The notes under the pieces were generated by a model that worked only from the letters and a program-made list of their open reading frames with translations, made no database searches and had not been told where the DNA came from. Below are positions 1 to 64,000 of a DNA stretch of 64,000 nucleotides, piece by piece (position 1 is the stretch's first letter; every line of letters starts with the position of its first letter). This DNA comes from Vulcanimicrobiota bacterium. Its GTDB lineage: Bacteria; Vulcanimicrobiota; Vulcanimicrobiia; Vulcanimicrobiales; Vulcanimicrobiaceae. The stretch lies in assembly GCA_963723515.1 (NCBI GenBank), contig CAVRQT010000002.1, forward strand, positions 704,001 to 768,000, read 5' to 3'. The translations under genes and the position numbers were made by a program.

Positions 1-1
1 T

Positions 2-1855
2 CTCACGCACAACCCGAGTCATCTGGAAGCGGTCGATCCGGTCGTTGAAGGCAGCACGCGCGCCCTTCAGACCGACCACTCGACGCCGATTCCAACGCTC
101 GAATTCAAGAAGGCCGCGCCGATCCTCATTCACGGCGATGCGGCGTTCAGCGCGCAAGGCGTCGTTGCGGAAGTTTTCAACTTGCAGGCGTTGCCTGGAT
201 ATGCAACCGGCGGCACGCTGCACGTGATTGCCAACAACCAAATCGGCTTTACGACCGATCCGAAAGATTCGCGCTCGACGCGTTACTCGAGCGACCTTGC
301 CAAAGGCTACGACGTTCCGATCATTCACGTCAACGCGGATGACGTTGAGGCATGCATCTCAGCCGTACACTTAGCCGTCGATTTCCGCCGGCAGTTCGGG
401 CGCGATACGATCATCGACATCATCGGGTACCGGCGTTTCGGCCACAACGAGCAGGATGAGCCGGCATACACGCAGCCGGAGATGTATGAGAAAATCAAGG
501 GGCATCCGACGGCGCGCGAACTCTATGCGAACAAGCTCGTCGCCCAGGGACTAGCAACGAACGATCAAGTCAACGATTACATCGGGCAGGCGACGGCGCG
601 ACTCAAAGAGGCGCACGAAAGCGTCAAGCATGGCAAACAGCCGAGTATGCTGGATGTCGCCAAGGCGCAAGCGCAGTCTACGCCGGTCGAGAGAAAGGTT
701 CCGCAAGAGAAACTGCTGGCATGGAGCGATGCGCTCGTTGAGGCGCCCGAACAGATAGAAGTCAATCGCAAGCTCGTCTCGCAATTCGAACGTCGCAAAA
801 CGGTCATTCACGACCAGGGCTTGATCGACTGGGGAATGGCGGAGGCGCTCGCATTTGCGTCGCTTATTTCCGAAGGCACGCCGGTTCGCTTGACGGGACA
901 AGATACTGAGCGCGGAACGTTCAGCCACCGTCACTTTGTCTTACACGATGCGCGCGGTGGTGCGGAATACATTCCAATGCAGCACTTGCCAGATGCGCGT
1001 GCATCCTTTGAGGTTTTCAACAGTCCGCTTTCGGAGTACGCGTGTATCGGTTTCGAATACGGCTATAGCGGATCGCTGCCGAATGCGCTCGTGCTCTGGG
1101 AAGCGCAGTTCGGCGACTTCAACAACGGCGGCCAAGTGATCGTCGATCAATTCATCGTCGCCGGCGCCGCGAAATGGAATCAAACCTCACGCCTGACGCT
1201 GCTGTTGCCGCACGGCTATGAGGGCGCGGGCCCCGAACATTCCAGCGCGCGGCTCGAGCGCTTCTTGCAACTCTCGGCCGAAGGTAATCTGCGGGTAGCG
1301 AATTGCTCGACCTCCGCGCAGTACTACCATCTTTTGCGCGCGCAAGCGACCGATGCGCAAGCGGTTCCGCTCGTCATCATGACCCCGAAGAGTCTGCTGC
1401 GCGCTGAAGAGTCATTCGGCACTCTGCAAGAGATGGCGACCGGAAAATTCCATCCGGTCATCGACGATGCACACTTCGCCGACAAGAAGGACGCCGTCGA
1501 ACGGCTGATCTTATGCAGCGGCAAAATCTATTACGATCTGATCAACCACGAGTTGTATAAAGCGGTCCAGAAGACGGCGATCGTGCGCATTGAATTGCTG
1601 CAGCCGCTCCCGCACGGTGAATTGAACCGGCTGATCGGCACTTATCCGAATCTCAAGAAATTGATTTGGGTGCAGGAAGAGCCGAAGAACATGGGCGCGC
1701 GCGCACACGTACGGCGTCGCTTACTCGAGCGCAAGACGGACTCGATGGATATCGGTTACATCGGACGTCCATATCGCGCATCACCGTCGGAAGGCTATCC
1801 AGGCGCACATCTTGTGGAAGAAGAGCGCATCTTAAAAACAGCGCTGACGGAGTGA
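2..1855 (+). CDS. sucA: 2-oxoglutarate dehydrogenase E1 component (5'-truncated by window edge)
   Basis: Frame is open from base 2: NPSHLEAVDPVVEG, HGDAAF (TPP motif), NNQIGFTT, GQDTERGTFSHRH, WEAQFGDF, PHGYEGAGPEHSSAR, QEEPKNMG. Confidence 0.97.
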   Translation, partial: LTHNPSHLEAVDPVVEGSTRALQTDHSTPIPTLEFKKAAPILIHGDAAFSAQGVVAEVFNLQALPGYATGGTLHVIANNQIGFTTDPKDSRSTRYSSDLAKGYDVPIIHVNADDVEACISAVHLAVDFRRQFGRDTIIDIIGYRRFGHNEQDEPAYTQPEMYEKIKGHPTARELYANKLVAQGLATNDQVNDYIGQATARLKEAHESVKHGKQPSMLDVAKAQAQSTPVERKVPQEKLLAWSDALVEAPEQIEVNRKLVSQFERRKTVIHDQGLIDWGMAEALAFASLISEGTPVRLTGQDTERGTFSHRHFVLHDARGGAEYIPMQHLPDARASFEVFNSPLSEYACIGFEYGYSGSLPNALVLWEAQFGDFNNGGQVIVDQFIVAGAAKWNQTSRLTLLLPHGYEGAGPEHSSARLERFLQLSAEGNLRVANCSTSAQYYHLLRAQATDAQAVPLVIMTPKSLLRAEESFGTLQEMATGKFHPVIDDAHFADKKDAVERLILCSGKIYYDLINHELYKAVQKTAIVRIELLQPLPHGELNRLIGTYPNLKKLIWVQEEPKNMGARAHVRRRLLERKTDSMDIGYIGRPYRASPSEGYPGAHLVEEERILKTALTE

Positions 1856-1862
1856 CCGCACC

Positions 1863-2018
1863 ATGAGATCGTCGGCCCTCGGTCTCTTTATCGCGCTCGG
1901 CGCGGCGATCGGCGTTGCAATCGGTAATGCATCGCATCAGATCGCGCAAGGCCTTGTGCTCGGCGTCGCTTTCGGGGTTGCAGCTGGAGCGCTAGTAGAC
2001 CGACAGCGCCGAGATTAG
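1863..2018 (+). CDS. small glycine-zipper membrane protein (51 aa)
   Basis: Hand-translated MRSSALGLFIALGAAIGVAIGNASHQIAQGLVLGVAFGVAAGALVDRQRRD*; two hydrophobic GxxxG segments; fills the gap after sucA and its stop overlaps the convergent LOG stop. Confidence 0.65.
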   Translation: MRSSALGLFIALGAAIGVAIGNASHQIAQGLVLGVAFGVAAGALVDRQRRD

Positions 2019-2551
2019 AGCTTCATCGCGCTAAAAAGCGCCGGCAATGTCGTTGCTGAGCGCAAGATCCCGCGATTCTCTTCGGAGAGAAAACCTTCCG
2101 CGACCGCGTGATCGAACATTTGCAGCAACGCATCAAAATAACCGTCAACGTTCAATAAGCCGATCGGCTTGTCGTGAATGCCCAGTTGAAACCAAGTGAT
2201 CGCTTCGCAGAGCTCGTCGAGCGTCCCGTAGCCGCCGGGCAGCGCGATGAACGCGTCGCTCAAGTCGGACATCATCGCCTTGCGCTCGTGCATGCTCGTC
2301 ACGAGGTGCAGTTGCGTCAAGCCGCCGTGCGCGACTTCGCGGTCCGCAAGCGCGCGAGGGATAACGCCGATGATGCTGCCGTTTTGTGCAAGAACTGCAT
2401 CAGCCAAGACGCCCATGAGCCCGATCGAGCCGCCGCCGTAGACGACACCTATACCTTTGGCGACGATGGCACGCGCGAGTTCAACGGCGGTGCGCGCATA
2501 GATGTGGTTGGAGCCGGTTTGCGACCCGCAGAAGACGCAGATGTACTTCAC
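2015..2551 (-). CDS. LOG family (TIGR00730-type) nucleotide phosphoribohydrolase
   Basis: ICVFCGS, VYGGG..GLMG, MHERK, PGGYGTLDE motifs. Confidence 0.93.
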   Translation of the reverse strand: MKYICVFCGSQTGSNHIYARTAVELARAIVAKGIGVVYGGGSIGLMGVLADAVLAQNGSIIGVIPRALADREVAHGGLTQLHLVTSMHERKAMMSDLSDAFIALPGGYGTLDELCEAITWFQLGIHDKPIGLLNVDGYFDALLQMFDHAVAEGFLSEENRGILRSATTLPALFSAMKL

Positions 2552-2566
2552 GAACTTCGGGGGTCG

Positions 2567-3940
2567 CTACGCTAGAACGAGCTCTTCTCCCTCAATTCCC
2601 GCGTTGCGAATCGCATTGCGGATCATCTCATCCTGCAACTCCGGAATGACCCAGCGGGCTTGCACATCGGGCGCTAACTTGTCGATCGGATCGAAGTAAA
2701 CGAACGCCTGACCCGGCTTGACGCTCGGCGCGCTGTACACCGCAATGCCGTTCTCACGGTCGTAGAAGTCGTAACTGTGGACGTCGCGCTTTCCGCCGCC
2801 GCCCGGCGCATCGCACACAAACGTCGGCGTGTTGAACCCTGCGGTCGAGCCGCGCACGAACTTCTCGATGTCGATCGCGCACTGCACCGTCGTGCGCAGG
2901 TCTTCCACGCCTCTGACGAGATCGTGCATATAAACGTAGTACGGATGCACGTTGAGGTGCCCGAGCCGTTTCACGAGCAGACGCATCGTTTTGGGATCGT
3001 CGTTAACCCCGCGAATGAGAACGGATTGATTGCGCACGACGATGCCGCGCTCGAAGAGAAGGCGCATCGCTTTCTCGGTGATCCACGTGATCTCGTTCGG
3101 GCTGTTGAAATGGGTGTGCAGAACGACTTCTTTACCGGCTTTGCGTCCACGCTCGACGATTGCGGTTAGCGCATCGAGCCACTCGGGATGCGTCAGCAAC
3201 TTCATCGGCATGATCGCCGGGCCTTTGGTCGCGATCCTCATCCGCCGTACGTGCGGAATATCAAGCAGCGCGTTGCCGATCAGCTCCAAATTTTTCGGCG
3301 GCAGCTGATACGCATCGCCCCCGGAGACGACGATATCTTCAAGTTCCGGACGCTCGGAGATGTATTGAAACGCATCTTGCCACTGTGCGGGGGTTTTGGC
3401 GAGCGAGACTTTGTCGACTTTTTCGGTGTCTGGTCCGATCGCATAGCTGCGGGTGCAGAAACGGCAGTAGACCGGGCAGACAGCGAGCGGCAAGAAGAGC
3501 GCCTTGTCGACGTAACGATGGACGAGGCCCGGCACCGGTGAGTCCGCTTGTTCATGCAGTGAATCGAGCGTCAGTCTTGGATGGTCGGCGATCAGCCGGC
3601 TTGCAAGGGGAATGAATTGCGTGCGAATCGGATCTCGATAGGGATCCTTCCAATCGATCAGTGAGATTGCGTAAGGCGAAACTCGTACGGCCATCGGCGC
3701 ACGTTCAAAGCCGAGGCGCGCGTCCTCGATAAACGCGGGCGCGGCAACCTCGCCAATCGTCGTCAGTAGCTCTTGCGGCGTCTTGACCGAATGTTTCTGT
3801 TGCCACAGATGATCTAAGAACGTCTTCTCATCAACGTCGCGGTACGCCGGAATCTTGCGCCAAAATTCCCCTTGCAGCAATTGCGTGTGCTCGAGCGCCT
3901 CTGGCGGCGCCGGCGGTTTGCGGTCGATCATTTCTGTCAT
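2567..3940 (-). CDS. kamA: KamA family radical SAM enzyme, lysine 2,3-aminomutase
   Basis: CPVYCRFCTR (CxxxCxxC), LVHRY.DK, SGGD, NQSVLIRGVND, DAPGGGGK (PLP lysine); adjacent to kdd. Confidence 0.88.
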   Translation of the reverse strand: MTEMIDRKPPAPPEALEHTQLLQGEFWRKIPAYRDVDEKTFLDHLWQQKHSVKTPQELLTTIGEVAAPAFIEDARLGFERAPMAVRVSPYAISLIDWKDPYRDPIRTQFIPLASRLIADHPRLTLDSLHEQADSPVPGLVHRYVDKALFLPLAVCPVYCRFCTRSYAIGPDTEKVDKVSLAKTPAQWQDAFQYISERPELEDIVVSGGDAYQLPPKNLELIGNALLDIPHVRRMRIATKGPAIMPMKLLTHPEWLDALTAIVERGRKAGKEVVLHTHFNSPNEITWITEKAMRLLFERGIVVRNQSVLIRGVNDDPKTMRLLVKRLGHLNVHPYYVYMHDLVRGVEDLRTTVQCAIDIEKFVRGSTAGFNTPTFVCDAPGGGGKRDVHSYDFYDRENGIAVYSAPSVKPGQAFVYFDPIDKLAPDVQARWVIPELQDEMIRNAIRNAGIEGEELVLA

Positions 3941-5025
3941 TTGGTGTGCTCCTCAAGGGTTTCGTTCGCCGGCCCGTACCGCCGGCGGAAGTAGGCGTGA
4001 ATTGCCGGATAATCGCGCAGCATCTGGAGTGCGATGTCGGAATGGCCTTTTGCGTAGCCGTTGCCGACGATCATCGTCACGTCTTTACCGACGCCTTCGG
4101 CGCCAAGCGCCGCCGCGGTGAAAGACGTGCACATGGAAAAGAAGTAGACGGTACCATGCTCCTTCGTGCAGAGAATCGAGCTCAGCTCGGTTCCCGGAAC
4201 GTTGACGCAGTTTACGGTAAGATCGGCAAGCTGCGGTAGCGCGTCATTCATCAACGCGTGGACCCGACACGCATCGCGCGCATCGGCCTCAATGAGCCGA
4301 TCGACGAAGCGCTCGCGAACGAGCAACTGCGCACTTTCCGTTGTGACGTCAGGAACGATGCCGACCACGCGGCCTTGCGCGCCGACTTGGGCTTTCGCTT
4401 GCGCGCATGCCAACAAACCTGATTTGCCGTCCGCACCGATGATGGCGACGCTCTCTCCGGCTTGCGCCATTCGTCGCACTTGCGCCGGCGCGCCGGCGAC
4501 GTCCAATGCCGCAAGCGCAACATCGGTTGCAATGTCGCTCGGCAATTTTGCCCACAGACCGCGTTCAAAGAGGATCGCTTTACCGCGTACGCGGATGCGA
4601 GACGTTAGCGGGCTTACGCCGACGATTTCGTCGATCCATAGCGGCGTCAACGTCAGGGAGACGAGCGATGCAATGCGATCGCCCGATGCAAGATCGATTT
4701 TCGCAGCGAGACGCTCGCCGATCTCCAATACCGATCCAACGAACATTCCGCCGCTTCCCGTTATGGGATTGTGCTGCTTACCGCGTTCTTTGACGGTTTG
4801 CTCGATCGTGGCAGCGATGCGGCTCGGATCCGAGTTGCAGGCGTCGCAGATCTGCTTGAACGAGGCGGAATCGATGCACAGCGCTTCAACGTCGCAGAGG
4901 ATCTCGTTCGCGTACGCAACGGGCGTGTTATCCAGTTTCCAAGCATTTTGCGGCAATGCGCCGGCGGGTTCCAAGACGCGATGACTTCCCAGCGCATCAA
5001 GCGTTCTTTCGAGCGCCGCGGTCAT
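3937..5025 (-). CDS. kdd: L-erythro-3,5-diaminohexanoate dehydrogenase
   Basis: GKQHNPITGSGGM, SLVSLTLTPL, ALDVAGAPAQ, FFSM.TSFTAAALGAEGVGKD are typical of Kdd. Confidence 0.88.
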   Translation of the reverse strand: MTAALERTLDALGSHRVLEPAGALPQNAWKLDNTPVAYANEILCDVEALCIDSASFKQICDACNSDPSRIAATIEQTVKERGKQHNPITGSGGMFVGSVLEIGERLAAKIDLASGDRIASLVSLTLTPLWIDEIVGVSPLTSRIRVRGKAILFERGLWAKLPSDIATDVALAALDVAGAPAQVRRMAQAGESVAIIGADGKSGLLACAQAKAQVGAQGRVVGIVPDVTTESAQLLVRERFVDRLIEADARDACRVHALMNDALPQLADLTVNCVNVPGTELSSILCTKEHGTVYFFSMCTSFTAAALGAEGVGKDVTMIVGNGYAKGHSDIALQMLRDYPAIHAYFRRRYGPANETLEEHTK

Positions 5026-5486
5026 TGAACGGGTACTCCGAGACGTTCGAACGGCGTCGAGAGAACCATCGTCGTCTTCGTCCGCGCCATTCCGCGGACG
5101 CCTTTCAATCTCGTGAGAAGATCGTCGAGGTGCGCCGTCGAGCGGGTCATCACTTTTAAGATAAAAGACTCCTCGCCGGCGACGCTATGCACTTCGCTGA
5201 CTTCCGGGAAGCCGGAGAGCGTGCGCGTAAATGCTTCGTAATTGCAATCGGGCGCCGTGAAGCAGCTGACAAAGGCGACGAGCTCCAGACCAAGTCGCCG
5301 GCTATCCAGCAGCGCGCTATAGCGGCGCACGAATCCGCGGCCCTCGAGACGTTTGACGCGTTCATGGACTGCCGGCGCTTTCAGCCCAACGGCCGATGCA
5401 AGTTCGGCGAACGTGGAACGCGCGTTGCGCTGCAACGCGTCCAGAAGCCGCAGATCGAGCTCGTCCAATTCACCGTTGTGCATCAT
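5022..5486 (-). CDS. Lrp/AsnC family transcriptional regulator
   Basis: LDELDLRLLDALQRNAR...VHERVKRLE HTH; C-terminal PEVSEVHSVAGE RAM domain. Confidence 0.95.
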   Translation of the reverse strand: MMHNGELDELDLRLLDALQRNARSTFAELASAVGLKAPAVHERVKRLEGRGFVRRYSALLDSRRLGLELVAFVSCFTAPDCNYEAFTRTLSGFPEVSEVHSVAGEESFILKVMTRSTAHLDDLLTRLKGVRGMARTKTTMVLSTPFERLGVPVQ

Positions 5487-5757
5487 CGTTCGTCAGAAAG
5501 GCCTCTTGAGGGCTATTTTGTTCGGGAAATACACGATACCACAAGCAGTTCATTCGGAGCAAGAGATGAACGGCGGGAGGCCATATGCGCATGTTGGTCT
5601 GCGAGCACGCGCCTGCCGCGCTTATCGATGATGTTGATCAAGTCGGTCCCTGCCAGTTCGTTCGGCGCGACGCCGGGCCACGGCGCTGCAGGAACGGGAA
5701 TATTGGAGTTCGAGGAAGCAGCAGCAAGGTCGTGTGCTTGGAAAAGCGAGGCCTGAA

Positions 5758-7362
5758 ATGCGCTTGGCTCTCATCTTCTTGCCGCTAATACTATGTGCAT
5801 GCGCGCAGGGAATTTCGGTTCAAGGCCGTGCGGCGAACAGCGTTCGGTTCGATCTGGCCGCCGACCCGGCAAATCTCAATCCGCTCTTTGCACACCAAGA
5901 TGCGGCGTCTGTTGAGTTGCAAGTTGCCCGCCTTGCATTTGAACCGTTCATCGATCTCGATGAACGTGGCCGGCCACAGCCTGCATTGTTATCGGTCGTG
6001 CCGACGCATGAAAATGGCGGCATCTCTGCCGATGGCCGCACGATAACGTATCACCTTCGGCGCAACGTGAAGTGGCAAGATGGGGTGCCGGTCTCGTCGG
6101 CGGACGTGCTCTTCACGTTGCACGCGATCTTGGATCGGCGAAATCCCGTTCGTTCGTTAGAAGGATACGAATTGATTGACCGCGCGGTCGCGGAAGGTCC
6201 CCATACCGTCTCGATTCATCTGCGCAAGCCATGGGCGCCGGCGGCCACGACGCTTTTCTCATACGGTGTGAGTTCGCAGTTTGTGTTGCCGGCTCACGTC
6301 TTACGCAATCAGCAGCCGCTTTCGAATGCGCCATTTAACGCCGCACCGGCCGTCGGCGACGGACCGTACAGGTTCATCTCTTGGCGCCGGGGCGACAGAC
6401 TGCGGTACGAAGCCAATCCCCTCTACTGGCGCGGCGAACCCAAAGCGCACATTCTGGACATCCGAGTCATTCCGGATCCATCGACCAATTTGACGCTCCT
6501 TTCCGCGGCCGAGCTCGATTGGAACCTGATTGCACCGCTTCAGCAGGGGACGTTGCAGAATAATCCCGAGGTTGCGTATCGGTACGTTCCAACGGCGACG
6601 GTCGCCGGCGTCGCAATCAATCTCTCGAATCCGCCGCTGAACGACGTGCGCATTCGTCGCGCCCTTGCGATGTCGATCGACCGTGAGGCGATCAGCACGA
6701 AGATCACGCTCGGCAAATATCCCGTGACAAATGTCGCCCAACCGCAATTTTCGTGGGCGTACGATCCGACGGTGCAGTTGCCGCGCTATAGCGTTGGTGC
6801 AGCCGACGCCCTCTTCGATGCTGCCGGCTGGCGACGCGGCAGCGACGGCATCCGATTCAAGGACGGCAAGCCGCTGGCGCTGACCTACGTGCAGTTCCCT
6901 GAAACGGCGACCGGCGTGCGAGCTGCCACGATGATTCAAAGTGAGCTGCGCCAGCGCGGCATTGACGTGCAAATAAAGTCGATCAGCAACGCGCAACTGT
7001 TTCTGCCATCGTCTCGCGGCGGCACGCTGGCGAGCGGCGCATTCGACCTGGCGTACGTGCCGTGGACTTTCGGCAGCGATCCCGACGATAGTGCGCTGCT
7101 TGCATGCCATGGCGCGGAAAACTACATGCGCTATTGTAATCCGCTGGCCGACCGGCTCGAGCAAGAAGCGCTCTCGGCAACAGATCAAAGCCGGCGCAAG
7201 ATGTTCTATTCGAAGATCGGTCACCTCGTCGCTCGAGACGTCCCGATCATCTACCTCTTTAACGCGCGCTACATCTATGCATATCGGAAATCACTAGCCG
7301 GCTTCTATCCAAATGCATTTTTGCCGACGTGGAATGCGGCTGAGTGGAAACTTGAGCGCTAG
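5758..7362 (+). CDS. peptide ABC transporter substrate-binding lipoprotein (family 5)
   Basis: Lipobox-like LCAC; ISADGRTITYHLR.NVKWQDG.P, GDGPY, DVRIRRALAMSIDR. Confidence 0.92.
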   Translation: MRLALIFLPLILCACAQGISVQGRAANSVRFDLAADPANLNPLFAHQDAASVELQVARLAFEPFIDLDERGRPQPALLSVVPTHENGGISADGRTITYHLRRNVKWQDGVPVSSADVLFTLHAILDRRNPVRSLEGYELIDRAVAEGPHTVSIHLRKPWAPAATTLFSYGVSSQFVLPAHVLRNQQPLSNAPFNAAPAVGDGPYRFISWRRGDRLRYEANPLYWRGEPKAHILDIRVIPDPSTNLTLLSAAELDWNLIAPLQQGTLQNNPEVAYRYVPTATVAGVAINLSNPPLNDVRIRRALAMSIDREAISTKITLGKYPVTNVAQPQFSWAYDPTVQLPRYSVGAADALFDAAGWRRGSDGIRFKDGKPLALTYVQFPETATGVRAATMIQSELRQRGIDVQIKSISNAQLFLPSSRGGTLASGAFDLAYVPWTFGSDPDDSALLACHGAENYMRYCNPLADRLEQEALSATDQSRRKMFYSKIGHLVARDVPIIYLFNARYIYAYRKSLAGFYPNAFLPTWNAAEWKLER

Positions 7363-7371
7363 CGCAGCGGC

Positions 7372-8817
7372 TTAGAGCGGCCGGAAGAGCAGCCCGTCGA
7401 TCTTCCCGGCCGAGTTGATCGAGAGGATCAAGTTGAGCGAATCGTTCGCGAAATCGACGCGATAGACGTAGACGATCGAGCTGCCTTGCGCGGTCTTTCC
7501 TAAGTAGGTCAGCATCTGCACGGGGCCGAGGCGGCCGAATTGTGCTTTCGCACCCGAAACGAGTTGGGGCGTCAAGGCCCTGGACATCGTGGCGCTGAGT
7601 TGCGTGCGATCGATCGCGCCGCTTTGAATGCGCCGGATCCACTCTTTTGCGCGCGCCGTGACGCTGAGATCTTCATTCGGCGCTGGAGTGGGATGCGCGG
7701 GCACGAGCTCCGGATGCAGCGCATCGAAAATCTTGGCGGTGATCGATTCAGCCGGCGCTTGCACTTCGTTGAAGAGCGCAATAATCGCCAGATGGTCATC
7801 CGGGTACGTCATGTTGCTTGCGCTGAATCCAAACGTACCGCCGTTGTGCCAGATGCGGCGATGACCGTATTGCGAATCGAGCACCCAACCGAAGCCGTAC
7901 ACTGTCGGCTTTCCATCCGTCAGCGTGCCCGGCGACGTTGCGAGCGCCACATCTTTGGGGACGATCACGCGGCCGCCGAAGAAGGCGTTGTCCCACGTGG
8001 CTAGGTCACCGACATTGCTGACGAGATAACCAGCCGACCACGCCCACCCGGCGCCAAATGTCGGCGCGCGATTGAGTTTGGTTCCTGATTTGCTTGGCCC
8101 GTAACCGATTGCTAAGTCGGAAAGATGCCTTTCATTGCCGATCGTTGCCGTTTGCGTCATTCCCGCCGCCGCAATTACATGCGAGAACAGATAGTCGGTG
8201 TAGCTCTGTCCGCTTGCAAGCTCGACGATGCGTCCGAGAATTACATAATTGGAATTGCTGTATTCCCATCGCGAGCCGGGCGAGAAGCGCAACGGTTTGT
8301 TGGCGATCAGGTTGATCATCGCAGCGAACGTGCCGGGACGGTGCTCCGCTAATGAGACAAAGTTTTTCGAGTCTGTGTAGTTCGGTATGCCCGTCGTCTG
8401 CCAAAGCAGCTGCCGAATCGTGACGTCGTTGGCGGCCGGGTATGACCCGATGTACTTCACGAGGCGATCGTCGAGGCTGACCTTACCGTCTTCGACGAGC
8501 TGCATGATAGCGGCCGCCGTAAACTGCTTGGTGATGGAGCCGATCTCAAATCGAGTGTTCGGGGTCACCGGCTGTTGTAAAGAGAGATTCTTCAGGCCGT
8601 AAGCGCGCCGGTAGATGACGTTGCCGTTTGAAACGATTGCGATTTCTGCTCCGGGAATGCGATACGTATCCATCGCGCGGTGAACGGTTGCATCGACGCG
8701 CGCAATATCGCTTGCCGAAAGCGCCGTGATTGGCGGCGAAGGTGACGGCGTCGGCGTAGGAGCCGGCGCGCGTGCTCCAAGCAAAACGACGAGCGAGATT
8801 GCAGCGAGGAAACGCAT
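7372..8817 (-). CDS. secreted serine hydrolase, beta-lactamase/AmpC-like family
   Basis: Signal peptide plus PT-rich linker; SxxK (GSITKQF), YSN and HNG motifs. Confidence 0.9.
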   Translation of the reverse strand: MRFLAAISLVVLLGARAPAPTPTPSPSPPITALSASDIARVDATVHRAMDTYRIPGAEIAIVSNGNVIYRRAYGLKNLSLQQPVTPNTRFEIGSITKQFTAAAIMQLVEDGKVSLDDRLVKYIGSYPAANDVTIRQLLWQTTGIPNYTDSKNFVSLAEHRPGTFAAMINLIANKPLRFSPGSRWEYSNSNYVILGRIVELASGQSYTDYLFSHVIAAAGMTQTATIGNERHLSDLAIGYGPSKSGTKLNRAPTFGAGWAWSAGYLVSNVGDLATWDNAFFGGRVIVPKDVALATSPGTLTDGKPTVYGFGWVLDSQYGHRRIWHNGGTFGFSASNMTYPDDHLAIIALFNEVQAPAESITAKIFDALHPELVPAHPTPAPNEDLSVTARAKEWIRRIQSGAIDRTQLSATMSRALTPQLVSGAKAQFGRLGPVQMLTYLGKTAQGSSIVYVYRVDFANDSLNLILSINSAGKIDGLLFRPL

Positions 8818-8818
8818 C

Positions 8819-10243
8819 TTACGCGGCTTTGACCGCCCCGACCAAATCGTCAACCGATGCCTTCGCGTCGCCGAAGAGCATCATCGTATTCGGCATTTCG
8901 TAGAGCGGGTTGTCGATGCCGGCAAAGCCGGAGCGCATGCTGCGCTTGAGCACGACGACGTTACTCGCCTTATCGACGTCGAGGATGGGCATCCCGTAAA
9001 TGGGTGATGACGCGACATTGCGTGCCGCGGGGTTCGTGACATCGTTCGCCCCGATGACGAGCGCGACATCCGTCTGCGGAAATTCCGGATTGATGTCCTC
9101 CATGTCGTAGAGCGCGGGATACGGAACGTTTGCTTCGGCGAGCAGCACGTTCATATGGCCGGGCATACGGCCCGCGACCGGATGAATCGCATACTTGACG
9201 GAAACGCCACGCTTTTCGAGCTCATCCGCCAACTTCTTAACGCTGTGCTGGGCCTGGGCAACCGCCATGCCATATCCGGGCACGACGATCACTTGACTTG
9301 CGTAGGCGAGCATCGTTGCGACATCGTCCACCGTTGCGGCGCGAATGTTCTGCGCGCCGCCGCCGGCCGCAGCCGACGATGCGCTGACCGCGCCGAATGC
9401 GCCGAAGAGTACGTTGAAGAGCGAACGATTCATCGCCCGACTCATCAAAATTGTGAGCAACGTGCCGGAAGCGCCAACGAGCGCGCCGCTGATGATCAAG
9501 ACGTTATTGGCGAGCGCCAATCCAGTCAACGCGACGGCTAGACCCGTGAATGAGTTGAGCAGCGAGATGATTACCGGCATATCGGCGCCGCCGATCGGCA
9601 GCACGAAGAGAACGCCGAGCAGCAGCCCGCCGGCCAGCATGCCGAAGAACGGCCACAACGGCTCCGGAGTGCCGTGCATCGTCACGATGAAGGCGGCGAA
9701 AGCAACGGTCGCGAGCGCAATAACGGCGTTGACGATTTGCTGACCGAGGTACGTTACGGGCCGTCCCGTCATCAGTTCTTGCAGCTTGAGAAAGGCGATA
9801 ATGCTGCCCGCGAAGCTAATCGATCCAATGATCGCACTGAGTACGATCGTGACGCCCTGATCGTACGGCAGAACGATCCCGCGCGCGAAGCTCGCGCCTT
9901 GCATGCGGAAGAGAAACTCCGCCGTCGAAACGAGCGCCGCTGCGCCGCCGCCGGCGCCGTTGAAGAGGGCCACCATCTGCGGCATCGCCGTCATCTTCAC
10001 GCGCAGCGCCGAAACGAGGCCGACGAGCGTCCCAATCGCGACGCCGACGACGACGACCCACCACGAGACGATTCCAGTACCGAGGAGCGTCGCGAGCAAT
10101 CCGATCAACATGCCGGCCGCCGCGATGCGATTGCCGAGTCGCGCTGTCGCGGGCGAGCTTAAGAAACGAAGGCCGAGGATGAAGAGGATGCCGGTGACGA
10201 GGTACGCGGCGTCGACCCAAACGGAACTGACCGTTTCGGTCAT
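8819..10243 (-). CDS. pntB: NAD(P)(+) transhydrogenase beta subunit
   Basis: MTAMPQMVA, GGADMPV, VPGYGMAVAQAQ, HPVAGRMPGHMNVLLAEA, GANDVTNP. Confidence 0.97.
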   Translation of the reverse strand: MTETVSSVWVDAAYLVTGILFILGLRFLSSPATARLGNRIAAAGMLIGLLATLLGTGIVSWWVVVVGVAIGTLVGLVSALRVKMTAMPQMVALFNGAGGGAAALVSTAEFLFRMQGASFARGIVLPYDQGVTIVLSAIIGSISFAGSIIAFLKLQELMTGRPVTYLGQQIVNAVIALATVAFAAFIVTMHGTPEPLWPFFGMLAGGLLLGVLFVLPIGGADMPVIISLLNSFTGLAVALTGLALANNVLIISGALVGASGTLLTILMSRAMNRSLFNVLFGAFGAVSASSAAAGGGAQNIRAATVDDVATMLAYASQVIVVPGYGMAVAQAQHSVKKLADELEKRGVSVKYAIHPVAGRMPGHMNVLLAEANVPYPALYDMEDINPEFPQTDVALVIGANDVTNPAARNVASSPIYGMPILDVDKASNVVVLKRSMRSGFAGIDNPLYEMPNTMMLFGDAKASVDDLVGAVKAA

Positions 10244-10533
10244 TTCTTCACCGGCGCACGTCCTTTGAACATCTGAAGCATTCGTTCGGTCACGGCAAAT
10301 CCGCCGACGACATTGATCGTCGCAAGCGCAACGGCGATGATAGAAAAGATGGCCCCCAGCGGTGGAAACGCTGCGCCGGCAACAAGCAAAGCGCCGACGA
10401 GTACGATACCGTGGATCGCGTTCGTCGCCGACATCAGCGGCGTGTGCAGCATCGTTGGAACTTTTGAGATCACTTCAAAACCGACGAAGAGGGCGAGAAT
10501 AAAAACTGTGAGTTCGGCGAGCAGATGCTGCAC
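10240..10533 (-). CDS. pntAB: NAD(P) transhydrogenase alpha subunit part 2 (membrane domain)
   Basis: LHTPLMSATNAI, INVVGGFAVTERMLQMF. Confidence 0.95.
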   Translation of the reverse strand: MQHLLAELTVFILALFVGFEVISKVPTMLHTPLMSATNAIHGIVLVGALLVAGAAFPPLGAIFSIIAVALATINVVGGFAVTERMLQMFKGRAPVKK

Positions 10534-11675
10534 TACGATGCGACTCCGGTTTTCTGCAGCGCCGCGAGCGTCGGTTGGTGGACGATCGCACCATCGTGTA
10601 CGAGCATCGCGCCCTTGATGATCTCATCGCCCACGTCGAGGTTCAGCTCTCCATCCTTGATCAGCAACTGCAGCAGCGCGAAGATGTTTCGCGAGTAGAG
10701 CTGGCTCGCATGAAACGGCACCGTTCCGGCGAGGTTCGTCTGCCCGATGATCGAGACGCCGTGCGCGACGGTCGTTTGCCCTGGAACGGTCAGCGCACAA
10801 TTGCCGCCGGCTTCGGCCGCGAGATCGACGATCACCGAGCCGGGCTGCATCGCTGCGACGGCTTCTTCGGAAATCAAAAGCGGCGCTCGCACGCCCGGCA
10901 CAAGCGCCGTGGTTATCACGACGTCCGAGGCGCCGATATGCTCGAGCATAAAGCGGCGCTGCGTATCGATCTGTTCGCGCGTGAGCTCTTTAGCGTAGCC
11001 GCCGGCCCCTTCACCCTCGGCGCCAAGATCGATCTCGAGAAATGCAGCGCCTAAACTTTGCACCTGTTCTTTGACGACGGTGCGCGTATCGTACGCGCTG
11101 ACCACGGCACCTAAACGTTTTGCGGTCGCGATGGCTTGCAAGCCCGCAACGCCGGCACCTAAAATAAGCACCTTTGCCGGCCGAATTGTACCGGCGGCAG
11201 TTGTCAGCATCGGGAAGAATTTCGGCAACGTCGCGGCGGCCAGCAGGACGGCTTTGTATCCGGCGATGTTGCTCTGCGACGAAAGTGCATCCATGCTTTG
11301 GGCTCGCGTGATACGTGGGATCGCATCCATTGACAGCGCGGTGATCCGCTGATTTGCAAGCCGCTGAACGTATTGCGCATCGCCCAGCGGTGAAAGCAAT
11401 CCGATGAGCACGCTGCCTGGCGGCAACACGCCAAGCTCGTCATCGGTTGGGCGCGTCACTTTGACGGTAATGTCCGCGTTGCTGAGCGTCTCTTGGGCGG
11501 TCGATTGAATCGTCGCGCCTGCTTCCTGGTAAGCCGCATCATCGAAGCCCGCGCGCTTGCCGGCATCGTGCTGGACGATGGTGGCGGCTCCGGCTTTGGC
11601 GATGCGGGAAATCGTTTCCGGGACGAGCGCGACTCGCGATTCGTTCGCGCTTTCCTTGAGAACGGCGACGTTCAC
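10533..11675 (-). CDS. pntAA: NAD(P) transhydrogenase alpha subunit part 1 (NAD-binding domain I)
   Basis: ESRVALVP, RAQSMDALSSQ, GAGVAGLQAI, DLAAEAGGNC. Confidence 0.95.
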   Translation of the reverse strand: MNVAVLKESANESRVALVPETISRIAKAGAATIVQHDAGKRAGFDDAAYQEAGATIQSTAQETLSNADITVKVTRPTDDELGVLPPGSVLIGLLSPLGDAQYVQRLANQRITALSMDAIPRITRAQSMDALSSQSNIAGYKAVLLAAATLPKFFPMLTTAAGTIRPAKVLILGAGVAGLQAIATAKRLGAVVSAYDTRTVVKEQVQSLGAAFLEIDLGAEGEGAGGYAKELTREQIDTQRRFMLEHIGASDVVITTALVPGVRAPLLISEEAVAAMQPGSVIVDLAAEAGGNCALTVPGQTTVAHGVSIIGQTNLAGTVPFHASQLYSRNIFALLQLLIKDGELNLDVGDEIIKGAMLVHDGAIVHQPTLAALQKTGVAS

Positions 11676-11714
11676 CCGCGCCCGGTTGGCGGGGCTAAAG
11701 GCCTATCCCTACCG

Positions 11715-12911
11715 CTATCCTGGCGCGGTGATGCGGCTCAAGAACAAGATTTGGTCGGTGCGATCATCGCGCAACAGCATATAAAAAGGATGATCGACGA
11801 TCATCTGCTCCTTCGGCGGAAGCATCGCCCGCGTGGCCGTTACGACTGCCGTCGCAGCCGCGGCTTGGGTCCCTTCTTCATCGACGCGTACGTACGTCAC
11901 ATGTTCGACACGGCTGACGTGCACCGCGCTTGACGTCATGCGGGAGAAGTTTGCCGCCGACGGATCGAACGCGATTCCCATCCCAAGCGCCGAGAGCGGT
12001 CCGTTCAAGTTGGTATTGTAGTTCACCGTGAAGCGCGGCATCTGCAACTCGATGAGCATGGGTTTCAATTCGCGCCGTGCGCGCTCGAACGCCGCGCTGG
12101 CGAACGCGAGGCCTGAATTCTTTGCCGGCAAGAAAATGTACATCGCGTAGCGATCGCCGCGATATGGCAAGCGCACCAGCTGCCATTGGTTTCCCTTTGC
12201 ATATTCGAATTGGGTACCTTGGCGCATCATGCTGATTGTATGTGGCGCTCCGCTTGCAGAGTAGAACGGCGCCGGAGACGTTTCGTGCGGATCGAACTGG
12301 TGCAGCCACTTTGCTTTGAGCGCCAGCGCATTTGCGAGCACAGCAACATCCAAGGTGTCGAAGCGGTCGAGCAGCTTTGGGATCAATCCGAAGGTTTGAT
12401 CTTTGACCCATCCGTTCAACTGCGCGAGCCCGGCGTCATTAAATGGAATGTTCGTCACCTTAGCGCGATACGAGCGCTGCATCTCATTTGCAAACGAGTG
12501 CCGGATCGGAAAGCCGTTCTTCACCCAGAGCGAGTTTGCAATGGAGAATTGCACGTCGCTCGTCGGTTTCGGGATGTCGTCAAGGAGGGTGGCGACTTCC
12601 GCGTTGAGTTGTGAGTCCGAAACATCGCTACCGTGCAAGACCTGCGCGATCGCCGAACGCGTCTTGGCGGCGGCGCCGTTCTCCGTCATCGAAAGCGCGA
12701 GCGCGACGCTGCTGGGCGAGATGACGACGTTGCCTTTCTCCGCCGCGTTCAGCTTCGCAAAGACGTCGAACCCGAAGGCGGTGTAGCGTGCGGCCAAGGA
12801 GAGCGATGCAGTCGCTGCCGCCAGCAGCGCGATCAGCATCGCCGCTGCCGCCACGGTCGTCAATGTCCTGGTTGTCGCTTTTTTCATCTGCTTTTGCTTG
12901 AGAAGGTTCAA
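11715..12911 (-). CDS. secreted serpin (serine protease inhibitor)
   Basis: NVVISPSS, IANSLW, NGWVKDQTFGLI, VDEEGTQAAAAT hinge, DHPF; N-terminal signal peptide. Confidence 0.93.
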   Translation of the reverse strand: MNLLKQKQMKKATTRTLTTVAAAAMLIALLAAATASLSLAARYTAFGFDVFAKLNAAEKGNVVISPSSVALALSMTENGAAAKTRSAIAQVLHGSDVSDSQLNAEVATLLDDIPKPTSDVQFSIANSLWVKNGFPIRHSFANEMQRSYRAKVTNIPFNDAGLAQLNGWVKDQTFGLIPKLLDRFDTLDVAVLANALALKAKWLHQFDPHETSPAPFYSASGAPHTISMMRQGTQFEYAKGNQWQLVRLPYRGDRYAMYIFLPAKNSGLAFASAAFERARRELKPMLIELQMPRFTVNYNTNLNGPLSALGMGIAFDPSAANFSRMTSSAVHVSRVEHVTYVRVDEEGTQAAAATAVVTATRAMLPPKEQMIVDHPFYMLLRDDRTDQILFLSRITAPG

Positions 12912-13768
12912 CCGATCGCGATCGTATTGCGCAGGGTGCCGATGCCTTGGATTTCAACCTCGACAACGTCGCCGTCGTGCAAGAACTCCGGAGGCGTTCG
13001 TGCGAATCCAACTCCCGCCGGCGTGCCTGTTGCAATGACATCGCCTGACTCTAAGGTCATCCCGCGAGATAACTCAGCCACGATCCGCGCAACGGAAAAG
13101 ATCATCGATGATGTCGATGCGGATTGCTTCGCGTCACCGTTGACGCGGACTTCAAGCTTCAGTGCTTGCGGATCGCCGACTTCTTCCGCTGTGACGATCC
13201 ACGGTCCGATCGGACAACTGTGATCGAGGCTCTTGCCTTTGAACCACTGGCCGTGCGCACGCTGCAGATTGCGTGCGGTGATGTCGTTGATGCAGGTATA
13301 GGCGAAAACATGGTCGAGCGCATCTTGCTCCGCAATGTCGCGCCCGGGCTTGCCGATGATCACGCCGAGCTCACCTTCCCAATCATATTCACGTGACAAT
13401 TCACTGGAGAACTCAAGCGTAGCGTCTGGATCGGCGATCGCTGTAACGGCTTTCGTAAAGAACTCAGGCACGTCCGGAATCTTGAACTGACGGCCAAAGG
13501 CGCGTGCGCCTTCCGCCGCGTGATCGAGATAGTTGCGGCCGACGCAGAAGACGTTCTTGCGCGGCAGAACAGGCGCGTGCAGATGAACTTGGTCAAGCGG
13601 CGTTTCGCGGTCCGTTTGCGCCGCTGCTATGAGACGCTGAAGCGCTTCGCTAGGTAGTGCGGCGCACTCTTCGAGCGATGCGCACGCCAATTGAACGACA
13701 CGCCCATCGACCAGCTTCCCGGGCCGGTGCTGCGCTTCATCGCCGATAGAGAATGTGAGGAGTTTCAC
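12908..13768 (-). CDS. fumarylacetoacetate hydrolase family protein
   Basis: CVGRNY.DH, DWEGELGVIIG, NDITAR, GKSLD, GDVIATGTPAGVG. Confidence 0.93.
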   Translation of the reverse strand: MKLLTFSIGDEAQHRPGKLVDGRVVQLACASLEECAALPSEALQRLIAAAQTDRETPLDQVHLHAPVLPRKNVFCVGRNYLDHAAEGARAFGRQFKIPDVPEFFTKAVTAIADPDATLEFSSELSREYDWEGELGVIIGKPGRDIAEQDALDHVFAYTCINDITARNLQRAHGQWFKGKSLDHSCPIGPWIVTAEEVGDPQALKLEVRVNGDAKQSASTSSMIFSVARIVAELSRGMTLESGDVIATGTPAGVGFARTPPEFLHDGDVVEVEIQGIGTLRNTIAIG

Positions 13769-13794
13769 AAGCTTCGCTTATCAGCGAACTCTGA

Positions 13795-13815
13795 CTGGAT
13801 TGACCGTCAATCTAG
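13795..13815. promoter_or_regulatory. palindromic candidate operator upstream of the FAA hydrolase gene
   Basis: CTGGATTGAC-C-GTCAATCTAG: 10-bp arms with 1 mismatch and a 1-nt spacer, in an intergenic gap. Confidence 0.4.
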
Positions 13816-13855
13816 GCAACGGCGCACGTTGATAACGATACGCAGATCGTCTGCT

Positions 13856-14059
13856 TTAGCGTTTTTGGCGAGTCAGATGCCAGCGGTCACAGTACACGCA
13901 GTGATACGCGTGCAGAACCTTCGCCATGCCGTTCATCGCGGCGACGGCTCGCGCCGCATCTTCGGATTCGTAACCGTCTTTGGAGCGACAGCTTCGCTCC
14001 ATATCGCGGTCGACGTAATCGTCGCGGTCACCGCGATTGCGAAGCCACCAGTCCATCAT
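13856..14059 (-). CDS. small hypothetical Cys/His (likely Zn-binding) protein
   Basis: C..K..Y....A...AYHCVYCDRWHLT pattern; start overlaps the upstream stop (ATGA). Confidence 0.7.
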   Translation of the reverse strand: MMDWWLRNRGDRDDYVDRDMERSCRSKDGYESEDAARAVAAMNGMAKVLHAYHCVYCDRWHLTRQKR

Positions 14060-14550
14060 GACTTCGGTTTTGGCGTCGGCGTGGCGCGCAGGATCTTATC
14101 GAGTCCGGGAAGACCGCGGTGCTGCGCTCGGTTACGCGCGTCGATCTCGAGCATATCGGTCACTGCGCCCTTGTAGTCGCCCCAATTGCCGCCACGCGAG
14201 AGCAGCGCGACGCCACGATGCACCTTTTGCGTGCGGGGATTGTAGTCGTACATTACTCGATAGACTCCGACGATCGCATGGCCGTCGGGTTTGCGGATCC
14301 ACATCTGAAGGACGTTCCCGTATGTCTGGGCGTTGAACGTCAGATTCTTGCACGATTTTCCTGACCTGACGCGCACGATTTGTCCGAGGCGGTTGACCTC
14401 GACGACAAACTCCGTATGCAACGGGACCGTCGGCAGATGCGGCGTCGGCAACGCGAACGGATGCGGCGTAGCCGTCTGCGCCTGGGCCGGCACGCAGACA
14501 GGAAGAAAAACGACACAAGCGCTCGCGGCGCACAAGAAAATTCGAAGCAT
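14056..14550 (-). CDS. secreted hypothetical protein, weakly TonB C-terminal-like
   Basis: AAGGA RBS before ATG 14550; signal peptide ending AQA; FVVEVNRLGQIVRVRSGKS...FN..T...V..M pattern recalls TonB_C. Confidence 0.55.
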   Translation of the reverse strand: MLRIFLCAASACVVFLPVCVPAQAQTATPHPFALPTPHLPTVPLHTEFVVEVNRLGQIVRVRSGKSCKNLTFNAQTYGNVLQMWIRKPDGHAIVGVYRVMYDYNPRTQKVHRGVALLSRGGNWGDYKGAVTDMLEIDARNRAQHRGLPGLDKILRATPTPKPKS

Positions 14551-14558
14551 GAAATCCT

Positions 14559-14729
14559 TCAGTTGCGGGAGATCGCGGCGAACGCGCGGCCGCATGAAGC
14601 GCACGCTACCACGACCTGAAAGACGGCGGGCTGGTTGCGCGCGGAGCGCTCCGGCGGTTGATCTTCATCACTGCCGCAGTAACGGCACCGCGTCGAAGTC
14701 GAGTTCCATTGCGGAAGCGGTTCGTCCAC
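14559..14729 (-). CDS. small zinc-ribbon protein (56 aa)
   Basis: Hand-translated from GTG: MDEPLPQWNSTSTRCRYCGSDEDQPPERSARNQPAVFQVVVACASCGRAFAAISRN*; two CxxC knuckles; stop abuts the RBS of the next gene. Confidence 0.6.
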   Translation of the reverse strand: MDEPLPQWNSTSTRCRYCGSDEDQPPERSARNQPAVFQVVVACASCGRAFAAISRN

Positions 14730-14812
14730 GCCGACCCGCTGCTGCAGACCCTCTCGAGGGCCTCTTAGGCGGGGCCACCGCCACGCTATCCGAAAATCGG
14801 GTTACTCGTTAC

Positions 14813-17477
14813 ATGGCTCGTTCTGCATCGCCCGAGAAACCACCGCAAAGCATAGCACAGGTCGCGCCCGACAGCGCGAGAGTAATGTTGCTTGACACCT
14901 ATGGTCTGGTCTATCGTGCGTACTTCGCGCTGCCGATGTTGACGACGATCAAAGGCGTGCCGATCAACGCCGCTTACGGTTTCACGATGATGCTCAACAA
15001 GCTCATCGCCGACGAACGTCCGACGCATGTAATCGCCGCATTCGATAAAGGCATGCCGCAAGCGCGCGTCGAGCTCTTCGCCGATTACAAAGCGAATCGT
15101 ACGGAATCGCCCGACGACTTGCGCAGTCAATTTACGCTCGTGCGACAGGTTTTGGATACGTATCGCATCCCAATCATCGAGGTGACCGGCCAAGAGGCGG
15201 ACGACATCATTGCGACGCTGGCCCGTCAGGCCGCGTCTCTGCAGCAGCGGACGCTCGTTGTTACCGGAGATTTGGATCTGCTGCAGATCGTCGATGATCG
15301 AACGACTGTCTTGATGACGCGCCGCGGCATCACGGAACTCGGACGCTACGACGTCGCAGCGGTTCGCGAGCGTTTCGACTTAGATCCGGGCCAACTGCCG
15401 GACTATCGAGGACTCAAAGGCGACCCCTCGGATAATCTGCCGGGCATCCCCGGAGTTGGCGAAAAGACCGCGATCAAGCTGATCAAAGCGGCCGGCTCAC
15501 TCGACCGATTGGTCGCGCAGCCCGCCCTCGCGGGATCGGCGAAGTTGGAAGCGCTGGTCGTGCAGTTCGGCAACCAAGCCAAGACCTGCCGCGACGTTTC
15601 GGTCGTGAGCCAAGATCTCGACGTGGCTGTCGACTGGGAAGGCAGCCGCTATGCGGCACCGTCAAACGACGCGCTGTATAAACTCTACAAAGAATTAGAG
15701 TTTAAGTCGTTGCTCGCAAAACTCGATGTGCCCATTGACGTTCCGATCTTTGCGCATGACGAAACGCTCAAAGGCACCTGGCGCTCCTATGTGAGCGCCG
15801 TTGATCCGCCCGATTATAAGCGCTTGGCAGACGAATTGCGGCATCTGCAGGCCAACGCGCAGATCGGGGTTGCGCTTCGGGGCGGCGAAATCGGCGTCTC
15901 AGGTGCACCTGGAACCGGCGTTGGATTCTTGGTTGCGTCCTTAGCACACGAACCGGTCCGTTCCGCATTTTCGGAATTATGGACCGGCCCGCATCAATTC
16001 GTGGCCTACGATAGCAAAGGCGTCTCAACCGAACTGAACCGCCACGGCTTTGCGTTCCGTCAATTTCAAGACGATCCGATGATCGCAGCGCATCTGCTCA
16101 ATCCGTCGCGCTCCTTTGCGAATGTTGCAGACGCGGCCGCGGAACAGCTCGATCGCGCCGTTCCCGAAGATGTCGGCGCCTATGCCGACGCCGCGCTGCA
16201 GCTCGTCAACGTGCAGCGCGAGCGCTTGCGTGATTGCGATCAGCTGCGGCTCTACGAAGACGTCGAGGTCCCGCTGGCAACGATACTCGCGAAGATGGAG
16301 CGCCACGGCATCATGATCGATCCGCGCGAGTTGCAAGTGCTTTCGGGCGAGATTGAATCCGCCGCCAAGCGGCTCGCGGATGAAATTTTCCAGCTCGCCG
16401 GCGCCGAATTCAACATCGCCTCACCCCAGCAGCTCGGCACGATTCTCTTCAATCAAATGCAGCTTCCCGGCGGGAAGCAGACCAAAACGGGGTGGGCGAC
16501 CGGCGTCGAGGTGCTGCAGTCCCTTGCCCGCGAGCATCCGATTTGCGCTAAGGTGCTCGAGTATCGCGAGGTCACTAAACTGAAGAACACTTACGTTGAC
16601 GTCATTCCGAAATTGACCGATGCCGACGGACGCTTGCGCACGGCGTTCAACCAGACGTCAACTGCAACGGGGCGCCTCTCGTCGACGAATCCGAATCTGC
16701 AGAATATTCCGGTGCGCGGCGAGCTGGGCCGGCGCATTCGGCGCGCGTTCGTTGCCTCGTCTTCGGATCGCGTGCTTTTCGCCGCCGACTATAGTCAGAT
16801 CGAGCTTCGCTTGATGGCGCATCTCTCCGGCGACGAGGCGATGCGGCGCGCATTCGCCGAGCGGCAAGACATTCACGACTTTACCGCACGACAGATCTTC
16901 AACGTCGGCAACGGCAGCGTCGATCCGAACCAGCGGCGCATCGCGAAATCGGTCAATTTCGGTTTGCTTTACGGGATGTCCGATTTCGGCCTCGCGCAGC
17001 GGCTCGAGATCAGCCGCGCCGATGCAAAGGCAATGACGCAAGCGTATTTTGCGCGTTTTCCAAGCGTGCGCTCGTACATCGATGGCGTTCTCGAAGGGGG
17101 ACGTGAGCAACGGCTACGTCTCGACGATTCTCGGACGCCGCCGCTATATGCCCGCTCTGCGTTCGCCAAATTATATGCTGCGCGCGGCCGCGGAACGCGA
17201 GGCGACGAACGCGCCGCTTCAGGGCAGCGCCGCGGATTTAATGAAGCTCGCGATGGTGCGCATCGATGCCGCGCTTTCGGATGCGAATCTCGACGCGCAG
17301 ATGCTCCTGCAGATCCACGACGAGCTGATCTTTGAAGTCGCGGCGTCACAACTTCCCGCCGTCGCCAAACTCGTCCGCAAGCAAATGGAGTCTGCACTTG
17401 AGCTGAGCGTGCCGGTTGAGGTGACGCTGAAATCCGGCTCAAATTGGTACGACGTCGAGATGTATGAGGACGCTTAG
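14813..17477 (+). CDS. polA: DNA polymerase I (one +1 frameshift near 17096-17108, probably a sequencing error)
   Basis: 5'-3' exonuclease (LLD.YGLVYRAYFALP, EADD, GDPSDNLPGIPGVGEKTA); motif A DYSQIELR, motif B AKSVNFGLLYG; continues in another frame GYVSTILGRRRY...NAPLQGSAAD...QIHDEL. Confidence 0.96.
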
Positions 17478-17491
17478 CCCCAAAGCCGGCA

Positions 17492-19400
17492 GTGATAGCG
17501 ATCCTCGTTCGCATGCTGGTGGAAGCAATACGTTGTCGCGAACGCTGTGCTTTGTCGTGCTCGCCGCGATCTGGCCAAGAGCGAGCGCCAAAGGAAACCC
17601 CGGCCGGTGCAGCGGTTCGAATGTGGCGACGCTCGTGTTGCCTGCCCTCGCCTTAGCGTTTCTGCACTTTTCTGGTGGCCGCTCTCATTGGCTATCTCGT
17701 TCGGTCTGGCGTTTTTTCAATATGACGGGGAAGCGATTCGGACAACGTTGCAGCGGCTGCGCACACTTTTGATCGAAGCCGCACCGGCGCTAACAAAGCT
17801 CGCACTCGGTTTGGTCGCTGTTTCGGACCTCTTCCGCGCGGCCGTGATGCATCGCCTCAACTCCTTACAGACAGCGACAGTGTGATGTACCACCTGCCGA
17901 TGTCGATCGCGTACTTGCAACATCACACCGCGGTGCCGGCGCAGGTGATGTTTCACCCGGCAATGCGGAACTGCTCGATGCGTTGGGCTTGGGCGCGATC
18001 GGGGCGCGTCGGCGGACACACGTTGACGGAAGGCATTGCAGCGTTGGCGCTCGATTTTTTCCGCCTTCGCGTTTCATTCGGCGCAGCGGCGGGTCACTCG
18101 ATCTGGCGCTGCTTTGTGCTGACCGCGCTGTGTGCGATGCCGCTCGTGAGCGATCAGCTCTTCACGGCCCAAAACGACGTCCTGACCGGCGCGCTATTGC
18201 TCGCTTTATCACGCTGTGGGGATATCGGCCGCTGACTCTGCGGCCTCTCGTTGGGGCTCGTCGCGGGAACGAAGTTCACCGGCTTTGCAATCGCGCTCGC
18301 GCTGATTCCGTTACTGCGATTGACGAGCGGACCGGTGACTGGGTCCTATCGACCTCGCATCGCGCTGGCCGTCGGCTTGCCGTGGTACGTTCGCAACGCG
18401 ATCGAAGTGCATCGCCGTTTTATCTCGGCGCGTTGACGCACGGCATTTCGCTTCAACGATCGCCGGGCATGCTCGTCGCGCGCTGCCGTTCGCCGCGCTG
18501 GCGTTTTGGAATTATGGCGGCTTGCCGGCGCTCGCGGGCTTTCCGTGCATGTTCACGCGCAGCGATTCGAAAAGCGCCCGCACCGCTGCAGCGATGTCGC
18601 TTGGATCGGCGTCATCGGCACAATCCTGTGGGCCGTATGCCGGATTCGGCGGAGAGTATTCCCGGCACACTCGATCAGTTGACGTCGGGTTGGTCCATCC
18701 GCTACGTCCTGCTCGTTCCGGCTACTACTGACGATCGCCGCGATCGCGTGGCTCATGCTTTAACCCGTACGCTGTCCCGCCTCGCCGTACTTCGTGATCG
18801 CGCTCTCGGCCTTGAGCACGCGCCTGGACTGCAAACGTATCAAGCTCGATGCCAATGCGCTGCGCTTTATGTTGCCTCTGTTAGCGTGTCGTCCTCATCC
18901 TGGTCGATGGCCGCCGTGCTATTGCGGCAGCCGCCTGCAAATTGCGGCGGCTGCGCGTGCGGTCATTTTATTCGCCGCGATCAACATGGTTCGGAACCGC
19001 TAGGGTAACGTCGCGGTATGGGATACACGTTATGCAACCTACACACCGAAACGTCCGACGCCCGTCTTGGATACGGCGTTTTTTACGTAAGGCGCATACG
19101 GTCGCCACGATTCAGGCGCTACCGTTGCCCTACATGGGACGCGCACTTCGAACGGTACGTCGATCAGCGATCTCGAACGGGCTAATCGACGGATGCCTGG
19201 TGGCGTAAGCTCAACGGCGAACCGGTCGACCTTGTGATTGCAACGGACGGCGCGGAGCGTGCCGGCGATCCGCGCTGGGGAATCATTTCTGCTGACGAAC
19301 AGGTGTTGCGAGCGAGCCACCGTTTTCGGCAAATCTATCGGTGACTCGTCCGTGCGTGTGTACGAGCCGGAAGCACCGCAATGGAGAGCGCTACGAATGA
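17492..19400 (+). pseudogene. heavily fragmented polytopic membrane protein, GT-C/ArnT-like (boundaries approximate)
   Basis: Hydrophobic fragments in different frames: MYHLPMSIAYLQHH, AQNDVLTGALLL, GLVAGTKFTG, GLPWYVRNA; many frame switches. Confidence 0.5.
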
Positions 19401-19432
19401 TTCGGTTTTTTTGAGCGCGTTGATGCTGGCGG

Positions 19433-19855
19433 TTGCTTCAGCCGGCGCGACGGCTACCGTCGCCGATACAGTTTGCGCATCTGACCCTGCGAGCCCCGAA
19501 GGCAACGCTCTCGCTCGAAGTCGCCGACACGCAAGCCAAAGCCGAGCGCGGCCTGATGTATCGCACGACGCTCGCGCCGCACACGGGCATGATCTTCATC
19601 TTCAAGCAAGACGACGACATCGAGTTCTGGATGAAAAATACGCTGATTCCGCTCGACATGGTCTTCGTCGGGGCCGACGGCCAGGTGCGCTCCGTCTCCG
19701 CGGACGTGCCGGCGACCTCGCCGGATACGCCGGATGAGCGCATTCCGCGCGTCCTCGGCCGCGCCAAATACGTGCTCGAGTTGCCGGCGGGTGAAGCAAC
19801 GGCCGACGGGTTGCGTGCCGGCACGCGATTGCCGCAATTAGGGAAGCCGCTCTAG
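19433..19855 (+). CDS. DUF192 domain protein (N-terminus probably frameshifted; true start near 19397)
   Basis: LEVADT...RGLMYR...GMIFIF...FWMKNTLIPLDMVF...YVLELPAG. Confidence 0.88.
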   Translation: MLQPARRLPSPIQFAHLTLRAPKATLSLEVADTQAKAERGLMYRTTLAPHTGMIFIFKQDDDIEFWMKNTLIPLDMVFVGADGQVRSVSADVPATSPDTPDERIPRVLGRAKYVLELPAGEATADGLRAGTRLPQLGKPL

Positions 19856-19865
19856 CGTTCGCGCG

Positions 19866-21030
19866 ATGAGATTCGTGGTGGTTGCCGCAGCGCTCTTCGC
19901 GGCGATCTATTTCGCCTTGGATCTCAACAAGCTTCAGGCGCTGTACTACGGATTCGACAACGGCATCTTTTTGCAAAGTCTCTCGCATGTCGCGCAAGAC
20001 GGCAGCGCCTTCAATTGGGCGGAGGCAAAGTCGCATTGGTTCGTGCATGATTCATGGACGTTGCTCGTGCTTGTGCCCTTCGTGAAACTCTATCCGTATC
20101 AGGAGACGCTGATTGCGGCGCAGGTGCTGCTGATCGGCGGCTCCAGCATCGCGCTCTATGCCTTCGCGCGCCGCATCGGCGTCGAGCGAACCGCAGCCAT
20201 CTGTCTCGGGCCTTGCCTATTTGATTGCTCCGGCCGTTCAGGGCTTTGCGTACAACGATTTCTCGGAAAGCCACTTTGAGCCGCTGCTGATCTTCTTGAT
20301 TGCGATCGCAGCCGCGCGCCGCTCGTTGCTTTGGACCTTGGTCATCGCCCAACTGCTGCTCGGCGTCAAAGAGGATCTCGCCCTCTTCTTACTATGGTTT
20401 GGAATTGCCGCAGCCATTTGGTACGACCGCCGTGCTGGATTATCGGTCGCCGTGCTCGCGTTGCTGAACGCACTGCTCTACCAGTGGTTCTTGCTGTCGC
20501 ACGGGCAGCATGGCTCCGTGCCCCAATATTCCTTGAGCGTTCAGCATCTGCCGCAAGACGTTGCCTTCATTATCGAGATGCTCGTGCCGTTTGCTTTTGC
20601 ACCGCTGCTCTTGCGCTGGCGCGTCCTCTTAGCATTGCCGCTTCTTGCTGAACTCGTGCTTGCCGAGCGCACCGGTTTTCCGCTCGCGCGTGCCGGCACG
20701 CATTATACCGAAGCCTTCGTGGCATTGCTGGCCATCGGCGCCGCGCTCGCGTTTCGAGAACGGCCGCGGCTGGCACGTTGGGCGCTTGGCGGCTCGGTCT
20801 TAATGGTGCTGTTCTTTAATACGACGGTGCTGCATTTCGGTCGTCATCTTTACGTCGTCGACGAAGCTGCGTATGAAAAAGCGCGCAGTTTGGTGGCGCA
20901 GCAACGCCCGGCACGCTTTACTGCCGAAGAGCAAGGCGCGTGGAGCGTCGCGGCCGGCGACACCAACGCGCAAATCGAAGGGTTTGGAAAGCCGTTGCGT
21001 TTTCAAAAGCCGGCGTGGAATACGAGATAA
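19866..21030 (+). CDS. DUF2079-like membrane protein (one frameshift at GGG 20208-20210)
   Basis: FDNGIFLQSL, SHWFVH.S, ETLIAAQ, then after removing one G: LAYLIAP...DFSE...LLLGVKED. Confidence 0.75.
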
Positions 21031-21033
21031 GCG

Positions 21034-21846
21034 TTGCCTGAGCTTCCGGAAGTCGAGACCATTACGCGCGGATTGCGGACACTCGTCGTCGGACGACGGA
21101 TCGCTCGCGTTAAGGTCGCTCTGCCGAAGATCGCAGTCGCACCCAAGGGTGTCAACTTTCGGCGCGCTTTGATCGGCGAGGCGATTACAGCGGTGCGGCG
21201 ACGCGGCAAGTACGTTGTCATGGAGCTGACGTCGGGGCGATTTTTGGTGACTAGCCTGCGGATGACCGGCCGCCTGATCTTTCAGCGGCATCCGCGGCCA
21301 GTGGATCCGTACACGCACGTGCGACTCGATTTTGAAGACTTCTCGCGCCTTTGTTTCGCAGATTCGCGCCAATTCGGACGCATGCGCTTAGTTGAGCCCG
21401 ATGAGCCATGGGAGTCCGAGCTTGGAATCGAGCCCCTCTCCCAGCACTTTACACCGCAGCGCTTTATCGGTATGCTTTCGGGGCGGAGAGTGCCGGTGAA
21501 GGTGTTCCTCCTCAACCAACGCCGGATTGCCGGAATCGGCAACATCTATGCATGTGAGGCGTTGTGGGAGGCGCGCATCCGCCCCACGACTCGAGCCAAG
21601 GCGCTGAAAGCACCGGCGGTGCGCCGGTTACACACTGCGCTCATCGACGTACTGCATCGTGCGATCGAAATGCGTGGAACCAGCGTTGATGACTATGTTG
21701 ACGCCGATGGTCTGCGCGGCGGCTTCCAAAATCAGCTCTCCGTTTACGGCAGGCACGGCAAGGCGTGCGCGCGATGCGGAAAACCGCTCGTGCGAACAGT
21801 GCTGGGAGGACGGGGAACATGGTGGTGCAGACGATGCCAAAAATAA
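21034..21846 (+). CDS. mutM: formamidopyrimidine-DNA glycosylase/AP lyase
   Basis: PELPEVE N-terminus, RRGKY, LRMTG, AGIGNIYACEAL, C-terminal CARC...CRRCQ zinc finger. Confidence 0.97.
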   Translation: MPELPEVETITRGLRTLVVGRRIARVKVALPKIAVAPKGVNFRRALIGEAITAVRRRGKYVVMELTSGRFLVTSLRMTGRLIFQRHPRPVDPYTHVRLDFEDFSRLCFADSRQFGRMRLVEPDEPWESELGIEPLSQHFTPQRFIGMLSGRRVPVKVFLLNQRRIAGIGNIYACEALWEARIRPTTRAKALKAPAVRRLHTALIDVLHRAIEMRGTSVDDYVDADGLRGGFQNQLSVYGRHGKACARCGKPLVRTVLGGRGTWWCRRCQK

Positions 21847-21873
21847 AATGAAGATAAAGGACGGTTAACACAC

Positions 21874-23007
21874 ATCTCGACAACTGATTTCGTAACCGCG
21901 CAACCAGAAGAAGAAGATCAACTCGCGCTCGAGCAGCGCCTCTATGAAGAATCGCTCAAGGTCCTCGATGAAGGGCAAGTCTTGAGCGGGGTAATCGTCG
22001 CGAAGTACCAAGACGAATTGCTCGTCGACATCGGCGGCAAGTCCGAAGGCATTCTCCCATTTCGCGAACTTTCGCTGGCGATCGAGACGAAAGAACTCAA
22101 AGTCGGTGACACGCTCGAGGTCATGATCCACCGGATCGACGACCAAGACGGCTCGCTTTTCCTATCCGAGCGCCGTGCGCGCGCGCTCAAAACCTGGGAG
22201 AAGGTCGTTGAAGCGCACGAGCGCGATGAAGTCATCGAAGCCACGGTGACTCAAGTCGTCAAGGGCGGCGTCCTCGTCGATCTTGGGATGCGCGGGTTTG
22301 TTCCAGCATCTCAGATCCGTCGTCAACCGGTTGGAAATCTCGAAGAGCTCGTCGGAAGCCGGCTGCGTCTCAAAGTGATCGACCTCGATCACAAACGCCA
22401 TCGTGTCGTGCTTTCGCAACGGCTCGTTCTTGAAGAAGAGCTCAACGCAAAGAAACAAGAGCTGCTCGGAACGCTCGAAGTCAATCAAATTCGCGAAGGC
22501 GTCGTCGTTCGCTTGGCAGAGTTCGGTGCGTTCGTCGATCTCGGCGGCATTGACGGCCTCATTCACAACAGCGAACTGAGTTATGCGCGGATCAAACATC
22601 CGAGCGAGGTCGTCAAGATCGGTGACGTCGTGCAGGTCGAGATCATGAAGTTCGACCCCGAAGCGCGCAAAGTCAGCCTCTCGCTAAAACATGCACTGCC
22701 CGATCCATGGGACGAGCACGCCGAAAAACTCTTTGAGAGCAACAAGCTGACGGCGCAAGTCGTTAAGGCGACGCCGAACTACTTGCTGGTCGAGATCGTC
22801 CCGGGCGTCCTCGCAATGGTGCCCAAGGGCGAGTTCGATCCGAACGCACAGTTCAGCCCTGGTCAAGAGATCGATGTCACACTGCTGACGATCAATCCGT
22901 CAACCCGCCGTATCACGGCATCGATTCAGCACGTTGCCGACGTCCCGCCGGACGAGATCGAGAAGATCGACGCGGACGAGAAAGCCGAAGAAGAGACCGT
23001 AACCTGA
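21874..23007 (+). CDS. rpsA: 30S ribosomal protein S1 (short form); start probably the non-canonical ATC at 21874
   Basis: Repeated S1 domains (LVDIGGKSEG, VKGGVLVDLGMRGFVPASQ, FGAFVDLGGIDGLIH.SELS); lies between mutM and coaE. Confidence 0.88.
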   Translation: MSTTDFVTAQPEEEDQLALEQRLYEESLKVLDEGQVLSGVIVAKYQDELLVDIGGKSEGILPFRELSLAIETKELKVGDTLEVMIHRIDDQDGSLFLSERRARALKTWEKVVEAHERDEVIEATVTQVVKGGVLVDLGMRGFVPASQIRRQPVGNLEELVGSRLRLKVIDLDHKRHRVVLSQRLVLEEELNAKKQELLGTLEVNQIREGVVVRLAEFGAFVDLGGIDGLIHNSELSYARIKHPSEVVKIGDVVQVEIMKFDPEARKVSLSLKHALPDPWDEHAEKLFESNKLTAQVVKATPNYLLVEIVPGVLAMVPKGEFDPNAQFSPGQEIDVTLLTINPSTRRITASIQHVADVPPDEIEKIDADEKAEEETVT

Positions 23008-23022
23008 GGAATCTCTGAACGC

Positions 23023-23613
23023 GTGCGCGTCGGCCTGACGGGCGGCCTCGGCGCCGGCAAGAGCGAGGTCGCAAAGATATTCGAATCGCTCGGCGCGTAC
23101 ATCATTGAAACAGATGTTCTGGCAAGAGAAGCCGTTGCACCAAATAGCGACGGCTTGCGCGCAATTGCGCGCGTCTGGCCATCGGTCGTGCAGGGCGACT
23201 CGCTCAATCGCGCCGCACTGGCGGAGATCGTCTTTCGCGATGCAACAGCGCGGGAACGCCTTAATGCGATCGTACATCCCTTCGTACGGCAGCTCGCTCT
23301 TGAGAAAGAGCAGCATGCGAAGCCGGGGCAGATCATCGTGCACGTCGTTCCGCTGCTCTTCGAAACGGATTACGCCAAGCGTTGCGATGCGACGGTGGTC
23401 GTCGTTGCGCCGGATGAGTTGCGCGTGCGGCGCGTGCTAGAGCGCGACCGTTGGAGCGAAGATCAGATTCGCGCTCGCATGAGCGCGCAGATCGATCCGC
23501 ACCAAGCGCGCGGGCGCGCGACCCACGTGATAGAAAACGATGGCGATTTGAGCCACTTGCGCGAGCGCACTCAAGCGGTTCTTGAGAAGCTCGTTTCAGC
23601 CGCCGTGACGTAA
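23023..23613 (+). CDS. coaE: dephospho-CoA kinase
   Basis: VGLTGGLGAGKS P-loop, LNRAALAEIVF, LNAIVHP, VPLLFE. Confidence 0.95.
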   Translation: MRVGLTGGLGAGKSEVAKIFESLGAYIIETDVLAREAVAPNSDGLRAIARVWPSVVQGDSLNRAALAEIVFRDATARERLNAIVHPFVRQLALEKEQHAKPGQIIVHVVPLLFETDYAKRCDATVVVVAPDELRVRRVLERDRWSEDQIRARMSAQIDPHQARGRATHVIENDGDLSHLRERTQAVLEKLVSAAVT

Positions 23614-25176
23614 GACGCGGCCGGGCCGCGCCCCGGTGAATGCACCGTTAAGAAGAACCGCTTCACCATTGACATAGACATGCTCGATGCCGAGCGGAAA
23701 CTGATACGGCCGCTCGTACGTCGCCGTGTCGCAAATCGTCGCTTCGTCAAAGATCACGATATCGGCGTAACGCCCTTCTTCGATTCGACCACGATCGCGT
23801 AAACCGAACGCATCCGCTGCAAGCGATGTCATCTTGCGAACCGCTTCTTCCGTCGTCAATACGCTCCGCTGCCGAACGAAGCGGCCGAAGACACGCGGAA
23901 AGGTGCCGAAAGTTCGCGGGTGCGGGTAGCCGCGTGCCGTCACGCCCTCTAGCGCGCGAGTGGATGCATCACTGCCGATACAAACGAAATCGGCTGAGAC
24001 CACGGTTGCAACATCATCTTCCTGCATCGTGAAGAAAATCGCTTGGACATCCAGTTCCTCTTCGATCAGCAGACGAAGCACGGCGCGCTCGGGCGAGAGT
24101 TGCCAGTCGCGTGCGATCTCGTCGATGCGCATCCCGGCAAGGCCGGCATTCCGGTCGGAGCCGACCGAGGTGATCAAAATGTCGTGCCAATCGCAGGGCG
24201 CATTCAATCGCATGTCCAGCGCGGTGGCGGTCGCAACCACGCCATCGGAAAGTCGCTCGACCGTCGGCGCCGGGCCGCCGTCGCGAATGTTCGCAGGAAG
24301 CAGCGTGGCGAGCTCCGTCCAACTCGCTCGATATGGATAGACGTCCGCGGTAACCGCGAATCCGCGGCGGCGAGCGTTGTCGATCATCTCTAGCGAGCGA
24401 TGGACCTTTCCCCAATTGCGTTTTCCCGCCGCCTTATGATGCGAGCACTGGACGTGGACTTGCGCGCGCTTGCCAACTTCAAGCGCTTCATCAACCGCTT
24501 CAAATAGGGCGTCGCCTTCATTGCGCAAATGCGAGGCATATCGCGGTGCGCCCGCTTCTCGCGCGGCGCTCGCGAGCTCGACGAGTTCTTCGAGGCCGGC
24601 AAACGACGACGGCGGATAGATAAGGCCGCTCGATACGCCGAGCGCGCCTTCATCGCACGCTTGGCGAACGAGATGCGCTTGTGCATCCAACTCGTTGCGG
24701 TCCAACGGACGCTTCTCTTCATCGGCGACGGCACACCGAGTCGTGCCTAATCCGACGAGCGATGCAATGTTGAGTGCAATGCGCTGATGTTCGATGAGCG
24801 TGAAGAGCTCGTCGAAAGTTTGCCACTGAGCATCAAGTGCGTAGTAGCGCTTTGAAGATGAGAGATTATCTTGGGCCGCACCGACGAGTGGAGCAGCAGA
24901 ACGCCCGCAGTTGCCGCCGATTTCGGTCGTCACGCCTTGCGCGACCTTTCCATCACAGCGCGGTAGCACAAGCCACAGCTCGTCGCTGTGCGCATGGACG
25001 TCGATAAATCCGGGCGCAAGAATCCGGCCGGCGCACGCAACTCGTTGCAGCGCGTCACGGCCCGAGAGATTTCCGATGAGCGCGATCCGTTCGTGATCGA
25101 GGCCGACGTCGGTAACGTACCGCCTGCGGCCCATGCCGTCGACGATCGTCGCATTCTCAAAGATGACGCTCAGCAC
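23596..25176 (-). CDS. N-acyl-D-amino-acid deacylase (D-aminoacylase)
   Basis: PGFIDVHAHSD, QGVTTEIGGNCG, HLRNEG, PHPRTFGTFPR, ADIVIFD. Confidence 0.9.
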   Translation of the reverse strand: MLSVIFENATIVDGMGRRRYVTDVGLDHERIALIGNLSGRDALQRVACAGRILAPGFIDVHAHSDELWLVLPRCDGKVAQGVTTEIGGNCGRSAAPLVGAAQDNLSSSKRYYALDAQWQTFDELFTLIEHQRIALNIASLVGLGTTRCAVADEEKRPLDRNELDAQAHLVRQACDEGALGVSSGLIYPPSSFAGLEELVELASAAREAGAPRYASHLRNEGDALFEAVDEALEVGKRAQVHVQCSHHKAAGKRNWGKVHRSLEMIDNARRRGFAVTADVYPYRASWTELATLLPANIRDGGPAPTVERLSDGVVATATALDMRLNAPCDWHDILITSVGSDRNAGLAGMRIDEIARDWQLSPERAVLRLLIEEELDVQAIFFTMQEDDVATVVSADFVCIGSDASTRALEGVTARGYPHPRTFGTFPRVFGRFVRQRSVLTTEEAVRKMTSLAADAFGLRDRGRIEEGRYADIVIFDEATICDTATYERPYQFPLGIEHVYVNGEAVLLNGAFTGARPGRVLRHGG

Positions 25177-25187
25177 GCCGCACCTCT

Positions 25188-25214
25188 GTTTAACAAGCTG
25201 GCGCTTGGGGGTAA
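25188..25214 (+). promoter_or_regulatory. SigB/SigF-type general-stress promoter
   Basis: GTTTAA-N15-GGGTAA, 36 nt upstream of the KGG/GsiB-like genes. Confidence 0.6.
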
Positions 25215-25250
25215 CACCGAGGCAGTCTTCCTACGTCGAGGTATACACGC

Positions 25251-25466
25251 ATGGCGATGAAAGAATCCGCCCTCAACGCCGGGGGAGCAATGACCGTTCG
25301 TGAGGCGGGCAAACGCGGCGGCGATCGCGTCAAGGCGAAATACGGTCAAGAATTTTATGAAACGATTGGCCGCAAAGGCGGCGAGGCGACCAAGGAAAAG
25401 TACGGCCCCGCTTTTTACGAGGAGATCGGGCAAAAAGGCGGTCAAAAACTCAAACGCAAGAGCTAG
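25251..25466 (+). CDS. KGG-repeat / GsiB-Em-like general stress protein
   Basis: MTVREAGKRGG, FYETIGRKGG, FYEEIGQKGG repeats. Confidence 0.88.
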   Translation: MAMKESALNAGGAMTVREAGKRGGDRVKAKYGQEFYETIGRKGGEATKEKYGPAFYEEIGQKGGQKLKRKS

Positions 25467-25496
25467 TCGCGTCTTCTTAAGAGAGTTTTAAGGCAC

Positions 25497-25820
25497 ATGG
25501 CATCAAAGACAACCGGTTCTGCCAGCAAACCCAACGGCGAGATGTCCGTTCGAGAGGCCGGCAAAAAAGGCGGCAATACGGTGCGCGACCGCTATGGTTC
25601 GGGCTTCTATGAGGAGATTGGACGCAAAGGCGGGCAGGTGACGCGCGAGCGACACGGCGCCGAATTTTATGAAACGATCGGTCAAAAAGGCGGCAGAGTC
25701 GTCAAGGACAAGTACGGCGCCGACTTTTATGAGGAGATCGGACACAAGGGTGGTCAGAAAGTGAAACGTCTTGTTGCCGAAGCCAAGAAAAGGCTCTCGA
25801 AAGACGGCACGACGGAATAG
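25497..25820 (+). CDS. KGG-repeat / GsiB-Em-like general stress protein
   Basis: MSVREAGKKGG plus three 22-aa YG..FYEEIG.KGG repeats. Confidence 0.9.
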   Translation: MASKTTGSASKPNGEMSVREAGKKGGNTVRDRYGSGFYEEIGRKGGQVTRERHGAEFYETIGQKGGRVVKDKYGADFYEEIGHKGGQKVKRLVAEAKKRLSKDGTTE

Positions 25821-25832
25821 CTGAAAACCGGT

Positions 25833-26378
25833 TTAGATAGTAAACGCGCCTCGGATTCGTCCGAGGTGAACGGCACCGGTTGCGAAGTTGATCCTCGCGC
25901 TCTCGACGGTTAACGCTCCTTTGCCGGCCTTGATGATGCTGGGGTGAGCGAGCGTCAAGGTTTTCATCGCATTCGACCAACTGATCAAGTCGGTATCAAA
26001 GGAGCGGCTTTGAGCCCCTCGCAGTTCCGCAATATGCACCCGACCGATCGCAGTAAAATCGTCACTTAGCGTATTTGCACTGATGTGCTGAGCGGAAATC
26101 GAGAGATACGGCTTGCCGTCGCGATACAGAACGCCGTTGTGGATCCCGTCAACCTCAGCGTACGAGCCGTCCGGTGACATCTGAGCGCGATCGTATTCCA
26201 GCGACCAAGACTTCGTCTTCCACCGATGCGCGCTGATTTGACCCTTCGCTAAGATCGCCGGCGTCGAGCCCATCGGCGGCGGAATGTCGCGTCCGCTCAA
26301 GATCAGCCCTTCGGCCAAAATCGCCACAAGCGCGACGCCGCAGACAAATGCGAAGGTACGCCATTTAAAGCGCGGCAC
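25833..26378 (-). CDS. LptC-like LPS export periplasmic protein
   Basis: N-terminal TM anchor followed by a beta-rich region (KSWSLEYDRA, FDTDLISWS); near lptD/lptFG-like genes. Confidence 0.55.
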   Translation of the reverse strand: MPRFKWRTFAFVCGVALVAILAEGLILSGRDIPPPMGSTPAILAKGQISAHRWKTKSWSLEYDRAQMSPDGSYAEVDGIHNGVLYRDGKPYLSISAQHISANTLSDDFTAIGRVHIAELRGAQSRSFDTDLISWSNAMKTLTLAHPSIIKAGKGALTVESARINFATGAVHLGRIRGAFTI

Positions 26379-27870
26379 GGCGTCCCAGCATGACGAGGCC
26401 CGCGTAGATGATGATCAGCGCGAAGACGAGTGCAGTGGGGCCGACGTGACCGAACACCGAGCCCACCGGCTTACCAATTGCGCCTAAGACGACGGCCTCA
26501 CGATCGAGATCCGTGCGCTGCACGTACTCTCCGTTCGGCGCGATGATTCCGGAAACACCGGTCGAGGCGGCTCGCAGAATCCACGTACCGGTTTCGATTG
26601 CTCGCAGCCGCGCAATCTGCGCATGTTGATACGGTCCGGCGGTCTCGCCGAACCATGCGTCGTCAGTAGCGATCACAAACGCTTGGGCACCATTCTTCAA
26701 TTGAGCGTACGTCAAATCGGCGAAGGCGGATTCCCAGCAGATCAACGGCGCAAACGCCACTCCGTCCGCCACAAAAATGCTGTTTTGCGTTCCGGTTCCA
26801 AAGCCGGTGATCAGGTTCGTATACGGTATCCAGCTCAAGAACGCGCGCCCGGGAAACGCTTCCGCAAACGGAACGAGCTGGCGCTTATCGTAGACGTACG
26901 TCAGGCGGCCGTCGCGCGCAAAGACGAAAAGCGAATTGTATTCCTGACCGTCGTGTTCGTTGAGACTGCCGATTGCGAGCGTCGTCGACTGGCGTCGAGC
27001 GAGCGCACCAATGTCGCGCTGGGCACGCGAATCTTCGCTCAAGATCGTCGTGATGACCGTTTCAGGCCAGACGGTCAATACCGCGCCGTAGGACGCCGTG
27101 CGCGCGGTCAGCGTACTGTAGCGATCGATCGCGTGCTGCAGCGCATTGGGCCCATGCCACTTTGTCGATTGGAGAATGTTGCCTTGGACCGCGGCAACCC
27201 TCAGGTAGGGAGCCGTTGCGTTGCGGGCCGGCCATGCCGACCAACAAACGAACCAGGCTGCGATGATGACGACAAGCGCTGCCAACGCGAAGCGATTGCG
27301 ACGCAAGATGACGGCTTGTGCTAAGTACGCGCCGATCACGCAGACAATGAACGTGACGCCGAACGTGCCGATATAGGCGGCAAACACGGCAAGCGGTGTA
27401 TCGGCTTGCGAGTACCCCAGTTGTCCGAATGGGACCGCGAGCGGCCCGATCGAGCGCAACCATTCGAACGTCGTGAATACCGCGGCCGCTGCAAGGGGCG
27501 CGAAGGGCGGCGCGACGCGCCTGAACGCAAAGGCGGCCAGAACCGCGGACGCCGCAACATACCCGCCTTCTGCAAGCGCCGGCACGAGGACGAGCGCGAA
27601 TGCGAGACTCCCGACAGCGCTGCCGACGGAGTAGCCGAACCACGAAAATGTGATGCCGAAGAAAATCGTGGCGCCGAACCAAGCAACCGGGAAGATCCGC
27701 TTCAAGGACAGCCGCTGGCACAACCAGAACAGGCCCGCCGCTCCAAGCGGCGCAAGCCAGGGTACATTGAACTTCGGAAAGGCGAGCGCTAAAGCAATGC
27801 CGCTCAGCGCGGCAACGGCAAAGTCCAACGGACGAATCGAGGTACCGATGCTACGAACTCTGGCGATCAC
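26365..27870 (-). CDS. lnt: apolipoprotein N-acyltransferase (start uncertain)
   Basis: Multiple TM helices; LGYSQ, VQGNI, WPET, YDKRQLVPFAE, LICWES, DAWFG, QH catalytic motifs. Confidence 0.95.
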   Translation of the reverse strand: MIARVRSIGTSIRPLDFAVAALSGIALALAFPKFNVPWLAPLGAAGLFWLCQRLSLKRIFPVAWFGATIFFGITFSWFGYSVGSAVGSLAFALVLVPALAEGGYVAASAVLAAFAFRRVAPPFAPLAAAAVFTTFEWLRSIGPLAVPFGQLGYSQADTPLAVFAAYIGTFGVTFIVCVIGAYLAQAVILRRNRFALAALVVIIAAWFVCWSAWPARNATAPYLRVAAVQGNILQSTKWHGPNALQHAIDRYSTLTARTASYGAVLTVWPETVITTILSEDSRAQRDIGALARRQSTTLAIGSLNEHDGQEYNSLFVFARDGRLTYVYDKRQLVPFAEAFPGRAFLSWIPYTNLITGFGTGTQNSIFVADGVAFAPLICWESAFADLTYAQLKNGAQAFVIATDDAWFGETAGPYQHAQIARLRAIETGTWILRAASTGVSGIIAPNGEYVQRTDLDREAVVLGAIGKPVGSVFGHVGPTALVFALIIIYAGLVMLGRRAAL

Positions 27871-28549
27871 GGTCTTTCTAGCGGCTGTCGTGCTGGTCGC
27901 TTGCGGCCGTCAGGTGACGCCAAATCCGCCCGGCACGGGCCCCAACGGCGTCTTGCCCGGATATCTCTTTGTCCGGTACGACACCGCCAATCCGATGGAC
28001 TTCAATAACGTTCGTTACCTGATCGTATTCAATACGAGCGGCAACGGCGGCGTGCCATACACGAATGCGTACAATACGGGCTACGCCAACTACTCGTTCA
28101 TCATCACCGTTGCGGGGACAAACGGCTTTGTCGCGCCGCAAGTTTGCCAGATCATCCGGCAACAGGGTGGAGGCGTAACGTGTCAACCCGAGCAGTTCTC
28201 TCCCAGCCAAGTGATTCTGACGCTCAACAGCAACGGCAATAACTCTGAATTCACCATCATGTTCGATCGGCGGCTTTTCTTCGGGATTCCGCCGCCATCA
28301 CCGACGCCGCCGCCGCCGACGACGCAACCGCAGAGCATTTGGACCTTCAATTTCATCACGACGGATACGAGCTTCCATCCGCTCGACGCGCTCGGAGTCG
28401 GTGGGCCGATCGACACATCCTTTCACGTGCCGCTGCCGATCAGCACGGCCTTTGATTTCGTTCAACAGCTGACCGTGCCCGCGGGTGCGACGCGATCTGC
28501 CAACCCGAACGCGCAACTCGCCGGCGGCGAGATTATCAACAACCCGTAG
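27848..28549 (+). CDS. hypothetical lipoprotein
   Basis: MLRTLAITVFLAAVVLVAC lipobox; GAGG RBS; Pro/Thr-rich segment. Confidence 0.75.
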   Translation: MLRTLAITVFLAAVVLVACGRQVTPNPPGTGPNGVLPGYLFVRYDTANPMDFNNVRYLIVFNTSGNGGVPYTNAYNTGYANYSFIITVAGTNGFVAPQVCQIIRQQGGGVTCQPEQFSPSQVILTLNSNGNNSEFTIMFDRRLFFGIPPPSPTPPPPTTQPQSIWTFNFITTDTSFHPLDALGVGGPIDTSFHVPLPISTAFDFVQQLTVPAGATRSANPNAQLAGGEIINNP

Positions 28550-28554
28550 GGGGA

Positions 28555-28725
28555 ATGGCGATGCAGCAATCGATCGAGTGCTCAAACGAACTCTGCAACT
28601 GCACGATCAGCGCGGCGATCGATGCGGAAGATTACTGCTCGCAGGCATGCCGGGAGCTTGGCGAAGATGGCCGCGTCGAGGGCGAAACCTGCCCGTGCGG
28701 CCATCCGCAATGTGATATCCCATAA
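28555..28725 (+). CDS. bacterial metallothionein (SmtA/BmtA-like, 56 aa)
   Basis: Hand-translated MAMQQSIECSNELCNCTISAAIDAEDYCSQACRELGEDGRVEGETCPCGHPQCDIP*; CxxxxCxC...YCSxxC...CxCGHxxC with 8 Cys and 1 His; G-rich RBS. Confidence 0.8.
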   Translation: MAMQQSIECSNELCNCTISAAIDAEDYCSQACRELGEDGRVEGETCPCGHPQCDIP

Positions 28726-28892
28726 CGGGTCGTTTCGGCGACAGTTCCCCGCGAAACCGCTCGAAAGGCCCGGCTCGCTGGAGTCGGGCTTTCTGCTGCC
28801 CGCATTTTTTGCACAAGCAAAGCTTTGAACTATCTCTCTGACGTGCAAAAAATGTCAGAGCTTTCGCGGGAAACCGTCGCCGAGACGACCCG
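28726..28892. other. 167-nt structured element with 31-bp terminal inverted repeats (ncRNA or MITE)
   Basis: 28726-28756 pairs with 28862-28892 (28/31); internal hairpins at 28763-28793 and 28836-28860; 12-nt complementarity 28803-28814/28843-28854. Confidence 0.65.
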
Positions 28893-28941
28893 CAACGTAC
28901 ACTCTGCAGCGGCCGACGAACAGCATTCTAAATAAAAAGAA

Positions 28942-31352
28942 TTAGAAATTGAGCGTTCCCGGCACGATAGGGCCGTTGCGGGTGATTCCGAAGGTCGCCG
29001 CGCGCGATGGGAAGGCGAGAAGATCCAACGTCACGTTAACCATCTTGAGATTTTCGTTGTATTGCACGCGAACTTCGTAGCAATTCCCGATCACGATGTG
29101 GTAGTAGATGTTCTTGTTCGTCAGCCGGCCTTTGTTCTTCCAATCGATGTCGGTTAGGAATTGGATGTCGGCGTTGCGCCCAAACGGCGAGGCGATCCCC
29201 AGGTTCGTGATGCCGAATCCTTGACCGGGTCCAGGTGCGAACGAGCCGCCGAGAAGCAAGATCGAGCGCGGCGACGGTCGCGACGAAAGCTGATATTGAA
29301 CTGGCTGCGCTTGCCGGTTGAAGAGCGTCTGAAATGACAGCTGCAGATTGTAGAAGTCGCCGTTGAAGAAGCGCAGCACGTCGAATGCCGATTTTGAGTT
29401 TTCACTCGAAAGGATATCGAACTGCTGGAACGGGACCGCAATAGGCCCGTTGTTGTTCGCCTCGTTATAGGTAATCGAGTTGACGATGTGCCGGCCGACG
29501 GGCGTCTGCAGGGAGAGATTTTGCGTTACCGTCGCTTTGAGGTCGCCGGTCCCGTAGATAAATTGCTCGATCGTACTCGTGGCCGAGAGGTCGCTTCCGA
29601 ACAGCCGGTAGAGCGCCGGCCCGAGCGTCAACGACAGATCTTCGCGCGAGGTCAAAAAATACGGTGCGGGCTGCTCGTACCGGCCGACGTAAAACTGCGC
29701 GGCGATTGGAAACCAAAAATGCGGAAAGAGCGCGTTCGGCCGAATCGCCAGTTCAGGCATCTTGTCGATGCCGGTCGGCTGCGTTGCATTCGTCTTATCG
29801 AAGGTCAACTGGTAGTCCACCGCCGGCGTCGTCCAATGCGTCAGCGAATTGATGTGGCTGGTCGAGCTGTCCGAGGCGAATCCGCCGTATGCCGTTTGGC
29901 TCGTGTTGTAGCTCAACGTTAGACCTTGCGAGAGGCTCGTCGTCAACTGTCGCTGGTCGGTTAGGCCATAGTTCGTGACCGACGATTGCGAGCCGGTTGC
30001 CGAGCGGCTGTAATTATAATTTTGCTGCTCGCGCGGCGTCGCATGGACGACCGTTGCGGAATACTGCGTCGTCGGCGGCAAGTTCGTAAATGGTCCGTAG
30101 TTGCCGTTATAGTTGAAGACGAATTGCCCGCGCAGCGTCGGTGAGAAGTTTTCCGTTTCATTGGCGGTTAGGTTGTACTGCTGCGTGGACGTCTGGCGAT
30201 TGTGGATGCCATAATAATCGATGCTGGCCTGACGGCGTCCATTTCGCTTTGCAAAGAAACCGACGTATCCGAGGCCGAGCCCGACGCGCGTAAAGTATTC
30301 GAGCCGATAGTATCCATAGTAGTAGTTGCTATTGCCGAAGGCGAGCTTGAGTTTGACCCAAGCTCCTTCGTATGAATCGTAGCCGAATTCCGGAAAGAAG
30401 CCGGGGCGATGTAGCGCCTCCTCTTGCCGTAGCGGAATGACGACTTTCGGAAGATAGAGTATCGCCGCCGCTCCCAGATACAGCACCGCCTTGGTAATCG
30501 TTAGCCGATCGCCCGGGGTCACGTCGATCGTTCGACCGGTTAAATGATAACCGCCACGCGGATTTTCGCAGGTCGTTACGTACGCATAATCGCCGTGCGC
30601 GACGCCGCTGCTCGTTGAGGTCATCGTCTTCGCGGAGTAGTACACCTCGCCGCGCTCGACGTTGCGCGTGCTTTCGCCATGGCTGTTTTTAGCGTCGCGC
30701 TTCGTGTAACGGTGTCGAAGGCAATCTCATCGGCGCGCAAGATCGTATCTTGCTGGCGGTTGATGATGTAGGGATGGCCCGTGACCGTCACGGTGCGCTT
30801 ACCGTCATAGTGCGCGCGGTCGCCCGCGACCATGCCGTCTTGATAGTAGATCTGCACGTGGCCGATGATGTCGCCCGGCTGATTCTCGTTGACGTTGCCG
30901 ATGATCTGGTCGCCAAGGATGGCGATCTTGCCCGGCTCAAGCGTCGGTACGCCGGTCGGTGTCGGGGACGGCGAGGGCGTGGGCGAGCCTTTGGGCGTCA
31001 GCGGTTTCGGCGATCCGGTTGGACGGACCAAGAAAACCGGACCGCTGGTCGTCGCCTGTGGCGACGGAGTCGGAACCGGCAGTGGTGTAACCGGAGGCCC
31101 AGTCGGTTGCGGAGTCGCGTAGAGATGACCGCCGCCGGGCTGCCCCGGCGGGAAAGTGGGTGTCGCCTGCGGCGACGGCGACGCCACCTCGGGTGTCGGC
31201 AACGCTTGCGCGACCTGTTTCGTGCCGCAGGAGCGGCTCATCATCCCGAGCGCATCTTCGGATTGCGGATCGTTCGCGGCTAAAGTCTGTGCATTCGCAA
31301 AAACATTCCCGGCGATCGCGAGAATGCAGAGGAGCGCTCCGGCCGGCCGCAA
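28942..31352 (-). CDS. LptD/OstA-like outer-membrane assembly protein (frameshift in the A-run at 30686-30690)
   Basis: Signal peptide, PT-rich linker, jellyroll-like region, TTC...YHL...I...PGDRL, P.FGYDSYEG, beta-barrel ending in F; one extra A joins the two ORFs; downstream of lptF/G. Confidence 0.72.
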
Positions 31353-31363
31353 CGCCTTCTTAG

Positions 31364-32509
31364 TCAGCGCTCATTCCACCAGAGCATTGCGAGTCCAGCC
31401 AATCCGAAGATGATGTTCGGCATCCACGATGCCAGGTAGGGATTCATGACGCCGTTACGCCCGAAGGCAGCCGCTGCGGTGAGCAACAGATCATACATAC
31501 CAAACGCAACAATTGAGAGGGCGATTCCCAGCGTCCGCCCTTTTTTGCCGAATTTGATTGCCAGCGGAAGCGCGAGCAACACGGCGACGAAGCAGGCGAA
31601 TGGGAGTGCGCTCTTATTGGCAAGGTTGACCTGCATCGTCCCCAGCGCTGTACCGCCTACCCCCTGCGCTCGCAGAAAATGCACTTGTTGCGCGAGGGCT
31701 TTCGAGTTCATCGTAAAGGCATCGTTGTTCGTGCTGCTCATGAACGCCGCAGCCGTTTCGGCAAGCGGCAATCCGATCGAGACCGAGCTCGTTCGTGCTT
31801 GAGCTGCGAATTCTCCGTTTGCGTTGAAGCGTGTGTCGACGACGTCGTTGAGCAGAAGCGTTGCGCCTTCAACGTGGGCGGTCTTCGCCGAAAGGATCTC
31901 GTTGTAATAGCCACTGCGGCCGGGTTTGAACACCTGCACGCCGACCATCGTCTTGTTGTCCGGCATCACCTGCGCGACGTAAAAGACGTTCCCAGTATCC
32001 GGATCTTTGCGGAAGAACTGCGGTTCAACCGGCAATGCCGCCGTGTGATAAATGATCTGGTAGAAGCTGCGAGTCGAGATGTCCACGGAAGGCGGCGCGA
32101 TCAGCTCGTTCATCGCGTAGGCTACCCCAAACGCGCAGATCCCAAAGAGCAGCGGCGTCAAACAGATGCGCCACAGCGAGATGCCGGCGGTTCGCAACGC
32201 ATTGATCTCGTTGTCTGCGGAAAGGCGGCCAATCGCTAAAAGCGTTGCAAAGAGCGCCGCAAAGGGAAACGCAAGTGGAATGCTTTGCGGAATCCTAAAG
32301 AGCACGAACCGCAAAACTAAGAAAAACGGCGCGTGGGCGTTGATCAGAAAGTCGGCGGCCAGATAGAAGATATTGACGCCCCAAAACAACAGAAACGCGA
32401 AGAACGCAAAGCAGAATGGCCCGACGAACTCGCGCAACAGATACGAGTCCATCAACGGAATCCGGATCAAGGGGCGTGGAAGCGTAGCGGCGTGCGCGGC
32501 CGTCGCCAT
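31364..32509 (-). CDS. LptF/LptG family LPS export permease
   Basis: DSYLLREF, GRLSADNEINALRTAGISLWRI, NELIAP, LASWMPN. Confidence 0.92.
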   Translation of the reverse strand: MATAAHAATLPRPLIRIPLMDSYLLREFVGPFCFAFFAFLLFWGVNIFYLAADFLINAHAPFFLVLRFVLFRIPQSIPLAFPFAALFATLLAIGRLSADNEINALRTAGISLWRICLTPLLFGICAFGVAYAMNELIAPPSVDISTRSFYQIIYHTAALPVEPQFFRKDPDTGNVFYVAQVMPDNKTMVGVQVFKPGRSGYYNEILSAKTAHVEGATLLLNDVVDTRFNANGEFAAQARTSSVSIGLPLAETAAAFMSSTNNDAFTMNSKALAQQVHFLRAQGVGGTALGTMQVNLANKSALPFACFVAVLLALPLAIKFGKKGRTLGIALSIVAFGMYDLLLTAAAAFGRNGVMNPYLASWMPNIIFGLAGLAMLWWNER

Positions 32510-32523
32510 GAACTTAGTCTAGT

Positions 32524-33003
32524 CTAGTAGCTGCGGTAAGCGTTGAGCACGCGCGCAACGTAGGCGCGCGTTTCAGCATACGGCGGCACGCCGTGATAGC
32601 TGTCGACCGCCGCAGGGCCTGCGTTATATGCTGCCACCGCCAAGGTCACATTATTGCCGTACCGCGCCAGCAGATCGTGCAGATATCGCGTTCCTCCATC
32701 GACGTTGGCGCGCGGATCGAACGGATTCGCGACGCCGTAGGTGGCGGCGGTACCAGGCATCAATTGCATGAGACCTTGAGCGCCTGCGGGGCTGATTGCG
32801 CTCGGGTTGCCGCCCGACTCCGCCATGACGATAGCACTGGCCAAGGCCGGCGGTACGCTATTTCGGGCGGCGGCTTCGCCGACGATCGTTTGAAGCTCGA
32901 CGGGCGCAAGCGCGTGCGGAGCATAGGGCAAGTAACCCGCGTCACTGCAGCCATATAAGAAGGTAAGTAAAAGTGCTGCGTACGCAGACTTTCGGATCTT
33001 CAT
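32524..33003 (-). CDS. lytic transglycosylase (SLT domain) lipoprotein; start 33003 or 33012
   Basis: AESGGNP.A.S.AGAQGLMQLMPGT, AAYNAG, PPYAETRAYV. Confidence 0.9.
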   Translation of the reverse strand: MKIRKSAYAALLLTFLYGCSDAGYLPYAPHALAPVELQTIVGEAAARNSVPPALASAIVMAESGGNPSAISPAGAQGLMQLMPGTAATYGVANPFDPRANVDGGTRYLHDLLARYGNNVTLAVAAYNAGPAAVDSYHGVPPYAETRAYVARVLNAYRSY

Positions 33004-33120
33004 GCGCACCATAGGGACTGTGGATAGCCCCTTTACTCCCGACCCGCGTCGTCGCCCTGCGTAGAACGATAAGCCCTCGGCTCTAAAGGCCGCTTGCATC
33101 GCCCCTCGCAGGGGCGTATA

Positions 33121-33146
33121 GTGGAGCAAAGTGGTGCCTCGTGGTG
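33121..33146 (+). promoter_or_regulatory. MraZ-binding direct repeats
   Basis: GTGGAG-caaa-GTGGTG-cctc-GTGGTG at 10-nt periodicity just before the mraZ RBS. Confidence 0.8.
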
Positions 33147-33162
33147 TGCTGAGGAGGGCTTC

Positions 33163-33606
33163 ATGCACGCGGACTTGCCGCGTTTTTCGGGCTTCGTCGA
33201 GCATGCCCTTGACGACAAGGGCCGTCTCATCGTGCCCGCCCGCTTTCGCGAGCGCCTCGGAACCGGCTTCGTGCTGACGGTCGCCCCGCCCGATCCATGC
33301 CTAGCGCTCTACCCGCAGGGACAATGGGATATCTTCTGCAGCCGCTTGCAATCGGCGCCCCGCAAGGATGAGCAGTACCGCCGGATGGTCCGCCATCTTT
33401 TTTCGCACACGGAAGAAGTTGCATGCGATACGCAAGGCCGGCTCGTCATTCCGGCAACGCTGCGCTCGTACGCCGGCATCGAGCGCGATGTCGTCTCGAT
33501 TGGGTCGATGACCCGCATCGAGATTTGGGCGAAGGAGCGGTTCGCCGCGCATTCGGAGCCCAAGGGCGAGGTCGGCGATTTCATGGCTGAGCTGGGCCTC
33601 TACTAG
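33163..33606 (+). CDS. mraZ: division/cell wall cluster transcriptional repressor MraZ
   Basis: LDDKGRLIVPARFR and DTQGRLVIP; GAGGAGG RBS. Confidence 0.95.
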   Translation: MHADLPRFSGFVEHALDDKGRLIVPARFRERLGTGFVLTVAPPDPCLALYPQGQWDIFCSRLQSAPRKDEQYRRMVRHLFSHTEEVACDTQGRLVIPATLRSYAGIERDVVSIGSMTRIEIWAKERFAAHSEPKGEVGDFMAELGLY

Positions 33607-33771
33607 TGGGTCGTCTCCGACATAGCTTTACAGTCATGGCGCCGCTTCTGCGCCACAGCTTCGTTCCCGCGCACCTTAAATGGCGCTGCCATTCCGCGGT
33701 ACGCAGCGCCTCGCTGCGGCGCAGAATCGACACCATTTCGTGCAAACCTATGGCGGAGCCGACCCACTAGT
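33602..33771. other. 170-nt long imperfect hairpin between mraZ and rsmH (cis-regulatory or antisense RNA, or MITE)
   Basis: ACTAGTGGGTCG/CGACCCACTAGT, CTCCG/CGGAG, CATAG/CTATG, TTCTGCGCC/GGCGCAGAA nested arms plus inner GGCGCTGC/GCAGCGCC hairpin. Confidence 0.65.
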
Positions 33772-33791
33772 GTGCCGGTTTCTCTTCGCCG

Positions 33792-34655
33792 ATGACTCAT
33801 GTACCGGTTCTGCGTGCGCAAGCGCTCGAGTTCTTGGCGGTGCGCCCAGATGGCATCTATGTCGATGCAACCTTCGGCGCGGGCGGCCATACGAAAGAGA
33901 TCTTGAAACGCATGGCTTCCGGGCGGCTCATTGCTATCGATCTCGATCCCTCATGCCAGCACCGCTTCGAACATCCGGCGCTCACTTTTGTGCGCGACAA
34001 CTTTCGCAACCTCGATCGAATTCTCGATGCGCACGAGATAGCGCAAATCGATGGGGTGCTTTTCGACTTAGGGGTCTCCTCGATGCAGTTTGATCTTCCT
34101 GAACGCGGCTTTTCGTTTCGAGAAGCCGGCCCATTGGATATGCGCATGAACACGGCCGCGGGCGCGAGCGCTTACGACATTCTCGCAACTGCCAGTGAAT
34201 CTGAACTCGCCGATATCTTCTTCAGATATGGGCAGGAGCGAGCGAGCCGTAGACTCGCGCACGCGGTCGTACTCCGGCGCAAAGCGGGAGCGCTCCCCAC
34301 GACGACCACGGAATTTGCCTCGCTCGTCAGCGGCGTGCTGCACCGCTCAGGGCATCGAGAGCGGATCCATCCGGCGACGCGGGTCTTTCAAGCGCTGCGC
34401 ATCGCGGTCAACGACGAGCTGCAGTCATTGCGCGAAGGGTTGCAAGCGGCGGCCGGCCGGCTTCGCGCTACAGGCCGCATCGTCGCGATCAGCTTTCATT
34501 CGCTGGAAGACCGCATCGTCAAGAACGCATTTCGTGACGATCGCCGCCTCAACGTTCTAACGCGCAAGCCGATCGTTCCCTCGGCGGATGAAATCGCGGA
34601 GAATCCACGCGCGCGCAGTGCAAAACTACGCGCCGCCGAGCGAAAAGCAAGCTAA
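33792..34655 (+). CDS. rsmH: 16S rRNA m4C1402 methyltransferase
   Basis: HVPVL, DATFGAGGH, DLGVSSMQ, PLDMRM, FQALRIAVN, SFHSLEDR, NPRARSAKLR. Confidence 0.97.
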   Translation: MTHVPVLRAQALEFLAVRPDGIYVDATFGAGGHTKEILKRMASGRLIAIDLDPSCQHRFEHPALTFVRDNFRNLDRILDAHEIAQIDGVLFDLGVSSMQFDLPERGFSFREAGPLDMRMNTAAGASAYDILATASESELADIFFRYGQERASRRLAHAVVLRRKAGALPTTTTEFASLVSGVLHRSGHRERIHPATRVFQALRIAVNDELQSLREGLQAAAGRLRATGRIVAISFHSLEDRIVKNAFRDDRRLNVLTRKPIVPSADEIAENPRARSAKLRAAERKAS

Positions 34656-35089
34656 TGGTCGCGCCGCGACTCATCGAGAAACCGCGCGTACGCAACGTGC
34701 GCACTGCACGCGTCGCGGCGGTTCAGCGCCGGAACCGGCCCGCGAACATGCGATGCGCAGCGCTGCAGCGCTTCTTCATCCTGTTCACGGTCATACTGGC
34801 TTTCTTGATCGGATACGTGATGCTGATCTCCGATCTCACGGGCCTCGATTACGCCGTCGCGCGCGCCGAAGCCCAACGCGTCGCACTGCAAGACGAAACC
34901 GCGCGACTCGACGACCGCATCGCACTGTTGCGTTCGCAAGAACGCCTCGCTGCGATCGCTGCTGAGTTCGGCATGAAGGATGCGCAGCAGTTCGCGATCG
35001 TCACCGTACCGCCGTCGCAGCAGCCTCGCGCGCCGCATCCACGCCTAGCGTGGCTTTCGACCTTCGGTTCACTCGGAACAACCCACTAA
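34655..35089 (+). CDS. ftsL: FtsL-like cell division protein
   Basis: Basic N-terminus, single TM, coiled coil; position between rsmH and the PBP gene. Confidence 0.7.
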   Translation: MVAPRLIEKPRVRNVRTARVAAVQRRNRPANMRCAALQRFFILFTVILAFLIGYVMLISDLTGLDYAVARAEAQRVALQDETARLDDRIALLRSQERLAAIAAEFGMKDAQQFAIVTVPPSQQPRAPHPRLAWLSTFGSLGTTH

Positions 35090-35113
35090 AGTGCGCCACT
35101 AGTTCTTTTTTAA

Positions 35114-36890
35114 TTGCATCCGAGAACATTCACGCGCATCGGTCCGCTTCGTGCGAAGCTGATCTTTTACGGCGTCTTCGCGATCGCGCTCTTCCTGACG
35201 TGGCGGCTTTGCGATTTTCAGATCATTCAAGGGCCCGTGCTTGCCAAAGAGGCGCTCGAACAGCGTTCCAACACGATCGAAGTTTTCGCTCGGCGCGGCA
35301 ACATCTACGACAAGGACGGCAACGTTCTGGTCCGGTCGTTGCCCTCTGAAAGCATTTATGCTGTTCCCAGCCAGCTAAGCGATCCTGACGCAACCGCGCG
35401 AAAATTAAGCGCGATACTAGGAACCCTCGGACCGGCGGTGATTTCGGGCTTACACGATCGTCATTTACAGTTCACGTGGGTCGCGCGCAAAGTTTCGACG
35501 GACGTTGCGGCACGGGTGCGCGCTGCAAATCTGGAAGGGATCGATTTTAAAGCGGAGGATACCGGGCGCCGTTACGATACCGTTGGCCATCTCGCATCGA
35601 CGGTGCTTGGCTTTGTCGGCATCGACGAAAACGGGCTCGACGGCGTCGAATATCAATACGATTCACTCCTGCGCGGGGACACCGGACGCATCTCGCTTGA
35701 AACCGACCAGTTCAAACGCCCGATCCCCTTCGGCGACCAGATCGTGTTGCGGCCGGCGAAGCCCGGGTACAGTGTCGCCCTCACGATTGACTCGTATTTG
35801 CAGTACCAAACGGAGCGCGTGCTCGCCGAACAGGTCAAAGAATTTTCTGCGGAAAGCGGCAGTGCGCTGGTCATGGACCCATGGACCGGCGCAATTTTGG
35901 CGCTGGCCAACGTTCCCGACTACCAGCCGAACGATTTTTCACATGCGTCGCCGGATGCGCGGCGGGATCGGGCGGTCATGGATGCCTATGAGCCCGGCTC
36001 AACATTTAAGCTCGTGACGGCCGCCGCGGCGCTCGAAAGCGGCGCGGTGACGACCGAATCTCGGTTTCCCGCGCGCGACAGTTTGGAGATTGGCGGCCGC
36101 GTGCTGCATAACGCGGAAGATGGGTTCATGGCCGGAACCGGCGGCAGTGAAACGCTCGAGCAAATCATCGAATACTCCCACAATATCGGGGCCGCAGAAG
36201 TCGGCTTACGCATCGGCGCACATCGGCTTTACAACATGATCCGCAACGCGCAGTTCGGCGAGCCCACGCAAATTGGATTGCCTGGCGAAAACCCCGGCAT
36301 CGTGCCGGCGCTCAACGATTGGAGCTCCTCATCGTTACCCACAATCGCCTTTGGGCAAGGCGTCTCTGTGACACCGCTCGCGCTCGCGCGGTTTTACGCG
36401 GCAATTGCGAACGGCGGCGTCTTACTGCGTCCGCGGATTCTCTCGGCAATCTTCGACGAACATGGGAACGTGATCTATCGTTACGGTCGCGAGGTCGAAC
36501 ATCGCATCTTCTCGCGCCGGACCGCGGCGACGCTGCGCCGATTCTTGCGGTCGGTCGTCTTGCGCGGGCACTGGTGATCCGACCGCACAGATTCCGGGCT
36601 ACACCACGGCCGGAAAGACCGGGACGGCGCAAGTCGTTGAAAACGGCGATTATGCGCCCGGCGAGTACGTCGCGTCCTTTGTCGGAATGGTGCCGGCCGA
36701 ACATCCGCGGTACTTGATTCTTGTTAAAGTCACAAAACCGCGCGGCGCGATCTACGGGAGCGTCGTTGCGGCGCCAGGGTTTGCCAAGATCGCGATGATT
36801 GCAATGCTCCACGCGGGAGTATTGCCAAACGTGCCGTCGCCCTCGCCCGCGCCGGTTCGCTTGGTTCGCCGGGTCAAAAAGGCGAACTAG
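35114..36890 (+). CDS. ftsI: class B penicillin-binding protein FtsI (frameshift at GGG 36566-36568)
   Basis: RGNIYD, GLDGVEYQYD, EPGSTFK (SxxK), SHN; removing one G gives GTG...AGKTGTAQ. Confidence 0.92.
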
Positions 36891-36896
36891 CCCGCC

Positions 36897-38319
36897 GTGG
36901 CTTCAGCGGCACCATCATTTCCCGCGACAGAAATCGTGCGCGGCGCTTCCGCTTTGACGGTTGACTCTCGCAGCGCATCCGAGGGTGCAATCTTTGTGGC
37001 GATGCGCGGCACGCGTACGGACGGACATCGGTTCATCGACGACGCGATTGCGCGCGGTGCTCGCACGATCGTCATGGAGGAGCGCCGTGAATTGCCACCG
37101 GGCGTGCGCGGCTTCATCGTTGCGGATTCGTCGCAGGCCCTTGCGGAGCTCGCCAGCGCGTTTTACGGCGCGCCTGCGTCCGGACTGACGCTGATCGGCG
37201 TCACGGGAACGAACGGCAAGACCACAACCGCGCACATGATTGCATCGATCTTCAATGCGTCCGGAAAGTGCACCGGTGTCGTCGGTACGCTCGGCGCATC
37301 GTTGCCGAATTACCACCTGCCGCTCAAGAACACGACGCCGCTTGCGCATGAGCTGCACAAGACACTCGCCGATTTACGTCAACACGGCGCGCAAACGGTC
37401 GTCTTGGAAGTCAGTTCCCATGCGCTTGCGCTTGGGCGCGTTGCAGGCCTTCGGTTCGCCGTCGCGGCCTTGACGAACGTCACACGCGACCATCTCGACT
37501 TCCACGGCACATTTGAATCCTATGCGACGGCAAAGCGCGCGCTCTTCGGTGCATGCGAGCGCGCCGTCTTCAACGTTGACGATGAATGCGGAGCAGCGTG
37601 GGCCGGAAGCTTCGATGCGTCACGAACCCTGACATACTCGCTGCGCTCTCATGCTGATTTCGTCGCGGAAGATATTGCGTTGCGCAGCGACGGCTGCGGC
37701 TTCTCCGTCGATGGCATCCGGTTCGAAATTCCGATCGCCGGCCGATTCAACGTTGCCAATGCGCTCGCCGCAATAGCCGTAGCGCGCGCTTTGGATGTTC
37801 CACTCCCGTCCGCCGCACGGGGCTTGCGCGAATTGCATGCTGTGCGCGGGCGAATGGAAGCGCTTCAACCAAGTGGGCTGCAGGTCTTCATCGACTACGC
37901 GCACACGCCGGACGCACTTTCTGCCGCGCTCCGCTCGTTGCGCGAGCTCAGGCCGAAGAGGCTGACCGTGGTCTTCGGTTGCGGCGGTGATCGCGATCAG
38001 GGAAAGCGCGCGCAAATGGGCGCGATTGCGGCACAACTCGCAGATCACGTCATCGTGACGTCCGATAACCCTCGCAGCGAAGCGCCCGCCGCTATTGCCG
38101 ATGCCATCCTCACAGGGATCGGATGCCGCGAAACATGAGGTGATTTTGGATCGGCGTCAGGCGATAGAACGTGCCATTGAACGCGCAGACCTTAACGACA
38201 TCGTGCTCGTTGCGGGTAAGGGGCATGAAGCTTATCAGATCATCGGCGAGCGAGTCGTCCCGTTCGACGATCGGCAGATTGCTGCCGATGCGCTACGCCG
38301 CCGAAGTGACGGAACCTAA
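36897..38319 (+). CDS. murE: UDP-MurNAc-tripeptide synthetase (frameshift near 38120-38125)
   Basis: GVTGTNGKTT, EVSSH, TRDHLDFH, DYAHTPD, DNPR (meso-DAP type); C-terminus AGKGHE in the next frame. Confidence 0.94.
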
Positions 38320-39695
38320 TGTCGCTCAGCTTCGCGGAAGCGGTTGACGCAGTGAATGCAAAGCCGCCGGCAAAACGCAATGGTCCTTCCCAAGTCGTCG
38401 TCTCCACGGATACGCGTACCATTCATACCGGAGAGACGTTCTTAGCGCTTCGTGGCGAGCGGTTTGACGGTCATCAGTTTGTCGACGCTGCACTGCAGCG
38501 CGGTGCGGCCGCGTTGATCGTTGAAGAGCCGCCAAAGGAGTCGCACGGCGTTCCCGTTCTCGTTGTCGACGACACACTATCGGCTTATATGAAGCTGGCG
38601 GCTGTCGCCCGCGCGAAGTTGCGCGCCACGATCGTTGCGATCACCGGCAGCAATGGAAAGACGACGACGAAGGCGCTCTTAGGCCAGTTGCTGCAGCGAA
38701 ATTTTGGCAACGCGATTGCCGTTTCGCCGTCGAACGAAAACAATGAGATCGGCGTCAGCAGGTTGTTCTTGAACGCGCCGATTGATGCGCGCGTCATCGT
38801 TGTCGAAATGGGGGCGCGGCATTATGGCGACATCGCGACGCTGGTCAACATCGCGCGGCCCGATATCGGTGTCTTGACGAACGTGCGTGAAGCACATCTC
38901 GAAATCATGCAGACGCCGGAACGATTAGCGCAAACAAAGTGGGCGCTGTTTTCAACCGGCGCGCGTGCGGTACTCAACGCGGGCGATGGAGTGTCGCGGG
39001 AGCGCGCCGCTACACTTGAGCGCCCACCGCGATGGTTCGGCGCCGGAAATATTGCGTGGCCTCAGATGCACAAAGGAGAATCGGGCGTCTTTTTCGTTGA
39101 TCGGCAGACGCTTCGACTCGTCGAAGGCGGTCGTGAAACGACGTACGAGGTGAATGTGAATCTGCCGGGCGACTACAACTTAGAGAATCTCGCCGCAGCG
39201 ACTGCGGCCGCGCTGGAAGTGGGTTGCGAACCGCAATCTCTCCTGGGACAACTTGCGCAGCTCACGTTGCCGGCTGGCCGCTACGAGACGATTTGCATTC
39301 CGAATCGTCCCCGAATCATCTTCGATGCGTATAATGCGTCGCTAAGCGCAATGATGGCGACGCTTGATGCTTTCGCGAAGGAAAATGCGCGCCTGAAGAT
39401 TGCGGTCTTAGGAAGTATGGCCGAATTGGGGGATGCGTCGGCGGAATTTCACCGGCAAGCCGGCGCGCATGCCGCAACGGCGGGCATCGGCTACCTCCTA
39501 GTAGGTGGAGAGAATGCCGGCGATCTGCGACGCGGCGCCCAAAGCGCGGGTTTTAGCGCGGATCGCATCATCGAATTTAAAACGAATGGTGAAGCGGCGC
39601 AGTGGATTGGCGAGCATGCGACTCCAAGCGATGTCGTCTTCCTCAAAGGATCTCGCCGCTACAAACTTGAGGAGATCATCGAGGCGTTGCGTTAG
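38319..39695 (+). CDS. murF: UDP-MurNAc-pentapeptide synthetase
   Basis: TDTR, GERFDGH, TGSNGKTTTK, NNEIG, DAYNA, KGSR. Confidence 0.95.
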   Translation: MSLSFAEAVDAVNAKPPAKRNGPSQVVVSTDTRTIHTGETFLALRGERFDGHQFVDAALQRGAAALIVEEPPKESHGVPVLVVDDTLSAYMKLAAVARAKLRATIVAITGSNGKTTTKALLGQLLQRNFGNAIAVSPSNENNEIGVSRLFLNAPIDARVIVVEMGARHYGDIATLVNIARPDIGVLTNVREAHLEIMQTPERLAQTKWALFSTGARAVLNAGDGVSRERAATLERPPRWFGAGNIAWPQMHKGESGVFFVDRQTLRLVEGGRETTYEVNVNLPGDYNLENLAAATAAALEVGCEPQSLLGQLAQLTLPAGRYETICIPNRPRIIFDAYNASLSAMMATLDAFAKENARLKIAVLGSMAELGDASAEFHRQAGAHAATAGIGYLLVGGENAGDLRRGAQSAGFSADRIIEFKTNGEAAQWIGEHATPSDVVFLKGSRRYKLEEIIEALR

Positions 39696-40403
39696 GTGAG
39701 CCGCCCGCTCGTGCTTGAAAGGCCGCAAAGGTTGCAGGGCGTCGTTGCGATTCCCGTGCGCACGCGGGTCGTTCAGCCGGGCGATGATTTCTTGACGACC
39801 GTTGCGGATGCGGTACGTGGAATCGCTGTAGCGGGCGACGTCGTGGCCGTCTCTGAAACTGCGCTCGCCATCGCGCAAGGCCAGACGCTGCCGGCGCAGG
39901 CGGTGCGTCCATCGAACCTCGCGCACTTCATCTGCCGCTACGCCGCACCGCTGGCGACGGTGAATCAGCCGGAGTCGCTGCAAATCGTCATCGATCGCGT
40001 TGGGGCGCCCAAAGTCGTTTTGGCATGCGTCGCGCAAGTGCTGGGCCGGCTCGTTGGGCAGCGCGGACTTTTCTATCGCGTTATGGGACCCGCGCTTACC
40101 GCCATCGACGGATATACCGGCACGATGCCGCCGTTCGACCGCGTGATCGTCTTTGAACCCCACGAGCCCGATGCATTTGCGCAATCGTTTTTCGAACGTA
40201 CCGGCATCGACTGCGCGATCGCCGACGCAAACGACCTCACACCGGCAAAGCTCTTGGGTGCTTCGCGCGATGTAGCGCGCGAGGTTGTCGCTCGTGCACT
40301 CGATGAAAATCCACACGGTAATTCGGACGAGCAAACGCCGATTGTCGTACTGAAGTGGCGGGGCGAGGGAGCCAGTCCGCTACGCGTGAGCGAGACGGCG
40401 TGA
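39696..40403 (+). CDS. CofE-like (coenzyme F420-0:L-glutamate ligase family) protein
   Basis: PVRTRVVQPGDD, DVVAVSETALAIAQG, IDG, ADANDL, NPHGNSDEQTPIVVL resemble the F420-ligase family; abuts murF and overlaps mraY. Confidence 0.75.
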   Translation: MSRPLVLERPQRLQGVVAIPVRTRVVQPGDDFLTTVADAVRGIAVAGDVVAVSETALAIAQGQTLPAQAVRPSNLAHFICRYAAPLATVNQPESLQIVIDRVGAPKVVLACVAQVLGRLVGQRGLFYRVMGPALTAIDGYTGTMPPFDRVIVFEPHEPDAFAQSFFERTGIDCAIADANDLTPAKLLGASRDVAREVVARALDENPHGNSDEQTPIVVLKWRGEGASPLRVSETA

Positions 40404-41377
40404 GCTGGTCGAGCATACTGTTGGCCGTTGCGTTCGGCTTTGCGATCACATTGGCGGCAGGTGCGCTGCTGTTGCGTTTGCTGCCTCGGTTCCAACTGCG
40501 ACAGACTGCGTATGAAGATGCGCCGCGAACGCATCAAAGCAAGACTGGGACGCCGACGATGGGCGGCCTTGCAATTCTCGCGGCGATGATCCCGCCGTTG
40601 ATTCTGTTCGCGTCGAGTGATCGTCTCGGCGAGGCGCTCGTATTGCTCGTCTTCGCTTGCGCCGCAATCGGCTGTCTCGATGATTATCTCGGGACGCGTA
40701 AAGGAAAGGCGCGCGGCCTTCGCGCGCGCACGAAGTACCTTGCTACGGCACTTGCGGCGGTCATTTTCTTACGGTACGTTTCGGCCGTGCTGCCTCACAC
40801 CGGCAGCGCCTATCCGCTCTTTTCAGCGGGCACGCTGACCCTGAACGCACCGCTTTGGTTGTGGCTCACGCTTGGCACGCTCGCCATCACGGGCACGATT
40901 CACGCCGTTAACCTGACGGATGGGCTCGATGGTTTAGCGGCGGGCGCGATCGTCGCGCCGCTCGCTGCAACGTTCGCGATTGCGGTTTCTTTCCACGAGT
41001 TCACCGCAACGGGCTGGCCGCTCTTGCTGTTGCTTGCCATCGGCGCCTGTCTCGGATTCCTCGTATATAACTACCATCCGGCCAAGATGTTCATGGGCGA
41101 CACGGGGTCGCTAGCGCTCGGTGCGCTGCTCGCCGGGGCTGCGATCTTGAGCGGCGAGATGCTCATGCTGATCCTTATCGGCGGCGTCTTCGTCGCTGAA
41201 GCGCTTTCGGTCATCCTGCAAGTGGCGTATTTCAAGTTGACGCACCGCCGAATCTTTCGGATGAGCCCGCTTCATCATCACTTTGAGCTTGGCGGATTGA
41301 ACGAACCAATCGTCACGCTTCGCTTTTGGACAGCCTCGATCGTCTGCTCACTTGTCGGATGGGCAGTCGTTCGATGA
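40400..41377 (+). CDS. mraY: phospho-N-acetylmuramoyl-pentapeptide transferase
   Basis: KTGTPTMGG, DDY, VNLTDGLDGL, FMGDTGS, PLHHHFE. Confidence 0.97.
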   Translation: MSWSSILLAVAFGFAITLAAGALLLRLLPRFQLRQTAYEDAPRTHQSKTGTPTMGGLAILAAMIPPLILFASSDRLGEALVLLVFACAAIGCLDDYLGTRKGKARGLRARTKYLATALAAVIFLRYVSAVLPHTGSAYPLFSAGTLTLNAPLWLWLTLGTLAITGTIHAVNLTDGLDGLAAGAIVAPLAATFAIAVSFHEFTATGWPLLLLLAIGACLGFLVYNYHPAKMFMGDTGSLALGALLAGAAILSGEMLMLILIGGVFVAEALSVILQVAYFKLTHRRIFRMSPLHHHFELGGLNEPIVTLRFWTASIVCSLVGWAVVR

Positions 41378-42741
41378 ACGCCGTGTTGGTGATTGGAGCG
41401 GGCCGCACGGGACAGGCCTGCGCGGAAATTTTGGGTGCTCGCGGCGTGCGCGTCTTCGTGACCGATGAAGAAGCCCCGAAAAAATTGGAGCGCGCAATCG
41501 CCACAATTCGCTCCGCGGGCGCCGAATTTGTTCCAGCCCAACAGGTTCAGGCGTTGCTGCCGGAGGTCCACCGTGCGGTTCTCTCACCGGGCGTTCCGCT
41601 GCAGGGTGCGTTCGCGCAACGTATCGCTGCCAGCGTGCCTGTTGTAAGCGAAATCGAACTCGCGTACGAGTTGTCCAAGGCGCCGATCATCGCCGTGACG
41701 GGAACGAAGGGAAAATCGACCACGACGGCGCTGATTGCGCACCTTTTGCGGTGCGCCGGCAATTCGGTTCGCGTCGGCGGCAACATCGGGAATCCGCTCG
41801 TGCGCGAAGCCTCCGCTGCGACGAGCGGCGACTGGCTCGTTGCTGAAGTTTCCTCGTTCCAATTGGAGACGATCCGAGCGTTCAAGCCTCGCATCGCCGT
41901 CCTGCTGAACATTTCCGACGATCACTTGGACCGCTATCCGTCGCTTGAAGACTACGCACGCGCGAAATATCGGGTCTTTGAGAACCAAGACGCGGACGAC
42001 GTCTTCGTCGGGAATCGTGATGATACGCGCGCTGCCGGCGCAGCGCAAACCATTCGGGCGAAACAACTCTGGTTCACGATGCGAAGCCCGGCTTCCGATG
42101 CCGCTGCCTTCGTGCGAGATCAGGCGCTGTGGTATCGGCCCCTAAAGGCGCCGCCGGAACGCATAATCGACCGCTCGGACATCGCATTGCCAGGCGAGCA
42201 CAATCTGCAAAATGTCTTAGCGGCAATGCTGGTGGCGGTTGCTTCAGGTGCTACTCCGCAATCCATCCGGGAAAGCATACCGTCGTTCGAACCGATGGAG
42301 CACCGCCTCGAAACGATCGGTGAAATCGGCGGCGTGCGGTACGTTGACGACTCCAAAGCGACAAACCCCGCCGCTGTTATCGCGGCGCTTAGCGCGTTCA
42401 AATCTCCCATCGTGTTGATTGCTGGAGGCAAATCGAAAGGCGCGGATCTTTCGGAGCTTGGCCAGATGATCCGCAAGCGCGTCAAGGCGCTCATTCTGCT
42501 TGGCGAATCCGCCGATACGCTGGCGCGGGCGAGCAGCCCGACGCCGTCGACATGCGCTTCGACGATCGAAGAAGCTGTTCAGCTCGCGCGTGAGCGTGCA
42601 GTCGCCGATGACGTCGTGTTGCTTTCACCTGCTGCGGCTTCATTTGACATGTTCGCTTCCGCTGAAGAGCGCGGCGATCGCTTCGCCGCGGCGGTCCGTA
42701 ATCTCGAACGTGAAGGCATGCGGGAAACGGCCGATGCGTAG
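41374..42741 (+). CDS. murD: UDP-MurNAc-L-Ala--D-Glu ligase
   Basis: SPGVP, TGTKGKSTTT, EVSSFQLE, DHLDRY, DDSKATN, LLSPAAASFD. Confidence 0.96.
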   Translation: MNAVLVIGAGRTGQACAEILGARGVRVFVTDEEAPKKLERAIATIRSAGAEFVPAQQVQALLPEVHRAVLSPGVPLQGAFAQRIAASVPVVSEIELAYELSKAPIIAVTGTKGKSTTTALIAHLLRCAGNSVRVGGNIGNPLVREASAATSGDWLVAEVSSFQLETIRAFKPRIAVLLNISDDHLDRYPSLEDYARAKYRVFENQDADDVFVGNRDDTRAAGAAQTIRAKQLWFTMRSPASDAAAFVRDQALWYRPLKAPPERIIDRSDIALPGEHNLQNVLAAMLVAVASGATPQSIRESIPSFEPMEHRLETIGEIGGVRYVDDSKATNPAAVIAALSAFKSPIVLIAGGKSKGADLSELGQMIRKRVKALILLGESADTLARASSPTPSTCASTIEEAVQLARERAVADDVVLLSPAAASFDMFASAEERGDRFAAAVRNLEREGMRETADA

Positions 42742-43888
42742 CGCCGCGGCGCTCGAAGATCGGCGCTCGCCGGCGATCCGTTCCTTCATTACTGCGCCCC
42801 CTGACGCGGTGTTGATCTCATCGATCGCGATCTTGGTCGGCATCGGACTCGTGATGATCTTCAGCGCTTCAAGCGCGCTCGCGTTCGCCGTTCATCATGA
42901 CGCGACGTACTACCTCAAACGCCAGGCTCTCTGGCTCGCAGTCGCGCTCGCTTTGGCATATGCGGCTTACCGTCTCGACTACAACAAACTGAAGGCAGTC
43001 TCGCCGTTGCTCTTCATTTTGAGCGTCATCAGTTTGCTCGCCGTGCTCGTTCCGCATGTCGGCATCGTTGTCAATACGTCACGGCGCTGGCTGGGTGCCG
43101 GCTCGCTTGCGGTGCAGCCTTCTGAATTTGCGAAGCTTGCGCTCGTACTGTTCTTGGCGGCGAAACTGAGCTCGCGCGGCGAGCGCATTACGTCGCTCGT
43201 GCGCGGTGTCGGGCCGCTTTGCATCGCCATCGCGATTGTCGTCATGCTGGTGCTCAAAGAGCCGGATATGGGAACGGCCAGCTTGCTCGCAATCGTCGCG
43301 TTCACGATGCTCTTTGCCGCCGGCGCGCGGATCGATCATCTGATCCTGATTTTGGTCTCGACGGTGCCCATCGTCGCCCTGGAACTACTGGCCGATCCAT
43401 ACAAGCGTGCGCGCGCGCTTGCGTTCTTGAATCCGTGGAAGGATCCGCAGAATACCGGCTTCCACATCGTGCAGTCACTGCTTGCGCTCGGCAGCGGCGG
43501 CATCTTCGGCGTGGGTCTAGGCGCTTCGCGCGCCAAGTTTTTCTATTTGCCCGAGCAGTACACGGATTTCATTTACGCCGTTCTGGGCGAGGAGCTGGGG
43601 TTGATCGGCGCCGTCGGTGTCATTCTGCTCTTCATCATCTTCGCGCATCGCGCAATTCGGATTGCACTCAGTGCTCCCGATCGCTTCGGATTCTTTCTCA
43701 CGATCGGCTGCACCGCGTTGATCGTTTTCCAAGCGCTGCTCAACATTGGAGTCGTTACATCGTCATGGCCCGTCACCGGAGTTCCGTTGCCGTTCATCTC
43801 GTTCGGCGGCAGTTCGCTGGTGGTGTGTCTCGTCGCGGTCGCGCTCATTCTGAACGTCGGACGAGCGCGCCGCGTCGGCGCGCGGTGA
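42734..43888 (+). CDS. ftsW: SEDS family peptidoglycan polymerase FtsW
   Basis: QPSEFAK, EPDMGT, LPEQYTDFI, GEELG, TGVPLPFISFGGSS. Confidence 0.95.
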   Translation: MRSAAALEDRRSPAIRSFITAPPDAVLISSIAILVGIGLVMIFSASSALAFAVHHDATYYLKRQALWLAVALALAYAAYRLDYNKLKAVSPLLFILSVISLLAVLVPHVGIVVNTSRRWLGAGSLAVQPSEFAKLALVLFLAAKLSSRGERITSLVRGVGPLCIAIAIVVMLVLKEPDMGTASLLAIVAFTMLFAAGARIDHLILILVSTVPIVALELLADPYKRARALAFLNPWKDPQNTGFHIVQSLLALGSGGIFGVGLGASRAKFFYLPEQYTDFIYAVLGEELGLIGAVGVILLFIIFAHRAIRIALSAPDRFGFFLTIGCTALIVFQALLNIGVVTSSWPVTGVPLPFISFGGSSLVVCLVAVALILNVGRARRVGAR

Positions 43889-45006
43889 GGGTGACGTTTG
43901 CCGGCGGCGGTACGGGCGGACACCTCTATCCGGCAATCGCGATCGCCGACGCCCTCGCGGAAAAAGGAAAGTTACGCGCGCAGCCGGTTGACATAGGATT
44001 TTTCGGCGCCCGAGATCGTCTTGAAGCGCAAATCGTGCCGGCGGCCGGCTACAAATTGCACTTCGTGCCCTCATCACCGCTTGGAAAGCGTAGACCGCTC
44101 GATTTTGTATCCGCAGCGTTGCTCAATGGCGCCGGCACTTTCGCAGCGATTGCACTATTGCTCAAAGAGCGGCCGGTTCTCGTGGTTGCGACCGGAGGAT
44201 ACGTTTGCTTCCCGGTTGTGATGGCGGCGCGTCTCTTACGCACGTTGCGACTGCTTGCAAGCCCCATCGTTCTTTTGGAAATCAACGTGCGGCCGGGTCT
44301 CACGAATCGCACGCTGGCGCCGGCCGTCGATGAAGTTTGGGGCGCCTTCGACGATGAGCCACGCGAATTTGCCGGCCGATATCATGTGACCGGTGTGCCG
44401 GTGCGCGCGTCATTGCGGCAGTTGCCGCAGCGCGACTCGGCAGCACGACGTCTCGGTTTGGATCCGCTGAAGCGTACGTTGCTTGTCATGGGCGGCAGTC
44501 AAGGTGCGCGCTCGATCAATGACGCGCTGTTGGGGTTGCTCGCAAGTGAAGGCGTGCCGAGTGGATGGCAGGTGCTGCACCTTACGGGTGAAGCCGACTT
44601 TCGGCGCGTCGCAACCGCGTATCAAACACTTTCCGTAGCCGCAAAGACGATTGCGTTCCTAGCGGATCCGGCAGATGCGTATGCGTGCGCGGACCTCGTG
44701 CTAGCGCGCGCGGGGGCGGCGACGCTTGCCGAACTCGCAGCCGTAGGCTTGCCCGCGATCCTCGTTCCCTATCCGCACGCGAGCGAGGATCACCAGCGGA
44801 TCAATGCGCGACGCTTTGAGTCCGCAGGAGCGGCGAAAATCATCGAAGACCGTGCTTTGGATGGCGGCACGTTGCATCAAACCTTGACGAGCGTTCTCGA
44901 TCCGACGAGCTTGGAGCGGATGGCGCAAGCGGCCAGGCGGCTGAGCAAGCCCGACGCGTTAGATGCGATACTGGGTCGCGTTCACGAACTCACGGGTGCG
45001 CTTTGA
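43885..45006 (+). CDS. murG: lipid II GlcNAc transferase
   Basis: GGGTGGHLYP, TGGYV, GGSQGA, RAGA.T.AE, HQ..NA. Confidence 0.96.
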   Translation: MRVTFAGGGTGGHLYPAIAIADALAEKGKLRAQPVDIGFFGARDRLEAQIVPAAGYKLHFVPSSPLGKRRPLDFVSAALLNGAGTFAAIALLLKERPVLVVATGGYVCFPVVMAARLLRTLRLLASPIVLLEINVRPGLTNRTLAPAVDEVWGAFDDEPREFAGRYHVTGVPVRASLRQLPQRDSAARRLGLDPLKRTLLVMGGSQGARSINDALLGLLASEGVPSGWQVLHLTGEADFRRVATAYQTLSVAAKTIAFLADPADAYACADLVLARAGAATLAELAAVGLPAILVPYPHASEDHQRINARRFESAGAAKIIEDRALDGGTLHQTLTSVLDPTSLERMAQAARRLSKPDALDAILGRVHELTGAL

Positions 45007-45028
45007 AGGCAGTCCGAAGAAGGCGCGC

Positions 45029-46408
45029 GTGAAAGGGGCGCTTCACTTCGTCGGAATCGGTGGTATCGGTATGAGCGCTATCGCGCGTATTCTGATGACG
45101 CGCGGCGACCGCATCAGCGGCTCCGATCTCCACGAGAGCCATCTCACGGAGCAATTACGTGGCGATGGCGCACACATCACGATCGGACACCGTGCGCGAA
45201 ACGTTGACGGGGCGCGCGCCGTCGTCATTAGTTCCGCGATTGGGCCGACGAATTGCGAATTTGTTGCCGCGAGCGAACGCGGGCTTGCGATCTACCGGCG
45301 TGGCGAAATGCTGGCACAACTGATGCGCGGTCGCCGCGGCATCGCAGTCGCGGGAACGCATGGCAAAACGACGACCACGGCGATGATTGCGTCGATCCTG
45401 AGCGGCGCGGGCCTCGATCCAACGGTGCTCATCGGTGGTGAAGCGATCGAGTGGGGCAGCAATGCACGCGATGGAAGCGGCGATTGGTTTCTTACGGAAG
45501 CCGATGAGTCGGACGGCTCGTTCATGGAGCTCGTTCCGGAAGTTGCGCTCGTCACAAATATTGAGAACGACCACATCGCCAGCGATGAAGAGCTGCCGCG
45601 CCTGCGCAGCGCTTTCGCCGGCTTCCTGCGTCGTTTGCCGGCGAACGGCGTGGCCGTTATCGGTGTCGATAATCCGGAAAGCGCGGCGCTCGCACGGTTG
45701 TCTCGCGTGGCACGAACGTTGACGTTCGGTTTATCGGAGCGCGCCGACATCCATGCGAAGAACGTGCGATACGAGCGCTTCGGATCGGCCTTCGATGCCG
45801 TGGCGGGCAAGAAGCGGATCGGCAGCGTGCAGTTGCGCGTTCCGGGAGAGATCAACATCTTGAACGCTCTGGGTGCGATCGCGATCGCGCAAACGCTCGA
45901 TGTTCCCATCTCCAAGACTGCCGCCGCGCTTTCTCGTTTTTCCGGCGTGCGCCGGCGTTTCGAGGTTCTCGCGCGCACGCCAAAGCTCACCATTGTCGAT
46001 GACTACGCGCACCACCCTACGGAGGTCAAGGCGACGATCGCGGCGGCACGCGCCTACCACCACGGGGAGCTGATCGTCGCATTCCAGCCGCATCGTTATA
46101 CGCGCACCGCGTACCTAGCGCATGATTTTGCGGATGCGCTCCGTGGAGCGCAGGCCGTTTTTCTCGTGCCGGTTTATGCCGCTTCCGAAATGCCGATTGA
46201 CGGGGTGAGCGAACGGTCGATCGGCGAACCGCTGCGGGCCGACGGCGCCGAAGTGCATTACGTTTTGGATCTCGACCAACTTCCACAGCGCATTTTAGAG
46301 CGTGCGTCACCCGGTTCGCTGGTGTTGATGCTTGGCGCGGGTGATATCACCGAGTATGCTGCAATGCTTGCCGGGCAGCTTCAAGAACGCACGCCGGTCA
46401 TCGCGTAG
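45029..46408 (+). CDS. murC: UDP-MurNAc--L-alanine ligase
   Basis: HFVGIGGIGMS, GTHGKTTTT, EADESDGSF, DDYAHHPTE, FQPHRYTR. Confidence 0.97.
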   Translation: MKGALHFVGIGGIGMSAIARILMTRGDRISGSDLHESHLTEQLRGDGAHITIGHRARNVDGARAVVISSAIGPTNCEFVAASERGLAIYRRGEMLAQLMRGRRGIAVAGTHGKTTTTAMIASILSGAGLDPTVLIGGEAIEWGSNARDGSGDWFLTEADESDGSFMELVPEVALVTNIENDHIASDEELPRLRSAFAGFLRRLPANGVAVIGVDNPESAALARLSRVARTLTFGLSERADIHAKNVRYERFGSAFDAVAGKKRIGSVQLRVPGEINILNALGAIAIAQTLDVPISKTAAALSRFSGVRRRFEVLARTPKLTIVDDYAHHPTEVKATIAAARAYHHGELIVAFQPHRYTRTAYLAHDFADALRGAQAVFLVPVYAASEMPIDGVSERSIGEPLRADGAEVHYVLDLDQLPQRILERASPGSLVLMLGAGDITEYAAMLAGQLQERTPVIA

Positions 46409-47358
46409 TGGCGATCGTGATGCAGCGCAGCCTGCTCTCCGATCGCGATCGCTCAGAACTTCGTGCTGTTTGCGGTGATTTCGTACGCTTCGATGAGCCG
46501 CTTGCGCCATACACGTCGTGGAAGATCGGCGGCCCTGCCGACGCGTGGATTCTCTGCGAGAGTGAAGCGCAAGTTGCGGAGGTGATGCGTTTCTGTCTGC
46601 GCCGCCGTCTGCCGTGGTTTGTTTTAGGCAGCGGTTCGAATCTGTTGATCGGTGATGGTGGCATTCGTGGCCTCGCCTTGCGTCTGGCAGGCGATTTTCT
46701 CTCGATCGACGCCGCCGCAACAGACGATGAAGTGGTCGTTGAAGCCGGTGCATCGGCTACGATGGCATTAATGACGGCAAAAGCCGCCTCGCACGGCGCG
46801 ATCGGCATCGACTCGCTCGTCGGCATTCCCGGAACGGTCGGCGGATCGCTGCGAATGAACGCCGGCACCGATCGTGAGATCGGCGAATTCGTCCGCAACG
46901 TTTGGGTGCAGTCGGTCTCGAAGCCGGAGCCGAGCGGCGTCAGCGTGCAGTATTACTATCGCCACACGTCGCTCGCCCGGGACGCAATCGTTTCGCGCGT
47001 GACGCTCGCATTTGAGCGCGGCGATCCCAAAGTCGTGCGTGAACAAGCGCAACGCCGGCTCGTACGCCGCAAAGAGACGCAGCCGATCGCCTTACCCAAC
47101 GCCGGATCGTGTTTTCGCAACCCACCCGATGATAAAGCGGCGCGGCTCATTGAAGCCGTCGGTGCGAAAGGCTGGCGTGAAGGCAATGCAGAGGTCTCGC
47201 CGCTACACGCCAACTTCATCAACAATCTCGGGGGTGCGCGCGCAAGTGACGTCGCGTCACTTTTGACGCGCGTGCGCCGCGCGGTGCACGAGCGGTTCGG
47301 AGTCGAGCTTCAGCTCGAGGTGCACCTCGTCGGAGTTTTTACGGCCGAAGATGGCTAG
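46408..47358 (+). CDS. murB: UDP-N-acetylenolpyruvoylglucosamine reductase
   Basis: IGGPAD, LGSGSNLL, GIPGTVGG..MNAG, AGSCFRNP, HANF. Confidence 0.95.
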   Translation: MAIVMQRSLLSDRDRSELRAVCGDFVRFDEPLAPYTSWKIGGPADAWILCESEAQVAEVMRFCLRRRLPWFVLGSGSNLLIGDGGIRGLALRLAGDFLSIDAAATDDEVVVEAGASATMALMTAKAASHGAIGIDSLVGIPGTVGGSLRMNAGTDREIGEFVRNVWVQSVSKPEPSGVSVQYYYRHTSLARDAIVSRVTLAFERGDPKVVREQAQRRLVRRKETQPIALPNAGSCFRNPPDDKAARLIEAVGAKGWREGNAEVSPLHANFINNLGGARASDVASLLTRVRRAVHERFGVELQLEVHLVGVFTAEDG

Positions 47359-48292
47359 CCGTCCCAAAGTCGCCGTCGTCATGGGGGGACCGAGCTGGGA
47401 GCGCGAGATTTCAATCGCATCCGGTTCGGAAGTGATGCGCGCGTTGCAGAACCTCGGTTACGAAGCCAAATCGCTCGATTACGATGCGCGCTTCGTCGAT
47501 GCGATCCGTAAGCTGGCGCCCGATGTCGTCTTCAACGCGTTACATGGGCCCGGCGGCGAAGACGGCCAGATTCAGGCCGTGCTCGACTGGCTTGGGATCC
47601 CGTATACGGGCAGCGCGATGCAAGCCGCGGCGGTTTCGATCGACAAACATCTGACGAAAAAATTGCTTGCCGCCGAAGGTCTGCCAACGCCCGTTTGGGA
47701 TCTCTTCGATCTTTCCGGCGGCACATTGCCGCTCTTACCGGGCGCCCTCAATTTGCCGCTGGTGGTCAAGCCGCGCTATGAGGGTTCAAGCGCCGGCGTT
47801 TCAATCGTGCGTTCGCACGAGCAGTGGAGCGCCGCAATGATCGATACCGCAAAAGAATTCGCTCAGGTGATTGCTGAGGAATTTGTGGGCGGACGGGAGT
47901 TTTCGTGCGGTGTCTTGGGTGAGGAAGCTTTGCCGGTTGCCGAAATCATTCCGACCCAAGACGAATTTTACAATTTCAACGCCAAATACCGGCCCGGAGC
48001 AAGCCGCCACCTGATCCCGGCGCCGATTGACGACGATCTTGCCTCGCGTTTGCAGATGCTCGCGCTTTCCGTGCATCGCATGATTGGGCTGCGGGACTAC
48101 TCCCGAACCGATTTCATCGTGACCGATGAAGGGCGACCTTATATCCTCGAAACGAATGCGCTTCCCGGCTTCACGCCGACGAGCATCATCCCTGATGAAT
48201 GCCGCATGATCGGCATGTCGTTCGAAATGCTGGTCGAGCGATTGATCGAGTTCGCGATGCAGCGCACCGAAGCGCAAGCCGTCGCCGGCTAG
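47351..48292 (+). CDS. ddl: D-alanine--D-alanine ligase
   Basis: GGPSWEREIS, LHGPGGEDG, KP..EGSS.G, E.N.LPG.T. Confidence 0.95.
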   Translation: MASRPKVAVVMGGPSWEREISIASGSEVMRALQNLGYEAKSLDYDARFVDAIRKLAPDVVFNALHGPGGEDGQIQAVLDWLGIPYTGSAMQAAAVSIDKHLTKKLLAAEGLPTPVWDLFDLSGGTLPLLPGALNLPLVVKPRYEGSSAGVSIVRSHEQWSAAMIDTAKEFAQVIAEEFVGGREFSCGVLGEEALPVAEIIPTQDEFYNFNAKYRPGASRHLIPAPIDDDLASRLQMLALSVHRMIGLRDYSRTDFIVTDEGRPYILETNALPGFTPTSIIPDECRMIGMSFEMLVERLIEFAMQRTEAQAVAG

Positions 48293-48305
48293 CGACGTTA
48301 CGGCC

Positions 48306-48356
48306 CTGTCACCCTGAGCTCAGCCTGTCCTGAGCAACGTCGAAGGGTCGAAGGGC
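48306..48356 (+). repeat. nested REP-like palindrome, copy 1
   Basis: CTGTCACCCTGAGC-TCAG-CCTGTCCTGAGCAACGTCGAAGG-GTCGAAGGGC. Confidence 0.8.
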
Positions 48357-48579
48357 AACTGTAATCATGGCGTCGGGCCTCTATAAAATGCGATAAATGC
48401 GCCCAATAGCGAGAGCAGCATGCCGGCAGTCCACCATATGTGCTGCAAACAATATTTCGCTGGCACGCGAAGACCGCGATCCACGAAATAGTTTAAAGCC
48501 AACCACCGTCGATGCGGCACCGTCAAGTATAACGATGACGCCGACCATTATTTGAAGGAATACCTTCGAGATTACGATG

Positions 48580-48630
48580 GCGCTTCGACCCTTCGACGTT
48601 GCTCAGGACAGGCTGAGCTCAGCGTGACAG
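48580..48630 (-). repeat. nested REP-like palindrome, copy 2 (inverted relative to copy 1)
   Basis: Reverse complement matches copy 1 at 49/51; followed by a partial extra unit (AAGCTCAGGGCAGACA). Confidence 0.8.
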
Positions 48631-48658
48631 ACACAAGCTCAGGGCAGACATAGACAAC

Positions 48659-49090
48659 TCAGCGTCGCACGTTAGGAAACATCTCCGCGTCGTCTGCTTC
48701 TAACACATCCACAAGATAATGTAGCTCCGGCCTACGCTCGACGACCGGATAGCGTTTCGCGAAGGCCTCGCGATCGGCGACGTCATCGAGTGAGCGTTTC
48801 GTAATGTAAGACGTGAAGTCGGCGTAGGCGGAAGTGTTTGCATTCTGGCGCAGCCATGCGACGACGTCGTCCTCGGTTTCGGCTTTTGAGACGGCATCAC
48901 GAAGTTTGTCTTCCGTAACGCCGATCGCATCGAGCATTCGCTGGCTGAACCCTTGGATGCGATACGGTCCGAGATTGCCGCCGGGCAAGGTCGCGCGAAT
49001 TTTGTCGATCGTGCGCGGCAACATCGCGAGTCCGTCGAGTTGCAGTTTCGGGCTGCGTGGCGGTCCTTGCGAAAGATCTAACGGTTGCAT
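48659..49090 (-). CDS. DUF5069-like hypothetical protein
   Basis: DL...PPRSP...LDGLAMLPRTIDKIRA...G.LG.Y; ends LEADD. Confidence 0.75.
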   Translation of the reverse strand: MQPLDLSQGPPRSPKLQLDGLAMLPRTIDKIRATLPGGNLGPYRIQGFSQRMLDAIGVTEDKLRDAVSKAETEDDVVAWLRQNANTSAYADFTSYITKRSLDDVADREAFAKRYPVVERRPELHYLVDVLEADDAEMFPNVRR

Positions 49091-49205
49091 TCAGCGGCCC
49101 TTTCCCGAGAATTTCGGAGCGCAACAAGCGCTGAATACTAATGAAAGAACGACCCGGAGGCGGCCTGCATGGAAAACGCCTCTAAGCCGGAAAGGTGGCC
49201 TTCCC

Positions 49206-50396
49206 ATGTCTACCGGATCAACGCCGGCCGGTACCGTCGTGAACCGTGGCCTTGAAGGCGTCGTCGTTGGAACGACCGACCTGAGCAACGTCGAGGGTCA
49301 GCTCGGGCGGCTGACTTACCGCGGCTACGACATCGACGATTTAGCACCCAATGCGTGTTTCGAAGAGATCTGTCATCTCTTCTTGTATGGCCGGCTTCCG
49401 ACGAAGAGCGAACTGAGCGAGTTGCAAAAGGAGCTCGCCACGCATCGCATGCTGCCGGAGCCGCTCGTCACCGCTATGGAGCGCGTTCCCGCCACGGCAT
49501 GGCCGATGGATGTGCTGCGGACGATCACCTCGGGCCTCGCGCTCTTCTCGCCCGTAAACCCAACGGGCGAGCACGTCTCAGATGTGCACACCGCAATCGA
49601 GCTCATCGCCAAAATGACGACGATAGTTGCCGCCTTCGATCGCGTGCGTCGCGGCCTGGCGCCGATTGAACCGCGTCACGACCTCTCGCACGCGAGCAAC
49701 TTCCTTTATATGCGCACGGGAGAGGAGCCGACCGACACTGAGGCAGACGCGCTCGATACGTATTTTGTGCTGCTCGCCGACCACTCGTTCAATGCGTCAA
49801 CGTTTGCGGCGCGCGTGACCGCGTCGACAAGAGCCGACATGTACGCGGCTGTCACTGCTGCGCTCGCAACGCTTGAGGGCGAATTGCACGGCGGTGCGCC
49901 CAGTGCGGTTATGAAAATGATCCTCGAAGTCGGTCAGCCGAAGCGAAGCGAAACCTACGTGCGCGAAGTGCTCGCGCGCGGGGCTCGGATCATGGGTATG
50001 GGGCACCGGGAGTATAAAGTACGCGATCCGCGCGCTAAGCATTTGGAGAAAATGGCGAAGCAGCTTGGCGCCGCGAGAGATGCGCGTTGGTATGCGATCG
50101 CCCGCGCGCTCGAGGATGCCTCTCAAAAGGTGCTGCAAGAACAGAAGCCGGATCGCAAAATCTTTGCAAATGTCGAGTTCTACACCGCTCCGACACTGGC
50201 GTCGCTCGGCATTCCCGCCGATGAGTTCACCTGTCTGTTTGCGTGTGGACGCATCGCCGGTTGGTCGGCACACGTTCTGGAGCAGCTCGCCGACAATCGA
50301 TTGATTCGGCCGCAAGCATCGTATACCGGTCCGAAGGTTCACGAGTTCGTGCCCATCGAGCTGCGCTCGAATGGGCAATCCGAAAAGCCTGCCTGA
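49206..50396 (+). CDS. citrate synthase / methylcitrate synthase
   Basis: GLEGVV, LTYRGY, DHSFNASTF, LHGGA, GMGHR.YK..DPRA, NVEFY, RLIRP. Confidence 0.93.
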   Translation: MSTGSTPAGTVVNRGLEGVVVGTTDLSNVEGQLGRLTYRGYDIDDLAPNACFEEICHLFLYGRLPTKSELSELQKELATHRMLPEPLVTAMERVPATAWPMDVLRTITSGLALFSPVNPTGEHVSDVHTAIELIAKMTTIVAAFDRVRRGLAPIEPRHDLSHASNFLYMRTGEEPTDTEADALDTYFVLLADHSFNASTFAARVTASTRADMYAAVTAALATLEGELHGGAPSAVMKMILEVGQPKRSETYVREVLARGARIMGMGHREYKVRDPRAKHLEKMAKQLGAARDARWYAIARALEDASQKVLQEQKPDRKIFANVEFYTAPTLASLGIPADEFTCLFACGRIAGWSAHVLEQLADNRLIRPQASYTGPKVHEFVPIELRSNGQSEKPA

Positions 50397-50400
50397 GTCG

Positions 50401-51120
50401 ATGCTCGTCATTCCGGCGATCGATTTGCACCGCGGCAAGTGCGTCAGCATGCGGCAAGGCGATCCGACGCGCGAAACGCAGTATGATGACGACGCCGTTG
50501 AACGCGCGCACAGCTACGTTGAAGCCGGTGCGCGGCGTTTGCAAGTGATCGATCTCGACGGGGCGCTTGGCTCCGGCGAAAACAAAGCGACGATCGCTTC
50601 GATCTGCAAAGCGGTCGACGTACCGGTCGAAACCGGCGGCGGCATTCGAAGTCTCGCCGATGCACAGCGGCATTTAGATGCCGGCGCCTCCTACGTGATT
50701 CTCGGGACCGTTCTCGTCGAGGATGAGCGCAGCGCTCGCAACATCATCGGCGCGCTGGGGCAAAAAGTGATTGCGGGCATCGATTCACGCGGTGAAAACG
50801 TCCGCATTCACGGGTGGCAAGCCGGCAGCGTCGTGCATCGTGATGCGTTGATCAAGCGCGTCGCCGGCTGGGGCGTTAGCCGGATCATGCACACCGAAAT
50901 CGGGCGCGACGGGACAGGTGAAGGCTACGATCTGGAGGCGCTCAAGACGATCGCACAGTTGGGCGACTTCAAAGTGACGGCGAGCGGTGGCGCAAAAACG
51001 ACCGATGATCTCCGCGCTCTTGCGGCTGCAATGCCGCCAAACGTTGACGCCTGCGTCATCGGGCGTGCGCTGCACGAAGGAACGATCGATTTGGCGGAAG
51101 CGATCAAAGCGGTCGCTTAA
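50401..51120 (+). CDS. hisA: ProFAR isomerase (HisA family)
   Basis: IPAIDL..GKCV...QG, DLDGA, GGGIR, RDGT..G.D, ASGG, GRAL. Confidence 0.85.
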   Translation: MLVIPAIDLHRGKCVSMRQGDPTRETQYDDDAVERAHSYVEAGARRLQVIDLDGALGSGENKATIASICKAVDVPVETGGGIRSLADAQRHLDAGASYVILGTVLVEDERSARNIIGALGQKVIAGIDSRGENVRIHGWQAGSVVHRDALIKRVAGWGVSRIMHTEIGRDGTGEGYDLEALKTIAQLGDFKVTASGGAKTTDDLRALAAAMPPNVDACVIGRALHEGTIDLAEAIKAVA

Positions 51121-51134
51121 CAGGGACTACATCG

Positions 51135-52271
51135 TTAATTACCGCCGTTCACGTACTCCCGAGGAATTTCGCTCGGTAAGCGCGTCACAATCTCGTAGTT
51201 GATCGTATCGGCCCACTGGGCCCAATCATCGGCGCTGACCGTTGCCTCGCCGTCGCGCCCGATCAGGGTAACGGTGTCGCCTGCGATCGCTTCCGGCACC
51301 GCCGACACGTCCATCATCGTCATGTTCATGCACACGCGTCCCACGATCGGGCAGCGCGAACCGCGAACGACGAACGCACCCCGGTTGGAAAGGAGCCGCG
51401 GAATGCCTTCGGCATAGCCGACCGGTACGATCCCGATCTTCATCGCATGCGGCGCGTGAAATGTTGTGCCGTATCCAACGGGATCGCCACGTTCCACTTG
51501 ACGGACCTCGACGAGCGAGCTCAAATACGACAGCGCCGGCACTAGCGTCAGATTGCTGCCTTCCATCGCTTCGCGTGTCGCGGGAGAAGGCCAAAGACCG
51601 TACAGCGCAATGCCGACGCGCACCATGTCGAGGCGCGTCTGAGGCCACAGCATGGCGGCGGCCGATGCGGCAATGTGACGAATGGCGCGTGCTTGCTTGG
51701 CGAGCGCATCTTGTACCGGCACAAGTGCACGCTCGAACGTGGCGAGTTGTGTCAATGTGAACGGCGAGTCCAGCTCTTCAGCCGATGCAAGATGCGAGAA
51801 GACGCCCGCCATCTCAATTTCGGATAGGCGAAGGTAATCTTCAATTGCGTCCGCCGCGTCGCGCGGCGCAAGTCCCAGCCGGTTAAGACCGGTGTTGATT
51901 TTGACGTGCACCGGAACGCGTGCGTTGCGTCGCCGAGCCGCCGTAACGACTTCGCGCACGTAGCTTTTCGTATCCCAGAGCGCGATCGCGGCTTTCGCCG
52001 AGACCGCTTTATCCAGGTCGTTGGGCGGCACGGGCCCCATGACGAGAATCGGTTTGTGAATGCCGCTGTGGCGCAGCGCGATCGCTTCATCGACACCATA
52101 GACGCAGAAGCGCGCCGCTTGCGGCTCGATTGCCAGCGCCGTTTCTTCTAGGCCGTGTCCATAGGCGTTCGATTTGATGGCGAAACCGATCGCTGTCGGA
52201 TCGACCAACGCGTGCAACTGACGCGCGTTCTCGCGCAGCGCCGCAACGTCAATTTGCAGTTTCGCCTGCAT
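51135..52271 (-). CDS. alr: alanine racemase
   Basis: AIKSNAYGHG (PLP lysine), HVKINTGLNRLG, VGYG, GRVCM, TINYE. Confidence 0.95.
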   Translation of the reverse strand: MQAKLQIDVAALRENARQLHALVDPTAIGFAIKSNAYGHGLEETALAIEPQAARFCVYGVDEAIALRHSGIHKPILVMGPVPPNDLDKAVSAKAAIALWDTKSYVREVVTAARRRNARVPVHVKINTGLNRLGLAPRDAADAIEDYLRLSEIEMAGVFSHLASAEELDSPFTLTQLATFERALVPVQDALAKQARAIRHIAASAAAMLWPQTRLDMVRVGIALYGLWPSPATREAMEGSNLTLVPALSYLSSLVEVRQVERGDPVGYGTTFHAPHAMKIGIVPVGYAEGIPRLLSNRGAFVVRGSRCPIVGRVCMNMTMMDVSAVPEAIAGDTVTLIGRDGEATVSADDWAQWADTINYEIVTRLPSEIPREYVNGGN

Positions 52272-52729
52272 TACGTTGGTTTCGCGCGGCTGACGTAGAT
52301 CGCGACCGGCAGACCAAAGAAGACGCAGTGCGCGACGAGCAAGCTGAGGAAGCCGGTCGCCGTTAAGGGCAACTTCACGCCCGCTGCGAGCTGAACGAAC
52401 TGCATGATGATCATGACGATGAGGCCGTAAACCGGCCCGCTGATGTACGGGTGGTTCGCGATCGCGGCCCGGGTGGCGGCTGTGTAGGCGTATCCAATAC
52501 CCCATGCGATGCTGACGCAGAAGTGGATGAGCAGCCCGAGCCACGGGCTGGCGACTGCGTGGGCAGTAGCCGTCGCGCTGATGGTCGCCCACAGCGCCGT
52601 GATCGGCTGGTGGACCGGCAGCAAGAGCGCTATATAAAGGAAGACGTCGATCAAAATCCCGCCGATGACGCCCGCGCCGACGCCCGCGATAGCGATGCGC
52701 CGCCAGTCGGCCCGAGCCAGAGTTGCCAT
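52271..52729 (-). CDS. four-TM hypothetical membrane protein (DUF1440-like)
   Basis: Four hydrophobic helices with GLLIHF and AHCVFFG; TAATG overlap with alr. Confidence 0.65.
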   Translation of the reverse strand: MATLARADWRRIAIAGVGAGVIGGILIDVFLYIALLLPVHQPITALWATISATATAHAVASPWLGLLIHFCVSIAWGIGYAYTAATRAAIANHPYISGPVYGLIVMIIMQFVQLAAGVKLPLTATGFLSLLVAHCVFFGLPVAIYVSRAKPT

Positions 52730-52781
52730 CAGGCGCGCCTTTCGACCACGGGGCAGAACCGCCCTAACGCCACCTTGGCCC

Positions 52782-52809
52782 TTGCACTCCCTCGCCACTT
52801 TGCTACTAT
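52782..52809 (+). promoter_or_regulatory. sigma70/SigA-type promoter of groESL
   Basis: TTGCAC-N16-TACTAT with extended -10 TG, directly upstream of CIRCE. Confidence 0.65.
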
Positions 52810-52816
52810 GGCGTGG

Positions 52817-52843
52817 CTGGCACTCTCTAGTTGAGAGTGCCAA
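52817..52843 (+). promoter_or_regulatory. CIRCE element (HrcA operator)
   Basis: CTGGCACTC-N9-GAGTGCCAA versus consensus TTAGCACTC-N9-GAGTGCTAA, upstream of groES. Confidence 0.9.
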
Positions 52844-52879
52844 TTCCCAGCGTTTATGGAAAATTTTGGAGGGTTTTAC

Positions 52880-53185
52880 GTGAATCTGAAGCCTTTGGGC
52901 GATCGCGTGGTCGTCGAGCACGTCGAGCAGGCGGACAAAAGCGCCGGCGGCGTCTTTCTTCCCGACACCGCCAAGGAAAAGCCCCAAGAGGGCATCGTTC
53001 GAGCGGTTGGTTCCGGCCGCACGCTCGACAGCGGCACGAAGCTGCCGATGGATGTGAAGTCCGGCGATCGCATCATCTACTCAAAGTACTCGGGTAGCGA
53101 AGTCAAAGTGGACGGTAAAGAGTACCTCATCATCTCGGAAAAAGACGTCCTCGCAATCGTGGACAAAGTTCCGGCCGGCGTTTAG
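52880..53185 (+). CDS. groES: co-chaperonin GroES
   Basis: [37 protein letters not shown]. Confidence 0.98.
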
Positions 53186-54853
<1,668 letters not shown>

Positions 54854-54860
54854 CGAACTG

Positions 54861-54903
54861 CGTCACCCTGGCCCTGAGCGGCGTCGAAGGGTCGAAGGGC
54901 GAC
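54861..54903 (+). repeat. nested REP-like palindrome, copy 3 (shortened)
   Basis: CGTCACCCTG-GCCCTGAGCGGCGTCGAAGG-GTCGAAGGGCGAC. Confidence 0.7.
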
Positions 54904-54910
54904 CGTAATC

Positions 54911-54940
54911 GAGCCCCGCATTAGTGCGGGGCTCTTTTTT
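54911..54940 (+). terminator. rho-independent terminator of groESL
   Basis: GAGCCCCGCA-TTAG-TGCGGGGCTC followed by T6. Confidence 0.92.
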
Positions 54941-54968
54941 ACGCCTTTAGGATCGTAGGACGCTAAGA

Positions 54969-55721
54969 TTGCAGATGACGTTCTTGTTACCGCTCGCACT
55001 CACGATTGCAGCCGCCGCATCGCCTGCGCCGTCCCAATACATGACGTTTGCCGGCGTAACGCTCGGCGAAAGCGCGACGCAGCTTGTTGCCCAGATGGGC
55101 GAACCGGTCTCGCGATCGGCGGATGGAAGCGCGTATGTGTATGTTGGGCCAGGCAGCACAAGAGAAGTGGTCCGTCTCTCAGGCGGCGCCGTTCGCGAAA
55201 TCGAGCTGAATGCGCTGCAAAGCGTGGATCCCGGCGCCGGCAGCGCGCCTTCGTTGCTGGGCATCACGGTTCGCGATCCGGAGTCGAAGCTCGACGCACT
55301 TGGGACCGTTGGATTGATCGAAGATCGCCGCGTAGCGAGCGATCGGCTGCGACTGTACCGCTTGGATTCGTCAACCTCCGTGGCATTCGTGACTTCAGCG
55401 AACGTGCAGGGCGTTCGGGCGATGCTCCTAGTTCTTCGCGGCGACGCCGCACCAAGCGATAAAAGTGTGCCGCCTCTGCATGGCGGGACGTCGTTTAACG
55501 ATGCCGTCGTCCTCAAAGCACCGACTGAAGCGCAGGGCGTAATGAGCGAATACGTATGGCTCGCAAGCCATCCCTGCAGCGGCGGAACGTGGAAGCCGAC
55601 AAAGCAATCGTTGGTAAACCACAACGGCAATCCGTACGACGTCCTAAGCGTATCCTGTTCAAACGGTTCCACGAGCCGCGTGGTCTACTTTAACATCGCA
55701 GGCTTTTTCGGTAGCCGCTAA
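54969..55721 (+). CDS. secreted hypothetical protein
   Basis: Signal peptide; C-terminal domain GGTSFNDAVV...EYVWL...YDVL...VYFNIAGFFG. Confidence 0.7.
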   Translation: MQMTFLLPLALTIAAAASPAPSQYMTFAGVTLGESATQLVAQMGEPVSRSADGSAYVYVGPGSTREVVRLSGGAVREIELNALQSVDPGAGSAPSLLGITVRDPESKLDALGTVGLIEDRRVASDRLRLYRLDSSTSVAFVTSANVQGVRAMLLVLRGDAAPSDKSVPPLHGGTSFNDAVVLKAPTEAQGVMSEYVWLASHPCSGGTWKPTKQSLVNHNGNPYDVLSVSCSNGSTSRVVYFNIAGFFGSR

Positions 55722-55769
55722 CAAACGGTGTCCCGCTTTTCGCGTGATGGTGAAGCGCGGCTGTCCCTG

Positions 55770-55821
55770 TGTCACACTGAGCTAGCCTGTGCTGAGCGAC
55801 GTCGAAGCATCGAAGTGTGAC
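55770..55821 (+). repeat. nested REP-like palindrome, copy 4
   Basis: TGTCACACTGAGC-TAG-CCTGTGCTGAGCGACGTCGAAGCA-TCGAAGTGTGAC. Confidence 0.75.
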
Positions 55822-57523
55822 TTTGCAAGTGTGACGCAGCTTACGATGCTCGTTCGGATATCCGCTACTTCGATCAAACCGCGCTCGACGGTGAAGGTGA
55901 CCGTTGCGTCGACCGGCTCACCGCCGGCGCCGGTAACGCGTTGCTTGTCCACGCACTGTTGAGCCCCGAACCTCGCGTGAAACGATCTCCGTGTGGAGCG
56001 CCGGAAACGCATTGAACCGCTTGGCGTAGTACGCTTCAATGTCCGCGCGCGATTGCGTGAGCATCTCACCGTCCCGCACGAGGCGGCGCATGCGGTGCGT
56101 AAAACCCCGCAAAGACGTGCGCGTTGCGAACGTTGAACGCGTTGGCTTGCCGCTGGACGATATCACCGACGCTGTCGCGCGCTAATGCAGCGGCTCGATA
56201 AGCGACGCCGCCCTTGATCACATCGCGAACGGTTGCGATCGCACGAATGTCTTTCGACGGATCTTTCTCCAGAATGGCGAGGTCGGCGAGTTTGCCGGCG
56301 GCGATCGTTCCGAGATCTCGGCTGCGGTTCGTTAGCATCGCGCCGCCTTGCGTCGCCGTCTTCAACACGTCGCGCGGCGACAACCCCGCCTCAACCATCG
56401 CGATCACCTCGTCGTAAAACGATGAGGCGTGCTGCGTGCCGATGTTGCCGGCGTCCGTCCCGGCGGCGATCGGTACTCCGGCGTCATGGACTTTCTTCAG
56501 ATTGCGCATCGCGGCGAGGGGCGGCTCCGGCGCGCGTCTCGCGCGAATCGCCGAGAGCGTTCCGGGCGGCAGCGCCGATTCAATGTCTTGCAGTTGAAAG
56601 AGAGTTTCGACGATATCGGGATTCGCGAGCCGCAGATCGTATTCCGAGAGATGCGGCCTCCCGTGAAATGTATAGCCGTAATTGCCGGCGACGAGCAGCG
56701 TTGGGGTGTAGATAACCTTCCGCGCGCGAAGCAATTCCAAGAACGCGTCATCAACATCGGTGTCGAAAACGCTGTGCGCGAGGATGTCGGCTCCGGATTG
56801 AACGGCAAGTCTTGCGGTTTCGAGCTCCACTGCATGAACGATTACGCGCGCGCCATGACCGTGTGCATGATCGATCGCTGCGCGCGCAACCGGCTCGAAT
56901 GCCTGGGCGGGCTTATCGGGCAGCACGACCCACCAGAGTTTGATGAAATCCGTTTCCTGCGCCAACTGCCGATCAACAAAAGCAGTCGCTTCTGCTGCCG
57001 TATCGATTTTGACGATCGGCGGATCGCCTAACGGATCGAGGATTTCACGCGAAACGCTCGAGAGCAGCGGTCCGGCAACGACGACGCGCGGCGCAATAGC
57101 GGTCCGTTGTGCTCGTGCTCGGACATCATAATTCCAGAACGGTCCTCCGACGTCGGCAACGGAGGTGATGCCGGCACATAGATAGCGCGCAAAGGTGTCG
57201 TCCAAATCGCTCTTAATCCGCGCCAGCTCATCGGTGTACGGGCGAACAGTTCGTAAGTCGATCGTATCCGGACGCGTGTAGAGTCCGCCGGACTGAAAGA
57301 AGTGAACGTGCGCGTCGCACAAGCCGGGGATCGTATACGTATGACGTGCATCGATGCGGAAGGCGTTCCCCGGAATCTGGAGGGTGTTGCCGCGGCCGAC
57401 CGACGCAATGCGATCGCCTTTGATTAAGATCGTCGCATCCGAAAGCGGTTGCAGATCATTGCTGACCAGCGCTGTCGTGTGCTCGATGGCCGTCCACTCG
57501 TGATCCGCATTCAAACCAAACAC
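55782..57523 (-). CDS. amidohydrolase family protein with C-terminal SnoaL/NTF2-like domain (two apparent frameshifts near 56085 and 55950; 3' end uncertain)
   Basis: PGLCDAHVH, IAAGTDAG, GTIAAGKLADL; then VQRQANAFN.RN...F..FYA, SRADIEAYYAKRF, VDKQRV in successive frames. Confidence 0.8.
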
Positions 57524-57639
57524 ATCGCGGCACCGTTCGCCTTCGCATCGGCGACTTCATAGGAAGTGCTGAAACGTCCTCGAACGACGTGGCGCACCGT
57601 ATGGCTTGATGCATCACATGGTCAGCGCTACCCGACGTT

Positions 57640-58902
57640 TTGCACTGCGGGAGATTGCCTCAAGAACCGATAGCGCGCCGTAGCGCACGTTCTCTCTTAA
57701 GAGATCGCGACTTCGTCGCGTACTTTGTCGCGCGGCAATGTGCGATCGCCGCCTTCGGCATTGAATCCGCTGCAATCGCGTGGCAAATCTGGCTGCTGCG
57801 GCGTTCCGCTTTCGATCTTGGCCTGATTGGCTTGCTGTTGTTCGTTCCGGCCCTGGCGCTGGCATTGCCGGCGGGGTACCTGGCGGACCGCTTCAATCGA
57901 AAAACGGTGTCTGCCCTTGGAGCAGCCGTCGAAATGCTGGCGCTGCTGATCTTTGTGGCGCTGTCCCTTTCGCATACGCGTTCGGTCACGATCTACTTTG
58001 CGGCGGTATTTCTGGTCGGCATCGCGCATGCGACCGGTGTTGCCGCAGAGCGATCGCTCTTGACGAACATCGTTGCGTCCGGTTCGTTTGTGCGCGCGAC
58101 GTCGCTCTCGCAATCCGCGAATCAGATCATTACGGTTTTTGCGCCTGCGGTCGCCGGCGTATTGATCTCCGTAAGCTCGAGCGTTGCGTTTGCGTGCGCC
58201 GCCGCACTGTACGGCATCGCGGCCGTCGCGTTTTCCCTCTTGCGTGCGACCTCGACGGATCAGAAAGATCGTCTAACCTGGCGCTCCTCGCTCGAAGGCG
58301 TCCGTTATATCTGGCGCGAGCGCACGATCCTCGCCGCGATTTCCCTCGATCTCTTCGCCGTACTCTTTGGGGGCGCCGTTGCGTTGCTGCCGATCTACGC
58401 AACGCAGATTCTACACGTCGGACCAACCGGCTTCGGCGCCTTGCGCGCCGCGTCGGGCGTTGGTGCGGCGCTGGTGGCGGTCGCTATCGCTCGCCGCCCG
58501 CTCAAACGCCGTCTTGGATTGCTGCTGTTTTGGTGCGTCGCCGGATTTGGTATCGCGACGGTCCTCTTCGGCGTTTCGAAAATTTTCTGGCTATCACTCG
58601 TGATGCTGGCGCTCGCGGGCGGATTCGATATGGTCAGCATGGTCGTTCGCAATGTCGTGGTGCAGTTGGGCACTCCGAACAATATGCGTGGCAGGGTCAG
58701 TTCGGTAGAAAACGTTTTCATCGGCGCGTCTAACGAACTGGGCGCCTTTGAATCGGGAGCCTTGGCTGCTTGGCTGGGCGCTGAAGCATCGGTCGTCATC
58801 GGCGGCTTCGGGACGCTGCTCGTCATCGTACTCTGGGCTTACTTCTTTCCGCAACTGCGCCGCTACGATGCGCCGGCGCAGCAGTTATCTTGCGCTCCTT
58901 GA
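57640..58902 (+). CDS. MFS transporter (EntS/MFS_3-like)
   Basis: About 12 TM helices; AGYLADRFNRK motif A; SLDLFAVLFGGA, MRGRVSSV, SNELGAFESG. Confidence 0.9.
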   Translation: MHCGRLPQEPIARRSARSLLRDRDFVAYFVARQCAIAAFGIESAAIAWQIWLLRRSAFDLGLIGLLLFVPALALALPAGYLADRFNRKTVSALGAAVEMLALLIFVALSLSHTRSVTIYFAAVFLVGIAHATGVAAERSLLTNIVASGSFVRATSLSQSANQIITVFAPAVAGVLISVSSSVAFACAAALYGIAAVAFSLLRATSTDQKDRLTWRSSLEGVRYIWRERTILAAISLDLFAVLFGGAVALLPIYATQILHVGPTGFGALRAASGVGAALVAVAIARRPLKRRLGLLLFWCVAGFGIATVLFGVSKIFWLSLVMLALAGGFDMVSMVVRNVVVQLGTPNNMRGRVSSVENVFIGASNELGAFESGALAAWLGAEASVVIGGFGTLLVIVLWAYFFPQLRRYDAPAQQLSCAP

Positions 58903-58969
58903 AGAATCAACAACCAGCCGCTTTTCCCACTGAAGGGAGCGGTTGCGTGATGTGCTGGAGCGTATGCAA

Positions 58970-61900
58970 ATGTTGCGATCGAATCGATGGTATGTCGCAA
59001 TCCTGGTTCTCGCATTTGCCGTGCAATGGTGTCCCGCTGCCTTTGCCGGAACGACCGGAGCGCTATCGGGCTACGTCCGGGATGTAGCGACCGGTGCTGC
59101 GATCGTCGGTGCGACGGTTACGTCAACGAGCCCCTCGCAGACGGCGTCCACAACGACGGACCAAGGCGGACATTTTGTTTTTCTTTCGCTTGCGCCGGAC
59201 ACGTACACATTAACCGCACAAGCGAACGGCTACGAGCGTTTGAGCGTCAATGGTTATGCCGTCTTTGCGGACCAAACGCAAAACGTGCAAATGACGCTCC
59301 GCAAGACCTTACGGGAAATCGGCTCCGTGACGTCGCGATCGTCGCTCAATCCCGTAAAGCCGGGAACGACGACCGATGTGTACTCCGTCAATCCATCGCT
59401 TTCCGCAGCCGCTTCGCCGATCGGCGGTGGAGGCGGCCTCAACAATGCATATTCCGCGATCGCGTCAATGCCGGGTTCATTTGTGCCACCCGGGCAGATC
59501 GGCGTCAACCAGTCGGTGTACATCCGCGGCGGATTTTACGATCAGATTGGTTACGAATACGATGGCGTCCCGGTGAACCGGTCGTTCGACAATTATCCCG
59601 GCCACTCGGCGGCCTCGCTCGGACAGCAAGAGTTGGAAATCTTCACCGGCGGCGGTGGCGTCGCGACGAGTGCGACGGGCTTGGCCGGCTTCATCAATCA
59701 AGTGATCAAGACGGGCACATATCCCGGCACCGGTAACTTTTCGACGCGAGTCGGCGCGCCGACGTTCTACCACGATTTCCTTGCGGAAGCCGGTGGAGCA
59801 ACGCCCGATCACATGTTTTCGTACTACTTAGGTTTTGACGGCTACAATCAGCAGTTTCGCTATTTCGATCAGAACAACGGCGCCGGATTGATGAACGAAT
59901 TCCCATACACGATCGGGCCCTCAAACCTGACGACGAACCTGCACTTCTATCCCGCCGTTTATCCGAATTGCATCGGCGGCGGAGCGACCGATCCATTTGC
60001 GAGCGGGGCGATACCCTCTCCGCCGTTCTTTAATGATCCCGGCTGCTTCTCAGCGATGAGCCCGGTTTATAGTAGCGTCAGCGGCATCGCGGGTCGCGAG
60101 TTCGTATCCAACTTCCACGTCGGCATTCCGCACAAGCGCGATTCGGGCCGCGATGACGTGCAGCTGCTCTACACGTCATCGGCACAGTACCGTCAATTCT
60201 ATAGCGGCGTGAACGACGCCGGGCAGGCGCTGGTCAACAGCCTGGTGCAAAACGGCGACATCGATCCGCCGCACTGGCCGGATTATGTTACCTTTCCCTC
60301 CGGCACCGGCTTCTTGGCGCCCGCGGGCAACACGCCGATCGTTCCATACTACTTTCCGGGTTCACCGACACAGCGCTGTGCGAATCAATCCTTGAGCTTC
60401 ACAACGCCTTTACCGGCGCCGTTCTGTCCCGTCGACGCGAACGGCAACGAAGCGTGGTCGGCGTTCCCGAACGACTACCGCGACGCGCGTTGGGATACCG
60501 CGAGCGTTGCGAAACTTCAATACCAGCACAACATCGGAAGCAACGCCTACTTAAGATTACTCGGGTACACGTTTTACTCGAACACAAATCGGAGCGGCGC
60601 AGCGCGGCGCGGCATCGGCAGCGGCTTCGGTGCGACGAACTACGATTATGAGGTCGACTCGCACACGCGCGGAGCCGAACTCCAGTTCGCCGACCAGCTC
60701 AACGAACACCATCAACTCACGGGAACGCTGAACTACGTGACGGCGACGACCGTGCGCGTCAACAACTTCAATTATTTCAACACGCCGGGGCAGCAAGTCA
60801 GCAATCTCACAAATGGCCTGCAATGTTTTGCTTACCGTTCCGGCACGCTGGATAACGGCATCGACCTCGTCAATGCCGGAGATCCCGCGCCGTGCAACGA
60901 CTCCAGCACGCAAGGGACCTTTGATTCACCGGTTCCCGGACTCTCGAATCCTTGCACGCTTGGACCGACGACGCCGGCCTGCCGTGCGCATGCACAGTGG
61001 GGTATCACTTATACCGGCAATCAAGGGCCACTCAATACCGTCCGTCCGACGTTTACTTCGCTCGCGCTCAACGACGACTGGCGCCCAAACGATCGTCTCG
61101 ATATCAACCTTGGATTGCGAGAAGACCGCTTCCAATTCGATCTCGCGAACACCGATACGCCCGGCAAGAATTTCTGGTTTACCGCAGCCCAGCAAGAGTT
61201 TTGCTACAACCCGGTGACACTGCAGCCGGTGTTTGTACCGCAGCCGCCGCAAGATTTCAGCTTGCAGATTCCATACGTCACCTTTACGTGTCCGATCGAT
61301 TATTCGTCCGGCTCACCGGTGCAAACGGTCCATCCCGACGGCTTGAACGGCCACGTTTTGCTTTCGAACGAGTACAGTCACCAAATCGTTCAGAACGTCT
61401 TTCAGCCGCGCTTAGGGGCGACGTACACGGTGAATCCTGATACCGTCTTCCGCTTTTCCGCGGGCCGCTACGTTCAGCAGCCGCAGAATTATGAAATTCA
61501 GTACAACAGTTTGGAAGAGAATTTAGCGGCGCAACTGATCGGGTTCTTCCCGTACGGATTCTTCACGCCGCGTCACGATCCGCAGCCGCAAATCTCGGAC
61601 AACTATGACTTCTCCTACGAGCGCCATTTCAAAGGCACTGACATGGCGATGAAGCTGACGCCGTACTATCGTTATGCATCCGGACAGCTCTACGGAATTT
61701 CGGCGGCCGGTTCATCCGCATCGATTAACACCGGCATCCAATCGAACGTCGGCGTGGAGCTCCAGTTCACGAAAGGCGACTTTAACCGCAACGGGCTCTC
61801 CGGGATTTTCTCTTACACGTATCTGAACTCAAAGGAGAAGTGGGCGAACTTTGCGGGCACCAATCGCAATCCGGTCGACATCTTCAATGACTACATCACG

Positions 61901-62740
61901 GAATACAACGCGCTCACGCAGGCGAACGGCGGCGCTCGCTGCTACGACTACAATCCGAATGCGGGCACCGCACCGGGAGTGAATCCCGTGATTCCGGATC
62001 CAAAATGTTTGGGCAGCGGCGGATATCCCGCGGTTCTCAACCCGTATTACACGAATGCGCCGCAGCCGCTCTTCGATCGCAACGGCTGGTATGACAGCGG
62101 GTTAGATGTGCCTTGGACCTCGCCGAACGTCTTCGCGCTCGTGATGAACTACCGCCACAATAAATTTGCGATCACGCCCGCGATTACGCTCAACGAAGGC
62201 ACGTCGTACGGCGCGCCGAGCGACGTCATCGGCGTCGATCCGCGCACCTGCAAGAGCAATCTTGCAGCCTCCGGCTTCGCGACTGGAAATCCGCTTTCGG
62301 CAGACTACACGTCATGCAAAGCGGCCGCGACGCCATCGGGCAATCTCTACATTCCAAATCCCGAAACCGGTCATTTCGATGGCTTCGGCGAGTTTCGTCA
62401 ACCCTGGCAGCTCAATGCCGGCTTGCAACTCACCTATGACTTCACGGACAAGATCCGCGGAAATTTGATGTTCACGAACATCTTGAACCGCTGCTTCGGC
62501 GGTTCCAGCACTCCGTGGACGCAAGCCTATCCGCCAAACTCCCAAGTCTGCGGCTACCTCGCAAACACGTTTTACATTGCGAATTTCTACAACGGCAGCG
62601 GTCCGAACGACGTCGTCGCCAACGGCGTGCCACTGAACCCGTATTTTGCCCACTCTTTCGTGCCGGCATACGGTGATGCGAGCTCGTTCAACTTCCCGAT
62701 TCCGTTGAACGTGTACTTTCAGCTGCAAGTCAAACTCTAA
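58970..62740 (+). CDS. TonB-dependent receptor with N-terminal carboxypeptidase-regulatory-like domain
   Basis: Signal peptide AFA-GTTG; CarboxypepD_reg-like domain; YIRGG...EYDGVPVN plug; QPRLGATYTVNPDTVFRFSAGRY; C-terminal YFQLQVKL beta-strand. Confidence 0.88.
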   Translation: MLRSNRWYVAILVLAFAVQWCPAAFAGTTGALSGYVRDVATGAAIVGATVTSTSPSQTASTTTDQGGHFVFLSLAPDTYTLTAQANGYERLSVNGYAVFADQTQNVQMTLRKTLREIGSVTSRSSLNPVKPGTTTDVYSVNPSLSAAASPIGGGGGLNNAYSAIASMPGSFVPPGQIGVNQSVYIRGGFYDQIGYEYDGVPVNRSFDNYPGHSAASLGQQELEIFTGGGGVATSATGLAGFINQVIKTGTYPGTGNFSTRVGAPTFYHDFLAEAGGATPDHMFSYYLGFDGYNQQFRYFDQNNGAGLMNEFPYTIGPSNLTTNLHFYPAVYPNCIGGGATDPFASGAIPSPPFFNDPGCFSAMSPVYSSVSGIAGREFVSNFHVGIPHKRDSGRDDVQLLYTSSAQYRQFYSGVNDAGQALVNSLVQNGDIDPPHWPDYVTFPSGTGFLAPAGNTPIVPYYFPGSPTQRCANQSLSFTTPLPAPFCPVDANGNEAWSAFPNDYRDARWDTASVAKLQYQHNIGSNAYLRLLGYTFYSNTNRSGAARRGIGSGFGATNYDYEVDSHTRGAELQFADQLNEHHQLTGTLNYVTATTVRVNNFNYFNTPGQQVSNLTNGLQCFAYRSGTLDNGIDLVNAGDPAPCNDSSTQGTFDSPVPGLSNPCTLGPTTPACRAHAQWGITYTGNQGPLNTVRPTFTSLALNDDWRPNDRLDINLGLREDRFQFDLANTDTPGKNFWFTAAQQEFCYNPVTLQPVFVPQPPQDFSLQIPYVTFTCPIDYSSGSPVQTVHPDGLNGHVLLSNEYSHQIVQNVFQPRLGATYTVNPDTVFRFSAGRYVQQPQNYEIQYNSLEENLAAQLIGFFPYGFFTPRHDPQPQISDNYDFSYERHFKGTDMAMKLTPYYRYASGQLYGISAAGSSASINTGIQSNVGVELQFTKGDFNRNGLSGIFSYTYLNSKEKWANFAGTNRNPVDIFNDYITEYNALTQANGGARCYDYNPNAGTAPGVNPVIPDPKCLGSGGYPAVLNPYYTNAPQPLFDRNGWYDSGLDVPWTSPNVFALVMNYRHNKFAITPAITLNEGTSYGAPSDVIGVDPRTCKSNLAASGFATGNPLSADYTSCKAAATPSGNLYIPNPETGHFDGFGEFRQPWQLNAGLQLTYDFTDKIRGNLMFTNILNRCFGGSSTPWTQAYPPNSQVCGYLANTFYIANFYNGSGPNDVVANGVPLNPYFAHSFVPAYGDASSFNFPIPLNVYFQLQVKL

Positions 62741-62742
62741 AC

Positions 62743-63781
62743 GTGAAGGCGGCTGCCGCTTTCTTATTCGCGGCAGCGTGCTGCGTTGCAGCGAGCGTGA
62801 CCGACGCCGGACCGCAATGCCGCTCGACGACGTTTGCGCCGGCCGGGCGTTACGTTCATAGTGCCGCGCTGAGCGGCCCGGGTCTGCTGCTCGCGGGAAG
62901 CGGCGGTTTGACGATGCCGCGGAGCGCATTAGCATGGACGCATGCGCGGCTCGGTTTCGGCAAGGCGCGTGGTGGGAATGTCGTGGTCCTTCGCGCGAGC
63001 GGCGACAACGAATACGATCGGCCGTTCTATCGTGCCGGGAAGTTCGCATCCGTGCGAACGGTCATGATTCCGCCGTGCGCATCGCGAGCCGTCGTCAATA
63101 GCGCTGCACGATACGTCAACGCTGCCGATGCGGTCTATTTCTCCGGCGGCGATCAGTCGAAATATGCGGCTTGGAACGGAACGCAATTGATGGCGGCTGT
63201 CAAGGCGCTCTATGCGCGCGGCGGCGTTGTCGGCGGCGGCAGCGCGGGCCTCGCGATACAGGGCGCGGTCGTCTACGATGCGATTGCGGCAGACAAATAC
63301 AACAACGACACGCACACCGCAGACGCCGTCAAGTATCCGCTCGAGCGACGCATCAGCTTCACGACTGGTCTCTTCGCCTGGCCCGCGCTCGCGCGAACGA
63401 TTACGGATACGCATTTCGTCGCGCGCAATCGTTTTGGACGACTGGCCGTCTTCTTAGCGCGGATATTGCACGATCGTCTGCTGTCGCCCGGCGGAAGCGT
63501 CTACGGCCTCGGCGTCGATCAAGAGAGCGCCGTCGTTGTCGACCCTGATGGTATGGCAACGGTGCTCAACACGGGAAAAGGTCGCGGCGCTTACCTTCTT
63601 CGCGCGCCGGCGAATTCGGGCCGGCACGCTGAGGGGGCCGATCCGCTTTACCGTCGTTGTATCGCACATGGCGCGCAATGGCGAATCGTTCGATTTGCTG
63701 GACAAGCGCACGCACGAGCCGTGGTACCCGGTGACGGTGAACGGCGCGGGTTCTCAGATCTACAGTCGGACTCCGTATTAG
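62743..63781 (+). CDS. secreted cyanophycinase-like serine peptidase (S51); frameshift near 63600-63635
   Basis: LAGSG, ADAVYFSGGDQ..Y, GGSAG nucleophile, TDTHF..R.RFGRL, GLGVD; C-terminus in the frame ending at 63781, abutting the next ATG. Confidence 0.85.
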
Positions 63782-64000
63782 ATGCGTCGCTTGATCCGCG
63801 CGCGCGGCGTCGCCGTGCTGCTGTCGTTTGGACTATTCCTCGCTGCATGTGCGCCTGTCGCTCGCCACGCGCCAAACGATCAGCTCGTCATTGCGCAACA
63901 GCGGGAACCGATGGCGCTCAATCCCGCGCTTGAAAACGGTGCCTCCGCGACCGAATGGGGACTGCTGCTCTTTCAATACTTGCTCAAATTTGACGATCGA
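63782..64000 (+). CDS. peptide ABC transporter substrate-binding lipoprotein (3'-truncated by window edge)
   Basis: Hand-translated MRRLIRARGVAVLLSFGLFLAAC...LVIAQQREPMALNP...LFQYLLKFDD. Confidence 0.8.
   Translation, partial: MRRLIRARGVAVLLSFGLFLAACAPVARHAPNDQLVIAQQREPMALNPALENGASATEWGLLLFQYLLKFDDR

Follow-up and report, generated by a model that had tools for sequence, protein, structure and literature searches.

CofE, the glutamate ligase of F420 synthesis, works through an acyl-phosphate, like MurD (PMC10861534; PMC8498797), and its R234 is the arginine that stacks against the F420 ring (PMC10861534). The origin of the enzyme has been called unclear (PMC8498797).

In the walls of Negativicutes the α-carboxylate of D-Glu bears cadaverine or putrescine, a modification required by OmpM (PMC10628300; bioRxiv 2021.05.31.446380; PMC12826042). 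Peptidoglycan modified with diamines in this way anchors the Negativicute outer membrane and has a place in ideas about the diderm-monoderm transition. The D-Glu of Cyanophora receives N-acetylputrescine (PMC9434261), in a membrane-bound step that proceeds better on lipid II (cited in PMC3266927). Cyanobacterial walls are reported as amidated rather than polyaminated, with no residue assigned, and PBP-A prefers D-iGln (PMC11189452). The moss UDP-pentapeptide is of the ordinary DAP type and unmodified, with a later modification predicted (PMC9434261). Among photosynthetic eukaryotes, the full peptidoglycan pathway is kept in Micromonas pusilla, mosses and some prasinophyte classes, and not in M. 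commoda, Ostreococcus or Arabidopsis (PMC4815162; PMC10784329). No gene that attaches the diamine is named in the accessible portions of PMC12632261, PMC5491611 and PMC12803152; the third of these places qimC, a CofE-like gene, in a wall-modification operon.

The window analysed here, 64,000 nucleotides from a Vulcanimicrobiota genome (G000; assembly 2.1 Mb, 88% complete), holds an uncharacterised CofE-like gene, called X, inside the dcw cluster (Table 1). The murF stop codon (TAG, 39693-39695) is followed on the next base, 39696, by the GTG start of X; the translated frame is intact with no internal stops, and the TGA of X shares the four bases GTGA at 40400 with the GTG of mraY. The sequence-only reading had described this double coupling correctly, as it had the DNPR motif for DAP, which is seen in the translation of murE. 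Apparent frameshifts in ftsI and murE (window positions 36500-36900 and 38050-38320) leave X unaffected, and the one near 38130 in murE is probably an assembly indel. Genes split by apparent frameshifts in this assembly comprise ftsI, murE, a PF01933 gene (G000:C3:857561-858417), an arginase-family gene (G000:C2:500930-501762) and an aminotransferase (L224:10694-11795), and in each case an assembly error (indel) is more probable than a pseudogene. Recognised by eye beyond the cluster are, upstream of mraZ (28942-33204, minus strand), genes resembling LptD, LptF/G and a lytic transglycosylase and, downstream (48659-52592), genes resembling citrate synthase, hisA and alanine racemase.

Table 1. 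Features of the window around gene X (positions within the 64,000-nucleotide stretch).
Feature	Position	Strand	Basis and remarks
gene X	39696..40403	+	amide-bond ligase with the CofE fold, 235 aa, uncharacterised family; candidate amine ligase for the D-iGlu α-carboxyl of peptidoglycan
murF	38319..39695	+	Mur ligase domains by Pfam; stop abuts the start of X
mraY	40400..41377	+	Glycos_transf_4 by Pfam; GTG start overlaps the stop of X
murE	36897..38318	+	DNPR (meso-DAP) motif; frame shift near 38130; end coordinate approximate
murD-ftsW-murG-murC-murB-ddl (remaining dcw operon)	41374..48292	+	ddl by Pfam; others by eye (translations, conserved order)
X residues 104-124, hydrophobic helix with basic flanks	40005..40067	+	family-wide; candidate membrane-docking element
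DUF5069 gene	48659-49090		Pfam

The CofE-like fold attributed to X is borne out by both profile and structure. Pfam F420_ligase (PF01996) matches residues 21-101 only, at 36.3 bits against a cut-off of 25. An AF2 model built on a 32-sequence alignment (pLDDT 89.9) has Archaeoglobus fulgidus CofE (PDB 2PHN) as its sole structural match in Foldseek (E 4e-10), and superposes on it in VIA with a Z of 13.8 and an rmsd of 3.2 over 180 residues, the next structure scoring a Z of 4.0. Identity to CofE is 19-23%; a single-sequence search of the PDB with X gives no match, a profile search finds CofE over the first 70 columns only, and profile alignment with true CofE sequences of the same phylum reaches a probability of 98%. 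The ESM Atlas returned only clusters of the PF01996 type.

Over 175 family sequences, T23, D138, D177, N179, N205, P206, G208 and P215 are nearly or fully invariant. Judged by motif position against CofE, D138 and D177 are probably the metal ligands. The CofE lysine motif reads S-E-T-x-x-A-I in X, with K replaced by I and H/Q by an invariant E, so GTP dependence, which the sequence-only reading had given for the CofE family, cannot be assumed and X may use another nucleotide. In the model, a helix of residues 104-119 takes the place of the CofE beta-hairpin region; every group keeps it hydrophobic and basic, with a net charge of +3 to +4, and residues 104-124 are a candidate membrane-docking element. 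Hydrophobicity of the helix (residues 103-124) was tried as a discriminator and does not separate the families by itself, at 1.5-2.3 for X against 1.2-1.9 for the best window anywhere in CofE. The structural alignment of X ends at chain residue 226, short of CofE R234, and the C-terminus after the last motif has a family median of 9-19 residues, whereas it is about 29 residues long in five of the six bacterial CofEs compared.

Placement was surveyed in a set of 151 phylum genomes, 82 of the window's class and 69 others (the unpublished G128 and G505 being single rows each, on which none of the conclusions rests). X is a single-copy core gene, found in 149 of the 151 and in 120/120 of high quality. 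Within the class, 50 loci were sampled from the 82 matching genomes, the 30 best-scoring and 20 picked for distance, and the order murF-X-mraY is kept in all 50. The start codon of X lies -10 to +1 nt from the murF stop in 44 of the 47 unfused loci, mraY starts -10 to +1 nt from the stop of X in 49/50, and the remaining three loci carry an in-frame MurF-X fusion; such a fusion also occurs in part of a sister family. Twenty-two longer homologues include 20 MurF-X proteins and one X-MraY. Because order, start and stop spacing and fusions recur across the 50 class loci, the coupling of X to murF and mraY is not due to chance. In the other classes of the phylum X lies outside the dcw cluster (20/20 loci), and at the N-terminus its product carries a hydrophobic segment plus a domain, about 170 aa long, that has no Pfam match. 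An unannotated protein of 480-580 aa, also without a Pfam match, is often divergently transcribed from X in those classes (12 loci in one cluster; e.g. L070:2678-4408).

The same N-terminal domain recurs as a partner of X elsewhere. It spans about 170-180 aa, starts with a hydrophobic segment and has a conserved R-x-D-x-Y (e.g. L104:896-1441 and the N-terminal parts of L059-L078, P0360 and P0137). In cyanobacteria and plants, as in the other classes of the phylum, it forms one protein with X; a profile search of G000 found none. X occurs in 100 of 101 genomes of Negativicutes, the class of S. ruminantium S137, Selenomonas ruminantium included, and MurT_C and cofD are each found in 0/101; the named loci include none labelled Veillonella. 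In 69 of 80 named Negativicute loci the partner domain is a separate gene adjoining X, related to the fused domain with profile E-values down to 1e-29. The genes murI, partner and X are contiguous in 9 of 12 further Negativicute loci, and of the 80 named ones, many of which are short, 21 have murI no more than 4 kb from X. Hydantoinase/oxoprolinase and histone-deacetylase-family genes also lie near X in 14-15 of 80 Negativicute and 5 of 60 Bacillota loci (e.g. L079:8561-10249, L083:7915-9234, L174, L202-L205, L249-L251, L253). The histone-deacetylase family includes acetylpolyamine hydrolases.

In cyanobacterial-type metagenome loci, a GNAT gene lies directly downstream of X in five of nine, the other four being too short or without one, and is followed by ruvX and, where the contig extends far enough, mltG. 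MurT_C is absent from the Synechococcus elongatus control genome. Named eukaryotic orthologues are found in Marchantia, Riccia, Calypogeia, Ceratodon, Sphagnum, Diphasiastrum, Adiantum, Ceratopteris, Cryptomeria, Closterium, Klebsormidium, the JGI algal sets Mesen1, Chlat1 and Mesvir1, Micromonas pusilla CCMP1545, Pycnococcus, Pseudoscourfieldia, Chloropicon and Tetraselmis. Leaving the status of Tetraselmis aside, these named plants and algae belong to lineages with plastid peptidoglycan genes, as far as the accessible text of PMC4815162 describes them. No named angiosperm is among the 120 matches listed (8000 candidates scored; many rows nameless), and no glaucophyte among the named matches listed. 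A published co-distribution screen in plants, in its accessible part, omits the X family; it filtered out families in fewer than eight species (PMC4815162).

In Bacillota, a sample of 251 genomes gave 92 with a strong X match (99 minus seven weak partial matches), and 40 loci were taken from 54 places at E ≤1e-80 (eight others were Negativicutes and six were left out), four of the 40 being picked for a nearby murT. An arginine, lysine or ornithine decarboxylase lies within 4 kb of X in 21 of the 40. Two non-homologous families are represented, eight PLP-dependent OKR decarboxylases and 13 pyruvoyl-dependent arginine decarboxylases (TIGR00286); the loci are spread over about five subclades and are not 21 independent events. 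The PLP-dependent genes often overlap or abut X, with a SpoVB/MurJ-like gene following in three cases. An amidase is fused to or near X in 31 of the 40 loci, and a SpoVB/MurJ-like gene occurs in eight. No decarboxylase lies within 4 kb of X in 20 divergent-subfamily, 80 named Negativicute or 20 other-class loci, and none in the window's operon. Mutual exclusion of X and MurT, considered as a general rule, holds for the window's phylum (MurT_C in 0/151 genomes) and for Negativicutes and breaks across Bacillota, where 28 of 251 genomes, counted by hand, have both against about 31 expected if the two were independent. Bacillota also contain two more groups of long CofE-like proteins, of about 520 aa and 390-440 aa (L244:2358-3899, L245-L247; L241-L243, L248), whose matches to the core profile are confined to short stretches, as though the domain were interrupted by large insertions.

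A family tree of 48 rows, not rooted with true CofE (about 20% identity), places the plant sequences with cyanobacteria (support 100/99) and gathers a divergent subfamily into one clade (99/92) that leaves the window's group outside. The window's group is monophyletic (100/100) on a long branch whose neighbour placement reaches only 60/32; a topology that unites it with the orthologues of the other classes passes the AU test without rejection (p 0.35). All 21 of its sequences compared score higher with the main-clade profile than with the divergent one (average 232 against 202 bits), and the group has N209 and T/S55 as in the main clade, but G139 against that clade's invariant D. That the window's gene shares the function of the Negativicute gene is therefore plausible. 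Some divergent members are fused to AsnB-type amidotransferases (P0207, P0250, P0261, P0268) or TPR repeats (P0132, P0143), and these may serve a different wall chemistry.

Conserved dcw placement, the MurF and MraY fusions, the CofE fold and the lack of an F420 pathway make a peptidoglycan-precursor ligase likely, and that X performs some ligation to such a precursor can be held with good confidence. This upholds the core of the sequence-only reading, which had proposed a precursor ligase or modifier; substrate and stage are what we infer beyond it. Of the targets suggested there, a residue added to meso-DAP or to D-Glu, the wider family context favours an amine, a diamine, on the D-Glu α-carboxyl over an amino acid on meso-DAP, and the step, set there between pentapeptide synthesis and lipid I, possibly falls at the lipid-linked stage instead. 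The narrower claim that the window's own enzyme joins a diamine to D-Glu of the wall precursor is a reasonable one, a little short of probable.

In the proposed mechanism, X would act in the cytoplasm, probably docked on the membrane, as an amide ligase of peptidoglycan synthesis that needs metal and an NTP. If it works as CofE does, it would phosphorylate the free α-carboxyl of the stem D-iso-glutamate with NTP and two metal ions, on UDP-MurNAc-pentapeptide or, more likely, on lipid I/II at the inner membrane face. A diamine formed by decarboxylation of an amino acid (agmatine, putrescine, cadaverine or an N-acetyl form) would then attack the acyl-phosphate, giving D-iGlu-NH-R, the modification of Negativicutes and cyanelles. 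X might in this way do the job of MurT/GatD with an unrelated fold and a diamine in place of ammonia. Most relatives have the membrane-anchored partner domain; the window's class, in which none is detectable, couples X to MurF and MraY instead, perhaps in compensation.

The source of the amine in the window's phylum could be an OKR-family decarboxylase, present in 148 of 151 genomes; G000 also has an arginase/agmatinase-family gene. The G000 decarboxylase lies near tmk, the YaaO position, and is of the ancestral form (G000:C2:165430-166905; L224:7428-8909). AAT-fold decarboxylases of this form that lie near tmk or occur in cyanobacteria are not necessarily polyamine producers, and one decarboxylase clade in cyanobacteria and plastid-bearing eukaryotes is of unknown function, according to the accessible part of PMC8503589. 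The purpose of the modification in this phylum would probably be charge neutralisation or substrate marking. Outer-membrane anchoring is unlikely there because csaB is present: tethering was weighed as a purpose and is weakened by the gene's occurrence in 145 of 151 genomes. In G000, at 88% completeness, csaB was not found, possibly through incompleteness. The same genome encodes two SLH-domain proteins, one of them porin-like (L227:6553-8385, L225:14000-14878).

The main doubts about the diamine proposal are the unplaced branch of the window's group, the changed motif and the co-occurrence with MurT in Bacillota; a further one is that neither the window's phylum nor Negativicutes show a decarboxylase linked to X. 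Also unfavourable are the missing partner domain in G000, the tmk-side position of its decarboxylase, the amidated rather than polyaminated walls reported for cyanobacteria, the unmodified UDP-pentapeptide of moss, the lack of a glaucophyte among the named matches listed, the silence of the plant co-distribution screen on this family and the presence of csaB. The Selenomonas diamine transferase is ATP-dependent, and CofE uses GTP. This difference in nucleotide counts against the diamine proposal.

Alternatively, the window's enzyme might form a wall-precursor amide with ammonia or another small amine, or amidate the meso-DAP carboxyl instead of D-Glu. The changed active-site motif of its clade would fit, a different site would suit the 28 Bacillota with both X and MurT, and cyanobacteria have amidated walls and a PBP preferring D-iGln (PMC11189452) alongside the lack of MurT_C in Synechococcus elongatus. 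AsnB/GATase domains are fused to X in six of 52 longer homologues, but these fusions belong to the divergent subfamily and not to the window's clade; no glutaminase is linked in the operon, and the decarboxylase neighbours of Bacillota indicate a larger amine, which leaves this explanation unlikely.

CofE ligates L-glutamate by a MurD-like mechanism (PMC10861534), and X might have kept the amino-acid nucleophile and add an amino acid such as glutamate to the stem peptide or to meso-DAP. Fusion to MurF is compatible with such a role, and adjacency to murI in Negativicutes could make free D-Glu a substrate. The walls of Negativicutes are nonetheless described with diamines on D-Glu, the moss UDP-pentapeptide is of the ordinary DAP type (PMC9434261), and the recurrent decarboxylase linkage would be left unexplained; addition of an amino acid is accordingly rated as quite unlikely.

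Comparably doubtful is an action of X elsewhere in the envelope, whether on wall peptides being recycled, on a secondary wall polymer or on a lipid, with the dcw position serving co-regulation only. X is frequently fused or adjacent to cytoplasmic-looking amidases, is fused once each to PlsY, an M20 peptidase and a polysaccharide deacetylase, and stands outside dcw in all other-class loci sampled; qimC lies in a teichoic-acid-like operon of Streptococcus pyogenes (PMC12803152). A ligase of such substrates does not account for the in-frame fusions to MurF and MraY, the linkage to murI, or the retention of X in plastid lineages that keep peptidoglycan genes.

X is not an F420 or folate ligase: glutamylation of a cofactor (F420-0 or folate), in the manner of CofE or the chlamydial folate ligase, agrees with the fold, the Pfam family and the public annotation as coenzyme F420-0:L-glutamate ligase, but is highly improbable given that X scores 20.3 bits with TIGR01916 (cut-off 180.65, against 265.6 for a true CofE from the same phylum), that TIGR04132 leaves it unmatched at E up to 1, that its alignment does not cover the C-terminal part with the ring-stacking arginine, that cofC, cofD and cofG have no match above cut-off in G000 (88% complete) and cofD and cofE are each found in 0/82 class genomes, and that folC is present in G000 and in 40 of 41 class genomes. 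Elsewhere in the phylum, cofD occurs in 38 of 69 non-class genomes, and all 38 carry a separate cofE above cut-off besides X, so the CofE job is done there by another gene. The findings named in the sequence-only reading as refuting it, as far as they were open to computation, all failed to tell against it: relatives in the class share the placement, and no F420 pathway was found in the class. The PF01933 gene of G000 was considered as a cofD and is negative with TIGR01819; it is presumably a YvcK/GlmR homologue. Genes for cofD and true cofE, often adjacent, occur in families f6 and f18-f21 (G058:C20:42613-44800, L261 and 37 other genomes), which suggests from gene content F420 synthesis in part of Eremiobacterota.

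Returning to the diamine proposal, a broader and still more tentative form makes X an ancient Terrabacterial peptidoglycan amine ligase that amidates the D-Glu α-carboxyl by a second route, independent of MurT, with diamines in Negativicutes and many spore-forming Bacillota and an acetylated diamine or related amine in cyanobacteria (where the GNAT gene adjoins), inherited by plastids. X is one candidate family for diamine attachment in Negativicutes, wall amidation in cyanobacteria and the modification predicted for moss plastid peptidoglycan, none of which has an enzyme assigned in the literature covered. Were the broader form true, polyaminated walls would be far more widespread than Negativicutes and cyanelles, X would add a so far overlooked gene to the set for plastid peptidoglycan, and the CofE fold would gain a role in wall synthesis, correcting a widespread "F420 ligase" annotation and hinting at the origin of CofE. 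The candidate is testable in tractable organisms: Veillonella parvula, Synechococcus/Synechocystis, Marchantia and Physcomitrium. No paper assigning the X family or naming a diamine-transferase gene was found in the literature covered, most of it open-access. Both the CofE fold and the wall modification are known; joining the two is new within that literature.

Compared with the closest described systems, X shares with CofE and FbiB's N-terminal domain (PF01996, TIGR01916; 2PHN, 7ULD) the fold, the N-terminal motif, the invariant aspartates and a presumed acyl-phosphate chemistry. It differs from CofE in its low identity, its changed lysine motif, the basic hydrophobic helix in place of the hairpin region, a shorter C-terminus, a TIGR01916 score far below cut-off and the lack of an F420 pathway in its class. 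The chlamydial CofE-like folate gamma-glutamate ligase (TIGR04132) is a precedent for use of the fold outside F420 synthesis, as proposed for X, although X is unmatched by that profile and folC is present beside it. MurT/GatD resembles the proposed X in its site, the D-iGlu α-carboxyl, and in driving amide formation on a wall precursor with NTP, but has a Mur ligase and glutaminase fold and an ammonia donor; its signature of Mur ligase domain, MurT_C domain and glutaminase partner is lacking in X. The diamine-transferring activities of Selenomonas and Veillonella and the N-acetylputrescine-transferring activity of Cyanophora, which the available papers describe without a gene and with which X is hypothetically identical, belong to the membrane stage, work better on lipid II (PMC3266927) and yield the product that is proposed for X.
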